Origin: an uncultured delta proteobacterium
GTDB lineage: Bacteria; Desulfobacterota; Binatia; UBA9968
DNA length: 64,000 bases
Direction of reading: 5' to 3'
Assembly (NCBI GenBank): GCA_963727625.1
Contig: CAVSHR010000005.1
Span: 64,001-128,000 of the forward strand
The notes beneath the pieces were generated by a model that made no database searches, was not told the origin of the DNA, and worked only from the letters and a program-made list of their open reading frames with translations. This document shows positions 1 to 64,000 of the stretch, one piece after another. Numbering within the stretch: the first letter of the stretch is position 1; every line of letters starts with the position of its first letter. Made by a program: the position numbers and the translations under genes.

Positions 1-1389
1 CTCAAGCGCTTGTATTTCCCCGTCGCGCCGCTTGAGGAAGGCTTCGCGTTCGGCAAACTGGCTGGTCAGCAGCTTGACCTGCACATCAAACCGCTCCGAT
101 TGTTCCTGGAAGGCGATTTTTTCCGTGGCGAACAACCGTTGTTCCTGCCTGAGCGCCTGTTGCAGCGTCTCTTCAGCCCGTGCTTTGGCGTCGCCCATTT
201 CGCTCAGGCGCTGCGTTAGGACCTTGACCTCCGACTTAAGGCTCTTTAACTCGTCATCGCGAACTTGAAGCAGCACATCCTTTTCCGATAGGCCATTTTG
301 CAGCGCGTGCAAATTGGCCCCCAGCCGCTGTTCGGCCTCACGCAGCTGACGTTCCATTTCCTGCCGATCCTGCGCCGCCTTGGCCAACTCGTCCTGGAAA
401 TTGTGTTCGGAGCGTTCCTTCGCCGATGCCAATTCGCTGAGCTGCTGGCGAATACCGCCCAAGTCCGTTTCGCGCTGACGCAGCACTTTTTCGCGCTCGC
501 TGAGCTTGCCTTCCAGGTTGCGGATCTTTTCGCCCAGACGATGTTGCTCGGTCTTGATTGCCAGAGCGTTGGCCTCAATTACTTCCTTTTTCTGGCGCAG
601 CTCCTCTTCGAGGAGTTCCTCCGTGCGCTTCTTGGCGCTTTCCAGCTGCTGCAACCGGCCTTTGAGCTCGGCAGCTTCGGAGCGAAAGCTTTCCAGTTCG
701 TTCTCGCGCTCTTTGACGAGTCCATCCTTGTTGCGTAACTGGCTTTCCCATGCCCGCGATCTGGCGTTGAAACGCTGCTCAAGATCCTTCAGCGCCGCGT
801 CCTTCGCCTGCAGGACATCGTTCTTTTTCCCAAGTTCCTCGCGCAGCAGTCGTTCCGCCGGCGTCTGGGAAGAGCCGCCGGCATCCGCCAAGGCGCTCTC
901 CTTTAATACCATGAGCTCGGCGTCGCGGGCTTTTAGTTCACGCTCCTTATCGTTGAGATCTTCGAGCAGTGCTTCGATCTTATCAATGCTTGTTTCCAGC
1001 TCTTTCGTCGCCAAGGCCTTGGCCTGCTCTTGGGTCTTGCCTTTCCAGACATGCTCTTGGAGCAGGTTCTCGGCGGCGTGCTTCTCCGATCGCATTTCGG
1101 CCAATAATCTTCTGAGCGCTTGGATTTCGCCGTCACGGACCATCTTCAGGAAGATAATGGTCATGACCACGGCGAAGATCGCCAACACGCCGTAAAAAAT
1201 CGTGCCGGAGGGCAAGTTCTCGGACAGAAATTGTAGCGGCGAGGAAAGACCGTAACTCAAATTATTGGCGAACAACCAGCGAAAATAGTTGGCTTCGACC
1301 TCGTTGTCGCGGAATGAAAGAAAGATCAGCGCACCCAGCACAAGGGTCGCACCAATCAGCAGGACGATGACTTTTTCTCTTGTTCGCAT
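1..1389 (-). CDS. Membrane-anchored long coiled-coil protein, partial (runs off the left edge)
   Basis: Absent from the ORF track because there is no stop in the window. Manual translation from ATG at 1389: MRTREKVIVLLIGATLVLGALIFLSF...IFYGVLAIFAVVMTIIFLKM (two hydrophobic segments), then >350 aa of E/K/R/L/Q-rich heptad-like sequence with no stop. Confidence 0.8.
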   Translation of the reverse strand, partial: MRTREKVIVLLIGATLVLGALIFLSFRDNEVEANYFRWLFANNLSYGLSSPLQFLSENLPSGTIFYGVLAIFAVVMTIIFLKMVRDGEIQALRRLLAEMRSEKHAAENLLQEHVWKGKTQEQAKALATKELETSIDKIEALLEDLNDKERELKARDAELMVLKESALADAGGSSQTPAERLLREELGKKNDVLQAKDAALKDLEQRFNARSRAWESQLRNKDGLVKERENELESFRSEAAELKGRLQQLESAKKRTEELLEEELRQKKEVIEANALAIKTEQHRLGEKIRNLEGKLSEREKVLRQRETDLGGIRQQLSELASAKERSEHNFQDELAKAAQDRQEMERQLREAEQRLGANLHALQNGLSEKDVLLQVRDDELKSLKSEVKVLTQRLSEMGDAKARAEETLQQALRQEQRLFATEKIAFQEQSERFDVQVKLLTSQFAEREAFLKRRDGEIQALE

Positions 1390-1726
1390 TCGGCGTTGTA
1401 CCTATCCGGATGACAGAGCAATGACCGTATTTTAAGCTGCTTGGCCCGATTTGCAAAACATTTTGGTGTAATTTCTTGGGGCTAGGGAACCGAGTTTTTC
1501 AAGAAAATGCCAGAAGCCACCATGATGTTCAAAGAACTTCCCCCTCACTTCACCCGCAGCGTCGCGGATTTCCCCGTCCGTATAGATTTTTACGGAAGAA
1601 TCGACGGTCTCTTGGGAGCGCCCACTGAAGGCTCCTGGCGGTCGCTAAACAACTGAAAGTTAAAGCGAAGCCAACTTGTGGCCGGCCCATGACTCGATTC
1701 GCCGGTAGATCGACAGGCATGGCAGG

Positions 1727-1981
1727 TTATTGCTTGGCTTTGAGATTCTGATCATTTTCCTCGATAAATTTTTTGATTTCGTCGGCCTGATCGAGCAGCC
1801 GCTTCCACTGCTCTTTGTAAAGAGTCACAGGAAATCTGCCCAGGCCGTAGACAGACAAGCCGCCCTTTTCGCTGACCTTCAATTTGAGCTCGCCGGGCTT
1901 CCGCTGCGAGATCTGATCTTTGAGCGCCTGATTTTCAGCTTCCAGTCGAGCTAATTTTTGCTCTGCTGTTTCTTCCGCCAT
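1727..1981 (-). CDS. Small conserved hypothetical protein (coiled coil plus KVSEKGGLSVYGLGRFPVTLY motif)
   Basis: GGAGGA RBS before ATG at 1981; 84 aa; motif recognisable as a widespread uncharacterised family. Confidence 0.85.
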   Translation of the reverse strand: MAEETAEQKLARLEAENQALKDQISQRKPGELKLKVSEKGGLSVYGLGRFPVTLYKEQWKRLLDQADEIKKFIEENDQNLKAKQ

Positions 1982-2255
1982 GGTTCCTCCCGCGTTCACG
2001 GATCGTTCGTTTGCTAATCACAATGAAGAACTTCTTACGATCTGCGCAGAGAGTATTTCATTTCGCCGTGAAAAGACAATCGCCGCCAAGTCGCCTCGGC
2101 GATCTCGCCCTGCTTGGAGCGGAACCCGCCCGACTGCGAGCGCGTCAAACCGCGCGGAGCGCTTGATCCGGCGAGCGAAGTAAGATTATAAGAGGGCAGT
2201 TCATTTACACTGCCACGGGTATCCGACCGAGGCGTAAATTAGGAGGTCGAAGGAA

Positions 2256-3341
2256 ATGTCCATGAAGCTCAGTACCCGAATTATCGACGGCGACGGCCAT
2301 ATCATGGAGGACAACGCGGGAATCATCGCGCACATGGAAGGTGCTTACCGCGAGATCGCAGGGCGCAAGGGAATTTGTTTCCCGCCCTTGGATCATCTTC
2401 ATTCCGGGCGCGCCGTCGAGACGCCGCCGCAACGAGACCAACGTCCGCCGGTAGGACCCAAGGGTTGGCTCGAATTTCTTGACGACGTCGGCATCGAGTG
2501 GACCGTGATGTATCCAACTCTGGCGCTCTCCTACGGCAAGATCGTCAGCCGCGATTACGCGGTCGCGGTCTGCAAAGCCTACAACGACTGGCTGGCCGAG
2601 ACCTACCTAAAATTCAATCCACGCTTCAAAGGCATGGCCATCATTCCTATGCAGGACCCTGAAGAAGCAGCCAAGGAGCTGCGCCGTGCGGTCACCGAAC
2701 TCGGAATGCTCGGGGCGATGATGCCGTCCAACGGGCTCGCCCAGCCTTTGGGGGCAAAACAGTTCTGGCCGGTATACGAAGAAGCCAACAAGCTCGGTTG
2801 CTGTCTCGCCGTGCACGGCGGCGCCCACGATCGCTTCGGCATGGACCATATGAACATGTACGTGCCGGTGCACGCCCTCGGACATCCGTGGGGCTTGACC
2901 ATCAACTGCGCCGATATTGTCTACAACGGTATCTTTGAACGCTTCCCGCGCGCGCGCATCGCCTTCCTCGAGGGCGGCATCGCATGGCTGCTGCTGCTGC
3001 TCGAACGGCTACACGCATCGCACGAGACTCATTTCCAATACATCCCTGAAGGTGAGTTCGGTGTGCGCGAAGAACAGGACCCGGCCAAGCAGATCAAGAA
3101 GCTCATTAAAGACGGCCGCCTCTATCTCGGCATCGAAACCGAAGAATTGACGATGCCGTTCGCCATCAAGACCGTTGGCAACACGCCCTTTCTCTATTCG
3201 TCGGACTTCCCGCATGAAGTGACCAACGAAAGCTGCAAGCACGACATCGGCGAGCTCATGGAGAGCAACGAAATCACCGAAGACGACAAGGCCGCCTTGC
3301 TCTGGCGCAATGCGGAAACCTTTTACAAGCTCCCTCTCTAA
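2256..3341 (+). CDS. Amidohydrolase_2 family metalloenzyme (decarboxylase/hydratase-like)
   Basis: IIDGDGH metal motif, AYNDWLAE, AVH, FLEGG, YSSDFPH; AGGAGG upstream. Confidence 0.92.
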   Translation: MSMKLSTRIIDGDGHIMEDNAGIIAHMEGAYREIAGRKGICFPPLDHLHSGRAVETPPQRDQRPPVGPKGWLEFLDDVGIEWTVMYPTLALSYGKIVSRDYAVAVCKAYNDWLAETYLKFNPRFKGMAIIPMQDPEEAAKELRRAVTELGMLGAMMPSNGLAQPLGAKQFWPVYEEANKLGCCLAVHGGAHDRFGMDHMNMYVPVHALGHPWGLTINCADIVYNGIFERFPRARIAFLEGGIAWLLLLLERLHASHETHFQYIPEGEFGVREEQDPAKQIKKLIKDGRLYLGIETEELTMPFAIKTVGNTPFLYSSDFPHEVTNESCKHDIGELMESNEITEDDKAALLWRNAETFYKLPL

Positions 3342-3346
3342 TGTAG

Positions 3347-3408
3347 TTTGAAGATTAACGGCTTGAACGATTTGAATTTTTTGAACGGTTTGAACCGTTC
3401 AAGCCGCT
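3347..3408. repeat. Imperfect 9-nt tandem repeat (TTGAACnnn) with an inverted arm
   Basis: cggcttgaacgatttgaattttttgaacggtttgaaccgttcaagccg immediately after a stop codon. Confidence 0.7.
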
Positions 3409-3462
3409 CAGCACTTTGTCTCGATCGCGAATAAATCGCTCACAAAAAGGTAAGGAGTCATC

Positions 3463-4548
3463 ATGGATACCTGTCGCGCCGCCGTCATCACCGAACACAA
3501 CAAACCGCTGACTATCCAGCAAGTGCCGATTCCCAAGCTCGATCCGGGTTCACTACTGGTAAAAATTGCCGCCTCGACACTCTGCGGCACCGACGTGCAC
3601 CGCTGGCATGGCCCGCTCGGCGACGGCGACACGTTGCCGATCATTACCGGCCACGAGCCCTGCGGCACCGTCGAAGACATCGCCGGCGAGCGCACCGATA
3701 TCTTGGGCAATCCGGTCAAGCGCGGCGATCGCATCGTGTGGAGCTATGTCGCCTGCGGCTCCTGCTATTACTGCGCCGTAGCGTTGCAGCCCTGCATCTG
3801 CCCGGGGCGCGCTTCGTGGGGACACAACCGCAGCGACCAGTATCCGTATTTGCTCGGCAGCTGCGCCGAGTACATGTACGTGCCTAAAGAATGTCTGATT
3901 ATCAAAGTCCCCGATGAAGTGACTTCGGCATCGGCAGCCGCGTCCGCCTGCGCCTATCGCACGGTGATGCACGGCTTCGACCGCTTGGGCGCGATCAAGA
4001 GCCAAGAGACAGTGGTCATTCAGGGCAGCGGCCCGCTCGGCAACTTCGCCACGGCCGTGGCGAAAGATCACGGCGCCAAGAAGGTGCTGGTCATCGGCGC
4101 GCCGGCCAATCGCTTGGAGGTGACCAAGCGCATGGGCGCAGACGAAGTATTAAATCTTGAAGAAGTCACGGATGAAAAAGACCGGCGCAAATGGGTGCGC
4201 GATCATACCGAAGGGCGTGGCGCCGACGTGGTCATTCAAGTCGCCAACAACATGGCGGTTCCCGAAGGCCTCACGTTGCTGCGCGGCGGCGGCCGCTATT
4301 TGAATATCGGCGCCGGCGGCAAGGCGAACATCGCCGTGGAGAAGATCCCTCAGGAAATGCTTTTTATCACCGTGCGCTCCGCCGAGCCGCGCCACTGGCT
4401 GCAAGCGATCGACTTTCTGGCCTCGCGAAAGAAAACTTTCCCCTTCGAAGACATGATCAGCAAGAGCTACAAGCTCGATCAGATCAACGAAGCGATGTCG
4501 GCGATGGCGAGCTACTCGGTTGTAAAAGCGGTCATCAATCTGAGCTAG
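3463..4548 (+). CDS. Zinc-dependent alcohol dehydrogenase (MDR family)
   Basis: CGTDVH, GHE, structural-Zn CGSCYYC...C, GSGPLG; AAGGAG RBS. Confidence 0.93.
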   Translation: MDTCRAAVITEHNKPLTIQQVPIPKLDPGSLLVKIAASTLCGTDVHRWHGPLGDGDTLPIITGHEPCGTVEDIAGERTDILGNPVKRGDRIVWSYVACGSCYYCAVALQPCICPGRASWGHNRSDQYPYLLGSCAEYMYVPKECLIIKVPDEVTSASAAASACAYRTVMHGFDRLGAIKSQETVVIQGSGPLGNFATAVAKDHGAKKVLVIGAPANRLEVTKRMGADEVLNLEEVTDEKDRRKWVRDHTEGRGADVVIQVANNMAVPEGLTLLRGGGRYLNIGAGGKANIAVEKIPQEMLFITVRSAEPRHWLQAIDFLASRKKTFPFEDMISKSYKLDQINEAMSAMASYSVVKAVINLS

Positions 4549-4597
4549 GGTTGACGATTTTCAGTTACAGGGAGCGCGGCGCCAACGGAGGTTGTCC

Positions 4598-4954
4598 ATG
4601 AATTACCAACTCGAGCACATAGCTATTTACACAAAGGACATCGCTGCATCGATCAAATACTACGAAAAGTTCTTCGGCGGCCACGCCACGCCGATCAGAA
4701 AAGGTAGCGCGGGGTATGGTTTCTGTTTCGTAAGAATCGCCGGCTCCCCGTCCATACAATTAATGGAGTCAGCCGGCCAATCCGGCGTGCACCACTACGG
4801 CTACGTCACCGACGATATCGATCAGGTGGCCAAAGAGTTTAGAGAAAAAGGCGCCGAGATTCTGCGCAAGAACCGAGATGAGTCGGGAAGGCTCACCACC
4901 ATCTTCGTCAAAGATCCCAACGGCCTCGAGATGGAAATCAGAAGTCCGCGCTGA
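4598..4954 (+). CDS. VOC/glyoxalase family protein
   Basis: LEHIAI, IQLME, HHYGYVTDDID, FVKDPNGLEMEI; GGAGG RBS. Confidence 0.9.
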   Translation: MNYQLEHIAIYTKDIAASIKYYEKFFGGHATPIRKGSAGYGFCFVRIAGSPSIQLMESAGQSGVHHYGYVTDDIDQVAKEFREKGAEILRKNRDESGRLTTIFVKDPNGLEMEIRSPR

Positions 4955-4988
4955 ACGTTTTGAACGGCTTGAACCTAGCCGGGAAAAC

Positions 4989-6881
4989 TTAATCCAGCTG
5001 CGCCCACTCATTGAATTCTTCCAGACCCAGTTTCTTTAACGTGTCGACAAAAGGCCTGCCGGTTTTTTCGTGCCTACCTGACAAGCGGTAATACTCGTGG
5101 ACCATCTCCGGCAGCCACTTGGCGATGGTGAAACCCTTGTACTTGCCGTCCGGCACTGGATCGAGAAAACGTTGGCCCACCTGCTGCCAGTCGTGGTCGG
5201 CGATCCAGCCGCGCTGGGTCGCGAAGATGCTCTGCAAAATGGCGCTGCGATGGCCTGCAGCCAGCGCTTCATCCATGGTAAAATTCCATCCGGTGGTGGC
5301 GTTGAAGGCATCCACCACGCTATTTAAACCGTCCGGCTTCATGTGCATCTGCGCAAACCAGCAGCCCCCCATCAGGCCGACGAACTGGCGATACTGCTCG
5401 GCGATCACGTTGGACTGCGGCCAGCCTTTGGGATCGTCGCGGTCCAGCGGTCCCCATTTCTCCCGGTACTTGAGATCCGGCGGAGGATTGGCCGTGCCGC
5501 CGCCCTGCGGTTTCATGCCGCCACTGGCGACGATCTCGCGCAGCATGTTGCTGAAGTGCGGCCGCCAATCATGCATGGCGGGCACACCGCGCTTGGTGTG
5601 CACGACCCATTTGACCGCATCGCCGCCGATCGCTTCCGCGACTTCCAGCGGACCGTCGGCGATCAAGTTGCCCCACTTGCCTTCGCGCCGCGCGGTCATT
5701 TCCAATAGTTTATCGATCGCTTCGACGTTGCCCCATTCGAGACGCAAGCCGTCGCAATCCGCCGCGGTTACCAATCCCTTTTCGTAGGCCTCGAACAAAA
5801 CTCCGGCGCCAAATGCAAAATGGCCGCACTCGATGCCAAGATCGTTGATCCGTTCGGCGAGATAAAGCGTCGCGTTGCCTTTCACGCCGAGATTCCAGAA
5901 GGTATCGAGCCACTCGGCACCCGCGTTGAAATGGCCTACCCTGCCTTTGAATTCGCCCTCGCCGATTTCGACATCCCAGGGGCAAAGGCGCGCGCACTGA
6001 AAACAGGGCCGCTGGGTGACGCGATTTTGATCAAAGCCGCGGTTGTGGTCGGCGATCAACGTGCTCTGCATGTTGTTGTTGGGCAACGCTTCGAGATGAC
6101 GCGCATGGCCGACCGTATAGCGGTCCGCCACCGAATACTGTTGCAGCGTCTTGCGCCATCTGAGCCCGGCCTCGATCAACGCCGCCTTATCGTGCAACGG
6201 CGGCCGCTTGGTACCGTAGACGACGATCCCTTTGAGCTTTTTCGAGCCGAAGATTGCACCGCCGCTGTGCGACGCCGAGTGATTATAATCGTTGCACAGC
6301 ATCGCCGCGTGGACGAGATGCTCTCCCGCCGGCCCGATACCCATCACTTTCGCGTCTTTAATACCGACCTCGGCGCGCAAAAGATCCTCGGTGTCGCGCG
6401 CACCATTGCCCCAGAATTTTTCAGCGTCACGCAATTCCGGCTTGCCGTCGTTGATAAAGAGATAAGTCGGTTTGCTCGCGGCGCCTTCGAGGACAATGCC
6501 GTCGTAGCCCGCTTGCTTGAGAGAGGCCGCCCAGTAACCGCTCGCCGCGCCGCGCCCTAAAGAATAATGGGTCATCGGACTGAGAAAAACCGCGCAAACT
6601 TTCGTCCCGCCGGGCGTCAATCCGGTGCCCGTGAGCGGTCCGGTCATCATTACCATCTTACTTTGGGGATCGTACGGCTTCACATCGAGCGGCAGCTCAT
6701 GCATGAGCATGTACAGTGCCAGCGCTTGCCCGCCGATAAATTGCCGCAACACCGGCTCTTCGGGCAGATTCTCGTCTTTCATCGAACCGCGGGTCAGATC
6801 AACGCGCAGGATTTTGCCCATGTAGCCGCCGGGGAGCCGGGTGGCACGATGGCTCGGAAACAATTCAGAAGTTTTAATCAT
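4989..6881 (-). CDS. Aldehyde:ferredoxin oxidoreductase family protein (W/Mo-pterin, 4Fe-4S)
   Basis: GYMGKILRVDLT, LKQAGYDGIVLEG, GIGPAGE, GSKKLKGI, CFQCARLC cluster motif, YYRLSG...TGRP...LKKLGL. Confidence 0.92.
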   Translation of the reverse strand: MIKTSELFPSHRATRLPGGYMGKILRVDLTRGSMKDENLPEEPVLRQFIGGQALALYMLMHELPLDVKPYDPQSKMVMMTGPLTGTGLTPGGTKVCAVFLSPMTHYSLGRGAASGYWAASLKQAGYDGIVLEGAASKPTYLFINDGKPELRDAEKFWGNGARDTEDLLRAEVGIKDAKVMGIGPAGEHLVHAAMLCNDYNHSASHSGGAIFGSKKLKGIVVYGTKRPPLHDKAALIEAGLRWRKTLQQYSVADRYTVGHARHLEALPNNNMQSTLIADHNRGFDQNRVTQRPCFQCARLCPWDVEIGEGEFKGRVGHFNAGAEWLDTFWNLGVKGNATLYLAERINDLGIECGHFAFGAGVLFEAYEKGLVTAADCDGLRLEWGNVEAIDKLLEMTARREGKWGNLIADGPLEVAEAIGGDAVKWVVHTKRGVPAMHDWRPHFSNMLREIVASGGMKPQGGGTANPPPDLKYREKWGPLDRDDPKGWPQSNVIAEQYRQFVGLMGGCWFAQMHMKPDGLNSVVDAFNATTGWNFTMDEALAAGHRSAILQSIFATQRGWIADHDWQQVGQRFLDPVPDGKYKGFTIAKWLPEMVHEYYRLSGRHEKTGRPFVDTLKKLGLEEFNEWAQLD

Positions 6882-6968
6882 TTTGTCTCACCAATCATTT
6901 GCACTTCGCGATCAAAGGATAAAGACAAACGGATAATGGATGATCGGCCATGACACGTCCCTCATCCT

Positions 6969-7985
6969 TCATCCCCTATCCTTTACCCCTCGTCCTTTTC
7001 CATTAAACGCATCCTTCACGAACAAGCTCTCCAAGGGGAGCTCTTGCTTCACCAAGCCTTGCTCGATCTGGTAACGATTGAGCGCTCGGATGCTTTTCTT
7101 TGCCGACTCGGTAAGCGCGCAGGCATAGGGGTCGTAACCCAGCAAATCGCGCTCCTTGGCGTAGCCGTCCGCCTGCGCCGGAGTAAAATATTTGACGGCC
7201 AGTTTATTGGCTTCATCGAAAGCTTCGATCAATTTCGCCGGGAGATCCGGATATCTCTCGGCAGTTTCCTCTTTCATCGTGACGATATGAATGATCGGAT
7301 AAATCTGGGTTCGCTTGACGTAATCGATGATTTCGTCGGTATCCTCGAACAGCGGCTTCACCCCAGGAAACTGACCCATCACGCCGGGCAGCACCCCGCC
7401 GCCGAACAAGGCGGGATATCCTGAGTCGCCCGCGACCAATGCCGCGCCGAGCTTTCCTTCACTGACGAGTTTGGCCAGGTAAGGCTTTTCCTGGCCGAAG
7501 GGCGGCGGCCGATCGAGCCTTTCGACTTTCACCGGCAGCTCATCGGCGATGTAAACCTCTTGCCCGGATACGTACCAACCCACGTCCGTCGTATTGATCC
7601 CATGTTCATCCAATAGATAACCGCGCGCCCAGGACACCGCGGTGGCACCGTAACGAAAACAGCCGATCTGTTTACCTTTAAGGTCCCTCGGATGTTTCAG
7701 TTTGCCTTCACAGTAAAAAATATTTCTCTGCCGCGGTCCGCGCTGGAAAAACACCGGCAGGGCGAGAAAGCGCTTGCCCTTCTCCTTGGCCCGCATCAAC
7801 GTCGCCGTCGACATCTCGGCGACATCGAACTCGCCCTGAACGAAGCGATAATGCATCTCGCCCGGCGAATACTTATCGCCGACGTATTCGAAATCGTAAC
7901 CGTCGAGCTGCAGCGATCCGTCCATCAAGGCTTTATTGCGAGGGTTGGGATTGGTGCTGAAAGTGATCTTGGGTTTAGCGGCCAT
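6969..7985 (-). CDS. 4,5-dihydroxyphthalate decarboxylase-like protein (periplasmic-binding-protein fold, no signal peptide)
   Basis: EFDVAEMS, FLALPVF, LKGKQIG, YPIIH, YQIEQGL motifs; GGAGG RBS before ATG at 7985. Confidence 0.75.
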   Translation of the reverse strand: MAAKPKITFSTNPNPRNKALMDGSLQLDGYDFEYVGDKYSPGEMHYRFVQGEFDVAEMSTATLMRAKEKGKRFLALPVFFQRGPRQRNIFYCEGKLKHPRDLKGKQIGCFRYGATAVSWARGYLLDEHGINTTDVGWYVSGQEVYIADELPVKVERLDRPPPFGQEKPYLAKLVSEGKLGAALVAGDSGYPALFGGGVLPGVMGQFPGVKPLFEDTDEIIDYVKRTQIYPIIHIVTMKEETAERYPDLPAKLIEAFDEANKLAVKYFTPAQADGYAKERDLLGYDPYACALTESAKKSIRALNRYQIEQGLVKQELPLESLFVKDAFNGKGRGVKDRG

Positions 7986-8030
7986 ACGCAACCTCCGATT
8001 CCGATCTGAATGATGTGGCAAACATTGATT

Positions 8031-8756
8031 TCAAACCGCTAAATGTTCCTTGAGAAACTCCATGCCCCGCTGCCACGACACGCGGTCGGACTCCGCCGCA
8101 TATCTGTCCGGATGATGCGGATCCATGAAGGAGTGTCCCGTATTTTTGTACACGTAGAAATCATGGGCTTTACCGTGCTTCGTCAGCTCGGCATCGAGTT
8201 TTGCCATATCCTCCAAGGACGGGTTCTGATCGGTATCGCCGAAGTGGCCTTGAATCGGGCAGCTGATCCGCGCCGTGCGCTCGAAGGGCGTCGGTCCGTC
8301 GCCCCATCGACGAAAACAACTGCCACCGTACCAGGTGATCGCCGCTTTAAAATCTTTGCTTGCGGCGGCCATCAAGTAGGCGACCCGCCCGCCCATGCAG
8401 AAACCGAGAATGCCGACGCGCCTGCCGTCAGCAAATTTGCTGGCGTTGACGCAAGTGATCGTCGCGCCGATATCTTTGATGATGTTCGCATCGCGCGCCC
8501 GCCCCCGGCGCGTCGGCCCGTCATCTTTACAATCCGGCCCGTCGCGATGGTAAAGATCGGGGCACACCGCCAAGTATCCCTCCGCCGCGGCGCGCGCGGT
8601 CATCTCTTCCATGAAACGATCGACGCCGAATTGGTGCTGGACCACGACGACGGCCGGCAGCGGTTTGTCGCTATCCGGCCGGCTGATCACCAAATTCATC
8701 GGGCTGTCGTCGACGATAATTTGCTCGCGATGCGTTTGCATGGTGTCCTCATTCAT
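8031..8756 (-). CDS. Dienelactone hydrolase family protein
   Basis: GFCMGG nucleophile elbow, HFGDTD, GHSF (Cys-Asp-His triad). Confidence 0.93.
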   Translation of the reverse strand: MNEDTMQTHREQIIVDDSPMNLVISRPDSDKPLPAVVVVQHQFGVDRFMEEMTARAAAEGYLAVCPDLYHRDGPDCKDDGPTRRGRARDANIIKDIGATITCVNASKFADGRRVGILGFCMGGRVAYLMAAASKDFKAAITWYGGSCFRRWGDGPTPFERTARISCPIQGHFGDTDQNPSLEDMAKLDAELTKHGKAHDFYVYKNTGHSFMDPHHPDRYAAESDRVSWQRGMEFLKEHLAV

Positions 8757-8881
8757 CGAAGTAACTATTGCCGTTTATCTCCGCCCGTCTCTCATTGCAA
8801 CTCTCGCTCCAACGACAGACTTCCCTCTCGATCAGTGTCCGGCTCCGTTGACGCCTTGAACTTTTTGAACCTTGGCGAGTG

Positions 8882-10666
8882 TTAGAACCTCCGTTGCGCA
8901 AAACTCATCTCTTCCACCAGCGTCGGCAAGTACGCCGCGACCAACGCCGGCGTGCCCTTGCGCACCTGTTCCAGGCCGCGCTTGAGCGCCGGGGCGACTT
9001 CCTCCGGCTCGCGCACGGTTTCACCGTAGCAATTGGCCGCCTCGGCAAGTTTGGCGAAATCCGGCGGTGGATCGAATAGACCGCCTTCGTAGTTTTCCGT
9101 GCGCACGGCGACACCGTTGGGATAACTGCGTTTGAGCCCATTGGTGCCGGTGGTATAGGAACGATTGACGAAGACCACGGTCAGGAACGGTGCTTTGTAA
9201 TGCGCCGCCGACCACAGGGCCGGCATCGGCGTGCCAAACATAAAATAGCCGTCGCCAGTGGCAAGAACGACGTCGCGGTCGGGCGCGGCTAATTTGGCGC
9301 CGAACGCCGCGCCCGCGCCCCAACCACCCGACGAGCCGCCGCTAGCAAAATAAGTTCCGGCCTCCGATCGACCGTGATGGGCGCAGACATAGTCCGAGTT
9401 GCTGATGGCGTCGTCGAGAACAATGGCATTGGGCTCGAGAATTTTTCCGAGCTGATAGCCGACCCAGCGCGGATGCATGGGCTGGCGTCGCCCGGACTCC
9501 TGCCCCAGCCGTTCGTTCTCGGCGACGAACTCTCGCTTGCGCGCTTCGAGGCGCTCGCGCCGCTCGGCGATCCGGCTCAAGTCGCTCTTGGACAAAAGCT
9601 CAGTCGCCGCGTCATAAATTGCCCGCGCCGCGCCGGCCACGGTCACAGGGAGCCAGAGATCGGCTTGGAACTCCATCGTTTTGTAGTTGGACAGCACCGG
9701 ATCGCTATCGACCCAGATCACTTTGCTCCCAGCCTTCGGCGCCGCTGCCGGCGTGATGTACGGCACCAACGGCTCAAGCATGAGCAAGGCATCGGCGTCT
9801 TTGGGTTCCGGCCCGGTGCCGTAAAGCGCATGGGTCGTCGGAAAATTTAGCCGGTCCAAGCGGTCCATGTCGAGCACCGGCAGCGCGAGCAATTCGGCGA
9901 GCCGAACGACTTCGGCGACTGCTCCGGGGTTGCGTCCCGCCGTCGCCGAACAAATACACGGATTGCGCGCTTCGATGAGCCACTGGGCAGCGCGCCGCGC
10001 GTCGGCGGGATCGGGCCAAGCCGGCCGCGCGATACCGAGGTCATCGCGAGTCGGAAAATGAGTTTTACCCGGCAACTTCAACATCGCCGTTTCACGAGGC
10101 ACGGTAAGATAGGCCGGGCCTTTGGGTTCGCTCATAGCGATTTGCAACAGCCGGCTGATCATCAAGCCGGGGTTGTCCTGGTGCTCGAGGCGATGGTCGA
10201 CTTTGGTGTATTGCCGGACGATACCGCCCTGATCGCGCGGCTCCTGCACCCACTGCACCGGACTGTTGCGCGCGCCGGTCATGGAGCCGGGATAGGCGCG
10301 CGGCCCGGTACCGGCGGTGATCAGCACCGGATAGTTGCCGCGCCAGGCAGTGTGAATCGCGCCGCCGTAATTCAATGTCCCCACGTCGACGTGCACTGCC
10401 GTGGCCGCCGGTTGATTGCGCACCATCGCCGTGCCCAGCGCCGCGTTGAGCGCGACGGCCTCGTGGGTGACAGTAACAAGCTTCGGCGCCGGCCAGCCGC
10501 GCTCGTTCGCCTTGGCGATGCTCTCCTGCCAAAAAGCGATTTCCGAGCCGGATACGAAAAACAAATGATCGATGCCGCCGAGCTTCATCGACTGCACCAA
10601 GGCATCCGACCATTCGTCACCCGGATATTCTTTCCAGCGGGCATCGTGTGAAATCGTATCAGTCAT
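8882..10666 (-). CDS. Thiamine-pyrophosphate-dependent enzyme (acetolactate synthase/benzoylformate decarboxylase-like)
   Basis: THE catalytic Glu; GDG...FVN ThDP/Mg motif. Confidence 0.9.
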   Translation of the reverse strand: MTDTISHDARWKEYPGDEWSDALVQSMKLGGIDHLFFVSGSEIAFWQESIAKANERGWPAPKLVTVTHEAVALNAALGTAMVRNQPAATAVHVDVGTLNYGGAIHTAWRGNYPVLITAGTGPRAYPGSMTGARNSPVQWVQEPRDQGGIVRQYTKVDHRLEHQDNPGLMISRLLQIAMSEPKGPAYLTVPRETAMLKLPGKTHFPTRDDLGIARPAWPDPADARRAAQWLIEARNPCICSATAGRNPGAVAEVVRLAELLALPVLDMDRLDRLNFPTTHALYGTGPEPKDADALLMLEPLVPYITPAAAPKAGSKVIWVDSDPVLSNYKTMEFQADLWLPVTVAGAARAIYDAATELLSKSDLSRIAERRERLEARKREFVAENERLGQESGRRQPMHPRWVGYQLGKILEPNAIVLDDAISNSDYVCAHHGRSEAGTYFASGGSSGGWGAGAAFGAKLAAPDRDVVLATGDGYFMFGTPMPALWSAAHYKAPFLTVVFVNRSYTTGTNGLKRSYPNGVAVRTENYEGGLFDPPPDFAKLAEAANCYGETVREPEEVAPALKRGLEQVRKGTPALVAAYLPTLVEEMSFAQRRF

Positions 10667-10835
10667 GATTAGAAACTCCGTTCAAAAAGGATAAAGGCAA
10701 AAGGATGAAGAATAAAATTCAAGTCGGCTATTATCTCTGCTCTGGCTATTTTCCACCCTTTATTCCCTTCACGTTTTCGTGGTTAATTCTTCTCGCCCAT
10801 CACTCCACCACTCCATTACTCCCTCTTCTATCCCT

Positions 10836-12587
10836 CTACGCCAGCGGATTCTTACAAATCACATTGAGCAGTGCCTGCCGGCGCTCTTCCTTGACAACCT
10901 TCAACGCCTTGGCCAGTGCGTCGGGCAATTCACCCGGATCCTCGACGCGCGCGGCGTATGCGCCGCAGGCCTGCGCCGTGAGCTCGAAGTTGGGTGACGG
11001 GCTCAAGTCGGTGCCGGGGAAATTGCGAGTTCGCGCGGCCACGCCTTCCGGGTACAGTCCGCGCGCTGCGTTGAGACTCGCGTTCCACACCTGGTTGTTA
11101 TAGATCACGGTCAAAAACGGAATCCGGTATTTCTGCGCCGTGAAATGGCATGCAGTGGGCGCGCAGAACATATACGAGCCGTCGCCCTCGGCGGCGATCA
11201 CCGTCGCGTCCGGCGCGCCAAGCTTCATGCCGATGGCCGCGCCGAGTCCCCAACCGAGATGGCCGGCCAGCGGCGTATTGAACATCGAGCCCGGGCGGTT
11301 CAAATGGATGCACTCCGCGAGCTTTGAGGTAATCGTCTCATTGGCGATGATGGTCTTATCGTCCATGGCGTCGCCAATGCATTTCGACAGCCACATCGGG
11401 TGGATTGGTTTCTGGCTCTTCACCGCTTCGATGCTCGCGTCCATCTCGCGAATCATCTCATCGTGCTCCGCCTCGGTCTTCCGGCGCCGCTCGTCGAGCT
11501 TGGTCTTGACCACCGCACCCTCCGCCAGTTTAGCTTTGATCATCGAAATCAGTACCGGTAGCGAGACTTCGGAGCAACCTGTTACCGGCAAGTCCGCGGG
11601 GAAGCCCCAACCCGGAATTGCCGTGAACATCGGGTCGCGCTCCAGGTGAATGATTTTTACGCCATCGCGTAAAATGTTTTTATGGGGCGGCTCCCAGGGC
11701 ACGTCGGTATCGATGAAAAAAAGCAGATCGGCGTTGCGCAAGTACTGGGTCGTCTGGGTGCCGAGATTGAGCGGGTGATCGGTCGGAAAGTTGACGTAAC
11801 TCAGCTGCTGCACGACCGGAATTGCCAGGAGTTCGGCAAGCTCGACGAGAAATTGCACCGCTTCGGGATTGCGGCCGAGATATTTCGTGACGATCAGCGG
11901 GCTGTCCGACGCGATCAGCCAGTCGGCGGCTTTTTCCAGAGACCCCTGGTCCGGCTGCATCTTGCTCCCCGGCGACAACGACTCGGGCGATAGCAATTGG
12001 GTCGACTCCATCGCTTGGAAGAGCCACTCGCGCGGCAAGGTCATGTAAACCGGGCCGCGCGGTTCGCTCATGGCGATTTTATACGCGCGCGACACCACCG
12101 CGGCGAGGTTTTGATTGGTCCGCACTTCGTAATCCCATTTAACGAATTCGCGAACGACGTTGCCCTGATCGCGCGACTCCTGACGCCAGTGAATGTTTTG
12201 GCTCTTGCCGCCGCGCAGTTCGCCCTCGGTAATCGGCGTCCGGCCGGCCACTAGAAACAGCGGCACGTTGCACGACGCGGCGTTAATGACGCCGCCGAGC
12301 GCGTTGGCCGTGCCCGGCAGCGTATGCACTAAAACCATTTGCGGCTTTTGCGTCACGTTGTAGTAACCATGGGCCATCGACACCGCCGCCTGCTCGTGCG
12401 GCACGACAATGGGCTGGATGTCACGCGGGTCTTCCTTGGCGGTCTTCGCCATCGCTTCGATCAGCGGTCCATGGTCGGTGCCCGTGTTGGCGAACATGTA
12501 GCGCACCGAGCCAAGCGCTTTCATTTGCTCCAGAAAAGCCTCGGCGCCGCTCGAGACTGGAATGGTCTTCAGGAGTTTTTCCGCCAT
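10836..12587 (-). CDS. Thiamine-pyrophosphate-dependent enzyme (paralog of the adjacent gene)
   Basis: PHEQAA, GDGSY...YNN; AAAGGA RBS before ATG at 12587. Confidence 0.92.
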   Translation of the reverse strand: MAEKLLKTIPVSSGAEAFLEQMKALGSVRYMFANTGTDHGPLIEAMAKTAKEDPRDIQPIVVPHEQAAVSMAHGYYNVTQKPQMVLVHTLPGTANALGGVINAASCNVPLFLVAGRTPITEGELRGGKSQNIHWRQESRDQGNVVREFVKWDYEVRTNQNLAAVVSRAYKIAMSEPRGPVYMTLPREWLFQAMESTQLLSPESLSPGSKMQPDQGSLEKAADWLIASDSPLIVTKYLGRNPEAVQFLVELAELLAIPVVQQLSYVNFPTDHPLNLGTQTTQYLRNADLLFFIDTDVPWEPPHKNILRDGVKIIHLERDPMFTAIPGWGFPADLPVTGCSEVSLPVLISMIKAKLAEGAVVKTKLDERRRKTEAEHDEMIREMDASIEAVKSQKPIHPMWLSKCIGDAMDDKTIIANETITSKLAECIHLNRPGSMFNTPLAGHLGWGLGAAIGMKLGAPDATVIAAEGDGSYMFCAPTACHFTAQKYRIPFLTVIYNNQVWNASLNAARGLYPEGVAARTRNFPGTDLSPSPNFELTAQACGAYAARVEDPGELPDALAKALKVVKEERRQALLNVICKNPLA

Positions 12588-13047
12588 AGATATTCCTTTC
12601 TTGTCACTGAGGCGGGAACGCGCCCTTGTAAGTCGGCCCAACTCTGTCAAGAACGGGATAATTTTTCAACCAAAAATTAGGCTGTGTGCAAGTTCGATCA
12701 ATGAGCTCGACTAAGACCCAACCTATCCGCATCGCCTGTCGCCGCGACACCACTTCTGTCGACAGGAGGGCGGATTCTCCTCCGCCTCTTCCCCCTTCGA
12801 GGAGGAAAGACAATGGAGATGGAGGTGCGCCGCGCCGCGGCCGCTTGCCCCGGCCACCGAAATATTTTTGCAACATTCAATAACCGGCCGCACGCTTTCT
12901 ATTCCCGCAAACCCTCGTTGACTTTGCTCCACGCGTCCCGCAATCTGGTCCATCAGGATTTTTCGATTATGTGCACCGCCACCGCGACCGTCGCGTCGGC
13001 CGGGCTTCGGGATACCTGGATAAAAAAACCGACAGGAGAAATACACC

Positions 13048-14031
13048 GTGCGGCAAATCATGCTTATTCTCATCGCTATCTGCTATTTCCTAAGCAGCGC
13101 TCCTGCCCATAGTCAGGAGTTACGGAAAGTGCGCGTCGGCATTCCGACATTTTCATTGATCACCGCCGCCACCCTGGTTCCCCAGCAAAAGGGCTATTTC
13201 AAACAGGAAGGCCTCGATGTCGAAACCATCGTCATTCGCTCGGCGGCGTCGGTGCTCGCCCTCGCCGCTAAAGAAGTCGATTTCATCACTCTGGGCGGCG
13301 GCGGTCTGATCGGTGTCCTGCGCGGCCTGCCGCTTCGCGTCGTCTTCACTCCGGTGCGCCGGCCGCTTTACGCCCTCTACGTCAAGCCGAGTATCCGCTC
13401 CTTCGCCGATCTCGACGGAAAGCGCGTCGGCATCTCGAGCATCGGCAGCGGCCCGGATCTGTTACTGCGCGATCTCTTGAAAAAACGCATGGCCGACGGC
13501 GGCAAGAACGTCGCGATCCTCGCCGTCGGCGGCGGCAATGAACGCTTCGTCGCGCTCAAGACCGGCGTCGTCGACGCTGCAGTGCTCGCCAGTCCGTTTA
13601 CTATCACGGCTCAGCGCGACGGCTTTCGCGAGCTGTTCTCCTATATCACCGACAAGGAATATTCCGACATCCCGGTGGCGACGTTCACCCGCGAAGATCT
13701 GCTCCGGAGCAACGCCGCGCTGGTGGAAAAATTTGTCCGAGCGCAGCTGAAGGGGCTGCTCTATATGCGCGCCAACCGCGACGGCGCGGTCGCCACGCTG
13801 GCGAGGGGTCTGAAAATCAAAGAGAGCGAAGCCGGCGCGGGCTTCGACGAGATTCGTCCCGCCATGACCGAGGAGGGCATGATCAGCCAGGAAGAGCAGC
13901 GCAGTGTTCTGAGCTATTTGTTGACGCCAGCCCAGCGCAAGGAACCGCCCCGTCTCGATCGTATCTACGATTTTTCCTTAACCAAAAAAGTCTACCGGGA
14001 GCTTCAAGCGCGCGGCTGGAAACCGGAATGA
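13048..14031 (+). CDS. ABC transporter substrate-binding protein (NMT1/TauA/SsuA-like), no permease nearby
   Basis: Signal peptide, KGYFKQEGLDVE, DLDGKRVGISSIGS. Confidence 0.9.
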   Translation: MRQIMLILIAICYFLSSAPAHSQELRKVRVGIPTFSLITAATLVPQQKGYFKQEGLDVETIVIRSAASVLALAAKEVDFITLGGGGLIGVLRGLPLRVVFTPVRRPLYALYVKPSIRSFADLDGKRVGISSIGSGPDLLLRDLLKKRMADGGKNVAILAVGGGNERFVALKTGVVDAAVLASPFTITAQRDGFRELFSYITDKEYSDIPVATFTREDLLRSNAALVEKFVRAQLKGLLYMRANRDGAVATLARGLKIKESEAGAGFDEIRPAMTEEGMISQEEQRSVLSYLLTPAQRKEPPRLDRIYDFSLTKKVYRELQARGWKPE

Positions 14032-14194
14032 ATCCTGCTTCTAAAGAAAAACATCCCCCCATTTTCCGAACTTGACGTGCTTCGCGTCTTTGCGCGAGTC
14101 ATCTTTTGGCCGGTTCGCTAAACCGTACTTTAACCCGCATCGGTAAACACATTGCGAAGCAAACTGCGAAGAATGTGACTCGTAGGAATTAAAG

Positions 14195-14986
14195 ATGCTC
14201 ATCGACGCTCACGTACATCTGGACAAATACGGCGACCGACTCAACGACGCGCTGAGAGAAATTGAGAGCGAACAAATCTTCACCGTCGCCACGGCGATGG
14301 ACGTGCCATCCTATCGAGAGCTGCAAAAGATCGGCGAGCGTTCCGATCTGATTCTTCCGACGTTCGGAATTCATCCGCGCCGCGCCGCAGAATACGCCGA
14401 TCGACTGCCCGAGATCGGCCGGTACATCGAGACCAGCCCCGCCATCGGCGAGATCGGCCTCGATTTTCACTGGGTCAAAGATACCTCAACCTACCCGGCG
14501 CAAAGAAAGGTTCTCGAATATTTCATCGCCGCCGCCGCCGAGCAGAAGAAATTCGTCAACCTGCACACCAAGGCCGGAGAAAAGGAAATCTTGGATCTGC
14601 TCGAAAAGTACGGTGTGACGCGCGCGATCATCCATTGGTACTCGGGGCCGATGGATATCCTTCGCGCGATGATCGACTACGGCTGCTACTTCACCATCGG
14701 CGTCGAAGTGCTCTTCTCGGATTACATCAAAGCCATCGCAAAGACCGTCCCCGATCATCTGTTGTTGACCGAGACCGACAACCCCGGCGCGATCAGATGG
14801 TTGAAGAAAACTGATGAGATCGGCATGCCGACGGCGATAAAGAAAGTCCTAGAAGTGCTCACGGAGTTGAGGCAGGCAACACCGGAGAAAATTGAATCGT
14901 TGGTTCAGGAGAATTTCGCGCGGCTCATCGCCAACGATCCATGGTTTCGCGCGATTGGAAGCAGGTTCTTTCAGCAAACTTCTTAG
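14195..14986 (+). CDS. tatD: TatD family hydrolase
   Basis: IDAHVHL, GIHP, AIGEIGLDF, LHT, HWYSG, LTETD. Confidence 0.92.
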   Translation: MLIDAHVHLDKYGDRLNDALREIESEQIFTVATAMDVPSYRELQKIGERSDLILPTFGIHPRRAAEYADRLPEIGRYIETSPAIGEIGLDFHWVKDTSTYPAQRKVLEYFIAAAAEQKKFVNLHTKAGEKEILDLLEKYGVTRAIIHWYSGPMDILRAMIDYGCYFTIGVEVLFSDYIKAIAKTVPDHLLLTETDNPGAIRWLKKTDEIGMPTAIKKVLEVLTELRQATPEKIESLVQENFARLIANDPWFRAIGSRFFQQTS

Positions 14987-15095
14987 ATATGAGCGTCGAC
15001 GCATGCAGACCTTGTTTTAGCGTAACTGAGTCGGTTAATCGGAACGCGAACGCATCAGAAGCGAATCGTTCTGCGTGAGTATTCCACTCAGAACG

Positions 15096-16856
15096 TCAAA
15101 ACCTTTGTTGATCGAGCAGCTTCATGAAATTCCGCTTCGCCTTGTGCTTCACTCGCAGTTGGGTTGCGTAAACCGTGAATTCACTCTCGCGCCCAAGCCG
15201 AACCATCAACTCCCGTACCTTTCGCAAAAAGTCCACAGCTTCTTTGTAGGCTTCGTTATTTTTCCGGCCGAGATCTGGCTCGATCTGACGTTGGTAAATT
15301 GGCAGCGCATCTTCGGGATGTTCCTTATCGCGTTTGGCGGCGAGTTCCAGCCACAGGCTGTTGGAGCAGCCGCCTGCTTGCGCCTCGCGCCACGCGGTTT
15401 CTATATCCCTTTCCCAGAGAAAGATCCGAACCAGCTCGGAATGGTCCGCCTCGCGGTAAACCGCCCAACGATTCATGCTCCGTTCGCTTCTCGATTTTGC
15501 GATTTGCAAACGCAAATATTCGACGGCTTTTTCCCGCCACAACTTCCATTCGCCGAGCCGTACAGCGTGAGCTTTCAGGTTCTGATACTCTCTCAACGTC
15601 GGTGATTCCGTGTATTCGGCCCATACCAATGCCATCGCCTCGGCATGGCGCTTGCGGCGGTGATACTGGTTCGCCAGGAACTCACGCAAACGTGAATCGG
15701 TCCGCTTGGGAAAAGCTTCGACTCCTCGCTCTGCCCATTGTAGAGCCTTATCGTGCTGACCGGCGCGCTTATACGTCTCAGCGATGTCGAGGTAGTTGTA
15801 AGCCAGGGAAAGATCGCGCTGCTTAACCGCAACCAGCGCCTCAACATCGCCCGACTGGCGGGCGAGCGATTCCATGATGTGCGTGATTCGAAACCGTTTC
15901 CCGTATTGCTCCGCATCGTCCCGACCGGGGCGACGAGCCGCCACCTTGGCCCACGCCGCCTCCGCCAACTGTCGATATACGGCGAGACCTTTTTCACCGA
16001 GAACACCCGCATATGTTTCGGCCGCACCGTAGAATGTATCGTAGTCCGTCCGTCGCTCCCACGCGAAGAGTCTTTCGGCTAGCGATTCCGGATCGGGTTT
16101 CGCTTTCTTACATGCCTTTAGATGAAGCTCCTGAAGACGCTCCAGGATAGTGCTCATGTATCCGTCGGAATCGTCAATGGAACCCATGGCATTTTCGACG
16201 GCGTCTAAAGCGTATTCCGCCAAGTCGATCACGGCTACTGGACTCCCCTCCTTCAACAACTCCTCAATCGAATCGATCACTTCATCGATACCCTGAGTGT
16301 AACTGTACGCATCTCGATAGCTTACGAATCCGTCGGGCTCCACGGCTTCGTTGATGGCGCGCCGGTAGGAAGCAAGGTTGAGTCCCTTAGCGGTACTCTT
16401 CCCCGTCTTGAGAAACAGTCGCTGGTCGAGCCGCTCGTCTTGTGCCGCGTGATTGAGCAGCAGATCCACCAAAGCGTCCTTATCCTGGGTTTTGAGATAT
16501 GCGCGGACGTCCTCCTTGGTCACCACGTCACTCCGGTCGGTATTTGCTGACGGCAGCTTCCGGTAACTGCCTTCAAGCCAGGCCAGGGCTACCGCTACAC
16601 AGTGCTTGCAAAACTCACCGTCGGCACCGACCGGGCAGCTGCACGAATAATCCAAATCCTTGCCATCCATCCAAATCTTGACCCGGTATAAATACGTTCC
16701 CCGTACCGTCGCGGCGATCACACCGTTTTCTTCACTCAAACGTTTGACGCAATTGTTAACAAAGTAGTCGTCCCCTCGCTCGAAGGATCTTGCACCCGCC
16801 AAGCGGTGGAGATTGCGGCGGTCGAGGAGCGAGGCCAAAAGCGAAGATGCTTTCAT
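15096..16856 (-). CDS. SWIM zinc-finger protein with a helical/TPR-like C-terminus
   Basis: CSCP...FCKHCVAV SWIM motif, SFERG..YF, C-terminal KAKRNFMKLL; start uncertain (16856/16877/16892). Confidence 0.88.
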   Translation of the reverse strand: MKASSLLASLLDRRNLHRLAGARSFERGDDYFVNNCVKRLSEENGVIAATVRGTYLYRVKIWMDGKDLDYSCSCPVGADGEFCKHCVAVALAWLEGSYRKLPSANTDRSDVVTKEDVRAYLKTQDKDALVDLLLNHAAQDERLDQRLFLKTGKSTAKGLNLASYRRAINEAVEPDGFVSYRDAYSYTQGIDEVIDSIEELLKEGSPVAVIDLAEYALDAVENAMGSIDDSDGYMSTILERLQELHLKACKKAKPDPESLAERLFAWERRTDYDTFYGAAETYAGVLGEKGLAVYRQLAEAAWAKVAARRPGRDDAEQYGKRFRITHIMESLARQSGDVEALVAVKQRDLSLAYNYLDIAETYKRAGQHDKALQWAERGVEAFPKRTDSRLREFLANQYHRRKRHAEAMALVWAEYTESPTLREYQNLKAHAVRLGEWKLWREKAVEYLRLQIAKSRSERSMNRWAVYREADHSELVRIFLWERDIETAWREAQAGGCSNSLWLELAAKRDKEHPEDALPIYQRQIEPDLGRKNNEAYKEAVDFLRKVRELMVRLGRESEFTVYATQLRVKHKAKRNFMKLLDQQRF

Positions 16857-16939
16857 AGACGTATCTCTACTAACCATCGTTTTCGGATTCAATCGTTATC
16901 GTAATTCTCCTTCTCCCACGGGCAACGACTGCGATTTCT

Positions 16940-17260
16940 TCACCCGTACCTTTGCCACGCTTTCTCCCGCTCCGGAGTCAAACCCCGCGGATTCTCCCGG
17001 TCGACGGCCCATCGCGCCGGATTGGCCAGAATATATTGCCGGATGCGGTTGAAAGATTGTTCATCGCGGATTACGTGTTCGTAATAATTCCGTTGCCACG
17101 CGAAATTGGCATTCACGGTTTTACGGATCATTCGTGTCCACGCCGCCTTGTAGACGCGCACGATTTCTCCCAATGTAGGGGCGCGATTCATCGCGCCCAA
17201 ATTCTTGTTTGGTACCGCAGAGGGCGCAATGAATTGCGCCCCTACGGCGGGGATATCGAC
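16940..17260 (-). pseudogene. REP-associated tyrosine transposase (RAYT, IS200/IS605 superfamily), 5'-truncated remnant
   Basis: TLGEIVRVYKAAWTR...WQRNYYEHVIRD...IRQYILANP is the RAYT C-terminal half; the N-terminal HUH part is absent. Confidence 0.85.
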
Positions 17261-17341
17261 CGATGGTCATTGCCCATATATCACCGCAAACGACGATCAT
17301 CATGGATGGCGGTTCCCTGTAGGGACATGGTTCATCACGCC
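17175..17341. repeat. GTAG-family REP palindromes: inverted doublet plus a degenerate third copy
   Basis: GTAGGGGCGCGATTCATCGCGCCC (17175-17198), GGGCGCAATGAATTGCGCCCCTAC (17222-17245), GTAGGGACATGG... (17319). Confidence 0.85.
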
Positions 17342-17425
17342 AACACCGAGGCGTAGCCTCGGCATGGCAAATCTCAAATTGTAGATTGCCGAGAAGCCTT
17401 AAACTCACATGCAGTGTCCGTTACA

Positions 17426-18415
17426 CTACTGCCACAGTTTTTTGAAAAACCCTTCTTTTTCCAATTCGTTGACGAATTGATTGTCGAAATAGGCCGTGAT
17501 TGGCAGTTTTTTTGCAACGGCTTCGTCGATGGACTTTTGGCCAAGCATCTGTTCGACCAAAGCCGTGAACGCCGCGCACGGCATGAAACCTTCTTTGCTC
17601 AACGCTTCAACGGAGAATTTATAGCTTTCCTCCAATATTTTATCATCGTTAATCTTCGTATACTTAGCCAAAGTCTTGAGCGCCAACTCTTTGTTGGTGT
17701 AGATCGTGCGAATGCTCTCGAAAGCCGCACGGATCATACGCTTGGCCGTGCTCGGATGCTTGTCAATAAACGAGCGCTGGGCGGCAATCCCGTTTTCGAC
17801 CACGGGGATGTTCCACTCGCGAAACTGTTTCACGCTCACCAACTCGCGAAAGCCCTTCTCCCTGAGGATTAAACTCTGCGGCGGCGGCACCCTCGCTGCG
17901 GCGACCGCGCCCGACATGAGCACCGCGGCCGATTGAATGATCGTGGCGCCGGTCACACCGGCCTTCTGAAAAATATTCAGCGCAGCGATATGGGAGATCG
18001 AACCGAAGCGGCTCACCGCCACTTTTTGGCCTTTGAGCTGGCTGAGCTCCTTGATCGACGGCGCCCCGTACATCGGAATCGTAAAGGTCTTGACTACCGC
18101 GGCAATTTGAATGACGTCGCCACCGTTCAAAACGTTGCTCACCACCGCCGGGCCCGCCAACCCGGCGAAGTTAGCCTCACCTGCTAACATCGACTGGACA
18201 ATCGCCGACGAAGCGCCTTCGTACAGTAACTCAACGTCGAGACCGTTGCGCTCGAAGTGCCCCGCGTCTTTCGCGATCCACCAGGGCAAACTGTTCCAGG
18301 AAATCGGCGAATAGGGATATTTAATCTTCTCAAGTGTCGCCGATACTGCAAACGCGGCGTTCAACGCGATCAAGACGAACAGGAGAACGCCTACGGCACG
18401 GCTAGGTCGATACAT
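17426..18415 (-). CDS. ABC transporter substrate-binding protein (NMT1/TauA-like), possibly with a short in-frame deletion
   Basis: Signal peptide, AKDAGHFERNGLDVEL, LKGQKVAVSRFGS, ELEKEGFFKKLW; GGAGG RBS before ATG at 18415. Confidence 0.85.
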   Translation of the reverse strand: MYRPSRAVGVLLFVLIALNAAFAVSATLEKIKYPYSPISWNSLPWWIAKDAGHFERNGLDVELLYEGASSAIVQSMLAGEANFAGLAGPAVVSNVLNGGDVIQIAAVVKTFTIPMYGAPSIKELSQLKGQKVAVSRFGSISHIAALNIFQKAGVTGATIIQSAAVLMSGAVAAARVPPPQSLILREKGFRELVSVKQFREWNIPVVENGIAAQRSFIDKHPSTAKRMIRAAFESIRTIYTNKELALKTLAKYTKINDDKILEESYKFSVEALSKEGFMPCAAFTALVEQMLGQKSIDEAVAKKLPITAYFDNQFVNELEKEGFFKKLWQ

Positions 18416-18648
18416 TATTTTTCCTCCCAGATTCGATAGTGAAATGGAACTTAGCGCGATCCACAGCCATGTCGAGTAGAAATCTCTTTTACAAAAAAAC
18501 GTCTTCATTTGGCTCGATGGAATTGCTTCAACGCCGGTTTTCGTATGTACTGAAGGGGTCGAACGCGCTTCCGCGCACGAGCATGCCGCCATGATCTTTG
18601 GCGGCGCCATTTTCGAATTCAAGTGATCCGCACGGGGAGGAAAGACCT

Positions 18649-19581
18649 ATGTTGCAACAATACACCGAAAAACTTTTGCCCAGGCTCTTGGAGATGGCAG
18701 TGGCCTATTTGGAAACGTCGCTGCGCATACTTCTAATCGTTGTCGCCGCTTATGTTGGAGTAAGAATACTGAAACTCGCCGTGACTCGCCTGGAGCTTTT
18801 GCTCGTCAAGGCGACAGCGAGCAGCGAAACTGTCGTTGGCGCGGCTGAAAAACGCGTTAAAACGTTGATGAACGTGCTTTGGACCATCGTCGTCGGACTG
18901 ATCTGGTTTGTCGCGACGTTGACCACGCTCGGTCAAATTGGCGTCAACGTCGGGCCGATCCTGGCCGGCGCCGGCGTCGTTGGACTGGCCGTCGGCTTCG
19001 GCGCGCAAAATCTGGTGAAAGATCTGGTGAGCGGATTTTTCTTGATCCTCGAGAACCAAGTCCGAGTCGGCGACGTCGCGGAGATCAACGGCACCGGTGG
19101 CCTGGTCGAAGCCATCACCTTTCGCACGATCGTCCTGCGCGACTTGAGCGCGGTGGTCCACGTGTTCCCCAATGGCTCTATCAATACGCTAGCGAACAGG
19201 ACCAAGGATTGGTCTGCTTACGTCATCGACATGGGGGTCGCCTACAAGGAAGACACCGATCGCGTCGTCGAAGTAATGCGCGCGGTCGGCGCGGAATTGC
19301 GCGCCGACCCGAAGTATTCTTCCGCCATGATCGACGACATCGAAATCTTCGGTGTGGACGAGTTTGCCGACTCGGCAGTGAACATCAAGTGCCGCATCAA
19401 GACCATGCCGCTGCAACAGTGGAACGTCGGCCGCGAGTACCGCCGCCGGTTGAAAAAAGCCTTCGACGCCGAGCGCATTGAGATACCGTTCCCGCACCGC
19501 ACCCTGTACATGGGCGAGGCCAGCCCGGCGTTTCAATTCGCGGTTCAGGAGCCTAACGGCGATTCGGTTGCGCGGAATTAA
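18649..19581 (+). CDS. Small-conductance mechanosensitive channel (MscS/YbiO-like)
   Basis: GAGVVGLAVGFGAQNLVKDLVSGFF, VRVGDV, FPNG, IEIPFP; GGAGG RBS. Confidence 0.93.
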   Translation: MLQQYTEKLLPRLLEMAVAYLETSLRILLIVVAAYVGVRILKLAVTRLELLLVKATASSETVVGAAEKRVKTLMNVLWTIVVGLIWFVATLTTLGQIGVNVGPILAGAGVVGLAVGFGAQNLVKDLVSGFFLILENQVRVGDVAEINGTGGLVEAITFRTIVLRDLSAVVHVFPNGSINTLANRTKDWSAYVIDMGVAYKEDTDRVVEVMRAVGAELRADPKYSSAMIDDIEIFGVDEFADSAVNIKCRIKTMPLQQWNVGREYRRRLKKAFDAERIEIPFPHRTLYMGEASPAFQFAVQEPNGDSVARN

Positions 19582-19685
19582 ACACAGAGTCAACGGCAAG
19601 CGCATTCATCGGCCTCTTTTTATTTATAGCAAAGCGTGTACATTGAGCCGTGCGATTGTAACGACTACGGAGAACCCTCTGCACA

Positions 19686-20861
19686 TTGGCTGATCGTCAC
19701 TACTCGTTCACCCGCGACGAAATCGCCCCGGTTATCGTCGTCAGTTTGATCTCGTCGCTGCGGCTCCTGGGCATTTTTCTCATGCTGCCGATCTTCAGCG
19801 CTTACGCGGTGCGCTACCCGGGGGCGTCCGTCGCCTTGGCCGGGATAGCGTTTGGTATTTATGCGCTGGTGCAATCGATCTTGCAGGTGCCCTTCGGTTG
19901 GGCGAGCGACCGCTGGGGACGGAAACCGGTTCTCGTGATCGGTCTCGCCCTCTTCGTCGTCGGCAGCGTCGGCTGCGCCCTAGCCAAGGACATTCACGGT
20001 CTGATCTTCGCCCGTGCCTTGCAAGGCACGGGCGCGGTAGGTTCGGTGGCCTTCGCGGCGCTGGCCGACCTCACCCGGCCCGACGTGCGGACACAAGCCT
20101 ATACGATCACCGGCATCGCCATCGGTGTCTCGTTTATGGTCGGCCTGTTGGCCGGCCCGTTCTTGGCGGCGCAGATGGGCTTAAACGGACTCTTTTATCT
20201 CCTCGCCTTGCTAGGTTTCCTTTCCATGGTCTTGGCCGCGGTGTTTTTTCCAGCCGCTCAGCCCGGCGCCAAAAGCGAATCGCCCATGAAGCTAAAACCG
20301 ATTCTCTCGCACCGGAATCTCAGACCGATCTTCATCGCCGCTTTCGTCCTGTCCTTCGCCCTCAATCTATTTTTTTTCACCTATCCGTTGAGCTGGACCG
20401 CCATTGGGCTGGATAAGGCGGAGCTCTGGAAGGTTTATTTGGTCATTTTTCTCCCCAGCGTCTTGTTTGTCTTTCCCTATATGCGGCGGGTGGAAAAAGA
20501 AGGCCGGTTTCGCGGTCCGCTCATGATCGGCTGGCTCGCCGCCACGGTGGGCTACAGTGTGTACCTCTTCGGCGCGCAATATGATTTTTTACTCTACGTC
20601 AGCGGGGCGGCTTTTTTTTTGGGTTACAGCATTTACCAGCCAATGCTGCCGGCGTTTCTTACTCAACGGGTTTCGACCAGCGGCCGCGGCACGGCCACCG
20701 GCGTGTACAACTTTTTCGGCTTCATCGGTTCATCCCTCGGCGGAATGCTCGGCGGCGCGCTGATTCACCTCTCGCCCGCATTGCCGGAGTTGCTCGGCGT
20801 CGCGCTGCTGGTTGCCTGGTATCTAGCGGGGTTGCCGATTCCCCCCGACTCAAATTCTTGA
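19686..20861 (+). CDS. MFS transporter (YajR-like)
   Basis: GWASDRWGRKPV motif A; about 12 hydrophobic segments. Confidence 0.9.
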   Translation: MADRHYSFTRDEIAPVIVVSLISSLRLLGIFLMLPIFSAYAVRYPGASVALAGIAFGIYALVQSILQVPFGWASDRWGRKPVLVIGLALFVVGSVGCALAKDIHGLIFARALQGTGAVGSVAFAALADLTRPDVRTQAYTITGIAIGVSFMVGLLAGPFLAAQMGLNGLFYLLALLGFLSMVLAAVFFPAAQPGAKSESPMKLKPILSHRNLRPIFIAAFVLSFALNLFFFTYPLSWTAIGLDKAELWKVYLVIFLPSVLFVFPYMRRVEKEGRFRGPLMIGWLAATVGYSVYLFGAQYDFLLYVSGAAFFLGYSIYQPMLPAFLTQRVSTSGRGTATGVYNFFGFIGSSLGGMLGGALIHLSPALPELLGVALLVAWYLAGLPIPPDSNS

Positions 20862-20911
20862 CCGTTGATCCATCCGCTACCATGGTGTAGTCAGAATGGA
20901 GAGGAAAGTCC

Positions 20912-21313
20912 ATGCGACTGCCCAGGTCTTACCGTGCCGCGTGCTATCTCCTAGTCACAATGTTACTGCCGCTGATATTCGCGGCATGCGGCGGCTCGCG
21001 CGATGAAACAATCAGCGGCGTTGCGATTCCGGTTCCCAATGCGTTAAAAAAGGGGCCGGATAAGCAATCGGAAATTTCTATTCTAGGGTTCGGCGCCGGA
21101 CAGGCATCGTTTCATGGCAATATGGATCGCGAGAAGCTTGTTGAGTTCTTTAAAAAAGAAATGCCGGCGCGCGGCTGGCAAGAGAATCTGAATCTCCGTA
21201 GCGCTTCCGCCATCCTCGCCTTCAGCAAGGATGGTAAATCCGTCCTGATCGGTATCGGCAGGGAAAACGATGGCGCCACCTTAACGTTGACGGTTAGTGG
21301 AGCGAGACGCTGA
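20912..21313 (+). CDS. Hypothetical lipoprotein
   Basis: Lipobox FAAC after a hydrophobic stretch; GAGGA RBS. Confidence 0.75.
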   Translation: MRLPRSYRAACYLLVTMLLPLIFAACGGSRDETISGVAIPVPNALKKGPDKQSEISILGFGAGQASFHGNMDREKLVEFFKKEMPARGWQENLNLRSASAILAFSKDGKSVLIGIGRENDGATLTLTVSGARR

Positions 21314-21370
21314 TGGCTGCGACGGCTTGCGCGAACGGCACTAAAGGTACTCGTATAAAGGAGACACCGT

Positions 21371-21847
21371 ATGAAAGGGAATGAAAAGGTCATTGATGTT
21401 TTGAACCAAGTGCTGTGCAAAGAGCTCACGGGGATCAATCAATACTTCATGCACGCAAAGTTGTGCAAAAGCTGGAATTACGAAAAACTATTCAAACATA
21501 TTTGGGAAGAGTCCATCGAAGAGATGAGGCACGCCGACGAAGTCATCGATCGGTTGCTGTTTCTCGAAGGCTCGCCGAGCATCTCGTCTTATGACAAGAT
21601 CATGGTCGGCACGACGGTAAAACAACAGCTGGAAAATGATCTCGGCCTGGAGATGGCCGCCCTGGTGGTACTTCGTCCGGGTATCAAGATCTGCTTGGAG
21701 GCCAGCGACGACGCTTCTAAACATTTGCTAGAAAAAATACTAATCGAAGAAGAGAAGCACGTCGATTGGCTCGAATCCCAGCTGCGCCAAATCGAGGAAG
21801 TCGGCTATCAAAATTACCTCGCCCAACAAATCAAGAGCAAGGACTGA
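21371..21847 (+). CDS. bfr: Bacterioferritin
   Basis: MKGNEKVI, ELTGINQYFMH, EEMRHAD (heme Met), EEEKHVDWLE. Confidence 0.96.
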   Translation: MKGNEKVIDVLNQVLCKELTGINQYFMHAKLCKSWNYEKLFKHIWEESIEEMRHADEVIDRLLFLEGSPSISSYDKIMVGTTVKQQLENDLGLEMAALVVLRPGIKICLEASDDASKHLLEKILIEEEKHVDWLESQLRQIEEVGYQNYLAQQIKSKD

Positions 21848-21910
21848 CCGACGAGACGATGATCTCCTGAGTGAATCATCACACCCTTTGATTCAGGCCG
21901 AGGTGCATCC

Positions 21911-22777
21911 CTAGCCCTTGCCCAACGACACGGCGAAAACCCCCGCAACCACCAGCGCCGCGCCGGCGAGCTTTCTCGGCGTTACGCTCTCAATTTGCCG
22001 GGCCATGAACGGCGTCAAGATCGCGACGAACACCGTGTAGCTGTTCACCAGCGGCGCGACGATTGAAACCCGCTCCAGACTGTAAGCGACGTACATGAAC
22101 AGAAACGATCCACCGGTGAATAGTCCCGACCCGACGAACCAGCGGGCGATGCGGCGCGGCGGCAAGATAAATTTTTCGCGATGGATATAGCGCGTGATGA
22201 AAAAGATCTCGACAGTCGAGGTCAGCGCGGCAATGCCCGCCGCAAGAATCGGCTGCCCCGCGCCACCGCCCAAACCCCAGCGCACGGCGATGTCTTTCAT
22301 CGAAAACATAAGCGCGCAGAGAAACGGAAAGATGAGCTCGATCTTTTTATAGGTCGTTTTCTCACCGCCCCAGGACACCGTCACCAGTCCGCCCACGGTA
22401 AGCAGCACGCCGAGCAACACCAGCGGCGCCGGCCGTTCGCCCAGAATGAGCACTGCCAGCAGGGTGGAAAATATCGGCGTGGTATTGACGATCGTGGAAG
22501 TCACCGAACTACCCAGGGTGCGAATGCCGCGAAAGCTCAAGACCCGCGTCACACCGGGCACGAACAGGCCGATCGCGACGTAGATCAGATTATCCGCGAC
22601 CAACAGCCGGGTCTCGCTGTTCAGCAAAAAATGAGCAGCCAGTAAAAAGGCGCAATTGCCGGCGATGGTGATCCATGCGCCCCACGGCGCCGGGCCTTGA
22701 TGGTAACCGCGCTGCGCCAGCAAACTGGCAATCGCGAAGCAAAGGGACGTCAAAAGACCAAAGGTAATCGGCAACAC
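21911..22777 (-). CDS. EamA/DMT family transporter
   Basis: Two EamA repeats (LILGERP; SIVAPL); about 10 TM segments. Confidence 0.88.
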   Translation of the reverse strand: MLPITFGLLTSLCFAIASLLAQRGYHQGPAPWGAWITIAGNCAFLLAAHFLLNSETRLLVADNLIYVAIGLFVPGVTRVLSFRGIRTLGSSVTSTIVNTTPIFSTLLAVLILGERPAPLVLLGVLLTVGGLVTVSWGGEKTTYKKIELIFPFLCALMFSMKDIAVRWGLGGGAGQPILAAGIAALTSTVEIFFITRYIHREKFILPPRRIARWFVGSGLFTGGSFLFMYVAYSLERVSIVAPLVNSYTVFVAILTPFMARQIESVTPRKLAGAALVVAGVFAVSLGKG

Positions 22778-22852
22778 GGCGCGGGCTTGGTTTCCTTGGA
22801 GAAGTTTTTCAACTAAAGTGACTTATATCCGAAAACGCGCTCGACTGCATTC

Positions 22853-23917
22853 ATGCTCTCATCGCATCGCCTCGCCATCCGCCGCAAACTCCTGCGCTGG
22901 TACGAACGGAACAAACGCGACTTGCCGTGGCGCCGCAGCCGCGACCCCTACGCGATTTGGATCGCCGAGACCATGCTGCAGCAGACTCAGGTCAAAACCG
23001 TGATTCCCTACTATGAAAAATTCCTGGCGGCGTTCCCGACCGTCGTCCGTCTGGCGCGCGCGCCGCGACAAACGGTGCTGCGCCACTGGTCCGGTCTCGG
23101 CTATTATCGGCGCGCCGAGAATCTCCACAAGGCGGCGCGTCAAATCGTCCGGCGGCATGGCGGCGAACTGCCGCGCCAGCCCGCCGAGCTCAGGGCGCTG
23201 GCCGGCATCGGCGATTATACCGCAGGCGCGCTGCTGAGCATCGCCTTCCATAAGCCTTTCCCGGCCGTCGACGGCAACGTGCGCCGCGTGCTCGGCAGAC
23301 TTCTGCCCCTCCAAGACGAGCATGAACTTCGCCGAACTGCCGAAGCTTTGGTGCCTACAAAAAAACCCGGAACTTTCAATCAAGCGCTCATGGAGCTTGG
23401 CGCCACCGTTTGCACGCCGCAAAATCAACGCTGCCCCGACTGCCCGCTCCGGTCCGCATGCGTCACGGCGATCCACCCGGCCGGGACGACAACGGCGCAG
23501 AACAATAACCGGAGGTGCGCCATCGACGTCGTTTGGCCGCTTGCCATCGTACGGCGCGGCGGCAAGATTCTCTTGCGCCGGCGCGGCTCCAAGGGATTGC
23601 TCGCCGGCTTGTGGGAGATTCCCGGCGGTGTAGTGAATAAATGCGAATCCATCGCGGCCACGCTGGCGCGCCACTTGCCGAGTTTGGGATTGAGCCTGGG
23701 ACAGGCGAAACAAATCGGCGTTTTCCACCACGCCATTACCTACCGCCGCATCCGTGCGCCGGTTTATTTAATCGAAGCGGCCGAAAAACGCGACATCGCT
23801 TTGCCGCGCCCGAGTTGGCGCTGGGTCGAGCCCGCCAAGCTGAATGAGCGGGCGACTTCATCGATGACCGTGAAAGCCGTGAATCTTTTGACCGCCCATG
23901 AAAAAAGTTCTCGTTAG
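22853..23917 (+). CDS. mutY: A/G-specific adenine glycosylase
   Basis: RDLPWR, MLQQTQV, WSGLGYYRRA, GIGDYTAGA HhH, VDGNVRRV, 4Fe-4S cysteines, NUDIX-like C-terminus. Confidence 0.96.
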   Translation: MLSSHRLAIRRKLLRWYERNKRDLPWRRSRDPYAIWIAETMLQQTQVKTVIPYYEKFLAAFPTVVRLARAPRQTVLRHWSGLGYYRRAENLHKAARQIVRRHGGELPRQPAELRALAGIGDYTAGALLSIAFHKPFPAVDGNVRRVLGRLLPLQDEHELRRTAEALVPTKKPGTFNQALMELGATVCTPQNQRCPDCPLRSACVTAIHPAGTTTAQNNNRRCAIDVVWPLAIVRRGGKILLRRRGSKGLLAGLWEIPGGVVNKCESIAATLARHLPSLGLSLGQAKQIGVFHHAITYRRIRAPVYLIEAAEKRDIALPRPSWRWVEPAKLNERATSSMTVKAVNLLTAHEKSSR

Positions 23918-24659
23918 TAGTTTGTTTCTCACCGTGCTCGTCGGCATCGGTTATTATTTTTATGCCACTTTGCCCGACGTCACGGCGCTGAAGCAAAGAA
24001 ATCCCAAAACCACCGCTTTGATCGAGCTGCGCACCGAAGAGTACAAAAAAAAAGGATTGCGCAACCCGCGCCGGCAAATCTGGGTTCCCTACGGCGCGAT
24101 TTCGGAGCATCTCAAGAAAGCGATCCTGATCAGCGAAGACGCGGCATTCTTCAGTCACCAAGGCGTCGACCTGATCGAACTGAAGGCGGCGTTAAAAAAA
24201 GATTGGGAGACCTTTAGCTTCAACCGGGGTGGCAGCACCATCACCATGCAGCTCGCCAAGAATCTTTTTTTGAACCCGTCGAAAAATCCGCTGCGTAAAC
24301 TAAAAGAGATCTTGATCGCCCGTCAGCTCGAGAAATCATTGTCGAAACGGCGGATTTTCGAGCTTTACTTGAACATCGTCGAATGGGGACGCAACGTTTA
24401 CGGCGCCGAGGCCGCGGCGCGCTATTATTTCGGCAAATCCGCCGACGACGTTGATCCGCTGGAAGCGGCAACCCTTGCCGCGCTCCTGCCCAGCCCGCGG
24501 GGATCGAGAGAGCGCAATATCGTCTATCGCCGAAACGTGATTTTGAACCGTTTGGCGAGTGTTGGCTACATCAGTAGTGAAGAGTATCAACGGGCGCGCC
24601 AGACGCCGCTTTTTCGAAAGGTCGAAGTCAAACTGTCCGAGCTGCCCCAAGAGGACTGA
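23898..24659 (+). CDS. mtgA: Monofunctional biosynthetic peptidoglycan transglycosylase
   Basis: SEDAAFFSHQG, GGSTITMQLAKN, RKLKE, KRRIFELYLN, GAEAAARYYF. Confidence 0.92.
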   Translation: MKKVLVSSLFLTVLVGIGYYFYATLPDVTALKQRNPKTTALIELRTEEYKKKGLRNPRRQIWVPYGAISEHLKKAILISEDAAFFSHQGVDLIELKAALKKDWETFSFNRGGSTITMQLAKNLFLNPSKNPLRKLKEILIARQLEKSLSKRRIFELYLNIVEWGRNVYGAEAAARYYFGKSADDVDPLEAATLAALLPSPRGSRERNIVYRRNVILNRLASVGYISSEEYQRARQTPLFRKVEVKLSELPQED

Positions 24660-24830
24660 CGAGACAGCAAAAGAACAATTTTGTTCGGGCAAGATTTGCT
24701 AAAAATTTTGTACATCGTTTGTTCGCCCGCTGCGTCTAACTCTCCAGAAAGGACGGTTCCTCGCCGCTGATTCCACAGCGACGAAAAGCTGCGTTGACCG
24801 TGCCCGCAACGAAGAAGAAAGAGCAAAAGC

Positions 24831-25043
24831 ATGAAAAAACCGGAATCTGAAAAGATTGAGACCACCCTGGGAGAGCTCGTCGCCGCCGCCAGCGAAGTCG
24901 CCTTCGAGTACTCCAATAACGACATCGAAGCGTACAAGCTGGCTCGCCTGGCACTCATCGAAATTCTTAGAAAAACCTCGCATCCTCTCGACTTAGATCG
25001 AGAATTTGAAAGTCTGGGTATGTCATCTAAGCTCGTTCATTAA
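24831..25043 (+). CDS. Small hypothetical protein (TTLxxL motif)
   Basis: 70-aa ORF with a purine-rich leader and amphipathic helices. Confidence 0.65.
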   Translation: MKKPESEKIETTLGELVAAASEVAFEYSNNDIEAYKLARLALIEILRKTSHPLDLDREFESLGMSSKLVH

Positions 25044-25152
25044 GTCTTCGAAGGCCAGCGAGCGGCACCCTCCCTGGGCCGTGCAAATCCGCAATTTTTG
25101 GGGAACTTTTGCCCACGTCGCTACGTTTTGATTGACATAGATCTCGAGGCAA

Positions 25153-25181
25153 ACAACCAAAACACTGTGGCGCTCATCTAA
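25153..25181 (+). promoter_or_regulatory. ECF-type promoter, copy 1 (ACAACC-N16-CATCTAA); a separate GGAACT-N16-CGTTTT element lies at 25102-25129
   Basis: Matches five other intergenic copies with identical spacing. Confidence 0.65.
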
Positions 25182-25235
25182 TAGCGGCGCGACCATGCGC
25201 CGCAAATTGGCTGCAGCGGAGGAAAACCGAGAAAA

Positions 25236-25763
25236 ATGTTTCGATCCCTCACCTTGTGGCTGCTGATCGGGCTGGGTGCAGCGGCTTGGCTGGCCTGGCC
25301 AAAGTTTGGTGCGGCAATTACTTCGGGACAAAAGGCTCCGGAGTTCACCGGCGAAAATTGGCTAAATAGCAAACCTCTGACCATCGCGGGGCTGAAGGGC
25401 CGAGTCGTACTGGTCGAGTTCTGGACCTACGGCTGAATCAACTGCCGAAACATCATCCCGCAGTTGCGGGCGTGGCATGATAAGTACGAGGGCTCGGGCC
25501 TGACCATCGTCGGTGTCCACACCCCGGAGTTTTTCTGGGAAAAGGCGCTCGACAAGGTAAGAAAAGCAACCACAAGATTGGGCATCAAGTTTCCGGTCGT
25601 GCAAGACAATGATTTTGACAATTGGAAGCGCTACGGCGTCTGGGCTTGGCCGACGGTTATCTTGATCGACAAGCAAGGCGTGATCCGCTACAGCCACATC
25701 GGGGAAGGTGGCTACCAGAAAACCGAATCAATCATCCGCCAACTGCTCGACAGTCCAAGTTGA
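25236..25763 (+). CDS. Exported TlpA/DipZ-like redoxin, probable selenoprotein (UxxC)
   Basis: The two ORF-track pieces are one frame: [12 protein letters not shown](25434-25436)-INCRNIIP...GVHTPEF...[14 protein letters not shown] sits at the first Cys of the CxxC motif; hydrophobic N-terminus. Confidence 0.88.
25437..25476 (+). promoter_or_regulatory. Candidate bacterial SECIS hairpin
   Basis: CCCGC-AGTT-GCGGG stem-loop (25457-25470) whose G-containing loop lies about 25 nt after the UGA; stem extendable (CAT/GTG, GCC/GGC). Confidence 0.6.
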
Positions 25764-25816
25764 CAGTCGCTCTTTTCTCGGCAAACATAGACACAGGAGT
25801 CCGGAGGAACGAAGCC

Positions 25817-26791
25817 ATGCTGATCAAAAAACCCGCGGATTTAAAATCATCCGACATCACGCCCAAAGATCTTTACATGAACCGGCGTGAGTTTATCGCA
25901 TCCGCATCGACCCTGGCAGCATCCGCCGCGGCGGCTCTCGCCGGCTTGGGCGCCTTCGCCATGCCGGAAAAGGCGCAAGCCGGGCAAAAGCTCGCGAACC
26001 TAAAAAAAAGCTTTTACAGCACCGCTGAAAAGCAAAACTCTTTTAAAGACATCACTTCCTACAATAATTTTTACGAGCTCGGCGTCGACAAAAGCGACCC
26101 GGCGCAAAACGCCAAGTATCTGACTACCCGGCCATGGAGCGTCACTGTCGAAGGTGAAGTAAAAAAGCCCAAGACCTTCGACATCGAAACGATCATGAAA
26201 ATGAGCCCGCTCGAAGAGCGGGTTTATCGCATGCGCTGCGTCGAAGCCTGGTCCATGGTCGTCCCCTGGATCGGCTTCCCACTCAGCGCGCTGATCAAAC
26301 AGGTGGAACCGACCAACAACGCCAAATTCATTCAGTTCGTCACGTTGCTCGACCCAAAGCGTCTACCGGGGCAGAAGCCGGGGATTTTCGGCAGCGTGCT
26401 CGATTGGCCCTATGTCGAAGGGCTGCGCATGGACGAAGCGATGCACCCCCTGGCGATTCTCTCGGTGGGTCTCTACGGCGAAGTGTTGCCGGGGCAAAAC
26501 GGCGCGCCACTGCGCATGGTGGTCCCTTGGAAGTACGGCTTCAAGAGCATCAAGTCGATCGTCAAAATCCGCTTCGTCGAGACCCAGCCGCCGACCTCGT
26601 GGAATAAAATGCAGCCGCGGGAGTACGGCTTCTATTCCAACGTCAATCCGGAAGTCGATCATCCGCGCTGGAGCCAAGCCACCGAGCGGCGCATCGGCGA
26701 GTTTCTGCGTCGCAAGACTCTTATGTTCAACGGCTACGGCGAGCAGGTGGCAAGCTTGTATAAGGGAATGGACCTGAAGAAAAACTACTGA
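25817..26791 (+). CDS. msrP: Protein-methionine-sulfoxide reductase catalytic subunit
   Basis: Tat motif [49 protein letters not shown]. Confidence 0.96.
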
Positions 26792-26795
26792 AGCA

Positions 26796-26890
26796 ATTAA
26801 GAATTGAAAATGGAAAATTAAGATACGCCCCACGACTCCGTAAACCGCTTCTTTCTCCCGTTTTCAATTTACCATTTTACATTGTCCATT
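26796..26890. repeat. Inverted pair of ~7-nt tandem repeat tracts between msrP and msrQ
   Basis: aattaagaattgaaaatggaaaatt ... ttttcaatttaccattttacatt. Confidence 0.7.
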
Positions 26891-26891
26891 T

Positions 26892-27557
26892 ATGACGACT
26901 TGGCTCAAACCGCTCGCGTTCATTCTCTGCTCGGTGCCGCTCGGCCAGCTCGCCTACAACGCCTATGTCGGGGATCTGGGCGTCAATCCGATCGAGACGC
27001 TCACCCGATTCACCGGTTCCTGGGCGCTGATATTCTTGTTGACCAGCCTCGCCGTCACGCCGCTGCGGCGCCTCACCGGCTGGAACGACCTGGTCAAGCT
27101 GCGCCGTATGCTCGGCCTGTTCGCCTTCTGCTATGCCGCCCTGCATTTTTCCATTTACATCGGCTTGGATCATTTCTTCGATTTCGCGGCGATCGGCAAA
27201 GATATCGTCAAGCGACCCTACGTGACCGCGGGATTTACCGCCTTCATGATCATGCTGCCGCTGGCGCTCACTTCCAGCGCGGCGATGATCCGGCGCCTGG
27301 GCAAGCGTTGGCAACAGTTGCACCGCTTGGTGTACGTGGCGGCCATCGCCGCCGTGATTCATTTTTATTGGTTGGTGAAGGCGGACATCAGGCGCCCGGC
27401 GCAATATGGCGCCGTTCTGGCGTTGCTGTTGGGCTACCGGCTCTTTGTCAAGATGCGACCGCGCCTGGCGCCAAAACCGTCGGGCGGGCGTTTGCGCGCG
27501 ACGCCGGCCGAGGCCAAAACTCCACCGCGCGGCGCAAGCCCTAAGCGGGCTTCTTGA
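26892..27557 (+). CDS. msrQ: Protein-methionine-sulfoxide reductase heme-binding subunit
   Basis: LRRMLGLFAFCYAALH, PLALTS, WQQLHRLVY, IHFYW. Confidence 0.95.
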   Translation: MTTWLKPLAFILCSVPLGQLAYNAYVGDLGVNPIETLTRFTGSWALIFLLTSLAVTPLRRLTGWNDLVKLRRMLGLFAFCYAALHFSIYIGLDHFFDFAAIGKDIVKRPYVTAGFTAFMIMLPLALTSSAAMIRRLGKRWQQLHRLVYVAAIAAVIHFYWLVKADIRRPAQYGAVLALLLGYRLFVKMRPRLAPKPSGGRLRATPAEAKTPPRGASPKRAS

Positions 27558-29556
27558 TGCCGAGCTTTTCCATCCGCGATCGCAGGGTGCTCGGATTAAT
27601 GCCGAGCATATCCGCCGCGCCATTCTTGCCGTGAACCACCCAGCCGCACTCGTTTAACGCCAGCAAGATATGGCGGCGCTCGTTGTTTTCGAGCGTGTCG
27701 ATGAACGTGGCGCCGTGCAAGCTATCCAAGCTACGCAACAGGGATGGCTCGATCGGCACCACCGGCCCCTGGGCCAGGACCACCGAGCGCTCGATGACAT
27801 TTTGCAATTCGCGGATGTTTCCCGGCCAGCTGTAGCGGCACAAATGCTCCATCGAGCTTTGCGACACGCCGTGAATTTCCTTACCCAGGCTTTTCGCGAA
27901 CTTGCTGAGAAAAAAATTCACCAACAGCGGGATGTCCGCCGGCCGTTCGCGCAGCGCCGGCACTTCGAGAGGAAATACATTCAGGCGATAAAAGAGATCG
28001 GCGCGAAAGCCGCCGCTGCGGACCGCCTCCTGCAGATTGCGATTGGTGGCGGCGATCACGCGCACGTCGACTTTGATAGTGTGGCTGCTGCCCACCCTCT
28101 CAAACTCACCCTCTTGAAGCACGCGCAGTAATTTCACTTGGGTGTCCAGCGGCAATTCGGTGACCTCGTCGAGAAAGATCGTTCCGCCGTCGGCCAATTC
28201 AAAGCGGCCGATGCGTCGCTGGCTAGCGCCGGTGAACGCCCCCTTTTCGTGGCCGAACAGCTCGCTTTCCACCAACCCTGAAGGAATCGAGCCGCAGTTG
28301 ACTTTCACCAGGGGCCGGCTGTTACGCCGGCTGCGATCATGCAGCGCGCGCGCCAGCAGTTCCTTGCCCGTGCCGGTTTCACCGCGGATCAAAACCGTCG
28401 TGGTTGCCGGCGCGACCTGCTCGACTTTTCTCAGCAAATCGCGCAGCGGCGCGCTTTGGCCAATGATTTCTTCAAAATTATGCTCAGTCTTGAGCTCTTC
28501 CTGGAGATAAACCGCCTCGGCTTCGAATCTTGATTTCAGACCCTCCATCTCTTCGTGGGCCCTCATGTTGTCAACGGCGATGGCGATTTGCGCCGCGACC
28601 TCCATAAGAAATTCGGCGTCCGCTTCGGAATATTGCGCGCGATTCAAACTTCCCATCGTGATTGCGCCGATGCTTCGGCCGCGCACCACCAGCGGCAGAG
28701 CGCACAACGAGCGAAAACCGTGGCTATAAGCCCGTTCTTCGGAGTTCGTTACTCGCTCGGTTTCGAGATCGCGACGCAACACGTATTTTTGGCTGGTAAA
28801 AGCCAAACCGGCGGGACTGTCGTCGAGCTTCAGCTCCCGCCCCACCGGCGTGTAATCGTCGCGTTGATAGGGCCCGCCGTAAGTGACAATCAGTAACTGA
28901 TTTTGGTGGGTATCGTGCTGCGACAGAGCCAGCCGGTCGAATGGGACAATACACCTTACCGCCTCGGAGATCGCAGCCCAGAGTTCATCGCGTGCGCGCT
29001 TGGTAACTACGGCGTTGTTGATTTCGAGCAGCATGCGGCGCTGCGCCTCGCTGCGGCGCAACGACTCGTCGGCCCGGCAGCGCTCCAATTCCGACCCGGC
29101 GCGAGTGGCAAAGATGCGCAGTATCCGCACTTCCTGTTCGCCGAAGACGCGCGGTTTATCATCCATGACCACGAGATGTCCGAGAACCTTGCCGCGATAA
29201 TCGTGCAACGGCACACCCAGATAACTTTCCGCGCCAAGCGTCACCAGCGGTTTGTCCTCGGGAAACAACAATTGAAGTCGTTCCGGGTAGGCACAGATAT
29301 TTCCTTCGATGACTTTCTCGCAAGGAGTGCCGCGCAGCGCATATTCGACGTCCTGGGCAAAGCCCGCGCCATCCCAATACGCCAGCGCGCGCGCCCGCGT
29401 TTGCGCCGGCTCGATGCATTCCGCGACGAAGGTGTAACGCACTTCCAGCGCGCTCGCCAAATGTTTCGCCAACGAGCGAAAAAACTCCGAACCGGTGGCC
29501 CCGGCGATGCCTTCGGTGATGTGATAGAGCGTTTCGTCCCTGCGATGGATTTCCAT
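27541..29556 (-). CDS. Sigma54-dependent enhancer-binding protein, GAF-GAF-AAA+-HTH (FhlA-like)
   Basis: GETGTGKE, ESELFGHEKGAFTGA, FLDE, WPGNIRELQN, C-terminal LGINPSTLRSRMEKLGI. Confidence 0.95.
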   Translation of the reverse strand: MEIHRRDETLYHITEGIAGATGSEFFRSLAKHLASALEVRYTFVAECIEPAQTRARALAYWDGAGFAQDVEYALRGTPCEKVIEGNICAYPERLQLLFPEDKPLVTLGAESYLGVPLHDYRGKVLGHLVVMDDKPRVFGEQEVRILRIFATRAGSELERCRADESLRRSEAQRRMLLEINNAVVTKRARDELWAAISEAVRCIVPFDRLALSQHDTHQNQLLIVTYGGPYQRDDYTPVGRELKLDDSPAGLAFTSQKYVLRRDLETERVTNSEERAYSHGFRSLCALPLVVRGRSIGAITMGSLNRAQYSEADAEFLMEVAAQIAIAVDNMRAHEEMEGLKSRFEAEAVYLQEELKTEHNFEEIIGQSAPLRDLLRKVEQVAPATTTVLIRGETGTGKELLARALHDRSRRNSRPLVKVNCGSIPSGLVESELFGHEKGAFTGASQRRIGRFELADGGTIFLDEVTELPLDTQVKLLRVLQEGEFERVGSSHTIKVDVRVIAATNRNLQEAVRSGGFRADLFYRLNVFPLEVPALRERPADIPLLVNFFLSKFAKSLGKEIHGVSQSSMEHLCRYSWPGNIRELQNVIERSVVLAQGPVVPIEPSLLRSLDSLHGATFIDTLENNERRHILLALNECGWVVHGKNGAADMLGINPSTLRSRMEKLGIKKPA

Positions 29557-29606
29557 TCTCTGCGCCTCAGGAATTAAAAAGATCTTATCGGATAGCCAAA
29601 CATCGT

Positions 29607-29651
29607 TGCGAAATATCGCAGTTGTCGTGATATTTCGCAACGAAATATCGC
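29607..29651. promoter_or_regulatory. Upstream activator sequence: palindrome GATATTTCG-CAA-CGAAATATC plus an extra copy TGCGAAATATCGCA
   Basis: Perfect 9-bp inverted repeat at 29629-29649 between the bEBP gene and the sigma54 promoter; core ATTTCG..CGAAAT resembles FhlA-type sites. Confidence 0.7.
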
Positions 29652-29685
29652 TTCACAGCCCTCGTTGGCAAAGAATTAGTCACTT

Positions 29686-29698
29686 ATTCAACTACTTA
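29686..29698 (+). promoter_or_regulatory. IHF-like site
   Basis: ATTCAACTACTTA versus consensus WATCAANNNNTTR (1 mismatch), between the UAS and -24. Confidence 0.45.
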
Positions 29699-29704
29699 CG
29701 CTAA

Positions 29705-29720
29705 TGGCACAGACGCTGCT
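29705..29720 (+). promoter_or_regulatory. Sigma54 (-24/-12) promoter
   Basis: TGGCAC-AGACG-CTGCT, exact GG-N10-GC spacing, divergent from the bEBP. Confidence 0.85.
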
Positions 29721-29757
29721 TTATTACCCATCCGAATAGTTGATTGCGAGGAGATCA

Positions 29758-30033
29758 ATGCTGAGGATCACGGAAAATTTGGAAAACGGCAATACAATTC
29801 GGCTGAGACTCGACGGCACCATTTCGTCGGTAACTTTGGAAGATCTAACCGAGGTTTGCGATCGCCACCAACAAAGCGAGGGCCGAACCATCATCGTTGA
29901 TATGGCGGGAGTGAACTTCATGCACGATGATGCGGCACGCCAGATGGCAAAATTGCGCGGTGAGTCACTGCGCATTATCAACTGTTCCCCTTTTATCTCG
30001 ACACTCTTGGACACGGTCGGAAGGATGGATTGA
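29758..30033 (+). CDS. Small STAS-like domain protein
   Basis: MLRIT...IRLRLDG...IIVDMAGVNFMHDDA...LRIINCSPFI; GAGGAG RBS. Confidence 0.8.
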   Translation: MLRITENLENGNTIRLRLDGTISSVTLEDLTEVCDRHQQSEGRTIIVDMAGVNFMHDDAARQMAKLRGESLRIINCSPFISTLLDTVGRMD

Positions 30034-30038
30034 ATTTC

Positions 30039-30791
30039 ATGGAGACCAAAAAACCAAAATCTCTAGTCCTGCAAATGAAGAAGACGACTATGTCACTCCC
30101 ACAGACAGCGTTGGCTGTTGCGCAAACGTCAACCTACGAGGCCCGCAATGTCGGCCCGAGGGCGAATGCGGCGAGACCCGCGGCACGGCGAAAAAAATCT
30201 ATTGGCGACGATCGCCAACTCATCGAAAGGCTCCAAGCGGGCGACCATCAAGCGCTGGAAGAGATTTTCAATCTATACTCAGGAAAGCTCTATAACGTGG
30301 CGCAGCGCATCCTCGGCGAGAATGCCGACACCGAAGAAATCATCCAGGATGTTTTCTGGACGGTTTACCGCAAAGCCAAGACCTTCAAAGGCGACTCGCA
30401 ATTTTCGACTTGGCTATACCGCCTGACGGTAAACGCCGCGCTGGGTCGCATCCGGCGCAGCAAGAAGAACAAGGAAGTCGAGTACGACGAGTTTTTGCCG
30501 AAGTTTCAATCGGACGGACACCATCTCGTGCGTCCGGTGGTCGACTGGTCGGACACCCTCGACGAGAAATACGCCCAACGCGAGATCCATGCCCTGCTCG
30601 GCAAAGCCTTGAATGAATTGAAGCCGCTGGATAAAAGCGTGATCGTGCTCAGCGATCTCGAAGGACTTTCCGACAGGGAAATCGCCGATACACTTCAATT
30701 GACTGTTTCCGCGGTGAAAACCAGACTGCATCGGGCGCGCCTGTTCTTGCGCGGCAAATTGGCGGTACAACTAGGACACTCGGCAGCGTAA
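30039..30791 (+). CDS. ECF RNA polymerase sigma factor
   Basis: Region 2 (EEIIQDVF, FKGDSQFSTWLYRLTVN) and region 4 (EGLSDREIADTLQLTVSAVKTRLHRAR); N-terminal extension. Confidence 0.95.
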   Translation: METKKPKSLVLQMKKTTMSLPQTALAVAQTSTYEARNVGPRANAARPAARRKKSIGDDRQLIERLQAGDHQALEEIFNLYSGKLYNVAQRILGENADTEEIIQDVFWTVYRKAKTFKGDSQFSTWLYRLTVNAALGRIRRSKKNKEVEYDEFLPKFQSDGHHLVRPVVDWSDTLDEKYAQREIHALLGKALNELKPLDKSVIVLSDLEGLSDREIADTLQLTVSAVKTRLHRARLFLRGKLAVQLGHSAA

Positions 30792-30812
30792 TCCGAAGAA
30801 GGATACATCAAT

Positions 30813-31124
30813 ATGGCGAAACTCAAGGTGGCCGAGAAATCGCGTCTCAATGACTCTTGCAAAAATATGACGGATTTGATCTTGGATTATCTAACCGATC
30901 GACTGAGTCCGTGCCTGAAAGACGATTTCGAGCGCCATTTAAAAATGTGCCCGGATTGCGTGAATTTTTTAAAAACCTATCGCAAGACGATATCTCAGAC
31001 AGGATCGCTGAGTTCCGTGACCATTCCGGCGAAAGTGCGCAAAAACGTGCTCGCGTTCTTGCGCCGAAAAACCCATCGGATTGTCGTCCTTTTCTTTTAT
31101 TTAATCGCTCAAGTGACTGGATGA
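30813..31124 (+). CDS. Zinc-binding anti-sigma factor (zf-HC2/ZAS)
   Basis: C..DYL...FERHLKMCPDC (HxxxCxxC), directly after the ECF sigma. Confidence 0.88.
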   Translation: MAKLKVAEKSRLNDSCKNMTDLILDYLTDRLSPCLKDDFERHLKMCPDCVNFLKTYRKTISQTGSLSSVTIPAKVRKNVLAFLRRKTHRIVVLFFYLIAQVTG

Positions 31125-31154
31125 GTTGGCTTCCGGCTATAACCGGTTGGCTGC

Positions 31155-31183
31155 GTAACCTATGCTTACCGTCCCACGTCTAA
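31155..31183 (+). promoter_or_regulatory. ECF-type promoter, copy 2 (GTAACC-N16-CGTCTAA)
   Basis: AAC/CGTC ECF signature with the shared spacing. Confidence 0.7.
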
Positions 31184-31252
31184 GTGAAGTCGCTTGAGAC
31201 ATCCGTTTACGAGAAACTGGCGTAAAGTGGAAAAAAGGAAGGGAGCAGAAAC

Positions 31253-31456
31253 ATGAATACTTGGGAAGCAGTTTTTAGCCAAAGCCCGGCCAATGACGGT
31301 TACTACAACGGCGAAAAATTACCACAGGCCCATTGGGAATGGCCAAAGAGCACCTGGTTTCAGGCCCGCCTGGACCAGATTCGGGAAAACGAGCGGCCAT
31401 GGAACCCTCGAGCCGGCTTGAGACCACGAAATGCCGCTGCGTTGCGCACCATGTAG
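31253..31456 (+). CDS. Small Trp-rich hypothetical protein
   Basis: AGGAAGGGAG RBS; lies downstream of a predicted ECF promoter. Confidence 0.55.
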   Translation: MNTWEAVFSQSPANDGYYNGEKLPQAHWEWPKSTWFQARLDQIRENERPWNPRAGLRPRNAAALRTM

Positions 31457-31652
31457 TTGAGTCCGCAGTGGTTTTTGAATAGCTCGGACTTGCTCGCCGT
31501 ATATTCGCGACCTTCCTCGAGCGCTCAATGGAAAAAGCGCCGCGGGTATCTTTGCGCCCAGTCCCGAAAAAGTTTGGCGTCGCATCCTTGACACTGCTCC
31601 CAATCACCGCACGCGCACGCAGGGGATCATCCAGTCCGCTCGTAAATTTCTT

Positions 31653-31681
31653 GCAACCTAACGGCGGCGACGTACATCTAA
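31653..31681 (+). promoter_or_regulatory. ECF-type promoter, copy 3 (GCAACC-N16-CATCTAA)
   Basis: Shared motif and spacing. Confidence 0.7.
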
Positions 31682-31715
31682 TCAACACGAACAGCCAAAA
31701 TTCGGGAGGCAGATC

Positions 31716-31973
31716 ATGAGAGCTAAAACAAACGGTGCAGCCGCAGCGCCAAAGTCAAAGACCCTTCGCTTCAAAACAACGCTTTTCGATCTTTTCGCCG
31801 GGCTGATCGATGGTCAAATCAACGACGCCGCCGCGGTCGCCAGCGTCCGGCAAATCTTCGCCCACTGCGACGTGCGCCTGGCTCGAACCTTGACGCCATT
31901 AAGATTGGCGGCTTCACCCGAATCTCCGCGAATAACCCGCAACCTCTCTAAAAACGGCTTGCGGTTGGCGTGA
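31716..31973 (+). CDS. Small hypothetical protein (TTLxDL motif)
   Basis: GGAGG RBS; GTGA overlap with the next ORF. Confidence 0.65.
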   Translation: MRAKTNGAAAAPKSKTLRFKTTLFDLFAGLIDGQINDAAAVASVRQIFAHCDVRLARTLTPLRLAASPESPRITRNLSKNGLRLA

Positions 31974-32344
31974 CCCGATCTCGCCAATTCCAGGAAATGG
32001 AAGAGACGGTGCTTATTGCCATTCACCCGAATCGTCGGGCTAATAACGCGGCCAAGCCGCGGCGAGAGAGAAGCCAGCAGCGGCGAATTTACGGCCCACG
32101 CGATCTGCTGCCCGCGCATTTAACCTGCAAAGAAGAAGTCGACCTTATCAGCCACTATCTCGCCGCTGCGCTTGACAGTTCCGCTCTCCGCGCCTTTGAA
32201 AGTCATCTTTCAATCTGTCCGGACTGCGCGGCTTTTTTTCACACCTATAAAAAAACCCTCGAGCTGACCAGAGGTTTTTTGGCGCGACCGAAGCGCCAGC
32301 TCCGGCCGCTGGCACAGATCGGCAGACTCGCGAAGCAGCGCTAA
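31970..32344 (+). CDS. Second zf-HC2/ZAS anti-sigma-like protein
   Basis: LTCKE...HYL...FESHLSICPDC...TYKKT, paralogous to 30813-31124; alternative start 31997. Confidence 0.82.
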   Translation: MTRSRQFQEMEETVLIAIHPNRRANNAAKPRRERSQQRRIYGPRDLLPAHLTCKEEVDLISHYLAAALDSSALRAFESHLSICPDCAAFFHTYKKTLELTRGFLARPKRQLRPLAQIGRLAKQR

Positions 32345-32354
32345 CATTGGGAGC

Positions 32355-32383
32355 GCACCCTTTCCGAAAGTTTCCGCATCTAA
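32355..32383 (+). promoter_or_regulatory. ECF-type promoter, copy 4 (GCACCC-N16-CATCTAA)
   Basis: Shared motif and spacing. Confidence 0.62.
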
Positions 32384-32460
32384 CCAGGCAACAAGCAGTT
32401 TCACCCCATTGAGAGGAAATCTAAACGAAGTCACCCTGGGCATAATACGAGGAGAAATCC

Positions 32461-33573
32461 ATGAGAGCCATTGCCGTTACACCAGCGACCAAGCAAATCG
32501 CGATTATCGACCAGCCCGAGCCAAGCGCATCTCGACCTACCGACGTCAAGTTGCGCATGCTTGAAGCCGGAGTTTGCGGTACGGACAAAGAGATCTGCGC
32601 CTTCGAATATGGCACGCCGCCCGCGGGCAGTGATCACCTGATCATCGGCCATGAATCGCTGGGCGAAGTCGTCGAGGTAGGCCCGCAGGTCGGCAGAGTG
32701 AAAGTCGGCGATCTGGTCGTACCCATGGTACGGCGTCCCTGTCCGCATGATTATTGTATGGCTTGCACTAACGGCCGCCAGGATTTCTGTTTCACCGGCG
32801 ATTTCACCGAGCGCGGCATCAAGCAGCAGCATGGCTTTATGGCGCAATATGTCGTCGATGACGAAATTTACATGAACCCCGTGGCCCGGGAACTGCGCGA
32901 TGTGGCGGTACTGGTCGAGCCTTTGACGATTGCGGAGAAGGCTTTGATCCAAGTTTGGGACGTGCAGCAACGACTTCCCTGGAGTTGTCCGGTCTCCCCC
33001 GGCAAGGCGCACGCACACTGCCATCGCGCCGTGGTTCTCGGCGCCGGACCCGTTGGCTTATTGGGCGCCATGGCACTCGTGAACGCCGATTTCGATACCT
33101 ATGTTTATGCCCGCGAGCCGGTGCCTAATCCCAAAGCCGATGCCTTGAGGATGATCGGGGCGAAGTACATCTCGGCACAAAATCACTCCCTCGAGGATCT
33201 GGCGCAGAAAGTCGGCAACGTCGATCTCGTCTACGAGGCCACCGGCGCTTCGCGCCTCGCCTTCGCCATGATCGAAAATCTCGGCACCAACGGCATTTTT
33301 ATTTTCACCGGTGTCCCCGGGCGCAAAGGGCCGGTGGAGGTTGACACCGACCTGATGATGCGGAATTTGGTGCTCAAAAATCAGGTGATCTTCGGCACGG
33401 TCAACGCCGGCCGCGACGCCTTCGAAGCTTCGATTCGAGACCTCGCTGTATTCGCCAAGCGCTGGCCCGAAGCCGTCAGATCTCTCATTACCGGCCGCTA
33501 TCCGATGGAAGCGCACCGCGATCTGCTCACGGGAGCGGCCAGCGGCATCAAGAACGTCATCAAGCTAAACTAA
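32461..33573 (+). CDS. Glucose 1-dehydrogenase (Zn-MDR, archaeal-type family)
   Basis: GVCGTDKEI, GHESLG, VRRPC, ERGI...HGFM, VLVEPLTIAEK, GTVNA. Confidence 0.88.
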   Translation: MRAIAVTPATKQIAIIDQPEPSASRPTDVKLRMLEAGVCGTDKEICAFEYGTPPAGSDHLIIGHESLGEVVEVGPQVGRVKVGDLVVPMVRRPCPHDYCMACTNGRQDFCFTGDFTERGIKQQHGFMAQYVVDDEIYMNPVARELRDVAVLVEPLTIAEKALIQVWDVQQRLPWSCPVSPGKAHAHCHRAVVLGAGPVGLLGAMALVNADFDTYVYAREPVPNPKADALRMIGAKYISAQNHSLEDLAQKVGNVDLVYEATGASRLAFAMIENLGTNGIFIFTGVPGRKGPVEVDTDLMMRNLVLKNQVIFGTVNAGRDAFEASIRDLAVFAKRWPEAVRSLITGRYPMEAHRDLLTGAASGIKNVIKLN

Positions 33574-33924
33574 AATTTGCCGCCACCGCGGTTAGACTGC
33601 TTTGGCTTCACACCGTTCAGACTATCTAGCCCGGGCAACCGAGCTGGAAGCGATTTACAATCGAGAGGGGAAAACTGACTTAGTCTAAAATTCCCCGATT
33701 AAACCGGCCTTTTCGCTCCTGTGCAAACATGCCCGAACGAAATCCGCGCGACGGTGCGTGGGATGTTCATTTTCCAACGCATGGAACTGCCCTCGAATGA
33801 AATCCGTGCGCCAATTGAGACAGTCGGATTCCACTCCGTCTAGCGTTTGAGACTCAGCCAAACACCGCAAAATTGCGTTCGATCCTGCGCGCACCTCTTC
33901 GGGCATGGACTCCGTTGCACGGTC

Positions 33925-33953
33925 GCATCTATTTAAAACTCACCGCCATCTAA
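33925..33953 (+). promoter_or_regulatory. ECF-type promoter, copy 5 (GCATCT-N16-CATCTAA), possibly giving a leaderless aquaporin mRNA
   Basis: The -10 hexamer ends 6 nt before the ATG at 33959; no RBS. Confidence 0.5.
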
Positions 33954-33958
33954 TAGCC

Positions 33959-34804
33959 ATGATGCACGCGCTGAAGCGCCACTGGCCGGAATTTTTGATT
34001 GAAGGCACCTGCCTCGGGATGTTTATGATCTCGGCGTTTACCTTCGGCGCGATCTTCGAATATCCGGCATCGCCGATACACAACGCAATTCCCAGCCCGC
34101 TGCTCCGCCGCTTGCTGATGGGTCTTGCCATGGGTGGCACCGCGATCGCCATAATCTACTCGCCATGGGGTAAACAATCCGGCGCGCATATCAACCCATC
34201 CACAACCCTCACCTTTTTCCGCCTCGGCAAAGTGCAAAGGTGGGACGCCACTTTCTATGTCATCGCGCAATTTATGGGCGGCCTGATCGGTGCAATCATC
34301 GCGGCGACGCTACTGTCACCGTGGGTATCGGATCCCGCGGTCAATTATGTCGTAACGGCGCCCGGTAACGCCGGCGCGCCCTTGGCGTTTCTTGCAGAAA
34401 CAGCCATTACATTCATTCTGATGACGGTCATATTGCAGGTATCGAACAACTCGCGCCTGCATCAATGGACTGGACTCTGCGCCGGCATTCTGGTCGCCGC
34501 TTATATAACTTTCGAAGCGCCGCTTTCCGGCATGAGCATGAATCCCGCTCGCACCCTCGCCTCCGCCGTGCCGGCGCGCCATTGGCTCGATCTCTGGGTT
34601 TATTTTACTGCGCCGCTTCTCGGCATGCTTGCCGCAGGCGAAGTTTACCTGCGCATTAACGGCGCGGCACATCTAAGTTGCGCCAAGCTGCATCATGAAA
34701 ATAGTCAGCGCTGTATTTTTTGCGGCAAACCGGCCGGTGAAGTTCTACCTATAAAAATCCCTCTTGACACGATGACACCGAGTTGTAGTCTTAAATGCAA
34801 ATGA
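33959..34804 (+). CDS. MIP/aquaporin family channel (NPS/NPA) with a Cys/His-rich tail
   Basis: SGAHINPS, SGMSMNPART, WVYFTAP, C-terminal CAKLHH...RCIFC. Confidence 0.9.
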   Translation: MMHALKRHWPEFLIEGTCLGMFMISAFTFGAIFEYPASPIHNAIPSPLLRRLLMGLAMGGTAIAIIYSPWGKQSGAHINPSTTLTFFRLGKVQRWDATFYVIAQFMGGLIGAIIAATLLSPWVSDPAVNYVVTAPGNAGAPLAFLAETAITFILMTVILQVSNNSRLHQWTGLCAGILVAAYITFEAPLSGMSMNPARTLASAVPARHWLDLWVYFTAPLLGMLAAGEVYLRINGAAHLSCAKLHHENSQRCIFCGKPAGEVLPIKIPLDTMTPSCSLKCK

Positions 34805-35169
34805 GTTCTCTCGCGCAATCGGCTAAGCAGAACTTATTCCTACGCGGCTTCATTGCCGCTCTCGTGGTCGCAACCGCGTTTGCGACGCTCATGTCTTACC
34901 GTCATCTCGTTCCAAAGGGCATTCCCAGGCTGCTCTCCCAGGAGCATGAAGTCCGGCGCGAGCTCGCGCGCGCCGAGCGCATCAATCTTCGAACCGGTGT
35001 CATTTGCGAAGAAGGCATCGTTCGATCCGAAGCGGGGCAGCAATCCTGCACCGGCGCAATTTGTTCTGAGACTTTCGACCAGGTGGTCGGCGCCGCACCG
35101 GCAGTCTTCAGCTTTCCAACCCAGCTCGGCATGGCCGACCTAAATCGTTTCACCGTCCTGAACCTGTGA
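34801..35169 (+). CDS. Hypothetical protein with an N-terminal TM segment
   Basis: ATGA overlap with the aquaporin stop; hydrophobic segment. Confidence 0.45.
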   Translation: MSSLAQSAKQNLFLRGFIAALVVATAFATLMSYRHLVPKGIPRLLSQEHEVRRELARAERINLRTGVICEEGIVRSEAGQQSCTGAICSETFDQVVGAAPAVFSFPTQLGMADLNRFTVLNL

Positions 35170-35340
35170 TCCTTTCCGCTTAATTACCCGGCGCAATCGA
35201 GCCCGGGGGGCCTTCAGACACAATTCGCGATACTCGGCACTTCCTCATTGTAGGGGGAGGATTGGGGTCAATTCTCAATAGCGCCCCCACCAGCCGGGAG
35301 CCAAGAAAGGCTATTGAACCAGCCAAGAAGGATCATACCT

Positions 35341-35661
35341 ATGCATACGGTCAATTCACCAAAAGCGACATTTTCAGTTCTCCTCGTAGCTGCGGCCATT
35401 GCCGCCGGCGCCGCTAAAGCGACGCCCGCTAAAGGAGTGATTTCATCCACCCCGGCATCCGCCGTGGATTATTGTCACTTAGAATTTCCCGCAATCCGAC
35501 CAAGCACTCTGGGTACACCGAATCCCCGACTGAAAGAGGCGGCAAGCGGGGACATCGTGGATTACTACGGACCCTGCGACCACGATCCGCTGGGCAAGGA
35601 TGAAGTCGCGGAGCAGGAGCACGAAAATGAAGTGCGCCAGTCTCGCGACAATGGCCTTTAG
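35341..35661 (+). CDS. Small secreted protein (YCHLxFPAI...DYYGPCDHDPLG)
   Basis: Signal peptide, two Cys, AAGGA RBS. Confidence 0.75.
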   Translation: MHTVNSPKATFSVLLVAAAIAAGAAKATPAKGVISSTPASAVDYCHLEFPAIRPSTLGTPNPRLKEAASGDIVDYYGPCDHDPLGKDEVAEQEHENEVRQSRDNGL

Positions 35662-35841
35662 GCAAACAGGAGGCTCTAAGCGCTAAACCGAGGCCGCCGC
35701 GCAGGTGAGACAAATTTGCCGCGCGGCGCTCTCCCCTTGCGTCTGCCGATGAAAACGAGGGTCAACGCCGTCAAAGGTCGAATCAGAAACGCTATCGCGC
35801 GACCTTTCGCTTTGACGGCGCATCCAAGCTTTAATCCCGGC

Positions 35842-35870
35842 GCAACGGGAATTTTATCGGCCTTATCTAA
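35842..35870 (+). promoter_or_regulatory. ECF-type promoter, copy 6 (GCAACG-N16-TATCTAA)
   Basis: Shared motif and spacing. Confidence 0.65.
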
Positions 35871-35896
35871 ACTGAGAAACACTCGGAGGAAAAAGC

Positions 35897-36856
35897 ATGA
35901 ATCAACCAGCACTCCGGAAAGGGCCCGACGCCGACCATAGCGAGTGGGCGGTCATTCTCGCCGGCGGCAACGGCACGCGGCTAAAATCATTGACCCGAAA
36001 GATTGCCGGCGACGAGCGCCCGAAGCAATTCTGCTCAGTTCTTGGCGTCACCACACTGCTCGAAGAAACCCAAAGGCGGGTCACCTTGGAATTGGCCCGG
36101 GAGCGGACTCTCTACGTCGTCAATCGCAGCCACGAGCCGTTCTACGCAGAGATTCTCGGCGGTGAGCCGGACGCGAACCTGGTCGTACAGCCGCGCAATA
36201 TCGGCACCGCGCCGGCGATCCTTTACAGCCTCTTGAGAATTGCCGCTCAAGAACCGAATGCCATCGTCGCACTATTTCCCTCAGATCACTTTATTTCCGA
36301 CAACAAGAAATTCATGGCCCATATTCGCATCGCTCTCAACGCGGCGCGCCACAACCCGGAGGTTGTGATCCTGCTCGGGGTCGAGCCGAAGAGCCCCGAA
36401 GTCGAATATGGTTGGATCGAGCCCACCGGCTCGATGAAGGGACATCCGCGCGTCTTTGGCGTGCGGCGGTTTTGGGAGAAGCCCCATCAAATGCTCGCCC
36501 AGGTCCTGCAGCTGCGCGGCTGCCTCTGGAACAGTTTCGTAATGGTTGCTTCGGTACAGGCACTGCTTGAAATCATCGAGCGCGCCACTCCCGAGCTGTT
36601 TCGCGCTTTTGCGCCCGTGCAATCGCTCTTTCATACAAAAGCCGAGACTCGGGTGATCGACAAACTATACCAAAGGCTCGAGGAAATTAATTTCTCCCAT
36701 CGCGTCCTGGCGCTCTGTCCCGAAAGGCTAGCCGTGCTCAAAGTCAGCGGCGTGCGCTGGAGCGACCTCGGCGAACCCAAGCGGGTGATGGCGTCCCTCG
36801 ACATGGCCGGCATTCAGCCCTCCTGGGTAGATTCCGCGGCACGTCAGCTTGCCTAG
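35897..36856 (+). CDS. Sugar-phosphate nucleotidyltransferase (mannose-1-phosphate guanylyltransferase-like, no C-terminal cupin)
   Basis: ILAGGNGTRL, PKQF, QPRNIGTAPA, PSDH, EYGWI, FWEKP, WNS, WSDLG. Confidence 0.88.
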   Translation: MNQPALRKGPDADHSEWAVILAGGNGTRLKSLTRKIAGDERPKQFCSVLGVTTLLEETQRRVTLELARERTLYVVNRSHEPFYAEILGGEPDANLVVQPRNIGTAPAILYSLLRIAAQEPNAIVALFPSDHFISDNKKFMAHIRIALNAARHNPEVVILLGVEPKSPEVEYGWIEPTGSMKGHPRVFGVRRFWEKPHQMLAQVLQLRGCLWNSFVMVASVQALLEIIERATPELFRAFAPVQSLFHTKAETRVIDKLYQRLEEINFSHRVLALCPERLAVLKVSGVRWSDLGEPKRVMASLDMAGIQPSWVDSAARQLA

Positions 36857-37425
36857 CTCGTCCCTTCCCGCGAAATGAAAAAACGACCCTGTCGCGGCCA
36901 ATCGCCGCGACAGGAATCCATTAAATTCCCATTGCTGGCCGAAGTCTTTGCGACAATCGTTTCCTGAGCAAACATTTTATTCTTTCTCTTCCGCTGTGAT
37001 CCGGAACTACATTGCTCGATAGCTCGCCTTCTTCTGTGTCCCCCACCCGACGCGTCGAAGTGCAAACCGAAGATGCGACCGAGCATGCTCGCCGAGTCGC
37101 TGCAACGCGCCAAAGGCATCAAGTCCGTTACGGCATTTAGCGCACCGCTAGACGCGAGCGCCCAGGGCCCGACCACGGTGTTTATCCAATCACGATCACG
37201 TCTTTGTTCCGACCCCCAATCACCCGTCACCGGCGAAATTGAACTCCCGTTGGCCTCGAGCAATTCGGTCGAATGAACTCGTGATAAATCGCTGCGCCGC
37301 AAGTCTCCCTGGCTTCTCAACGGTGCTGGTCCCCAACCGGCAATTGACACAACCGGGTGGTTTGGTACCCTTGAAGTATTATCGCAGAGGTTCGACAAAC
37401 ACCTTTCAACAAGGAGATCGCGACC

Positions 37426-38436
37426 ATGAAGACCATGAAACTTTGCTTAGCCACCATCTTGAGTTTGGCGTTTTACGGCGGTTTGGTCTCACCAAGCGCT
37501 GCGGACAGCTCGTTTTACGCCAAGAGCAAAGAAGAGGGACGGGTCCTGCTCTATACTTCGCTGGCAACTGCCGATACTAAAGGTTTTCGCAGCGCGTTTG
37601 AGAAAGCCAACCCGGGTGTGAAATTGGAAATCTATCGCGCCTCCGGGACGACGATTTTGCAAAAGGTTCTGACCGAAAACCGCGCCGGAGCGAACCTCGT
37701 CGATGCCGTTATGACGGAGGGCACCGTTTTGCACGCATTGAAGGACAAAAATTTGCTGGTTAAATTTGACTCCCCAGAGCGCAAGGCATTCGATGCCCGC
37801 TTCAAGGACCAGGATGGATACTGGACCGATGTCTATCCCACCGTGCACTCCATTCCTTATAATACAAAGCTCGTCGCGCAGCGGGAACTCCCAAAGCATT
37901 ACACCGATCTCTTGGACCCAAGATGGAAGGGCAAGCTCGGAGCCAATCGAAACAACTTTATGTTTCTAGCCGCAATGCTCAACTTATACGGTAAAGAGAA
38001 GGGTGAAGATTTTCTGCGCAAGCTGTCGCAACAAAACCCGCAGGTCCGGAGCGGAGGGACACTCACCGCTACTCTGGTGGGAGCCGGAGAATTACCGATT
38101 GCGTTTTCTGTCAACGCCAACAATGTCGAAAACGTAAAGGAATCAGGCAGCCCCGTCGATTGGGTCCGACTCGAAGACCCGCTTTATGCGGAACCCCATC
38201 CCGCAGCCGTCATGGCCCGAGCGCCTCATCCAAACGCGGCCCGGTTGGTCGTGGAATTCGCTATTTCCAAAGACGGACAGGAGCTGATACGCAAGTTCGG
38301 AAAAGTCCCGGGACGGAGCGATGTCCAGCCCACAATAGGGGTTGATCGCACAACTCTGCGTATTATTTCGCCCGAAGACGAGGCGAAGACCGCCTACTAT
38401 CAGAAAATGTTCGATGACTTGTTTGGGAAACGATAA
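37426..38436 (+). CDS. Extracellular solute-binding protein (Fe3+/AfuA-like family)
   Basis: Signal peptide, YNTKLV, DLLDPRWKGK, APHPNAARL. Confidence 0.9.
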   Translation: MKTMKLCLATILSLAFYGGLVSPSAADSSFYAKSKEEGRVLLYTSLATADTKGFRSAFEKANPGVKLEIYRASGTTILQKVLTENRAGANLVDAVMTEGTVLHALKDKNLLVKFDSPERKAFDARFKDQDGYWTDVYPTVHSIPYNTKLVAQRELPKHYTDLLDPRWKGKLGANRNNFMFLAAMLNLYGKEKGEDFLRKLSQQNPQVRSGGTLTATLVGAGELPIAFSVNANNVENVKESGSPVDWVRLEDPLYAEPHPAAVMARAPHPNAARLVVEFAISKDGQELIRKFGKVPGRSDVQPTIGVDRTTLRIISPEDEAKTAYYQKMFDDLFGKR

Positions 38437-38465
38437 TAGACTCATCCGCTTGGGCTTTTGAACCT

Positions 38466-38495
38466 CCCACGTTTCGAGGATTCCCGAAACGTGGG
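38466..38495 (+). terminator. Perfect 11-bp hairpin after the SBP gene
   Basis: CCCACGTTTCG-AGGATTCC-CGAAACGTGGG; no immediate U-tract. Confidence 0.45.
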
Positions 38496-38641
38496 CCCCC
38501 CCTCTTGGGCTTGTCTTTTACTGAACGATAAATCCTAATTGGGGTGCTTTTCTCTATCGGCAAGTGGAAAATCTTGGAGGTCGCGTCTCTTGCTGGTTAA
38601 TTGCGATCGCCGGTCGCTGGATCCCCGCCATGCCGCAGGCC

Positions 38642-38722
38642 GTTCCAAACCTTTCAGTTGTTCCAATCGTTCAAAACGTTTCACCGCTTCGGTCTGTTCC
38701 GATCGTTTACGAAGTTCCAGAC
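38642..38722. repeat. Degenerate 9-nt tandem array (GTTCCAAnC-like), about 9 units
   Basis: gttccaaac ctttcagtt gttccaatc gttcaaaac gtttcaccg cttcggtct gttccgatc gtttacgaa gttccagac. Confidence 0.7.
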
Positions 38723-38985
38723 GACGGGAAACTTTTCACGTTTCGAAGCGCGGAAACCTTGTTCGCCGGAGTTGCCGAACCAACCCGCCTAATTTAGTAG
38801 CGTGATTCAGCGACGCGACGACAATGACCCGCGCACCTAAGGACCGCGCGCGACGTCTCGACCGTCGGTGGTTAATTCTCGCCGGGAATGATAATATTAA
38901 CGTTCATCCGCGTCTATGTCTCAATGCCTGGCGGCACCTGCCCGGTTTGCGAAGACTACAGGGCGCGCAAAAAGATGCGACGACA

Positions 38986-39219
38986 ATGAAACAATATAAA
39001 GGCCATCCTATTTACGGGGTAGCAGTTCCCGCGCCTGAGCATCGCTGGATCTCGCTCGGACTGGTTTTTGACCCGGACTTAAACCAGACAATAGAGATTC
39101 AACGAATCCAGTGTCCCGCGGATCTATCCTTTCAGGCCAAGCGACAAGCCGAGGAACACGGACTCAAGCTATGCAGGGATTGGATCGATGAGCAGACTTC
39201 CAGCGCGACCTCAAGATAA
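38986..39219 (+). CDS. Small hypothetical protein
   Basis: MKQYKGHPIYG...AEEHGLKLCRDWID; compact beta-beta-beta-alpha-like pattern. Confidence 0.65.
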   Translation: MKQYKGHPIYGVAVPAPEHRWISLGLVFDPDLNQTIEIQRIQCPADLSFQAKRQAEEHGLKLCRDWIDEQTSSATSR

Positions 39220-39451
39220 GGAGGTTGGGTAAATTTGTGCACATATTGAGTTGAACTGTCGTTTCCTGGGCCTGGCCCAACAATCCTATCAATTTTCCGA
39301 TTGCGCGGGCGATAACAGACCAGCGCGCCGTAAGCCAAGCAAAACTAAAAATGCCCAACAAAAACCGTGTGCGTGTGTTACTATAGTTGAAAGTTCTCGC
39401 CATTCACTCAAATTCTCCATTGACCAGTCCGGTTGTCTCGGTCCAGCAGAG

Positions 39452-39545
39452 AACTCACCGCGGAGGCGAGGAGTACGCCGAGGAAAGAGTTTTTTATCGA
39501 GGAATACTCCGAACTACGCGAACTCTGCGCCTCAGTGGTTAAATA
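39452..39545. repeat. Inverted 9-nt-period repeat element
   Basis: caccgcggaggcgaggagtacgccgagg ... ctacgcgaactctgcgcctcagtggtt. Confidence 0.6.
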
Positions 39546-39715
39546 AGGCTGTCTTCTTTGGTTGCGGCTCCGCCGCGCTGGGTTCGGCAAAGTAATTCGC
39601 CAAAGGCGCGGATGGTTTCTTCGGATTATTTTGATAATTCGCCACTACCCTAACTGAATAACGCAAGCCGATACCGCGGTTGACACCACGGGAATATATC
39701 CGATACTTGGCGCAT

Positions 39716-41107
<1,392 letters not shown>

Positions 41108-41277
41108 CCGTAGCGAGCTGCGGGAATTGTAGCCGCAGCGCCGGAAGCCCGAATTTGGATGGGTCGAGTCCAACAATCTCCATCATCGCTCGCCCTAAAG
41201 ACTTCCCCAAAAGCTAGCCAATCATTTGTGAAATAAGCGCTTGGCTGATAGGGCTGAGGATTGTTCCGACGATTGCG

Positions 41278-42507
41278 ATGGCTGCACTGTTCCAACTCAA
41301 CTCCATGACCCGCGGATTGACAACGCTCTATAGCAGCGCGTTGCTTGCCGGCATGTGGTCGATGATTGTTCCGGCGGTTCCGGTTATCGCCAAGGCTTTC
41401 GACATCAGTCCGGGCACGGCGGCCCAAATGATCACCGCGCTCGCCCTCGGGCGTTTTGTCGGCATGCCGCTCAGTGGCACGGTGCTCGATCGTATGGGCA
41501 CTCGCGCAGCGCTGACCTCTGGACCGGCGATATCATGCGGCGCCGCGGTGTTGGCCGGTTTCACCCCGGCGTTCAGCCTGATTTTAATCTTGGTATTCTT
41601 GATCGGCATCGGCGAGAGCATTTGGGTGATCGCCCGCGAGATTGCCGGCATCGATCTCGTCCGCTTGGATCAGCGCGGCCGCGTCTTGAGCGGCTTTCAC
41701 GGCATCAACAATCTCGGCCTTGCCTTGGGCCCGCTTTTCGGCGGCATGCTTACCGAAGCGATCAATTTTAGGGCGGTATTTTTCGGCTACGCGATATGTG
41801 CCTTCAGCGCGGTTTTCTTGGGCTCTGCGGTTTCCAGCGCGCACATTCCAACAGTCGCTCAACCGACGGCGCTGGGCGATTGGAGCCTCGCCGCACTGCG
41901 CCGCCGACTTCGCGCGTTGAAGGCTTTGTTTCACCAGATCGATCCGGGTCTGCGCACAACCTACGCCGTTTTGGTGTTCGCGACCTTCACCAGTTTTATG
42001 CACCGGGTAACGACCCAAAGCATGTTGCCCCTCTTGGCGACATCGAAGCTCGGCCTCTCACCTCGAGAAATCGGCCTGCTGTTTACGATCTCCGGGCTTT
42101 CGGTGTTCACGATGATCCTGCCTGCGGGATTCGTCATCGATAAAGTCGGGAGAAAATGGGCCACGGTGCCGAGCACCGGCATTCCGGCGTTGGCTTTTTT
42201 ATTCATTCCGTTCGCGCATAATTTTTTTCAGCTGGCGGTTTTAATATCATTCCTCGGCATCGCCAACGGCCTATCTCTCGGCTCTCTTGCGACGTCGACG
42301 TACGATGTCGTCCCGGCCAACGCGCGCGGCCGGCTGCAAGCTGCCCGGCGTACGATCGCGGAAATCGGCGGCGTCGGCGCGCCATTGGTCGGCGGCCTGC
42401 TAGCCGACAAGTTCAATCCCGGCGTGCCGTTTTTAGTTTACGCGCCACTGTTAATTCTCTCGGCGGTATTGCTGGCGATCATCGCGCGGGAAACTTTGAA
42501 GAAATAA
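41278..42507 (+). CDS. MFS transporter
   Basis: GTVLDRMGTR and GFVIDKVGRK motif A repeats; about 12 TM segments. Confidence 0.88.
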   Translation: MAALFQLNSMTRGLTTLYSSALLAGMWSMIVPAVPVIAKAFDISPGTAAQMITALALGRFVGMPLSGTVLDRMGTRAALTSGPAISCGAAVLAGFTPAFSLILILVFLIGIGESIWVIAREIAGIDLVRLDQRGRVLSGFHGINNLGLALGPLFGGMLTEAINFRAVFFGYAICAFSAVFLGSAVSSAHIPTVAQPTALGDWSLAALRRRLRALKALFHQIDPGLRTTYAVLVFATFTSFMHRVTTQSMLPLLATSKLGLSPREIGLLFTISGLSVFTMILPAGFVIDKVGRKWATVPSTGIPALAFLFIPFAHNFFQLAVLISFLGIANGLSLGSLATSTYDVVPANARGRLQAARRTIAEIGGVGAPLVGGLLADKFNPGVPFLVYAPLLILSAVLLAIIARETLKK

Positions 42508-42593
42508 GGTCGACCCCGCCGCGACTATTATATCGATTCGATTTCGCCGCGTTTTTGTTTATACTGGGTCGATTGAGCTGAATCGACGAATTT

Positions 42594-43673
42594 ATGAAGT
42601 ACCAAACCGACGACCTTAGAATCAAACAAATCAAAGAGTTAGTAACGCCAGCGCAACTGTTGGATGACTTTCCGATCAGCGAAAAGGCAGCCCTGACCGT
42701 TGTCGAAACGCGCCAGGCCATCCACCGCATTCTGCACGGCGCCGACGATCGCTTGCTGACCGTCATGGGCCCCTGTTCGATCCACGACGTGAAAGCGGCA
42801 AAGGAATATGCCGCCAGGCTCAAGGAAGCCAGGGAACGCTGCGCCGACGATTTGATGATAGTAATGCGCGTCTATTTCGAGAAACCGCGCACCACAGTAG
42901 GCTGGAAGGGCCTGATCAACGATCCCAATCTCGACGGCAGCTTTCAGATCAACGACGGGCTGCGCGTCGGCCGTCAACTGCTGCTCGATCTCAACGAGAG
43001 CGGCATGCCCGCCGGCTGCGAGTTTCTCGACATGATCACGCCGCAATACCTCGCCGACCTGGTCTCCTGGGGCGCCATCGGCGCGCGCACCACCGAAAGC
43101 CAGGTGCATCGCGAGCTCGCCTCGGGTCTCTCCTGCCCCGTGGGCTTCAAGAACGGCACCGACGGCAACGTGCGCATCGCCATGGACGCGATTCGCGCCG
43201 CGCAGGCGCCGCATCATTTTCTCTCGGTTACTAAAGCCGGCCATTCGGCCATCGTCTCCACCGCCGGCAACGAGGACTGCCACATCATTCTGCGCGGCGG
43301 CAAACAGCCGAACTACGATGCCGCCAACGTCGACGCGACAGCCAAGAGTCTAGCTGAAGCGGGCATACCGGCGCGCATCATGATCGACTGCAGCCACGGC
43401 AACAGCGGCAAAGAGCCGTCGAAACAAGTCGAGGCAGGCCGGAATGTTTCAGCGCAGATCGCCGGCGGCGATGCGCGCATCTTCGGCATCATGGTGGAAA
43501 GCCATCTCAAAGCCGGCCGCCAGGATCTGCTTCCCGGCAAAGCGCTCGTCTACGGCCAGAGCATCACCGACGCCTGCGTCGGTTGGGAAGACACCCGCAC
43601 CCTGATCGACTCCCTCGCCAACGCGGTGCGCCAGCGCCGCGCAAAAGCGGCGGCCAACGGGGATTCGGAATAG
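42594..43673 (+). CDS. aroG: 3-deoxy-7-phosphoheptulonate (DAHP) synthase, class I-alpha
   Basis: GPCSIHD, RVYFEKPRTTVGWKGLINDP, IGARTTESQVHRE, DCSHGNS, YGQSITDAC. Confidence 0.95.
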   Translation: MKYQTDDLRIKQIKELVTPAQLLDDFPISEKAALTVVETRQAIHRILHGADDRLLTVMGPCSIHDVKAAKEYAARLKEARERCADDLMIVMRVYFEKPRTTVGWKGLINDPNLDGSFQINDGLRVGRQLLLDLNESGMPAGCEFLDMITPQYLADLVSWGAIGARTTESQVHRELASGLSCPVGFKNGTDGNVRIAMDAIRAAQAPHHFLSVTKAGHSAIVSTAGNEDCHIILRGGKQPNYDAANVDATAKSLAEAGIPARIMIDCSHGNSGKEPSKQVEAGRNVSAQIAGGDARIFGIMVESHLKAGRQDLLPGKALVYGQSITDACVGWEDTRTLIDSLANAVRQRRAKAAANGDSE

Positions 43674-43870
43674 ATTTCGCCGGATCGTCCGATCATCAGT
43701 ACCAGATCGCGTCTTTCTCGGGGCAACAATCGATCCACAGAGTTGTTTCGTCGCGTAGTCAATTCGTGCCGGCTGATATAGAGCTGCCGTGAGGCTGTTT
43801 GCTGATTTACTGGATCTGAAGATCGTTACACAGGTCAACCGCCATTCTGTTCACCGCCAGCCTGTCAATT

Positions 43871-44184
43871 TTGTTTTTGCTCTTTGGCAACTCCATCGGC
43901 CATCTGTGGATTTTCATCCTGCTATTCACCACGGTTGAAGCGACCTATCCGGTCGCGTGGGCGATGGTCGGCGATATTTTCGGGCGCAAGCACTTCGCCA
44001 AGATTCGCAATTACATGAGCATGTTCTACGTCTGGGGCAGAGCGTTCTCGATCCAGTCACGGCCGGAGCGATTTGGGACCGCTGGCAAACTTACGAAACC
44101 ATGCTTTGGGTTTTGGTCGTCATGTTAAGTCTATCGGGAATTTTTTATAGCCTGCTCGGAAAGCCTTGGGCGCAATTAAAATAA
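43871..44184 (+). pseudogene. MFS transporter C-terminal remnant, frameshifted
   Basis: AMVGDIFGRKHFAKIR in one frame continues as SVLDPVTAGAIWDRWQTY in another; no N-terminal half. Confidence 0.75.
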
Positions 44185-44192
44185 ATTTAACT

Positions 44193-44289
44193 TCCGTTCA
44201 AGGGTCAAGGGTAAAAGTTCAAGGCTCGACGAAAAGTCTTGAGCAGCGATCCGACACTTTGAACTTTAAATTTTTGAACTTTGAACGGG
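44193..44289. repeat. Inverted 7-nt-period repeat element (GTTCAAG / TTTGAAC)
   Basis: ccgttcaagggtcaagggtaaaagttcaagg ... ctttgaactttaaatttttgaactttgaacgg. Confidence 0.75.
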
Positions 44290-44296
44290 CGTCGAT

Positions 44297-44617
44297 TTAT
44301 TTTACATGCACCGTGAGCCAAAGGGTTTCTGCGCCGGTTTGTGCGACTCGATGGCGCACGTGGCGCGGGATAACGAGGTAATCGCCCTCTTTCAATTCGA
44401 CGATCTCGCCGTCGGCGAATTCCAACACCGCGTTGCCGCGCAAGACGATCGCCCATTCATCTTCGTCCTGGTCGTACCAAAAGCCCGCGGGGCTGTTGTG
44501 CGAATGGGATAGGATGCGCTCGATTTTGACCGAAGAGTTTTGCCAAAGCGTCGAAAAATTTTCGCCGGCTGCGGCAGCGCCCAGATCGGTGTAAACATTT
44601 TTAACTGGAGCGGTCAT
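44297..44617 (-). CDS. Cupin domain protein
   Basis: KIERILSH, WYDQDEDEW, IPRHVRHRV. Confidence 0.88.
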   Translation of the reverse strand: MTAPVKNVYTDLGAAAAGENFSTLWQNSSVKIERILSHSHNSPAGFWYDQDEDEWAIVLRGNAVLEFADGEIVELKEGDYLVIPRHVRHRVAQTGAETLWLTVHVK

Positions 44618-44740
44618 AATCCTGATCGCGACGCCAACGGTCCCGTCACAAGCTGGCGGCCAGTCTTACCCACATCGCCAGTAAGACCAGGTTGCTAAGC
44701 GCAAAAAACAAAAAGCGCGGCGGAACTCTAATGAACACCA

Positions 44741-45427
44741 TCAGGGCAATGCGGCAGCGCCTTGGTCCATCCCCGCGGCGCGAATATCAGGCACTTCGAC
44801 GATGCGCCGCCGTCCGGGCATTGGCGCATGTTCAACGGCCCGGACCAAAGCCTGCGCCATTTCGTCGATAGTGACCGAGCCAAGCCGCTCAGCGGTCGCG
44901 CGGGTTATCGGAAACAGCTCGGCGAGCTTGTAGAATGACTTGATCAACAGCGGCCACTTCCGGCTCGGACCCAAAATAGACCAAGGGCGCAAGATTGTCG
45001 CGGTCAATTCCGCCTCGCGAATCATGGTTTCGCCAAGGGTACGCACCCAGAGATAGGACTGCATGAACGGCGCCGGCTGAGCGACGCTAACGTAGATCAA
45101 ATGCGCTGTGCCGCGGCGCTTAGCCGCACTCACGACGGCGCGAATTGAAACCAGATCGACCTTTTCAAACTGGTCGGCTTTGCTCGGGCTCGGATGCGCG
45201 GTGCCGACCAGATGAATCACCGCATCGATGCCGTCGAGGGCTGCAACCACGCACTCCGTGTCGAGCGCGTCGCCGAGCACCGGCGTCGCACCGGTGGGAA
45301 CACGCGCGACGGATTTCGCTCGGGCCAGCACTCGCACTCGATGCCCGCGATTCAACAACAGAGGAATCAAGTGGCGACCGATATAGCCGGTTCCTCCCGT
45401 AACTAGGACATTGAGCGGGGTGGGCAT
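44741..45427 (-). CDS. NAD(P)H-binding / SDR epimerase-like protein
   Basis: TGGTGYIG, ATILRP. Confidence 0.88.
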   Translation of the reverse strand: MPTPLNVLVTGGTGYIGRHLIPLLLNRGHRVRVLARAKSVARVPTGATPVLGDALDTECVVAALDGIDAVIHLVGTAHPSPSKADQFEKVDLVSIRAVVSAAKRRGTAHLIYVSVAQPAPFMQSYLWVRTLGETMIREAELTATILRPWSILGPSRKWPLLIKSFYKLAELFPITRATAERLGSVTIDEMAQALVRAVEHAPMPGRRRIVEVPDIRAAGMDQGAAALP

Positions 45428-45767
45428 ATTTTTCCAGTTGGAAGACTTGTCAAATTAACGCTCGCCGTACACTTTTCCGTATGGCAGATAACGCCTACTT
45501 TGTCACGTTCCTGTTCAGAGCGATCACAGAGTCGATCGCATCATAGCCTATTGCCTATTGCCGCTACGGAGAGCTTTGGCGCTTCGCCGAGCCAATTCAG
45601 CGAGGGGCCTCGATCGGAGAATGGAATGACCGCCTTTCGAATGCGATTTCTGGAGAACGACGCGCAGGCTGTGAGTAGATCATCTCCGGACCGGAATGTC
45701 AAAAAATTTGCCCGGTATTTTCTACTCCGTCGGTTGCAATAAACGGGTCATTCGATAGTGTAAAAAA

Positions 45768-47096
45768 GTGAAGTCCCTAGCCAAGCTGCGTAACGATGCG
45801 ATGAGCATTTATCACGCCGGCCTGAAGGCTGCCGATCCCGCCAGCGCTATTCTGCGCCACGTCAAGCTTGTGGGAGACCAACTCGAGGTCGGCGAAAAGT
45901 GCTATCATCTCGCTCAGTGCAGTGCCCTTTATGTGGTCGGTGCTGGCAAAGCATCGGCGCAGATGGCGCTGGCCATAGAACAGATTCTCGGCAACCGATT
46001 GAGCGGCGTCGTTAACGTGAAGTACGGCCACGCCGTAGCTCTCAAAGCCATCAAAGTCAACGAAGCCGGCCATCCGTTGCCGGACGACGCGGGAGTGCGG
46101 GGCACCCAGGAGATCCTTCGGCTTCTGCAGCACTGCGACGAACGAAGCTTTGTGGTCTTTCTGGTTTCGGGAGGGGGATCCGCCCTCCTACCCTGCCCGG
46201 CGGACGGTTTGACCCTCCAGGATAAGCAACGAACAACGCAGGTTTTGCTCGAATGCGGCGCGGCCATTCAAGAGATCAACGCCGTGCGCAAACATATATC
46301 CCGAGTCAAAGGTGGCCGGTTAGCGAAGGCGGCATACCCGGCGACGGTCGTGTCGCTCATACTTTCCGATGTCGTGGGCGACACTCTCGACAGCATCGCT
46401 TCCGGTCCGACCGTCCCCGACTCCAGCACATTCCCGGATTGTATGCGCGTAATCGAACGGTATCGCATTCAAGAAAAGATTCCGCCCGCTGTAAGTCAGC
46501 ATTTGCAGAGGGGCGCGAAGGGCGAGATCGAAGAGACTCCTAAACCTGGCGATCCGGCGTTTCAAAGAGTCCAAAACCTGATTGTCGGAAGCAACCGACT
46601 TGCGCTGAGCGCTGCGAAGGAGCAAGCGGAAGAGTTAGGTTACCACGGGCTGATCCTTTCCAGCCTTATCCAGGGTGAAACAAGAGAAGCGGCGGGTATG
46701 CACGCGGCGATTGGCAAAGAGATTCTCGAAACCGGCAATCCCGTTTCCCGCCCCGCCTGCGTCATCTCCGGCGGCGAGACCACCGTGACAATCCGCGGCA
46801 AAGGCCTCGGCGGCCGTAACCAGGAATTCGCCCTGGCCGCAGCCATCGGCATAGACGGCTCGCAAGGGATCGTCATGCTAAGCGCCGGTACGGATGGCAC
46901 GGACGGGCCCACGGATGCGGCGGGCGCGATCGTCGATGGCACTACACTGCAAAGAGCGAAAGACAAAGGGCTGGATCCCGAACGGCATCTAGCCGCCAAC
47001 GATTCGTATCATTTTTTTCAACCGCTTGACGACCTGCTCGTCACCGGTCCGACATTCACGAATGTGATGGATCTTCGGTTGGTGCTGGTGGAATGA
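45768..47096 (+). CDS. Glycerate kinase, class II (MOFRL/GckA-TtuD family)
   Basis: GAGKA, AGHPLPD, SGGGSAL, RKHISRVKGG, GGETTV, GGRNQE, GTDGTDG, TGPTFTNVMD. Confidence 0.93.
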   Translation: MKSLAKLRNDAMSIYHAGLKAADPASAILRHVKLVGDQLEVGEKCYHLAQCSALYVVGAGKASAQMALAIEQILGNRLSGVVNVKYGHAVALKAIKVNEAGHPLPDDAGVRGTQEILRLLQHCDERSFVVFLVSGGGSALLPCPADGLTLQDKQRTTQVLLECGAAIQEINAVRKHISRVKGGRLAKAAYPATVVSLILSDVVGDTLDSIASGPTVPDSSTFPDCMRVIERYRIQEKIPPAVSQHLQRGAKGEIEETPKPGDPAFQRVQNLIVGSNRLALSAAKEQAEELGYHGLILSSLIQGETREAAGMHAAIGKEILETGNPVSRPACVISGGETTVTIRGKGLGGRNQEFALAAAIGIDGSQGIVMLSAGTDGTDGPTDAAGAIVDGTTLQRAKDKGLDPERHLAANDSYHFFQPLDDLLVTGPTFTNVMDLRLVLVE

Positions 47097-47235
47097 GAGG
47101 GGAGTTTGGCGTCCCTCGGTGATCGCCGTCTTTTTGAGCGCATCAAGGGAGGGAAACGGAGCGAAATGAGTTGAGCTTCGTGAATTCATCGACCGCGGCG
47201 ATTGCCGCTGATTAGACTATCTTCTGGGGGATCAT

Positions 47236-47886
47236 GTGAAAATCAGACCGGTCCTTATGGTCGTGGACATGCAAAACGGCTTTTGCGGCTTGGGCGGGAC
47301 CTTCGACAAGTTCGGTTTCAACATCGCTCCCTACCGCGCGATCATTCCCGCTTTGCAAAACCTTATCGCCGAGATGCGCCGCTTCGGCATGCCGGTGTAC
47401 TACTCGAAAGCGATCCGGGAAAAGTCGGGCTTGGACTGCATAGACAGGGTCCATCGGATTATTCCCGAGAGCCGGCGCGAGCGAATCGAGAAACTGCCGC
47501 TCTGTATCCGCGGGACCTGGGATAGTGACGTCATCGATGAACTCCGACCCGAACCCAACGACTTCATCGTCGAGAAGAGACGGGATTCCGTTTTTCAGGA
47601 CACAGAGTTCGATCTCTGGCTCAAGGCTTTTCGAGCCGATACGGTGATCTTCTGCGGCATCGATACCTACGTATGCGTCGAGAGTTCGGTCAGGGAAGCC
47701 TTCAACAAAGGGTACGACGTGATCGTCGCAAAAGACTGCGTCGCGTCGCGAAATCCGCGGCACCACGAAACCTCCCTCGATCAAGTCGAAGAAGCTTTCG
47801 GGTGGGTTTTGAATTCCGCCGAGCTGATCGAAAAAATCCAAACCGGCCAATTCGTTGTATCATCGGACGAGGAGGCGTCGGCCTGA
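47236..47886 (+). CDS. Isochorismatase-family cysteine hydrolase (amidase-like)
   Basis: VVDMQNGF, EKRRDS, GIDTYVCVES (Asp-Lys-Cys triad). Confidence 0.9.
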   Translation: MKIRPVLMVVDMQNGFCGLGGTFDKFGFNIAPYRAIIPALQNLIAEMRRFGMPVYYSKAIREKSGLDCIDRVHRIIPESRRERIEKLPLCIRGTWDSDVIDELRPEPNDFIVEKRRDSVFQDTEFDLWLKAFRADTVIFCGIDTYVCVESSVREAFNKGYDVIVAKDCVASRNPRHHETSLDQVEEAFGWVLNSAELIEKIQTGQFVVSSDEEASA

Positions 47887-47936
47887 GAGATTGGGTTTCG
47901 GCGACTCACTAAACTATCGCGGGAAGGACAATCAGC

Positions 47937-49247
47937 ATGGCGATTAGAAAATACGATTCCGCTCTCAGGGAAAACGTCCACATGTGGGTCAATAAGATCA
48001 AGACCGTCGACGTTCTGGTGGGCATTCCCTGCTTTAATAACGAGGATACCATTGGATTCGTGATCGAGCAGGTCAGCCGGGGATTGGCCGAGCATTTTCC
48101 CGATCTGAACACCGCGGTGTTTGTCTCCGACGGCGGGTCGCTGGACAACACACGGGAGTACGCTTATCAAGCCGCCGGGCCTGAAAACGTGCAGCGGCGT
48201 GTTACCATTTACCGGGGCATGCCTGGAAAGGGCACCGCCTTTCGCGCGATCTTCGAAGTCGCCACGTTGTTGCGGGCCAAAGCGGTGGCCGTCGTGGATT
48301 CCGATTTGCGTAGCATTACGCCGGAATGGGTCAAACTGCTGATCGAACCGATCCTCAATAAATCTGCCGGATTTGTGGTGCCGTTTTACCGGCGCCACAA
48401 GTTTGACGGCACCATCACCAATCAAATCGTTTACCCGATGACCCGCGCCCTATATGGCGTTGACGTTCGCCAGCCGATCGGCGGAGATTTCGGCTTCTCG
48501 CCTGAGCTCGCAGCGTTCTATATGAAGGAGGATGTTTGGGACACTGACATCGTGCGCTTCGGCATCGACATCTGGATGACCACCTGCGCCATCAACGAGG
48601 GCTATCCGGTGGTTCAAACTTATTTGGGGACAAAGGTGCATGATGCCAAGGACCCGGCGGCCGATCTTGGCCCCATGTTCCACCAGGTGATCAGCACGCT
48701 TTTTTATCTCATGGGCAAGTACGACCGCAATTGGCGCCGAGAAAACACCCTTAAGTTGATTCCGGTAAATAGCAAGAAGGACAGCGATGCCGAGTTGGCG
48801 CCGATTTCCGTGAGTCTGAACAGCCTCCATACGGAATTCGTTGAGGGATTCAACCACTTTCGTCCCATCTACGAGCAGATTCTCAGCCCCGAGAACTACG
48901 CCGCACTGGCCGACATCCACAAGGCATGGCAAGCAAACCAAGACCGAGAGATTCAACCCGAACTGTGGAGCAAGGTCCTGTACGACTTCGCTTGCGTGTA
49001 TCAACTGTGGAACCGAAACCGGCGCCACTTGGTGGATATGATCACGCCGCTGTACTTTGGCCGCACCAAAAGTTTTTGTCAGCAGGTGATGGATATGAAC
49101 TATGCCCAGGCCGAAGAGATGGTTTTGGCGCAGGCTAAAGTGTTCGAGCAGAACAAACCTTATCTCCTGCGCCGCTTCGCTGAGTGGAAGGCGAAAGAAG
49201 CGGAGGAACAGAAAACGGAAATCGAGGCATCCATCACAGGGGCCTAA
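47937..49247 (+). CDS. Glucosylglycerate/mannosylglycerate synthase-like glycosyltransferase (single-step Ggs/Mgs type)
   Basis: GIPCFNN, SDGGS, PGKGTA, DSDL, YRRHKFDGTITN, RQPIGGDFG, FGIDIWMT, KVHD. Confidence 0.82.
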   Translation: MAIRKYDSALRENVHMWVNKIKTVDVLVGIPCFNNEDTIGFVIEQVSRGLAEHFPDLNTAVFVSDGGSLDNTREYAYQAAGPENVQRRVTIYRGMPGKGTAFRAIFEVATLLRAKAVAVVDSDLRSITPEWVKLLIEPILNKSAGFVVPFYRRHKFDGTITNQIVYPMTRALYGVDVRQPIGGDFGFSPELAAFYMKEDVWDTDIVRFGIDIWMTTCAINEGYPVVQTYLGTKVHDAKDPAADLGPMFHQVISTLFYLMGKYDRNWRRENTLKLIPVNSKKDSDAELAPISVSLNSLHTEFVEGFNHFRPIYEQILSPENYAALADIHKAWQANQDREIQPELWSKVLYDFACVYQLWNRNRRHLVDMITPLYFGRTKSFCQQVMDMNYAQAEEMVLAQAKVFEQNKPYLLRRFAEWKAKEAEEQKTEIEASITGA

Positions 49248-50260
49248 TCCCGCAACGGCAAGGCTATCGGCCCACGGGTCTCGGCCGAGCGATAGGCCGC
49301 AATCATGATTTCGAGCGCCGCCCGCGCGTCTGCCCCGGTGATTGCGGGCTCGTGATCTTCCTCGACGGCGGAAATAAACTCGTTGACCAACCAGCTTATA
49401 TCGGCGCGCCACCAGGGTACTCGCTCGCCCTTGCTCCCGTCGGCCAGTTCGAAATCATGATAGGGTTTGCTGATCAGAGCGGCTCCTTGCGTGCCCAACA
49501 CTTCAAAGCTTACGCTAAGCCAGGTCGGATTTCCCGCGGGGTTGGCCCAGCCGCTTTGCTGGGAAGCAACCACCCCGTTTTGAAATTCGATCAGCATCGT
49601 GCCGATATCGTCGAGATCGATGTCGGTGTGAATCATTCGGTCGATCCTGGCGTAGACACTTTTCGCTTCCGCTCCCGCCAACCAGCGCAGTGCATCGATG
49701 GCATGAATACCGATGTCGCCGAACCCCCCGAAGCCCGCCCGGGTCTTGTCGAAAAACCAGCTGGTGTCGAGCCCCGCAATACCACGGGGAATTTTGCCGT
49801 ACTTGGTCGCATGGATATGCTTGAGCTCTCCGAGCTCGCCCCGATCAATCAGTTCTTTGAGTTTTATCACCGGCAGCTGATAGCGAGGATTAAAGGGGAC
49901 CATCAACTTGACGCGGTGCTTGTGGGTGAGATCGAGGATCTTATCTGCGTCTTGCAGCGTGGTAGCCAGAGGCTTATCGCACAAGATGTGAATTCCCCGC
50001 GGCGCCAGCTCTTGGACAACACTGAGGTGTTGGTCGGGAGGGGTGCCGACGTAGGCGGCGTCAATCCTCTCTCCGTCCCGTAGCGGCCCGAGCGCTTCGA
50101 GATATCTTGCCCCGAACCGTGTGGCATCCTGCCGAGCGAGCGGCCGATTAAGTCCCGGAGCTACGATCGCCGCAAGCCGGGCCCGCGGATGTTCCGCGAT
50201 TGCTGGGACATAGCGCGGCAGGTGCGCATGGTCGTATCCAACGATGGCAAAATTCAGCAT
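49244..50260 (-). CDS. Gfo/Idh/MocA family oxidoreductase
   Basis: HILCDKP, GFGGFGDIGIHAID. Confidence 0.9.
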   Translation of the reverse strand: MLNFAIVGYDHAHLPRYVPAIAEHPRARLAAIVAPGLNRPLARQDATRFGARYLEALGPLRDGERIDAAYVGTPPDQHLSVVQELAPRGIHILCDKPLATTLQDADKILDLTHKHRVKLMVPFNPRYQLPVIKLKELIDRGELGELKHIHATKYGKIPRGIAGLDTSWFFDKTRAGFGGFGDIGIHAIDALRWLAGAEAKSVYARIDRMIHTDIDLDDIGTMLIEFQNGVVASQQSGWANPAGNPTWLSVSFEVLGTQGAALISKPYHDFELADGSKGERVPWWRADISWLVNEFISAVEEDHEPAITGADARAALEIMIAAYRSAETRGPIALPLRD

Positions 50261-51282
50261 GGTACGGCTCCCCTGAGCGCGACCGGTTGTCCGGTGGCGG
50301 CGGATTCGAGAGCTTTGGCGATTACTTCGACGGCGCGGTAGGCATCATCGAGAGTGATTCTCGGTGCGATCTTACGGGAGATACCGTCGATGAAATGGGC
50401 CAACTCGCCGACAAAGGCTTCAGGATATGTGCTGAGCAGCGGCGAGTATCGCGGCACCTCGGGTCTCTCTTTAATCACCAGCAGCGGCGCGGAGTCATGG
50501 TCCGTGAGCGTCAGTTTTCCTTTGGTCCCAATAATTTCGAGCGAGGAATAAAACGGGGCATATTCTTTAGGGTGCGCCCAGCTCACCTCCATGAGCCCTT
50601 GCTGTCCCTTGGAAAAGCCGACTTGCACGAGCGCAAAATCGAGGCAGCCTTTCTTGCGCGCCTCTGCGCGCACCGAGAGACCTTTCGTGTACACTTCGGT
50701 AGCGTCCGAATCGAAAAACCACGCGAAAAGATCGGCGACATGGACACCGAGATCCATAAGCACGCCGCCGTTGTGCGGATCCCACCGCCAGCTGTCTTCG
50801 GCGAATCCCGCCCAGCTGCGCTCGCTCCAGTGCATAGAGACCGGTTCGCCAATACGACCGGCTGCAAGTTGCTCTTTCACCCCGACCCAGCGGCGGTCGA
50901 AGCGGCGGGTGTGGCCGATGTAGAGATGGCGGCCGGATTCTTTGGCCGCCTCGATCATGCGCGCGGCATCCTCGATCTTCAGGGCCATGGGTTTTTCACA
51001 GATGACATGCTTGCCGGCGCGCAGCGCTTTGATCGCCAGCTCCGCATGGCTGGGATGAGGCGTGCAGATGTCGACGAGATCGATACCATCGCTGGCCAGC
51101 AGCTCATCGAGGGAAGAAAAAGACTTCGTGATACCCAGCTCCGCCCTGGCCTGATCCGCCCGTTCCTTGATGATATCGCAGGTCGCGATCACCCGCGCCT
51201 GTGGAATTTGCCGCCAGGCGGGGGCGTGCGCTAGGCGGAAGATACCTCCGGTGCCGAGAATCGCGACCTTGAGATCGTTCAT
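50254..51282 (-). CDS. Gfo/Idh/MocA family oxidoreductase
   Basis: GTGGIF, GKHVICEKP, GGVLMDLGVH. Confidence 0.92.
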   Translation of the reverse strand: MNDLKVAILGTGGIFRLAHAPAWRQIPQARVIATCDIIKERADQARAELGITKSFSSLDELLASDGIDLVDICTPHPSHAELAIKALRAGKHVICEKPMALKIEDAARMIEAAKESGRHLYIGHTRRFDRRWVGVKEQLAAGRIGEPVSMHWSERSWAGFAEDSWRWDPHNGGVLMDLGVHVADLFAWFFDSDATEVYTKGLSVRAEARKKGCLDFALVQVGFSKGQQGLMEVSWAHPKEYAPFYSSLEIIGTKGKLTLTDHDSAPLLVIKERPEVPRYSPLLSTYPEAFVGELAHFIDGISRKIAPRITLDDAYRAVEVIAKALESAATGQPVALRGAVPC

Positions 51283-52892
51283 TGAGCTAGGCCCTTCGCT
51301 TCGCTCGTGCCGTCGAAAATGTGAATCTGGTGTTGACGGGTGATCTCGACCAAGAACGCGGCCATCTCCGGAGTACCGTATTTTTCTTCCAGGTAACGAT
51401 AATTGCTGCCGTAGTCAGTTACCGAGATATCGGGCACTTCGCGGCCGGAAAAATGCTTTTCAGCTAGAGATTGAATGATGGCGGGAATCGCGCTGCCGTC
51501 CTGAGCCCGGACCTTTTCGCCTTTGGCGATAAAGGGCGGGACCCCCTGCCGCAGGGCGAATTCCCGATGCACCCACTTGCGCACCGCGTCCTCGGCGTCT
51601 TTGACCTTGAGCCGAGGCGAAATCTGCATGGCCGTGCGGATGACATCCCGATCCAAAAACGGAGCTCGCAGCTCGATGCTGTGCGCCATAGTCATCCGAT
51701 CCTCCCGCTCCAAAGTGTCCAGATATAATTGGCTGATGTCCTCCCACATGCGCTTATGCAGAGTCAGGTGGCCGTGCTCGGCGACGACGTTGCAGTACCA
51801 GGAATAACCACCGAACAGCTCGTCCGCACCCTGCCCGCTCAATAAAACTTTATGGCCGTCCGCAGCGGCCATTCTCGCCGCCAAGAACATCGGCACCGCC
51901 GCTTCGACCTGTACCATGCCGTTAAGCTCAATGGCTTCGATGACCGCGGGCAGCACATCCTCAACGACCTCGTCGCTGAGGTAAGTCGTCCGCAGAGGAA
52001 TATTCATTAGCTCTGCGGACTGTGTCGCGTTCTCCACGTCCAGAGAGCCGCGCACACCGGCGCAGTAACCGGTGACGTCGACGCCGCGGTTCTTGACCGC
52101 CTTGGCGACCAGGGTGCTGTCAACTCCGCCCGACAGCAACACCGCTGCCCGGTTCAGTCCAAATACCCGCTTATCCATCGCTCGATCGAAGACGATACCG
52201 TACTCGCGGATCGCGCTTTCCATATCGGTCAAGCGGATCGCAGATTCCTCGACCCGATAGCCTTCTTGCACTGAAATGCGATTGCAGTCGACGATAAGCA
52301 TATCGCCGGGATGAAGCCTCTCGATTTCACGGCCCGCTCCCCTGAGCGCTTTGGGCTCAGAAGCGAAATAGAACGGAAATCCCTCAACGTAATAGACCGG
52401 CTTCTTGCCGACGGGATCGCGGGCGACGACAACACATCTCCCGTCCGTCACCGCAAAGGCGTACATCCCGTCGAGCAGCGGCATGGCCTGCTTCACGGCC
52501 GCGGGCAGATCTCCCTGATAAAACTCCTCGATCAAATGCACGAGTATTTCGCTATCGCTATCCGTGAGGACGCGGTGATGCGCGAGCAGCTGGCGCAGTT
52601 CGCGGTAATTGTAGATTTCACCGTTGTGGATGAGCGACAACTTTCCATGGCAGGAAGAAAGCGGCTGCAATCCCGTCGGACCGCCGACGATTTCGAGCCG
52701 GGCGTGACCGAGACAAATCATGCCGGTGCGCGGCGGCTTGGAAATTTGCGACAATCCTTCTCCCTGTTCGATTCTCCCATCGACGTATAAGCCCACCGCG
52801 TCCGGCCCGCGGTGGCGGGTCTGAGTGAGCATGGACAGAGCCTCTCCAACATTCCTTGGCCGCTTATCGACAAAACCGATAATCGAACACAT
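51279..52892 (-). CDS. Asparagine synthetase B-like glutamine amidotransferase
   Basis: N-terminal (M)C, HRGPD, HNGEIYN, LSGGVDS PP-loop, GQGADELFGGY, ELRAPFLD; AAGGAGG RBS. Confidence 0.92.
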   Translation of the reverse strand: MCSIIGFVDKRPRNVGEALSMLTQTRHRGPDAVGLYVDGRIEQGEGLSQISKPPRTGMICLGHARLEIVGGPTGLQPLSSCHGKLSLIHNGEIYNYRELRQLLAHHRVLTDSDSEILVHLIEEFYQGDLPAAVKQAMPLLDGMYAFAVTDGRCVVVARDPVGKKPVYYVEGFPFYFASEPKALRGAGREIERLHPGDMLIVDCNRISVQEGYRVEESAIRLTDMESAIREYGIVFDRAMDKRVFGLNRAAVLLSGGVDSTLVAKAVKNRGVDVTGYCAGVRGSLDVENATQSAELMNIPLRTTYLSDEVVEDVLPAVIEAIELNGMVQVEAAVPMFLAARMAAADGHKVLLSGQGADELFGGYSWYCNVVAEHGHLTLHKRMWEDISQLYLDTLEREDRMTMAHSIELRAPFLDRDVIRTAMQISPRLKVKDAEDAVRKWVHREFALRQGVPPFIAKGEKVRAQDGSAIPAIIQSLAEKHFSGREVPDISVTDYGSNYRYLEEKYGTPEMAAFLVEITRQHQIHIFDGTSEAKGLAQ

Positions 52893-53595
52893 GGGCTGAC
52901 GCCTCCTTGTTTAATCGTTGGCAGATCAAGGTGAATTTATTCGTAATCATGATCTTTAGGGGAAGAACCCGATAGCGTGCGATAATCAGGCGTAAAAAAA
53001 TTCAGGGCTTTTCTCACTTCCGGAAAAACAGCGCCGGAACGGGAAAAGCCCTGAAATAATTTTTTAGAAACTAATTCACGAGACCTTTTTAAGCTAACAT
53101 CTCGACTCTGGCCTGTCAAACTAAACATCCTTCGAGTCGTGGCTCAGTTTGAGCGCACCGAGCAATCCTTTTGTCACAAACGTTGCACCGCGGATTCGAT
53201 CCTGAGCCCCACCGGAAGACCCCGAATGACAAAGAAGGCGAACCGTCGTTTCGAACTCTTCGATCGGGACACAGGGTAAACTTCATGGGCGAGCTTGAAC
53301 TAACTCAATCACGAGTATCCCTCGCCGCGACGCCGCGGCATTTCAAACATCTCCGCAAGGCAGATTACGTTGCTGCAGAGCCGCAGCTTCAACGCCGCCG
53401 AGAAACAAATTTTGCGCGATCGCGCCGTCGTTTTTTTCTTCTTTCAGGTTGTATAAACCCAGGCGATTAAATATAACCGATGAAGAAACTTCTTTGGCCG
53501 TGCGTCGCAGACGTTTCCGTCTATTTATTCCTCGCTGTTGCATTTATCGGGTACAGTGCCTGCGCCGCAAATCAGGCGGCATCGATGGATGATCC

Positions 53596-55458
53596 ATGGA
53601 ACTGTTTAAGAAGATTCTCATTCCTCTGACCGGTCCCGACCAGGTTTTGCCGTACTTCAAGCTGGCGGCGGCGCTGCTGCCGCCGGAGGGAAAAATTTTG
53701 GCGCTCGGCGTCGTGCGGGTTCCGGAAGAAAACTCCCTCAGTGAGGGAGCTGAAGAGGCGCTGCGCTTTCGGGCAACCCTGGAAGAGTGCAAACCGCAGT
53801 TTCCGGACGAACGGGTCGAGTTGAAAACAATCGTGCGGGTGACTCACCATCTCTCCGAAGGAATCGCGGAAACAGCCAAGCAGGAGTCCTGTGATCTTTT
53901 GTTGCTGCCCTGGAAGGGCTATGCCGCTTCGCAAGAACATCTCTTCGGGGCGACGATCGATCGCTTGCTCGATCAACCCCCGTGCGCGATCGCGGTTGTG
54001 CGATTGGAAGGATTCGCGGAGTGTCGCAATATCCTTCTTCCGGTTCGCGGCGGGCCTTATGCGGAATTCGCCCTCGCGGTCGCGAGTGGCCTGGCTCAGT
54101 CTTTGGGCGCTGAAGTAACCGTGCTGCATTGCGAGACAACATTCTCTGAAGCAGAAATCGAGGATTACCCTTATCGCTCGTTTTTGCACAAACTGCGGGG
54201 CCATCCTCAGGTCAGACGGCTGCTTACCGTTCAAGGCGATCCGAAGCATGCGATCGTCCAAGAAGCAAAAAGACATGACATGGTCGTGGTCGGTGCGGGC
54301 GCGAGCACCGAGCCGACCGCTTCGTTTTTGGGTCCGGTCGTGGAGCGGATCGCAATCGAGTCGCAGACACCCCTGCTCGTGATCAAAACGCCGGGCTCTC
54401 TCAAGCCGTGGCTGCGGCCAGAGCATGACTTGGGCAGTCGGCCCAAACCTCTGTCCGAAAGGGTGGACAAATGGTTTGCCGAAAACACTTTTCATCGCGG
54501 CGAGTTCAACGATCTGCAAAAACTGGTGGACCTTAAGCTTAAGCAACAATTGACCGTTAGCCTTGGCTTGCCTGCTTTGAACGAAGCGGAGACCGTGGGA
54601 AGGATCATCGGCACTATCAAAAAAGCCCTTGTGGACGAAGTACCGCTGTTGGACGAAATTGTCCTGATTGACTCCCGTTCCACCGACGATACCGTCGCGA
54701 TTGCCCGCGATCTTGGCATCGACGCCTTCGCGCATCAGGACATTCTGCCGCAGTACGGGGAGAGACGAGGCAAGGGTGAAGCTTTGTGGAAGAGCCTCCA
54801 TCTGCTCAAGGGCGACCTGATCGTTTGGATCGACACCGACATCAAGAACATTCACCCGGGCTTCGTCTACGGTATCCTCGGGCCACTCCTGACGGAACCG
54901 GAAATCCAGTACGTCAAAGGTTTTTATCGCCGCCCGATCAATGTCGGGGACAAAACCTACGCGGAAGGTGGCGGGCGCGTCACCGAGCTTACGGCCCGGC
55001 CGCTCTTCAATCTCTTTTTTCCCGAACTATCGGGAATCATCCAGCCGCTGGCCGGCGAATACGGAGGGCGCAGGTCGGTGCTCGAACGGGTTCCTTTTTT
55101 TGTCGGATACGGCGTCGAGACCGGCCTATTGATTGATCTTTTCAGTCAGTACGGCCTGCAGGCAATTGCTCAGGTCGATCTAGAAGAGCGCATCCACCGT
55201 AATCAGTCTCTCCCAGCGCTGAGCCAGATGGCGTTTGCGATCATCCAGGTGTTCATTCAGCGGCTTGAGGAAAAGAACCGGATCAAGTTGATGGAAGAAG
55301 TCAATCAAAGTATGAAGCTCATCCGGCACAAAGAATCCACCTACGCGCTCGACGTCAAAGACATTCGAGACCAGGAGCGTCCGCCGATAATTTCGGTTCC
55401 AGAATACCGTGAGCAACGCCGGCAATCGTCCGCCGCCGGAGGCGCCACGCGCATTTGA
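53596..55458 (+). CDS. gpgS: Glucosyl-3-phosphoglycerate synthase fused to two N-terminal universal stress protein (USP) domains
   Basis: FKKILIP and NILLPVRGGP USP repeats, then LPALNEAETVG, DSRSTD, GKGEALWKS, DTDI, GGGRVTELTARP, QPLAGEY, HRNQ. Confidence 0.88.
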   Translation: MELFKKILIPLTGPDQVLPYFKLAAALLPPEGKILALGVVRVPEENSLSEGAEEALRFRATLEECKPQFPDERVELKTIVRVTHHLSEGIAETAKQESCDLLLLPWKGYAASQEHLFGATIDRLLDQPPCAIAVVRLEGFAECRNILLPVRGGPYAEFALAVASGLAQSLGAEVTVLHCETTFSEAEIEDYPYRSFLHKLRGHPQVRRLLTVQGDPKHAIVQEAKRHDMVVVGAGASTEPTASFLGPVVERIAIESQTPLLVIKTPGSLKPWLRPEHDLGSRPKPLSERVDKWFAENTFHRGEFNDLQKLVDLKLKQQLTVSLGLPALNEAETVGRIIGTIKKALVDEVPLLDEIVLIDSRSTDDTVAIARDLGIDAFAHQDILPQYGERRGKGEALWKSLHLLKGDLIVWIDTDIKNIHPGFVYGILGPLLTEPEIQYVKGFYRRPINVGDKTYAEGGGRVTELTARPLFNLFFPELSGIIQPLAGEYGGRRSVLERVPFFVGYGVETGLLIDLFSQYGLQAIAQVDLEERIHRNQSLPALSQMAFAIIQVFIQRLEEKNRIKLMEEVNQSMKLIRHKESTYALDVKDIRDQERPPIISVPEYREQRRQSSAAGGATRI

Positions 55459-56306
55459 ACACCGCGCACCTCATCGTTATCACCGACCTCGATGGCACCC
55501 TTTTGGATGCCGATAGCTACCGGTACGACGCCAGCTTGCCGGCCGTGCGCAGACTTCAGGCGCTAGGAATCCCTCTCATCCTCTGTTCGAGCAAGACGGC
55601 GAGCGAGATCAAACGTTTGCGGCGGGAGTTGGGGCTCAGAGATCCGTTCATCTGCGAAAACGGCGGCGCCGTGTATTTTCCAAAAGGCTATTTCCCCTTT
55701 CCCGTCGCCGACGCGAAAGTTCAAGGAGATCTGGAAACGATCGCCCTCGGAACGGAAATCACAGTCCTGCGCCGCGCGTTGAAAGAAAGCATCCATGGCC
55801 TGACCCTGCGCGTTCGCTCCTTCGGCGAGATGAGCGTCGAGGACGTTTCGCAATTGACGGGACTTCCAAGGGAGCAGGCCTCATTGGCCCTGCAGCGCGA
55901 GTATGACGAGCCGTTTACCCTTGAAGGCAAAGACTCGGAGCGGCTGTTCGCGGTTCTCCGAAGCAGAGGCTTGCCCGTGACCTTTGGGGGGCGACTGTAC
56001 CATCTGACCGGAGGACACGACAAAGGTCACGCGGTGAGACGGCTTCACGCACTCTATCGCAAGCTCGATCCCGCTTGCGTCAGCGTGGGACTTGGCAACT
56101 CGGCGAACGATCTGCCGCTGCTTCGGGAAGTCGATCGTCCGATCCTGATTCGAAACGCCGATGGGTCCTATGACAAAGACGTGCTACGGGCGATGCCGCA
56201 GGTCGACAGACCGCTGGAGCGCGGCCCCGTTGGCTGGAGCGCGGCTATCGCGAAAATTCTCGCCGAAAACGAGCCGCAAGGCAGAACAAGCCAACCGGAA
56301 AAATAA
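55455..56306 (+). CDS. Glucosyl/mannosyl-3-phosphoglycerate phosphatase (HAD IIB)
   Basis: TDLDGTLL, CSSKT, ENGG, REYDEPF, GGRLYHL, DKG, GNSANDLPLL; translationally coupled to gpgS. Confidence 0.9.
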   Translation: MNTAHLIVITDLDGTLLDADSYRYDASLPAVRRLQALGIPLILCSSKTASEIKRLRRELGLRDPFICENGGAVYFPKGYFPFPVADAKVQGDLETIALGTEITVLRRALKESIHGLTLRVRSFGEMSVEDVSQLTGLPREQASLALQREYDEPFTLEGKDSERLFAVLRSRGLPVTFGGRLYHLTGGHDKGHAVRRLHALYRKLDPACVSVGLGNSANDLPLLREVDRPILIRNADGSYDKDVLRAMPQVDRPLERGPVGWSAAIAKILAENEPQGRTSQPEK

Positions 56307-56489
56307 GCTTGAGAACTCCGACGGTAACAGCGCATAACAATCCGTCTCTTTTTCAAAGCGAATCTCGGTTGGCGCATTTTCAACGACTCGGCCGAATTAG
56401 AATACGCCGCGCCAATCCCGGAAAGTATCGTATCGCACCGCCCCTATATCAACTTCGGCAGGCCGTTGTTCTGCGGTTCGTAGCCGGGA

Positions 56490-56750
56490 GCTTCCTTGCG
56501 GCGCCGATGGCGCCGCCGATCTATTGATCGTACCACTTCGTGCCCACCTCCTCGTTGTACCATTTCACCTGCTCGGTTCCGTCCGCGGCCTGATCCTTGA
56601 CCGACTCGTCAAATCGCCGCACGTTGGTTTCCACTTGCGGTTCGGCGGTAAAGCTTCGTCCGCGGGCTTGTTCCAGGTACCGTCGAAGCACAAAACGACT
56701 CTCTTCCTGGCAAAACCTCTTCGTCGGACTAGTTTACTTTTTCGCGGCAA
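56490..56750 (-). pseudogene. DUF2235 (alpha/beta-hydrolase, Tle1-like) N-terminal remnant
   Basis: KRVVLCFDGTWN, then a frameshift to ETNVRRF...QVKWYNEEVGTKWYD and a stop. Confidence 0.75.
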
Positions 56751-56896
56751 CTCATGCGACCACCGCGGTCGGTAGCGACCCGCAGCTCAGCTGCGACTTA
56801 TCGACGCAGCTTCGTTATCCGGACCAATGGTTTTCCCGAGCTTCGCAGGAAAGCGACAATTGCGATTGGACGCGAGCGCTCCGGCCAGCCGATTAA

Positions 56897-58597
56897 TCAG
56901 GCGAACCACTGCTTTTGCTTGAGGATATATTCCGCCGTGCGATAGCTCAACGCCGCCACCGTCGCCGTCGGCGGATAACCGGCCATGGTGGGAAACACCG
57001 ATGAGCCGACGATAAACAGATTCGCAATATCATGAGTCTGGCAATATTCGTTAACCACCGAGTTTTTCGGCTCGGCACCCATCCGGGTGCCGCCGGCCCA
57101 GCGGTTGGGACGGCCTTTTTCCTCAGTCCACACTTTGCTTGCACCGGTCGCCTTCATGATCTTCTCGCCGACGCCGGCCATGAATTTTTGCAAACGCCGC
57201 TCGTTCTGGTGGAACTCGAACGTAACTCTGGGCAACGGCAAACCCCAGCGGTCGCGATGACGTGGGTCGAGGTCGACGCGATTGTTGGGGTGCGGCAAGG
57301 TTTCCGGCTGCATGTTGAGATCCATCGTCCGACTGTAGTAGCGGGTGAAAAATTCTTTGAACTCTCTGCCCCAGGGCCGGACGTCGGGCGGCAACACATC
57401 GATTCTCGTCACCGGCGAGCCGTCACCGCTGGTGCCAATGGTACCGCCGCGAATGAAGCCCACCCCGGTGTGATCGAAGTTGTTGCCGTTGAAGTCGTCG
57501 ATGCGCATCGCCGCCGACCCCGGTCCGATGAAACCGTTGATGATGTAATCGTCGAATACACCCATGGCGCGCACATCACCGTGCGCCAAAATGTTGCGGC
57601 CGACGTAACCGCTGCTGTTGGCCATGCCTTTGGCAAATCGGCCTCGACCCGTCTTCGACAGCAGCAACAGACGCACATGCTCGAAAACAAAAGCGCTTAA
57701 GATGACCACCCGGGCTTGCTGTTCGTGCGGCCGGCCGTCGGCGTCGAAATAACTCACCCCCGTCACCTGCCCGTTACCATCGCTATTGATATGATAAACT
57801 TTCGCTTTAGTTTTGAGATCGAAATTACCGGTCTCAAGCGCCACAGGGATGACGGTATAAAGGGAAGCTGATTTGGCGTGGACATGGCAGCCGTAGAAAT
57901 TGCAATGGCCGCAGTAGACGCACGCCGGCCGCTCGGGAATGCGCGTGTCGAACGGCTCGGGCGGTCGATAAGGTTGGGAGAGAATACCAGCGGAAGTGTC
58001 GTAAGCGTGATAGCCCAATTTCGCGCATGCCGCGGCGAACAGCTTCATGCGTGCCGAGTGGCGCAGCGGCGGCAGCGGAAAACCGCGCTTGCGCGGCCCG
58101 GCGAACGGATTGGCCCCGGCCACGCCGGATACGCCGAACTCCCACTCAAATCGCTCATAGTAGGGTTCCAAGTCGTCGTAGCTGAGAGGCCAATCGATGA
58201 TATCGTAACCAGATAAATCCGCTCCGGCGCGCGCGGCGTTGCCGTTTTCAACCTCGTTGGTGAAAAGCTTGAAGTCGCCCGGCATATAGCGCGACGACTG
58301 TCCGGTCCAGTGCAGCAATGCGCCGCCGAGCACATTGAGCGGGCTGGTGCGATACTGCACTCTGGTCTTTTCGTCGGCCTTGCTCCGCGTCGTGGTGGGT
58401 TCGTCGCGCACCCACTCCAGCTGTTCGGGGCGGATAAGAAAACGAATCGAATCGCGCGGCGCGTAGTCTTCATGCTTGGGCGCTGGCCCGCGCTCGAAGC
58501 CTACGACCTTCAACCCGGCCGAGGCAAGTTCCTTCGCCATGATTCCACCCAATCCGCCAACGCCGACAATGCATACATCCGCGATTGTTTTGCTCAT
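56897..58597 (-). CDS. GMC family FAD oxidoreductase (gluconate 2-dehydrogenase alpha-like)
   Basis: GVGGLGG, LGGALLHW, CVYCGHC...C, GGTRMG, PPTATVAAL. Confidence 0.92.
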   Translation of the reverse strand: MSKTIADVCIVGVGGLGGIMAKELASAGLKVVGFERGPAPKHEDYAPRDSIRFLIRPEQLEWVRDEPTTTRSKADEKTRVQYRTSPLNVLGGALLHWTGQSSRYMPGDFKLFTNEVENGNAARAGADLSGYDIIDWPLSYDDLEPYYERFEWEFGVSGVAGANPFAGPRKRGFPLPPLRHSARMKLFAAACAKLGYHAYDTSAGILSQPYRPPEPFDTRIPERPACVYCGHCNFYGCHVHAKSASLYTVIPVALETGNFDLKTKAKVYHINSDGNGQVTGVSYFDADGRPHEQQARVVILSAFVFEHVRLLLLSKTGRGRFAKGMANSSGYVGRNILAHGDVRAMGVFDDYIINGFIGPGSAAMRIDDFNGNNFDHTGVGFIRGGTIGTSGDGSPVTRIDVLPPDVRPWGREFKEFFTRYYSRTMDLNMQPETLPHPNNRVDLDPRHRDRWGLPLPRVTFEFHQNERRLQKFMAGVGEKIMKATGASKVWTEEKGRPNRWAGGTRMGAEPKNSVVNEYCQTHDIANLFIVGSSVFPTMAGYPPTATVAALSYRTAEYILKQKQWFA

Positions 58598-59121
58598 GAT
58601 TTTTTTGCTTGGTTCTTGGCGGAGTCCACCGCGACGGGCTCCAGATCGACTCGTTGATTGATGTACGCATCGGTGTAACCGAACTGCTGGCCGGGGAAGT
58701 CCACCAAGCGCCAGCCAGTCATGTTCTCGTTGCCGCCGTACTGCGGCTCACAGAACACGCCTTCCAGGATATGATAACGCAGGGTCTCGAAAAACTCCGC
58801 GGCTCGTTTATAACCAACCACCGCACCGGATTCGAAATCGATCAAGATCGCGTCCTTTTGCTCGTCGGTCAATGCGATGAAATTGCGGCCGAAGTTGTTC
58901 TGCGCATGACGGTTGATAGCAAGCAGCCCCTGGCGGTAAAGCGCCAATAGACTGGCGTAGTCGCCCGCCAGGGCGACGTCGATGTATTCGAGCGCGCCGA
59001 TTTCCACGGCGCCCGGCGTATCGGTCTTGGGGAAAATCCGGTCGGCGACCGCTTCGAGAATAACCGCTTCATCCCCAGTTAAGATTTTGAATGCTCGAGG
59101 CTGGTGCTTGTTCGTAGGCAT
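58594..59121 (-). CDS. Gluconate 2-dehydrogenase subunit 3 family protein
   Basis: RIFPKTDTPGA, EGVFCEPQYGGN, GWRLVDFPG; no Tat motif seen. Confidence 0.9.
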   Translation of the reverse strand: MPTNKHQPRAFKILTGDEAVILEAVADRIFPKTDTPGAVEIGALEYIDVALAGDYASLLALYRQGLLAINRHAQNNFGRNFIALTDEQKDAILIDFESGAVVGYKRAAEFFETLRYHILEGVFCEPQYGGNENMTGWRLVDFPGQQFGYTDAYINQRVDLEPVAVDSAKNQAKKS

Positions 59122-59287
59122 CGGCGCGTTGAATCTCCTGTGCGAAGTTGTCCTTCCTCCATAGCAGAAATCGGCAGCAAAAAGGTAGCGGTAGCCGAGC
59201 CCGACCATCTACCCTAGACGCAATCAACTCGTTGCCTGCGGATAAATTTAAAAACAGGGAATGATTACGGCAAGTCCGTCATGATGT

Positions 59288-59869
59288 TCAGGTGACGGTC
59301 GGGTCGAATTGCTTGGGCAAGCGCTTAAGCCAAACTTTTTCAAAACAATCGAGCAATTTACCCGGCTCGGCTTCGACGATCATCAGCGCGCGGTGTTTCG
59401 GCTTGATAAAATCCTCCGCCACCGCGCGATCTAAGAATTCGATCAATGGGTCGTAGTAACCGCCCACGTTGAGCAGTCCACAGGGTTTCTCGTGCAATCC
59501 GAGCTGCGCCCAGCTCAGCACTTCGAAAAATTCTTCCATGGTGCCGATGCCGCCCGGCAGGGCGACAAAACCGTCGGACAGCTTGGCCATCAGCGCTTTG
59601 CGCGCGTGCATCGAGCCCACGACGTGCAGCTTCGAAAGGCCTCGATGCGCCACTTCCTTGCTGACCAAGGAATCCGGAATCACTCCGGTTACATTACCGC
59701 CAAGAGTCAAGACCGTATCGGCGATCACGGTCATCAAGCCGACATTGCCGCCGCCGTAAACTAGCGCCATATCACGGTTGACCAGAATTTCACCAAGCCG
59801 TCGCGCCGCGTCAGAATATTCGGCTGACGCGCCATGACGCGAACCTGTAAAAACACAAATTTTTCTCAT
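59288..59869 (-). CDS. LOG family nucleotide phosphoribohydrolase (TIGR00730-like)
   Basis: LVYGGG, MHARK, PGGIGTMEE. Confidence 0.93.
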   Translation of the reverse strand: MRKICVFTGSRHGASAEYSDAARRLGEILVNRDMALVYGGGNVGLMTVIADTVLTLGGNVTGVIPDSLVSKEVAHRGLSKLHVVGSMHARKALMAKLSDGFVALPGGIGTMEEFFEVLSWAQLGLHEKPCGLLNVGGYYDPLIEFLDRAVAEDFIKPKHRALMIVEAEPGKLLDCFEKVWLKRLPKQFDPTVT

Positions 59870-59952
59870 GTTCTGATTCGCCGAACTACAGTTGCAGCTG
59901 CTTACTCATGTTTTAACGGCAACTCTTGCGCCACTGTGGAAAGATGGAGAGT

Positions 59953-61584
59953 TTACTCTACCGCCGCAACCCTTTCCCGCGCGGCGCAGCCGTGCCGTAA
60001 GAGATCCAGTGCGCCGTCGGCGTCCGGTGCCATCACCACAGTGATGCGCATATAGGCTTCCAAACGCGTGGTCGCCGCCGGCACCCACTCCCGACCGTCC
60101 ACATGGCAACGCACCAACACGCAGCCCGAAGGCAAGCCAAGCTCGCGCACGAGCAGGCCGGCAAACGGTGAGTTTGGTTCGACCTCGAACTCCACGACGA
60201 TCGGCTCGTCGTGGCTGGCGCCGATGCCCTCGCGCGACAGGTCGCGTTCAAGCAGCGCTTCATAGATCGGGAAATCTTTTAGATACTCCGCCACCGCATA
60301 GGCGCAAAAGCTGGCGGCGAGAAGCGGCAGCATTTGCTCGTAGCTGCCGGTCATCTCGGTAATCAAGAGAATCCCCGTCAACGGCGCGCGCACGATCGCG
60401 GTGAAATAAGCGGCCATGCCGACCACCGCGAAGACGCCGGGTTCGGCGGCGAGAGCAGGCATGAAGATATGAACCATCCGGCCGACGCCCAAGCCGAGCA
60501 GAGCGCCCAGCGCCAGCAGCGGCGCAAAGATTCCGCCTGCCGCGCCGGTTCCATAGCTCGTCACCGTCAATCCGAAGCGTACGATAAACAACAGGGGAAT
60601 CGCCATGAGAGGGGTTTTGTTCATCAGCACGGTTTCGGCCAATTCATGACCGCCGCCGACCGCTAGCGGTGAAAACCACGCTAGCAGCCCGGCCGATGCG
60701 CCCACGGCGGCGCAAATACCGAGGCTCCAGTTCCGGGGAACCCGCGCCATCAAATTGAGGGTACCGAGCAGACCGCGATTATAAGCCACGCCGAGCAAGC
60801 CGGCAAAAACTCCAAGCAATGCAAACGCCGGCAGCGCCGATAACGGCGGCATCGCGTAGCTCGGCACGGTAAACACCGGCAGCTGCCCGGACACCGAGCG
60901 TGCCACCACATCCGCGGCGGCGGCGGCCACGAAAGAGGCGCCGAACACAGCCGGCCTAAAATCGCGTTGCATTTCTTCGAGGACGAAAGCCAATCCCGAC
61001 AGCGGCGCGTTGAACGCCGCCGCGAGCCCCGCCCCCGCGCCAGCCGCCGTCAGCGTCAAACGGTCTTGGGGCGAAACCTTCAAGCCGCGCGAGATGCCGT
61101 CAGCCACCGCTCCGCCCATCTGCACAGTCGGGCCCTCGCGGCCGAGCGCCAAACCACTGCCGATCGCCAACACGCCGCTAAACATCTTGACAACTAAAAC
61201 GCGGCCCCAGCTGAGATCGCGGAAGCGATGCAGGACCGCTTTGAGATGGGGGATGCCGCTGCCGCTCGCTTCCGGAGCGTATTGAAGCACCAGCGCCGTC
61301 GCAATCAACGCGCCGATGGCGCTGAACAGCATGGGAAAAATCCAGCCGAAAATCGGCACCGTGTAAGCCCAATGGATGAGCAGATTACGCAGGCCGTCGG
61401 CCGCTGCAAGCAAGGCGCGGAAGATAACCGCGATGCCGCCGGCGCAAAGCCCAACCAAGGCAGCGCGCGGGAACAGCTTGTGCCGTTCTTGACTGACCTC
61501 AAGATACTCTTGAATCTCGGATCTGGCTTCGACGCTGGCGTTTTTTAACGGAAGAGATTGGTTACCATCGGACTCTGTTTCCAT
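59953..61584 (-). CDS. clcA: ClC H+/Cl- exchange transporter with a C-terminal TrkA-C (RCK_C) domain
   Basis: GSGIP, GREGP (gating Glu), LEEM (proton Glu), GIFAP, RAPLTG; tail SPFAGLLVRELGLPSGCVLV. Confidence 0.9.
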   Translation of the reverse strand: METESDGNQSLPLKNASVEARSEIQEYLEVSQERHKLFPRAALVGLCAGGIAVIFRALLAAADGLRNLLIHWAYTVPIFGWIFPMLFSAIGALIATALVLQYAPEASGSGIPHLKAVLHRFRDLSWGRVLVVKMFSGVLAIGSGLALGREGPTVQMGGAVADGISRGLKVSPQDRLTLTAAGAGAGLAAAFNAPLSGLAFVLEEMQRDFRPAVFGASFVAAAAADVVARSVSGQLPVFTVPSYAMPPLSALPAFALLGVFAGLLGVAYNRGLLGTLNLMARVPRNWSLGICAAVGASAGLLAWFSPLAVGGGHELAETVLMNKTPLMAIPLLFIVRFGLTVTSYGTGAAGGIFAPLLALGALLGLGVGRMVHIFMPALAAEPGVFAVVGMAAYFTAIVRAPLTGILLITEMTGSYEQMLPLLAASFCAYAVAEYLKDFPIYEALLERDLSREGIGASHDEPIVVEFEVEPNSPFAGLLVRELGLPSGCVLVRCHVDGREWVPAATTRLEAYMRITVVMAPDADGALDLLRHGCAARERVAAVE

Positions 61585-61850
61585 TACACTCCGATTAGTT
61601 TAACGGATACGAGCACAAAATTCTACGGGGTTTGAAAAAAATCACCGCTCACGGAGGCAAAAGCCGATATTTTCGGCACCCCGTTAGCCGGCGAAAAAAG
61701 TTTTGTCGTCGCCAGTTGAGACTGAACAATCTCGGAAAGATCGCGAAACACCTCGACCACGCCTGCTGCTGCCGGCGTGCCGTCGGTTTCGAAAATCACC
61801 AAGCGCAGCGAGGTGCTCCGAAAATTTGACGGCGTGCTAGTGCGGCACGC

Positions 61851-62400
61851 TCATTTCCACAGTTTCTGAATAAACCCTTCTTTATCGAGTTCCTGAAAAA
61901 AACGCGCATCGATGAATTGCTCGGACTTGAGATCGGCGACGCGCGGATCGGTCTCGGCCATTTGATCCAGGACGGTCTTGAGCGACTCCGGCGACGGCCG
62001 CGGAATGCGCGGGATGTTGCGCAGGATATACATATCGTAAAGCTCGTCGAACACCGCCGAATCGCTGCTGCGCAGGTATTATTTCTTAATGGTGATCGCA
62101 GCAACCCGCTGGGTCTTGGCAAAGTGGACGCCCTCGACGAAGCCGCGGATAAATTTTCTCACCGTGTTTTCGTTGCGCTTGATGAACGAGCGCGTCGTCA
62201 CCGCCGAAGAAGTGGGAAAGTTGATACCCATCTTGGCGATATCCGACAGCTCGCGAAATCCTTCGCGCCGCCCGAGAATCGCCAGCTCAGCGTTAATGAC
62301 CGCGGCGTCCAGGGCGCCGGCGCCCAACGCGTTGAAGACATCGGTGACGCCGCCTACCTGGATCACGGCGAAATCGCGTTGGCGCTTGACCGGCCACTTC
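61851..62400 (-). pseudogene. NMT1/TauA-like substrate-binding protein remnant (5'-truncated, internal TAA)
   Basis: IQVGGVTD...TIKK*YLRSSD...ELDKEGFIQKLWK in one frame. Confidence 0.8.
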
Positions 62401-62448
62401 GGCCCGTGACAAGAGCTGTCGCAAAGATTCTTCCATCAACGAATGCAT

Positions 62449-62560
62449 TCAATGGTCGGCAAGCTCGAGCGCCCGACGCTCGGTGATTGGGTTCGGCACG
62501 GCGACGCAGAAGATCCCTGCGGCGCGCGCGGCGGTGACGCCGCCGGGCGGATCTTCATCA
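62449..62560 (-). pseudogene. HAD-family phosphatase C-terminal fragment
   Basis: EDPPGGVTAARAAGIFCVAVPNPIT...LADH resembles HAD motif IV and the C-terminus. Confidence 0.65.
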
Positions 62561-62661
62561 GCGCCTTGATCCTCGGAGAGATTAGTTAAGGCAAGCCCAA
62601 TGCCGTGGGGAAACTTTTCCCTGACCTTTACGAACACGAGCCACGATCGCGCACCACGACA

Positions 62662-63045
62662 TCAGGCCGCGCCCAGATCCGTTTTCCTTCCCGCCACTTT
62701 TTCAACCAGGTCTCTGAAGGTCGTATCGGGATCGCACTTCACGCTGAACGCGACGAGAAACAACGTAATTAGATCCTTGGCGTAAATCTCGTTATCGGCC
62801 CATTCGGCAATTTGGCTCAAAGTGTGCTCTGGCTTAAGCTGTTTGATTTTCATGCCGACGATTTCGGCCAGGCCGGCGGCAAGCTGCTGGGCTACCAAGC
62901 GCTTTTCAGGTGGAAATTCGAGCCGGATAAATGCGACCTCCAACGCCCAGTCGATCCCTTTCGGAGCGGGGCGAAAAATTACCCGGGCAAAAGTCATGCC
63001 CAGCAAGATCACGCCGATCAATAATAAATAAAGCGGTGACATCAT
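62662..63045 (-). CDS. Hypothetical membrane-anchored protein (acyl-carrier-protein-like pattern)
   Basis: N-terminal TM segment; LKPEHTL...F.V...TTFRDLVEKV. Confidence 0.6.
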   Translation of the reverse strand: MMSPLYLLLIGVILLGMTFARVIFRPAPKGIDWALEVAFIRLEFPPEKRLVAQQLAAGLAEIVGMKIKQLKPEHTLSQIAEWADNEIYAKDLITLFLVAFSVKCDPDTTFRDLVEKVAGRKTDLGAA

Positions 63046-63235
63046 CGACGTTGCGGAAGCAGCTTCAGAATTCGTTTACCAAAACGGCTCTCAACGTCAC
63101 CAGCGCGCCGACCGGATGCTCTGAAATCAATCGGTGCAACATCTCGATGCGCGGTTCCGCGAAATGTGCCGCAATATACATCGCCTTTAATCAGTGCAAG
63201 AACGGTTCCGATCTTGCTAATTCAGCGCCGTTGGC

Positions 63236-64000
63236 TCAGAGCCCCAACGCGCGCAAATCCAATTTTCCTCGCTGCATCGGCGGACACCAGAAATAACTCC
63301 CCGACACCGGCTGGGTAAATTTGAAGAGGGCGTCGGCGATGCCGTCTTCGGCGCCGACCATGCGCTTGAGTTGAGCTTCAAAGGCATCGAACGATTTGCC
63401 GAACGCGACGAAGTTGAGACCGCCGCGCGTGCCCTCAGCCCACGGCATCGACCGGCGCACGACAAAGGCTTCCGGTTCGAAGCTTTCCTGTGCCGTACGT
63501 TTGACATGCGACGAGGCTGGCGCGTTGGTCAATTCTTTGTCATCTTTCTTGCGCCGGCCGATCGCGTTATCCTGATCCTTCTTCTCCATTGCCTGAAAAG
63601 CGGCAAAATCATGGACCCACTGCTGGACGGCGACGAAGCTCGAACCATCCATGCCCGCCCCCAGGCCGCGCACGATCGCCGCGGCAACCGCCTTGTTTCC
63701 TTTGGGATTCTCGGTGCCATCGACATAGCCGGTCAGATCGCGGCCGGTGCCGAACATGAATGCATCGATCACCTCGTCGAGACGAAAAGCTGCGGCTACG
63801 GAATCGGCGACATTCCTCGACAGGTGTAATGAATCGCCGCGATCGTCGCCGCGCAGCCAGCACCACAGCGCCGAAGGCGTCGACGGCAAAACCAGACCGG
63901 CGCCAAACTGGGTCGGAAACGTGCGCAACCCCGCAATTTTCTTGCCCAACGCCAGCGCCGCCGGTTGGCCGACGCCGACGACGACTTTGCTGCCATCCGC
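63236..64000 (-). CDS. Dyp-type peroxidase, partial (5' end outside the window)
   Basis: DLTGYVDGTENP (GxxDG), QQWVHD, IGRRK, SHVKR, RRSMPW, GSYFWCPP. Confidence 0.93.
   Translation of the reverse strand, partial: ADGSKVVVGVGQPAALALGKKIAGLRTFPTQFGAGLVLPSTPSALWCWLRGDDRGDSLHLSRNVADSVAAAFRLDEVIDAFMFGTGRDLTGYVDGTENPKGNKAVAAAIVRGLGAGMDGSSFVAVQQWVHDFAAFQAMEKKDQDNAIGRRKKDDKELTNAPASSHVKRTAQESFEPEAFVVRRSMPWAEGTRGGLNFVAFGKSFDAFEAQLKRMVGAEDGIADALFKFTQPVSGSYFWCPPMQRGKLDLRALGL

Follow-up and report, generated by a model that had tools for sequence, protein, structure and literature searches.

How a compact set of genes with oxidative-stress and sugar-handling functions might be placed under common control is the question raised by a stretch of 64,000 nucleotides (the window) from the 6.6-Mb genome of an uncultured soil bacterium, Candidatus Binatia. 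We consider it probable, at roughly two chances in three, that the locus encodes a two-tier transcriptional cascade, in which a sigma-54 promoter would control an ECF sigma factor and the latter, in turn, a promoter shared by a clustered regulon of about ten operons. The promoters, operon structure, enhancer and selenoprotein described below are evident from the sequence and its conservation.

An initial annotation had listed six copies of a bipartite motif, each just upstream of a gene start, and all six are found at the positions given, on a single strand and with an exact 16-nt spacer; the ends of the -10 boxes lie 54, 69, 34, 77, 5 and 26 nt from the start codon for the sites at 25153, 31155, 31653, 32355, 33925 and 35842, respectively. 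RYAHCB-N16-YRTCTAA, a degenerate pattern composed after the sites had been seen so as to include all six, has six matches in the window, every one on the + strand and inside 25153–35870. This is far above chance, with 0.05 matches expected (sd 0.22) and none of 100 shuffled sequences reaching six.

Upstream of orthologous genes in ten congeners the motif takes the form G[CT]A[AT]C[CT]-N16-C[AG]TC[TCA]AA. Over 11 loci, comprising about 155 kb, 50 sites of at least 12.5 bits occur on the strand of the sigma gene and one on the opposite strand. Spacer sequences differ among the sites and their length is constant at 16 nt; two features that were not selected for also recur, a T-rich spacer start and a purine 7 nt past the box (38 of 45 sites). 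When the host genome was scanned with a PWM trained on 39 sites of related genomes and none of its own, seven matches of at least 20 bits were obtained, compared with one on the reversed sequence, and six of the seven fall on the + strand of a single 61-kb stretch (C5:89153–149252). Four of the six sites first listed score 20.0–24.6 bits with this matrix and a fifth 16.1, and the site at 35842 (TATCTAA) is absent from its 70 best matches, the lowest of which has 14.1 bits. Below 20 bits genome-wide counts are no higher than the control, for example 28 versus 26 at 16 bits, which argues for a small clustered regulon without genome-wide enrichment. 

The earlier view that no comparable copy lies beyond 12 kb, and that the regulon has six promoters, proved too narrow. 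Outside the window, 42–49 kb downstream, three conserved sites of equal strength (C5:141998, 144440 and 149224) precede operons for DM13-NDH2, GMC oxidoreductase-glyoxalase(-glycogen debranching enzyme) and MOSC-GH63, and a weaker, variably conserved site precedes a second Sec-peroxiredoxin, also a selenoprotein. The motif also occurs in a second conserved cluster, in nine of ten additional loci (L061–L070).

Table 1. Predicted features of the locus (window coordinates), with counterparts in related loci
Feature	Position	Strand	Remarks
ECF-type promoter P1, ACAACC-N16-CATCTAA	25153..25181	+	predicted to drive Sec-redoxin-msrP-msrQ; same position before orthologous redoxin in L037, L038, L039, L040, L044, L045
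Exported thioredoxin-fold selenoprotein (AhpC/TSA, Redoxin)	25236..25763	+	Pfam 2e-18
SECIS-like hairpin CCCGCAGTTGCGGG	25457..25470	+	21 nt 3' of TGA
msrP, molybdopterin methionine-sulfoxide reductase, YedY type	25817..26791	+	Oxidored_molyb 2.4e-30
msrQ, haem b membrane partner, YedZ type	26892..27557	+	Ferric_reduct 6.5e-18
GAF-GAF-AAA+-HTH_8 bEBP	27541..29556	-	Pfam: GAF x2, Sigma54_activat, HTH_8
Three enhancer (UAS) half-palindromes TGCGAAATATCGCA, GTGATATTTCGCA, CGAAATATCGC	29607..29651		conservation
Sigma-54 promoter TGGCACAGACGCTGC (-24 TGGCAC, -12 CTGC)	29705..29719	+	39 nt ahead of STAS start codon
STAS-domain protein, 91 aa	29758..30033	+	first gene of predicted sigma-54 operon; PF01740 25.2 bits, cut-off 22.6
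ECF sigma factor, ~50-aa N-terminal extension	30039..30791	+	Sigma70_r2, r4_2; ORF open from 30030
ZAS anti-sigma factor 1 (ZAS1), 103 aa	30813..31124	+	zf-HC2; C16-x25-H42-x3-C46-x2-C49
ECF-type promoter P2, GTAACC-N16-CGTCTAA	31155..31183	+	predicted to drive orf67; same position in L037, L043, L044, L045
orf67, conserved small protein	31253..31456	+	47–78% identity in 9/10 related loci
ECF-type promoter P3, GCAACC-N16-CATCTAA	31653..31681	+	predicted to drive orf85 and ZAS2; upstream of orf85/ZAS2 in L036–L043 and at contig end of L045
orf85, weakly conserved small protein	31716..31973	+	30–39% identity; same position in L036, L039, L040, L041, L042
ZAS anti-sigma factor 2 (ZAS2)	31970..32344	+	zf-HC2 2.8e-6; C-x25-H-x3-C-x2-C
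ECF-type promoter P4, GCACCC-N16-CATCTAA	32355..32383	+	predicted to drive glucose-dehydrogenase-like gene; same position in L036, L037, L038, L040, L043
Zn-dependent glucose 1-dehydrogenase-like enzyme (MDR family)	32461..33573	+	Glu_dehyd_C 5.2e-48, ADH_N
ECF-type promoter P5, GCATCT-N16-CATCTAA	33925..33953	+	ends 5 nt before aquaporin ATG
MIP-family channel (aquaporin)	33959..34804	+	PF00230 3.6e-31; start from ortholog alignment
ECF-type promoter P6a, GCGACC-N16-CATCCAA	35799..35827	+	position-conserved candidate promoter of nucleotidyltransferase; aligns with sites of L036, L037, L038, L043
Sixth site of initial annotation, GCAACG-N16-TATCTAA	35842..35870	+	second match, this genome only
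Sugar-1-phosphate nucleotidyltransferase (mannose-1-phosphate guanylyltransferase-like)	35897..36856	+	NTP_transferase 6.9e-22

The gene identities first assigned are borne out by Pfam. The redoxin gene carries an in-frame TGA at 25434–25436, within the motif FWTYG-U-INC, that is retained in seven of eight loci, the ortholog in L040 having TGC/Cys, and the SECIS-like hairpin is present in all eight loci examined, the Cys form included. The genome carries a tRNA-SeC (C5:768830) and encodes both SelA and SelB. Orthologs of msrP in relatives show 75–85% identity. Among the smaller proteins, orf67 yielded no match in Pfam or NCBIfam and orf85 no family match in a Pfam scan; ZAS2, the conserved part of which is residues ~51–111, is present in eight related loci. 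Exactly 5 nt lie between the P5 box and the first codon of the aquaporin gene at seven of eight loci, an arrangement to be expected of transcription beginning at that point, and a leaderless mRNA is predicted. For the nucleotidyltransferase, which matches the N-terminal part of TIGR01479 at 7e-36 but under the cut-off, the promoter had been placed at 35842; when the upstream regions of relatives are aligned, none has an equivalent of this site, and the conserved candidate is P6a (18.2 bits with the relatives-only PWM).

The sigma factor itself scores 101.8 bits against TIGR02937 (cut-off 42.9) and falls under the cut-off of all NCBIfam equivalogs, the top one being NF008888 (153.9 bits versus 204); orthologs with 68–82% identity occur in 13 congeners. 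The residues C16, H42, C46 and C49 of ZAS1 are invariant among 11 sequences.

The initial annotation had placed the ECF gene behind a sigma-54 promoter facing a GAF-GAF bEBP, and this arrangement stands, although the STAS gene that comes first in the operon had been overlooked. The bEBP carries GAFTGA; its ORF extends to 29640 and translation probably begins with the ATG at 29556, given that orthologs align from residue 19–35 of the long ORF. The three half-palindromes are kept in 10 of 11 loci, the eleventh being interrupted by a contig end, and they constitute the sole location in the genome with at least three such sites within 60 bp. Across loci the promoter has the form TGGCAC-N5/6-TGC, and between the bEBP and STAS genes none of the loci compared has an ECF-type site of at least 12.5 bits. 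Because the -24/-12 element and UAS are conserved, a GAFTGA-bearing bEBP is opposed to them, rpoN is present in the genome and an ECF-type site is lacking there, sigma-54 control of the operon is the best reading. It could be argued that STAS-ECF-ZAS1 is expressed constitutively from an unrecognised housekeeping promoter, the -24/-12 element not being the main or only promoter, and that regulation occurs solely at the anti-sigma step. The one match to the sigma-54 pattern in the window, at 29705, is indeed insignificant when taken alone (0.33 expected), and the simple scan that found no sigma-70-like promoter on the + strand of 24800–37200 covered only sequences close to the E. coli consensus, which may not be that of Binatia. 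Such constitutive expression is nevertheless improbable, given that TGGCAC and TGC are invariant in all 11 loci amid varying surroundings, and that a triple enhancer, the only one of its kind in the genome, is conserved at the usual distance from the promoter beside a divergent activator with GAFTGA.

Instead of a promoter, the bipartite motif could, in principle, be a repeat that arose by chance or an operator bound by a regulatory protein. We find this scarcely credible: chance is excluded by the counts in the window (6 versus 0.05) and for the genome PWM (7 versus 1), while the strict orientation (50 sites versus 1), the spacer fixed in length and unconserved in sequence between AAC and CGTC-like boxes typical of ECF promoters, and the 5-nt distance to a start codon at seven of eight loci fit a promoter and not a symmetric operator. 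As to which sigma factor reads it, distant homologues of the cluster's sigma (35–46% identity) have xGAACC-N16-CATCTAA directly upstream of their own genes, at 10 bits or more in 7 of the 29 regions compared and in none of 87 controls; the motif is thereby linked to this clade of sigma factors. The CATCTAA-type consensus precedes none of the other nine ECF genes of the genome, whose upstream motifs differ (GGAACT..AGTCTAA, CTGAAT..CGTCTAA, TTAACC..CGTCTAA). These could still be genuine ECF-type promoters read mainly, or also, by another genus-wide RpoE-like ECF sigma, that of the cluster being accessory, redundant or directed at other targets. Cross-recognition is plausible, the boxes of RpoE-like ECF paralogues being similar (GGAAC[CT]-N16-[CT]GTCTAA). 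Moreover, five congeners (G018, G007, G003, G023 and G017; completeness 80–98%) yielded no sigma ortholog, the best match having at most 38% identity, and at their loci the bEBP-STAS-ECF-ZAS1 module is deleted, with bEBP remnants left; yet a perfect GCAACC-N16-CATCTAA persists before Sec-redoxin/msrPQ in four of the five, and the consensus before a GMC remnant in G007. With G005 left out, enrichment of a strict pattern is about the same whether genomes lack the ortholog (60 versus 32 in the control) or have it (90 versus 51), so another sigma may read the promoters. Given that the module-less congeners keep consensus promoters, the assignment of the motif to the cluster's sigma, and to it alone, is tentative. 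On the other side, several ortholog-less genomes are incomplete (60–88%), such that the sigma may be unassembled there, and deletion of the module is accompanied by decay of the cluster genes: a Sec-redoxin remnant is left in G018 and aquaporin fragments in G003 and G017, glucose dehydrogenase is absent from the locus in all five and GMC is reduced to ~90 aa in G007. Reading by another sigma is, on this evidence, unlikely.

In the cascade that we favour, the GAF-GAF bEBP would bind the three half-palindromes ~60–95 bp upstream of the -24/-12 promoter and, on a ligand signal, let sigma-54 RNA polymerase transcribe the STAS, ECF sigma and ZAS1 genes. The RsrA-like zinc anti-sigma ZAS1 would then hold the sigma until its release, most likely by thiol oxidation, and the freed sigma would read the consensus promoters of Sec-redoxin-msrPQ, orf67, orf85-ZAS2, the glucose-dehydrogenase-like enzyme, the aquaporin and the sugar nucleotidyltransferase, together with the three operons outside the window and, probably, the second Sec-peroxiredoxin. 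Induction of ZAS2 may provide negative feedback. The sigma would not activate its own operon, sigma-54 control having replaced the autoregulatory promoter of its homologues. A role of the STAS protein and the physiological signal are presumed, as is the desiccation response included in the stress-module interpretation first offered. Comparative evidence supports the two-step wiring of that interpretation, if not its limits or its nucleotidyltransferase promoter.

Both halves of this design are already described, as sigma-54-to-ECF cascades (HrpL) and as ECF-driven msrPQ (SigF/BcrS), and the Binatia wiring is a variation on known designs and no new kind of system. The combination had not been recognised as a described one, which does not hold for the cascade itself: in Pseudomonas syringae HrpR/HrpS act at a sigma-54 promoter of the gene for HrpL (ECF32), presented in section 3.1 of PMC8999054 and, in the passages concerned, as a sigma without an anti-sigma factor that controls type III secretion. 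The Binatia system would share with it a bEBP-driven sigma-54 promoter of the ECF gene, a dedicated promoter box and a clustered regulon, and differ in an operon predicted to comprise STAS and ZAS anti-sigma genes beside that of the sigma, in the GAF-GAF activator and in a regulon of oxidative-stress and carbohydrate enzymes.

The anti-sigma factors of ECF16 are multi-pass membrane proteins, in contrast to the ZAS protein of Binatia. SigF-NrsF and BcrS-AbcS of this group drive yedYZ/msrPQ in Azospira, Caulobacter and Brucella, with hypochlorite-type oxidant resistance, and the relevant passages of PMC8315932 describe a Met-rich peptide as the partner, where Binatia has a selenoprotein redoxin, and no sigma-54 tier, which the Binatia cascade appears to have. 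Direct control of an msrPQ-type operon by an ECF sigma would be common to both.

Thiol-redox and methionine-sulfoxide repair functions are shared with the SigR regulon. ZAS1, of small, soluble size, has the C-x25-H-x3-C-x2-C spacing of RsrA; SigR is positively autoregulated, whereas the Binatia sigma operon is without its own motif, and the promoter boxes differ. SigR-RsrA of Streptomyces coelicolor (ECF12; cf. PMC4960319) is the archetypal redox ZAS switch. In sequence ZAS1 is nearer to RsiW (profile match at 9e-4) than to any RsrA chain, and redox sensing by the ZAS proteins is putative. RsiW and ChrR carry the ZAS motif and yet are not known to be thiol switches, so the motif does not prove such sensing.

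The STAS profile matches TM1442 and SpoIIAA and, as for SpoIIAA/RsbV, a single-domain STAS protein shares a predicted operon with sigma and anti-sigma. Unlike in those systems, the site of the phosphorylatable Ser holds Asp in 8 of 11 sequences and Glu, Ala or Gly in one each, the anti-sigma is a zinc-finger protein and not a HATPase kinase, and no kinase-type or PP2C partner is found among the scanned neighbours. Among solved structures, the sigma is matched best by E. coli RpoE, P. aeruginosa AlgU and B. subtilis SigW (1e-17 to 1e-20). Promoters of these sigma factors have an AAC-containing -35 box and, after ~16 nt, a TC-containing -10 box, a form which the Binatia motif shares, while regulated proteolysis is replaced by predicted control through a cytoplasmic ZAS protein and sigma-54.

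The initial annotation had described six same-strand copies of a bipartite ECF-type motif, each with a 16-nt spacer, and direct reading found all six where they had been placed and with that spacer, each upstream of a start codon at the distance listed in the table. A pattern covering all six gives six matches in the window, all on the forward strand, against 0.05 expected. The gene identities proposed were likewise upheld by Pfam, which recognised, among others, an AhpC/TSA redoxin with an in-frame TGA (the Sec-redoxin), MsrP, MsrQ, a divergent GAF-GAF-AAA+-HTH_8 activator, an ECF sigma factor, two zf-HC2 anti-sigma factors (ZAS1 and ZAS2), a Glu_dehyd_C/ADH_N dehydrogenase, a MIP channel and an NTP_transferase. 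The observation is confirmed and extended, and the interpretation placed on it, a cascade running from sigma-54 to the ECF sigma factor, is largely right, if incomplete as to how far the regulon reaches, the sixth site and a STAS protein.

Genome-wide frequency proved a poor guide to the motif. The source genome comprises 6.6 Mb in 15 contigs, the window being C5:64001-128000, and a scan with a position weight matrix (PWM) built from the six sites, the check originally suggested, did not yield a count clearly above that of column-permuted controls. At the score of the weakest site the hit list contains 11 matches, including the six training sites, against a permuted mean of 6.3 (range 0-20); a script counted 9, the difference arising from rounding of the listed scores. 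Genes were called genome-wide with a crude codon-usage ORF picker that covered 78.5% of the genome and missed small genes, and counts of sites in intergenic upstream regions are rough and are given no weight. Since there was no clear excess, frequency was dropped as a test statistic and replaced by clustering, strand and orthologous position.

Orthologues of the sigma factor, with 68-82% identity, were found in 13 of the 24 congeneric genomes searched, and those with 82% and 78% identity occur in Candidatus Binatia soil metagenome-assembled genomes. Ten related loci share, as far as each contig reaches, the gene order Sec-redoxin, msrP, msrQ, bacterial enhancer-binding protein (bEBP, on the opposite strand), STAS, ECF, ZAS1, orf67, (orf85), ZAS2, dehydrogenase, aquaporin and nucleotidyltransferase. 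In these loci together with the window's own (about 155 kb) the six-site PWM, at 12.5 bits, detects 50 sites on the strand of the sigma gene against one on the other, and the sites in the relatives precede orthologous genes and carry unrelated spacer sequences. Outside the positions selected by the PWM, T predominates at the first three positions of the spacer and a purine lies 7 nt past the -10 box in 38 of 45 unique sites. The aquaporin start codon falls exactly 5 nt past the box in seven of eight loci, the eighth having a deletion there, and the corresponding gap for a MOSC gene outside the window is 6 nt. We predict that the mRNAs of both genes are leaderless, beginning as far from the box as an ECF promoter would lead one to expect, and this box-to-ATG spacing is the closest equivalent of a transcription-start test that sequence alone affords. 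It is the comparative evidence, and not genome-wide frequency, that provides an informative basis for calling the motif a promoter.

A second PWM, derived from 39 unique sites of the relatives only, was run over the source genome with reversed sequence as the control. At 20 bits or more it yielded seven hits against one in the control, and six of the seven lie on the forward strand of C5:89153-149252; below 20 bits the excess disappeared, and the total number of promoters is therefore estimated at about ten. Four of the six original sites score 20.0-24.6 bits and that at 25153 scores 16.1 bits, while the site at 35842, which carries TATCTAA, is missing from the 70 best hits (down to 14.1 bits). 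It had been taken as the site of the nucleotidyltransferase gene, and alignment of the upstream regions instead puts the site at 35799 in register with those of four relatives.

Nor is the regulon confined to the 12 kb, or to the window, as was first supposed, because three further sites of comparable strength (19.3-24.5 bits) lie beyond it on the same contig. One precedes genes for a DM13 protein and an NDH-2-like flavoprotein, another those for a GMC oxidoreductase and a glyoxalase-fold protein, with that for a glycogen debranching enzyme coming next, and the remaining one those for a MOSC/YiiM protein and a GH63/MGH1-like hydrolase. Ten more loci from nine other congeners (L061-L070) were compared, of which eight carry DM13 or GMC orthologues, all with the motif upstream; four loci also have it immediately before GH63 or MOSC, and four have it immediately behind GH63. 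A second selenoprotein gene, coding for an AhpC/TSA protein with the sequence W-U-P-Y-C, has a weaker site upstream (GCAACC-N16-CATCTAC, 18.0 bits); a pattern search finds a site in the same position in 4 of 20 genus loci, with about four more degenerate copies discernible by eye, and this Sec-peroxiredoxin is treated as a peripheral, variable member. Additional candidates in the source genome are included in the table. For the hit at C2:229075 no convincing downstream gene was found, and a site on the same contig, GTAACC-N16-CGTCTAA, that precedes a gene for a 91-aa membrane protein may belong to another ECF gene about 3 kb upstream rather than to the sigma factor of the window.

Coordinates of the features discussed (positions without a contig prefix are those of the window; C and L prefixes denote contigs of the source genome and loci of related genomes, respectively)
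Feature	Position	Strand	Remarks
ECF-type site	25153	+	54 nt to start codon
Sec-redoxin, in-frame TGA	25434	+
Activator (bEBP), likely ATG start	29556	-
Sigma-70-like TTGCCA-16-GATATT	29644-29671	-	weak
Sigma-54-like promoter	29705	+	TGGCACAGACGCTGC
STAS gene	29758-30033	+	91 aa
ECF-type site	31155	+	69 nt to start codon
ECF-type site	31653	+	34 nt to start codon
ECF-type site	32355	+	77 nt to start codon
ECF-type site	33925	+	5 nt to start codon
Aquaporin, first NPA box	34180-34200	+	NPS
Aquaporin, second NPA box	34540-34560	+	NPA
ORF	34795-35169		124 aa
ORF	35341-35661		106 aa
ECF-type site, GCGACC-N16-CATCCAA	35799	+	18.2 bits by relatives-only PWM; 43 nt upstream of 35842
ECF-type site	35842	+	26 nt to start codon
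ECF-type sites outside the window	C5:141998, 144440, 149224	
ECF-type site, Sec-peroxiredoxin	C4:691803
AhpC/TSA selenoprotein gene	C4:691856-692344		L058:2857-3348
AhpC/TSA selenoprotein gene	C2:385768-386253
Candidate member	C2:410374		cation/proton antiporter-like
Candidate member	C5:178254		YajQ-like
Candidate member	C4:250457		among others
Site before 91-aa membrane protein gene	C2:599859
Another ECF gene	C2:596271-596744
rpoN	C6:181555
GlcG/HbpS-like gene	L036:15413-15907
GlcG/HbpS-like gene	L037:2699-3169	-
GlcG/HbpS-like gene	L039:15579-16076

The regulatory tier above the sigma factor, originally proposed as a sigma-54 promoter facing a GAF-GAF bEBP, is conserved. The first gene behind the promoter encodes a STAS protein that was missing from the annotated gene list. 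The promoter shows the -24 GG and -12 GC at canonical spacing, and in the alignment of the bEBP-STAS intergenic region from 11 loci TGGCAC, followed by TGC 5-6 nt further on, is invariant in all 11 while the surroundings vary. By itself the -24/-12 pattern gives a single match in the window against 0.33 expected, which is not significant, and the argument for sigma-54 therefore rests on conservation. Three half-palindromes with the consensus TGCGAAATATCGCA are located 60-95 bp upstream; they are retained in 10 loci, the eleventh being cut by a contig end, and nowhere else in the source genome do three such sites occur within 60 bp. The activator matches Sigma54_activat (7e-73) and carries GAFTGA, and the source genome encodes rpoN. 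Upstream of the STAS gene no ECF-type site of at least 12.5 bits was found in any of the 11 loci, and a simple sigma-70 scan of the forward strand of 24800-37200 gave no match. On the reverse strand, a sigma-70-like sequence for the activator gene, not above chance, overlaps the third enhancer site, which would permit autorepression of the activator.

The sigma factor itself belongs to the ECF (group 4) family, with regions 2 and 4 only (Sigma70_r2 3.1e-14; Sigma70_r4_2 8.4e-15) and 101.8 bits against the superfamily model TIGR02937 (cut-off 42.9), all scores against NCBIfam equivalogs being below their cut-offs. Its pairing with the motif is the weakest link in the scheme, and we infer it in the face of a real counter-observation. 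In other families of the phylum its best homologues (35-46% identity; a search of 300 other genomes gave them in 28) occur as plain ECF-ZAS pairs, with no STAS gene found in the 1.5-kb flanks, and the genes of many are directly preceded by xGAACC-N16-CATCTAA or GAATCC-N16-CATCTAA. Of 29 upstream regions of these distant homologues seven score at least 10 bits, against none of 87 control regions, which associates a promoter of the CATCTAA type with the clade of this sigma factor. The boxes upstream of the remaining nine ECF genes in the source genome are different. Reading of the motif by the local sigma factor appears probable on these comparisons, at about 0.7, and in the Binatia genus sigma-54 control seems to have taken the place of an autoregulatory promoter. 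A sigma-54-like site is rightly placed before just one distant homologue, in locus L097 (G123:C78), where TGGCACGTCAATTGCT, correctly oriented, stands some 140 nt ahead of a gene for a 38%-identical ECF protein; a search within 1.3 kb revealed no bEBP, and the site could be either a chance match or another sigma-54-to-ECF link that arose independently.

The counter-observation comes from five congeners that lack an orthologue of the sigma factor (G018, G007, G003, G023 and G017) and in which the segment from bEBP to ZAS1 has been deleted (loci L129-L133). Four of the five retain a perfect GCAACC-N16-CATCTAA before the Sec-redoxin/msrPQ genes, msrPQ being intact, and the strict pattern outnumbers its backwards control about as strongly in genomes without an orthologue (60 vs 32) as in those with one (90 vs 51), G005 being left out. 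The motif might, then, be read mainly or jointly by a paralogous RpoE-like ECF, and because such paralogues use the similar GGAAC[CT]..[CT]GTCTAA, cross-reading is plausible. We nevertheless consider this rather unlikely. Speaking against it, the genomes that have lost the module show erosion of the cluster genes: the dehydrogenase is absent from the locus in all five, the Sec-redoxin is a remnant in G018, the aquaporin is fragmentary in G003 and G017 and the GMC protein of G007 is down to some 90 aa. The deletions have differing end points, C-terminal bEBP remnants persist in two, and in the sister family the strict pattern is not enriched (2 vs 10 in the backwards control).

Around the sigma factor are grouped two zinc anti-sigma factors and the STAS protein. 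ZAS1 and ZAS2 are class I ZAS proteins (zf-HC2 scores of 24.3 and 27.7 bits; cut-off 22.2). ZAS1 has 103 aa, its gene begins 22 nt past the stop codon of the sigma gene, its profile matches RsiW (9e-4), and eight of 11 ZAS1 proteins carry a hydrophobic C-terminal tail. The ligands C16-x25-H42-x3-C46-x2-C49 are invariant in the 11 orthologues and ZAS2, whose conserved core spans some 60 aa, shows the same spacing. C-x25-H-x3-C-x2-C is the spacing of RsrA, and some ZAS proteins with this motif are not redox switches, so that thiol sensing by ZAS1 and ZAS2 is put forward here only as what the motif may imply. In eight related loci ZAS2 is preceded by an ECF-type promoter, and it is accordingly predicted to be an induced feedback inhibitor. 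The STAS fold is recognised by PF01740 (25.2 bits; cut-off 22.6), with profile matches to TM1442 (0.0018) and SpoIIAA. Where TM1442 has its phosphorylated Ser, the 11 aligned STAS sequences carry Asp in eight cases and Glu, Ala and Gly in one each, and no gene for a HATPase kinase-type anti-sigma factor or a PP2C phosphatase was detected among 20 neighbouring proteins scanned; the protein lacks the phosphorylatable Ser/Thr of a SpoIIAA/RsbV antagonist and, among these neighbours, the kinase-type partner.

Control of methionine-sulfoxide reductases by an ECF sigma factor with a ZAS protein is reportedly found for Haemophilus RpoE2 and Neisseria Ecf. ECF16 sigma factors control msrPQ-type operons in the BcrS system of Brucella and in Azospira, as outlined in PMC8315932. 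A bEBP/sigma-54 promoter drives the gene of an ECF factor in the HrpR/S-HrpL system, HrpL being without an anti-sigma factor according to section 3.1 of PMC8999054. In contrast to such transcription-only (HrpL-type, ECF32) regulation, the present sigma factor has a co-transcribed ZAS and a second ZAS in its regulon. In the literature searched we found neither the combination of sigma-54 control, a retained ZAS, an operon-encoded STAS and a second, induced ZAS, nor a STAS protein paired with a zinc anti-sigma factor, and the terms "STAS domain" and "ECF sigma" came together, in the portions of that literature available, only for a partner-switching system of Rhodobacter. STAS, sigma54 and MsrP go unmentioned in the main text of the paper that reclassified ECF factors (PMC7826278), whose supplements, with the contexts of each group, may describe the arrangement. 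The literature located on Binatia, an uncultured, globally distributed lineage of soils and sediments, consists, as far as it was accessible, of metabolic genome surveys only.

It is conceivable, if doubtful, that a Binatia RpoE-like ECF factor exchanged autoregulation for sigma-54/bEBP control, kept its ZAS and gained the STAS protein as a new kind of ZAS antagonist, making a three-input stress gate. The inputs would be a ligand of the GAF domains, the thiol state of ZAS1 (the induced ZAS2 providing feedback) and the STAS protein, which would be non-phosphorylatable, with Asp at the phospho-site, and would antagonise a ZAS anti-sigma factor. If true, the gate would govern the general stress response of the lineage, with two selenoproteins among its targets. 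Apart from this more speculative gate, the apparent replacement of the autoregulatory promoter by sigma-54 control, with retention of the anti-sigma factor, would in itself impose transcriptional and post-translational gating at once, unlike HrpL. The predicted regulon comprises, on the redox side, MsrPQ, two Sec-redoxins, MOSC and glyoxalase and, on the sugar side, glucose dehydrogenase, GMC oxidoreductase, glycogen debranching enzyme, GH63, sugar nucleotidyltransferase and aquaporin; it may tie the repair of protein oxidation to carbohydrate or compatible-solute turnover, which would suit a soil subject to drying and rewetting. Enhancer, sigma-54 promoter, sigma factor, two anti-sigma factors, about ten promoters and a predicted leaderless transcript are all readable in the DNA, and the circuit is suited to rebuilding in a heterologous host (E. 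coli), with no culture of the organism needed; the promoter and sigma pair may also serve as an orthogonal expression part.

Decoding of TGA as selenocysteine is supported by the presence of tRNA-SeC, SelA and SelB in the source genome. The TGA of the Sec-redoxin is kept in seven of eight loci, the eighth having TGC (Cys), and the hairpin CCCGCAGUUGCGGG follows it in all eight, 21 nt past the codon in the window. Two more AhpC/TSA genes of the source genome have a single in-frame TGA within W-U-P-Y-C; none of the 27 matches, which come from the 23 of 31 genus genomes with a match, has lost this TGA, and the first of the two genes, on C4, is the one with the weak ECF-type site upstream.

Some minor observations may be added. 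The bEBP orthologues of L036, L037, L039 and L044 give two or three overlapping tblastn hits of the GAF region, which suggests that these activators carry an extra GAF domain relative to the protein of the window. The first NPA box of the aquaporin is replaced by NPS, so that the channel may carry water, glycerol or H2O2. Two ORFs between the aquaporin and nucleotidyltransferase genes match no family, and tblastn against the 10 related loci gave no counterpart for either; they look like an insertion specific to the source genome. In relatives a GlcG/HbpS-like secreted protein of about 160 aa, so named from its sequence and not encoded at that position in the source genome, lies 3' of the nucleotidyltransferase gene behind GCATCT-N16-CATCTAA.

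Follow-up and report, generated by a model that had tools for sequence, protein, structure and literature searches.

Organization of the island

The window, the whole 64,000-nucleotide stretch of DNA analyzed here, contains an island combining genes for glucosylglycerate synthesis with an amidotransferase and an amidase. The positions proposed in the earlier note for the nine genes of the island were reproduced by an ORF and family check, and the features are collected in Table 1. The convergent stop ends of GT2b and GfoA share 4 bases (49244–49247), and overlaps were also observed within the operons, namely 4 bases for AsnBl/GfoB, 7 for GfoB/GfoA, and 4 for GpgS/GpgP. The 703-base spacer between the divergent AsnBl and Usp-GpgS genes gave no Rfam match at E <= 0.1, and a 99-codon ORF within it (53171–53470) matched no family among Pfam and NCBIfam-type models. 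No transporter gene is present inside the island.

Table 1. Coordinates of the island features within the window.
Feature	Description	Coordinates	Strand	Basis
GlyK	Glycerate 2-kinase-like, MOFRL family; first in the GlyK-ISO-Ggs operon	45768..47096	+	Pfam DUF4147 299 bits, MOFRL 147 bits
ISO	Isochorismatase-family cysteine hydrolase, putative glycosylglyceramide amidase	47236..47886	+	Pfam Isochorismatase 156 bits
GT2b	Ggs-like GT2/GT81-related glycosyltransferase, candidate single-step glucosylglycerate synthase	47937..49247	+	Pfam GT2
GfoA	Gfo/Idh/MocA oxidoreductase; closes the AsnBl-GfoB-GfoA operon	49244..50260	-	Pfam
GfoB	Gfo/Idh/MocA oxidoreductase	50254..51282	-	Pfam
AsnBl	AsnB-like glutamine-dependent amidotransferase, putative glucosylglycerate amidotransferase (glucosylglyceramide synthase)	51279..52892	-	Pfam GATase_7 + Asn_synthase
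Spacer	AsnBl/Usp-GpgS divergent spacer, 703 bases, presumed promoters	52893..53595	.	Coordinates
Usp-GpgS	Usp-Usp-GpgS fusion: glucosyl-3-phosphoglycerate synthase, GT81 type, two N-terminal universal-stress domains	53596..55458	+	PRK13915
GpgP	MPGP-family HAD-IIB phosphatase, glucosyl-3-phosphoglycerate phosphatase	55455..56306	+	TIGR01486

Glucosylglycerate synthesis genes

Comparison of Usp-GpgS with the model PRK13915 gave 386 bits (cut-off 262) over residues 288–601, and Usp was matched in two stretches. This was the only GpgS found in its own genome, while the six other GT81 GpgS frames of the phylum sample were 329–359 aa long and therefore without the Usp fusion. GpgP reached 235 bits against TIGR01486 (cut-off 165) and 240 bits against TIGR02461, just below the cut-off of 244. 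GT2b scored 71 bits against the PRK13915 GpgS model, under the cut-off, and its solved relatives were GpgS enzymes only (50 bits; 7 matches at E <= 0.01). An Mgs (GT78)-like identity was rejected, since no Mgs chain occurred among these matches, and the 'Mgs-like' label that had been attached to the glycosyltransferase was wrong. GT2b was considered Ggs-like because several homologues carry the JGI name 'glucosylglycerate synthase' (four, at 88, 70, 68, and 57% identity). Ggs-like genes clustered with GpgS and GpgP could also be found at loci L107/L118, L147, and L160, and in the unclassified hot-spring bacterium HR37. MPGS was not found in the genome carrying the island, and glucose rather than mannose is therefore the predicted sugar.

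The gpgS, gpgP, and Ggs genes of Persephonella marina reportedly form an operon. A dual glucosylglycerate pathway, consisting of GpgS/GpgP plus Ggs, has been described for this bacterium (PMC3736172). GpgS, GpgP, and a Ggs-type transferase likewise occur together in the window, which additionally includes the amidotransferase, amidase, Gfo pair, and GlyK. Its GpgS also differs from that of P. marina, being a GT81-type enzyme that carries two fused Usp domains.

The AsnB-like amidotransferase

AsnBl has the two-domain build of E. coli AsnB (PDB 1CT9) and human ASNS (6GQ3), an N-terminal Cys glutaminase followed by a PP-loop ATP pyrophosphatase, and the same chemistry, carboxyl adenylation followed by ammonia transfer, is expected of it. 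It differs from both enzymes in its genomic partners, which are osmolyte genes and amidases. AsnBl scored 304 bits against TIGR01536 (cut-off 267), 268 bits against the AsnB-specific model PRK09431, below its cut-off of 499, and only 108 bits against E. coli AsnB itself. Six AsnB-type paralogues are encoded in the same genome, five with TIGR01536 scores of 484–531 bits and the sixth with 251 bits, and AsnA was not found in this 98.45%-complete genome.

In the tree, AsnBl fell into a 48-row clade (SH-aLRT 100) that included neither E. coli AsnB nor any of the six own-genome paralogues. The earlier note had proposed amidation of the glycerate carboxyl by this enzyme, and the grouping did not refute that proposal. 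Catalytic motifs were intact: C1, R49, N74, E76, and D98 of E. coli AsnB, which we take to be the glutaminase site, were retained together with the SGGxDS loop in 43–48 of the 48 clade rows. Five positions presumably lining the aspartate site of E. coli AsnB were changed across the clade: T322 to Q (47/48), R324 to E (46/48), E348 to Q (48/48), K376 to D (48/48), and D384 to T (47/48). The E348-to-Q change is not clade-specific, because it was also present in 39/39 rows of the neighboring clades and formed part of the retrieval pattern. These comparisons indicate that AsnBl is something other than a housekeeping asparagine synthetase.

The AsnO-Ngg pathway produces N-acetylglutaminylglutamine amide (NAGGN), and there too an AsnB-like amidotransferase neutralizes an osmolyte carboxyl to give an amide solute. 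AsnBl reached 156 bits against the AsnO model TIGR03104 (cut-off 570), and AsnO-Ngg differs in its dipeptide substrate and in having no amidase or glycosyltransferase partner.

The isochorismatase-family amidase

The closest solved relatives of ISO were RutB (88 bits) and biuret/triuret hydrolases. ISO has the isochorismatase fold and the Asp-Lys-Cys triad (D11, K114, C147) in common with RutB, BiuH, and N-carbamoylsarcosine amidase, and the other residues shared by 18 or more of the 19 family members were also kept. Scores fell far under every equivalog cut-off (RutB 111 vs 378; BiuH 99 vs 370), and the genomic context is new relative to these three enzymes. ISO was the most frequent AsnBl neighbor, at 20 of the 48 clade loci. 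The partner amidases belong to two unrelated folds, ISO at these 20 loci and a CN-hydrolase at 5, which never occurred together in one locus.

Conserved neighborhood of the AsnBl clade

A glucosylglycerate (GG) or mannosylglycerate (MG) gene was located within 6 kb of AsnBl at 13 of the 48 clade loci, an amidase at 25, and either of the two at 36, compared with 0/39 loci of the neighboring clades, although the reference proteins were picked after the loci had been viewed and many loci are closely related. The linkage of AsnBl to glycosylglycerate genes and an amidase, noticed previously in the window, could be observed again and again in many lineages, and this check likewise did not refute the earlier proposal. 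Four kinds of synthase that are not orthologous to one another accompany AsnBl: GT81 GpgS (window, L046), Methanococcoides-type GpgS (L011, L023, HR37; NF040724 372 bits), Ggs-like (window, L009, HR37), and MPGS (L036, L038, L039, L040, L044; PF09488 534 bits). The common denominator of these four types is the glycerate moiety, and the glycerate carboxyl is the sole carboxyl of GG or MG.

Only 8 of the 201 phylum genomes had a member of the AsnBl clade. MPGS occurred in 3/201, and every copy (3/3) directly adjoins an AsnBl. Genome-level co-occurrence was weak for GT81 GpgS and the Ggs-like family, because 5/7 GT81 GpgS genomes of the phylum sample had no AsnBl and the Ggs-like family was present in 95/201 genomes. 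Among carrier genomes in which no synthase adjoins AsnBl, 5/5 had both a Ggs-like gene and GpgS paired with GpgP, located elsewhere in the genome in four and in the same supercluster in HR37. The HR37 supercluster contains all eight island gene types within 16.6 kb in a different gene order, with ISO located inside the GpgS-GpgP operon and mechanosensitive channels interspersed.

GlyK scored 242 bits against the NCBIfam glycerate 2-kinase model, under the equivalog cut-off of 550. An orthologue (63%) is present in the HR37 cluster, and GlyK adjoins Ggs-like genes in 6/29 sampled loci of the phylum; it may act as a glycerate recycler. The nearest solved relatives of GfoA were sugar-ring oxidoreductases, while GfoB reached 192 bits against the IolG model (cut-off 355). 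GfoA directly follows GfoB at seven loci (L009, L011, L012, L017, L021, L022, L024), and a Gfo orthologue was found in 2/5 carrier genomes, adjoining AsnBl both times. The two Gfo genes are optional additions to the island; they may epimerize or cleave the sugar, as the earlier note proposed.

Proposed pathway and alternative explanations

The best reading, to which we assign a probability of roughly 0.6 on sequence grounds, is that AsnBl amidates the glycerate carboxyl and ISO reverses this reaction. Glucosylglycerate would be produced by two routes, one in two steps by Usp-GpgS and then GpgP, the other in one step, in which the Ggs-like transferase would use free D-glycerate. Amidation would presumably follow glycosylation and dephosphorylation: AsnBl would use ATP to adenylate C1 of the glycerate, the only carboxyl of GG, and ammonia from glutamine would then be transferred to the adenylated C1, yielding the uncharged solute glucosylglyceramide, from which ISO would remove the amide again. 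For AsnBl relatives adjoining MPGS, mannosylglyceramide would be the product. The core of the earlier reading, glycerate-carboxyl amidation with an amidase partner, is backed by comparative genomics because of the distinct clade, the five changed positions, and the recurrent linkage; its 'Mgs-like' transferase was the part that did not stand. The sugar-type transporters recurring beside AsnBl and the mannosylglyceramide of Rhodothermus marinus, both described below, also speak for the best reading. Among the points against it are the weak genome-level co-occurrence and the failure to find glucosylglyceramide described as a natural product. A synthase and a reversing amidase in one locus would also constitute a futile cycle unless regulated, and ISO is co-transcribed with biosynthetic genes in both the window island and HR37.

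It is rather unlikely that AsnBl acts earlier, on D-glycerate, 3-phosphoglycerate, or the phosphorylated glycoside, with the transferases and phosphatase processing the amide to the same end product and ISO removing free glyceramide or a mis-amidated intermediate. Such an order would fit the position of AsnBl between a GpgS-like gene and a phosphatase at L046, its location downstream of MPGS and a HAD phosphatase in archaeal-type loci, and the flanking of ISO in the window by GlyK and the Ggs-like transferase, both handlers of free glycerate; against it, GpgS and MPGS require the carboxylate of 3-phosphoglycerate. A breakdown role is unlikely. External glycosylglycerate or its amide would be imported, de-amidated by ISO, and cleaved at the glycosidic bond after oxidation of the sugar ring by the Gfo pair, with GlyK feeding glycolysis and AsnBl being a passenger or merely re-amidating the imported solute. 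Sugar-type transporters, a YidK-like SSF symporter or a MalE-like ABC system, do recur beside AsnBl (within 6 kb at 11/48 clade loci), GH38 mannosylglycerate-hydrolase-like genes occur at L028 and L068, a pyruvate kinase lies between Ggs and GlyK in HR37, and GfoB resembles DgpA glycoside 3-oxidoreductases (119–122 bits). However, the window island lacks a transporter and encodes three enzymes of biosynthesis, namely GpgS, GpgP, and the Ggs-like GT2b, and AsnBl directly adjoins MPGS in all three MPGS genomes of the phylum sample. Moreover, an amidotransferase consuming ATP and glutamine would be out of place in a breakdown system, and this enzyme is more constant than any other member.

The GG/MG gene was absent within 6 kb at 23 of the 25 amidase-bearing clade loci, which would suit a different target carboxylate, for instance a small solute or a nucleotide-sugar acid, with the linkage reflecting only a shared stress regulon. 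This appears quite improbable given the synthesis genes in 5/5 carrier genomes tested, the ISO gene inside the GpgS-GpgP operon of HR37, and the four unrelated synthase types adjoining AsnBl across lineages. A functional asparagine synthetase that is only co-regulated with stress genes would be in keeping with the TIGR01536 score above the cut-off and the failure to find AsnA, but it is very improbable considering the low PRK09431 score, the altered positions that presumably line the aspartate site, the separate clade, the six further paralogues (five of them high-scoring), the restricted distribution in the phylum, and the pairing with amidases and glycosylglycerate genes.

No paper was found that names an amidating enzyme for the conversion of mannosylglycerate to mannosylglyceramide, and no description of glucosylglyceramide as a natural product was found in the literature searched. 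Two homologue searches gave no Rhodothermus protein among the best 120 matches listed, which weighs on neither side. Mannosylglyceramide is a genuine, salt-favored solute of Rhodothermus marinus (PMC1224877). This one organism contains both a negatively charged glycosylglycerate and the corresponding uncharged amide, the same pair of states as proposed here. The window brings both known glucosylglycerate routes together in one island with an AsnB-like enzyme and an amidase. If AsnBl amidates the glycerate carboxyl and ISO reverses it, the cell could switch its solute from anionic to neutral and back, with nitrogen being stored or released.

Gene content and layout of the island

The ORF list, together with Pfam and NCBIfam scans, bore out every gene that an earlier note on this DNA had named. 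The AsnB-like amidotransferase gene (AsnBl) and the genes of an oxidoreductase pair (GfoB and GfoA) form a tightly coupled minus-strand operon, with overlaps of 4 and 7 bases, which converges on the genes for a glycerate-2-kinase-like protein (GlyK), an isochorismatase-family cysteine hydrolase (ISO) and a Ggs-like transferase (GT2b). A 703-base spacer separates AsnBl from the divergent Usp-Usp-GpgS gene. The Rfam scan of positions 44000-58000 of the window (E <= 0.1) revealed no RNA element, the spacer included, and a 99-codon ORF in the spacer had no family match in Pfam or NCBIfam. A look for sequencing runs containing this DNA listed no RNA run, and the DNA runs shared at most 0.16 of the words. 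The flanks of the island consist of genes for an MFS transporter, DAHP synthase, a cupin, an SDR, a GMC oxidoreductase with its small subunit, a LOG protein and a CLC channel, and nothing was seen tying these genes to the island. The GMC oxidoreductase lies directly after the phosphatase gene GpgP on the opposite strand; its combination with a Gluconate_2-dh3-type small subunit is a layout typical of periplasmic sugar or glucoside dehydrogenases.

Genes of the island and an adjoining flank gene, with positions in the window
Feature	Position	Strand	Length (aa)	Remarks
GlyK (DUF4147 and MOFRL)	45768-47096	+		Glycerate 2-kinase models 242 and 208 bits, under their cut-offs
ISO, isochorismatase-family	47236-47886	+		Pfam 156 bits
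GT2b, GT2-type transferase	47937-49247	+	436	
GfoA	49244-50260	-		Stop end overlaps that of GT2b by 4 bases
GfoB	50254-51282	-		Same operon as AsnBl and GfoA
AsnBl	51279-52892	-	537	
Usp-Usp-GpgS fusion	53596-55458	+	620	PRK13915 386.3 bits, cut-off 262, residues 288-601
GpgP, MPGP-family phosphatase	55455-56306	+		TIGR01486 234.6 bits, cut-off 164.75; overlaps GpgS by 4 bases
GMC oxidoreductase with Gluconate_2-dh3-type small subunit	56897-59208	-		

The AsnB-like protein compared with asparagine synthetases

Alignment against E. coli AsnB (Cys = 1) revealed that C1, R49, N74, E76 and D98, which we take to be the glutamine/glutaminase site, were kept in the window AsnBl and in 43-47 of the 48 rows of its clade. 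The PP-loop SGGxDS and the Mg/ATP residues S234, G235, G236, D238, S239, D351 and K449 were likewise kept in 47-48 of these rows. Five other positions, which presumably line the aspartate and acyl-adenylate site of AsnB, were replaced: T322 by Q (47/48), R324 by E (46/48), E348 by Q (48/48, a change that is not specific to the clade because it was also found in 39/39 rows of the neighbouring clades and was part of the retrieval pattern), K376 by D (48/48) and D384 by T (47/48).

AsnBl passed the broad TIGR01536 model (303.6 bits against 267.1) but did not reach the AsnB model PRK09431 (268 against 499), and its match to E. coli AsnB was only 108 bits. It also differs from AsnO of the NAGGN pathway, scoring 156.5 bits on TIGR03104, where the equivalog cut-off is 570.1. 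AsnBl does not group with AsnB in the tree, as its clade excludes both E. coli AsnB, the sole characterised reference, and the paralogues from the same genome. Six further AsnB-type genes (L001-L006, on contigs C4, C5, C8 and C11) could be found in this genome, which is 98.45% complete and in which AsnA was not found. Five of the paralogues (635-696 aa) scored 484-531 bits on TIGR01536, while the sixth (617 aa) stayed under the cut-off with 251 bits; three of the six occur on contig C11 within about 50 kb. Judged from its sequence, AsnBl is not an ordinary AsnB.

Predicted glycosylglycerate synthases of the window

The GpgS of the window passes the curated PRK13915 cut-off, as expected for the two-step glucosylglycerate (GG) pathway, and is coupled to an MPGP-family phosphatase, the putative GpgP, that also passes its family cut-off. 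Two N-terminal universal-stress-protein domains are fused to this GpgS; the other six GT81 GpgS frames detected in a sample of 201 genomes of the phylum are not fused, since they are only 329-359 aa long. The fusion may confer direct stress or nucleotide control on the synthase.

GT2b had been described in the earlier note as a "Ggs/Mgs-like" transferase, and only the Ggs half of this description could be retained. Its solved relatives were GpgS enzymes only (50 bits) and, faintly, MpgS (20 bits), NCBIfam gave only a weak GpgS match (71 bits), and homologues at 88, 70, 68 and 57% identity were named "glucosylglycerate synthase" by the JGI automatic annotation. A GT78 Mgs chain was absent among the seven PDB sequence matches to GT2b at E <= 0.01. 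An identity with MggA was rejected as well, since MggA is described in PMC3736172 as a 530-aa GT4 enzyme. GT2b adjoins a Methanococcoides-type GpgS and an MPGP-like gene in L107/L118, L147, L160 and the genome HR37. In P. marina, gpgS, gpgP and the Ggs gene reportedly form an operon.

Recurrence of the linkage in the clade

Scanning one genome per species with a sequence pattern gave 56 matching stretches and, from these, 16 loci. In metagenome contigs the matching stretches numbered 599, of which 537 encoded a relative; the best 80 of the 537 were taken. Nineteen reference proteins were then sought by tblastn in 96 loci and the window, and the neighbour counts rest on these matches, not on ORF calls. 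A quick maximum-likelihood tree (LG+G4) was constructed from 94 rows, namely 87 loci rows of at least 430 aa, the six paralogues and E. coli AsnB; ten shorter loci (L021, L023, L024, L059, L063, L080, L086, L092, L094 and L104) were left out. The window AsnBl fell in a clade of 48 rows with an SH-aLRT of 100, which grew to 55 tips, with a support of 100, when further carriers from the phylum were added. Close homologues of AsnBl (71-92% identity) bear names from Verrucomicrobiae, Binatia, Terriglobales and Methylomirabilia; a Rhodothermus protein was absent from the best 120 matches of two homologue searches, which is no evidence either way.

Within 6 kb of the AsnB-type gene, the clade loci carried a GG or mannosylglycerate (MG) gene in 13/48 cases, an amidase gene in 25/48 (ISO in 20 and a CN-hydrolase in five, never both), either of these in 36/48, a sugar-type transporter in 11/48 and the Gfo pair in 6/48, compared with 0/39 for each in the other clades, although these counts overstate independence because the reference proteins were chosen after the loci had been seen and many loci are close kin. 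Twelve clade loci lacked both a GG/MG gene and an amidase; in eight of them the contig measures about 4 kb at most or stops at the gene. The linkage of an asnB-like gene to GG/MG genes, for which the earlier note had suggested looking, therefore recurs outside the window's genome.

The 39 outside rows (L057-L066, L089-L103 and others) lie in archaeal housekeeping-like contexts, with homoserine dehydrogenase, ApgM, CTP synthase, adenylosuccinate lyase and a deacetylase as neighbours. The PP-loop is kept in these rows, while the glutaminase nucleophile is often missing: Cys is present in 19/39 and R49 in 4/39. Directly after the AsnB-like gene, and convergent with it, a protein of about 280 aa (f9) could be detected by tblastn in nine archaeal-type loci, e.g. 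L052:4343-5185 and L047:6785-7624; it had no Pfam or NCBIfam match.

The partner synthases of the clade belong to four non-orthologous types. The GT81 GpgS type is present in the window and in L046, which has the order GpgS-like gene (PRK13915 166 bits), AsnBl, HAD-IIB phosphatase and SSF symporter. A Methanococcoides-type GpgS (NF040724 372 bits, full length) with an MPGP-like phosphatase occurs in L011 and L023, both from Methylomirabilia, and in HR37, and the Ggs-like type in the window, L009 and HR37. In L036, L038, L039, L040 and L044, the MG-pathway synthase MPGS (PF09488 534 bits) lies directly upstream, often with a HAD-IB phosphatase, and the other neighbours in these loci (PurP, endonuclease dU) have an archaeal look. 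Further, AsnBl is followed in L068 by MPGP (217 bits against 165) and then by the start of a GH38 mannosylglycerate-hydrolase-like gene, and a full-length gene of the latter kind (282 bits) is present in L028.

The locus L009, recorded as an uncultured Syntrophobacter MAG, shares its island genes with the window at 84-93% identity, and its flanking cupin, DAHP synthase and MFS genes at 64-84% identity in the window's gene order; the next-best AsnBl relatives are named from other phyla. Either the L009 contig has been binned or labelled wrongly, or its source is closely related to the window organism.

Carrier genomes and the phylum sample

Five carrier genomes (G001-G005) have no synthase gene next to AsnBl. 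None of the five contained MPGS or a GT81 GpgS over the cut-off, while all five contained a Ggs-like transferase (49-69% identity) and a Methanococcoides-type GpgS (54-59%), each of the latter followed by an MPGP-like gene. These genes lie away from AsnBl in four of the five. The GpgS of G003, a Thermodesulfobacteriota MAG, is divided between two frames (162 and 254 aa; G003:C9:135017-136220; L124, L125), which points to a frameshift, a pseudogene or faulty assembly.

In the fifth genome, HR37 (G005, unclassified Bacteria from a hot spring), the synthase genes belong to the same supercluster as AsnBl, a 19.9-kb stretch (L177, G005:C2:173500-193400) of three gene groups. The first, on one strand, consists of GT2b', ISO (71%), GpgP and GpgS; the second of MscS, Ggs (69%), pyruvate kinase, GlyK (63%), TerC and an MscS-like channel; the third of AsnBl (54%), GfoB (50%), GfoA (56%), SSF and a protein termed f13. 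All eight island gene types thus occur within 16.6 kb in a different order, with ISO inside the GpgS-GpgP operon, and the mechanosensitive channels fit an osmolyte role. Beyond the supercluster (L177, L017) lie genes for a class-III aminotransferase and a TldD/PmbA pair; a keto-sugar produced by the Gfo pair is a possible substrate of this aminotransferase. Seven of the 97 sources searched carry the f13 protein (about 210 aa) after the SSF symporter or, in L016, after ISO (e.g. L019:5415-6050, L016:12472-13125, L017:15403-16026); it had no Pfam or NCBIfam match, and its Atlas clusters, from Thermodesulfobacteriota and Verrucomicrobiota, were all unnamed.

An even sample of the window's phylum, 201 genomes in all, included eight genomes with the AsnBl clade; for the same class the count was 0/5. 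MPGS was present in 3/201, with AsnBl directly adjoining every time, and in the other four non-window carriers the gene was adjoined by a CN-hydrolase (three) or a sugar-binding protein (one); the tree placed all seven non-window carriers inside the clade. GT81 GpgS was detected in 7/201 genomes, only two of which had AsnBl. GG-makers often lacking AsnBl is what would be expected if the amide is an optional extra. The Ggs-like family occurred in 6/8 AsnBl carriers and in 89/193 other genomes, and this co-occurrence was rejected as evidence because the family is too common (95/201).

Proposed functions of the island proteins

The intact glutaminase and adenylating sites, the replaced aspartate-site positions and the recurrent linkage to synthases are best read as those of a glycosylglycerate amidotransferase, and the glycerate moiety, the only one common to the four synthase types, points the same way. 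AsnBl would amidate the sole carboxyl of GG or MG, which is on the glycerate. The product here should be glucosylglyceramide, since searches of the window's genome revealed no MPGS and no other GpgS, and the MPGS-linked relatives would make mannosylglyceramide. The core proposal of the earlier note, that AsnBl amidates the glycerate carboxyl, is supported to the extent that comparative genomics allows. AsnBl would be a new functional variant in the AsnB superfamily, set in a known osmolyte pathway.

The nearest kin of ISO were RutB and the biuret and triuret hydrolases, and each residue of its Asp-Lys-Cys triad (D11, K114, C147) was shared by at least 18 of the 19 family members. These features make ISO a cysteine hydrolase of the amidase type rather than a true isochorismatase. 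In the L029-L033 group, a CN-hydrolase takes the place of ISO, with a MalE-type sugar ABC transporter coming next, and two unrelated amidase folds in one position point to a shared role in C-N hydrolysis. That ISO or the CN-hydrolase would reverse the amidation is tentative, with chances slightly under even, because a locus that encodes both a synthase and the enzyme opposing it must be regulated, and because ISO shares its transcript with biosynthetic genes.

The Gfo pair is confined to the window's sub-lineage (window, L009, L011, L012, L017, L021, L022 and L024), always directly after AsnBl or before SSF, and GfoA orthologues occur in exactly the two of the five carrier genomes where they adjoin AsnBl. 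The pair may epimerise the sugar by redox chemistry or may begin an oxidative cleavage. The nearest solved kin include inositol dehydrogenases, anhydrofructose reductase and levoglucosan dehydrogenase beside DgpA, and, as the scores show, the likeness is at the superfamily level only (IolG 113-192 bits against 355; BT_2158/2159 25-39 against 650-750; DgpA 60-122). Any specific role assigned to the pair is unlikely to be the right one. Of the 29 phylum loci L135-L163, six have GlyK next to a Ggs-like gene, and free D-glycerate is a substrate common to GlyK and Ggs; GlyK may drain or balance the free D-glycerate pool.

Taken jointly, the genes could form a widespread reversible charge switch, in which the AsnBl clade makes glucosyl- or mannosylglyceramide, a dedicated amidase reverts it and the Gfo pair of the window's sub-lineage remodels the sugar of the amide. 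As a whole this is doubtful. The switch would extend over soil archaea, ANME-1, Verrucomicrobiota-like bacteria, Methylomirabilia, Binatia, Thermodesulfobacteriota and others; its amidase, a cysteine hydrolase or CN-hydrolase, would tie osmotic charge balance to nitrogen status, and the sugar remodelling would yield a third solute.

Relation to known solutes and significance

Mannosylglyceramide was reportedly first described in the late 1990s. It is a real solute of R. marinus that replaces the anion at high salt, according to the consulted part of a 2005 review (PMC1224877). Full-text literature searches found no paper naming an enzyme that makes it, and the portions consulted of PMC1224877, PMC6240254 and PMC5488096 named no gene for the amidation. 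The gpgS/mggA gene-organisation tables of PMC3736172 may list some of the loci. Searches combining mannosylglycerate or glucosylglycerate with asparagine synthase, synthetase or amidotransferase gave nothing relevant by title, and "glucosylglyceramide" had 0 occurrences in a full-text search on glyceramide variants. A genome paper on soil ammonia oxidisers mentions MPGS and, in the part seen, not the partner gene (PMC4084955).

AsnBl and its relatives are a specific, clonable candidate for the mannosylglyceramide enzyme, with the amidase as a likely antagonist. The window contributes the glucosylglycerate context with the predicted sister solute glucosylglyceramide, of which the literature searched held no description, the amidase as the commonest companion of AsnBl, the Gfo add-on and the eight-gene recurrence in HR37. 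In the consulted text of PMC6240254, the neutral amide differs from the acid in protein stabilisation, and a gene for its biosynthesis is therefore of practical use. The clade is present in ecologically important, hard-to-culture organisms, including archaeal-type soil loci, ANME-1 and anammox-related lineages, so that present-day predictions from genomes of which osmolytes they make, and at what expense in nitrogen, may be wrong.
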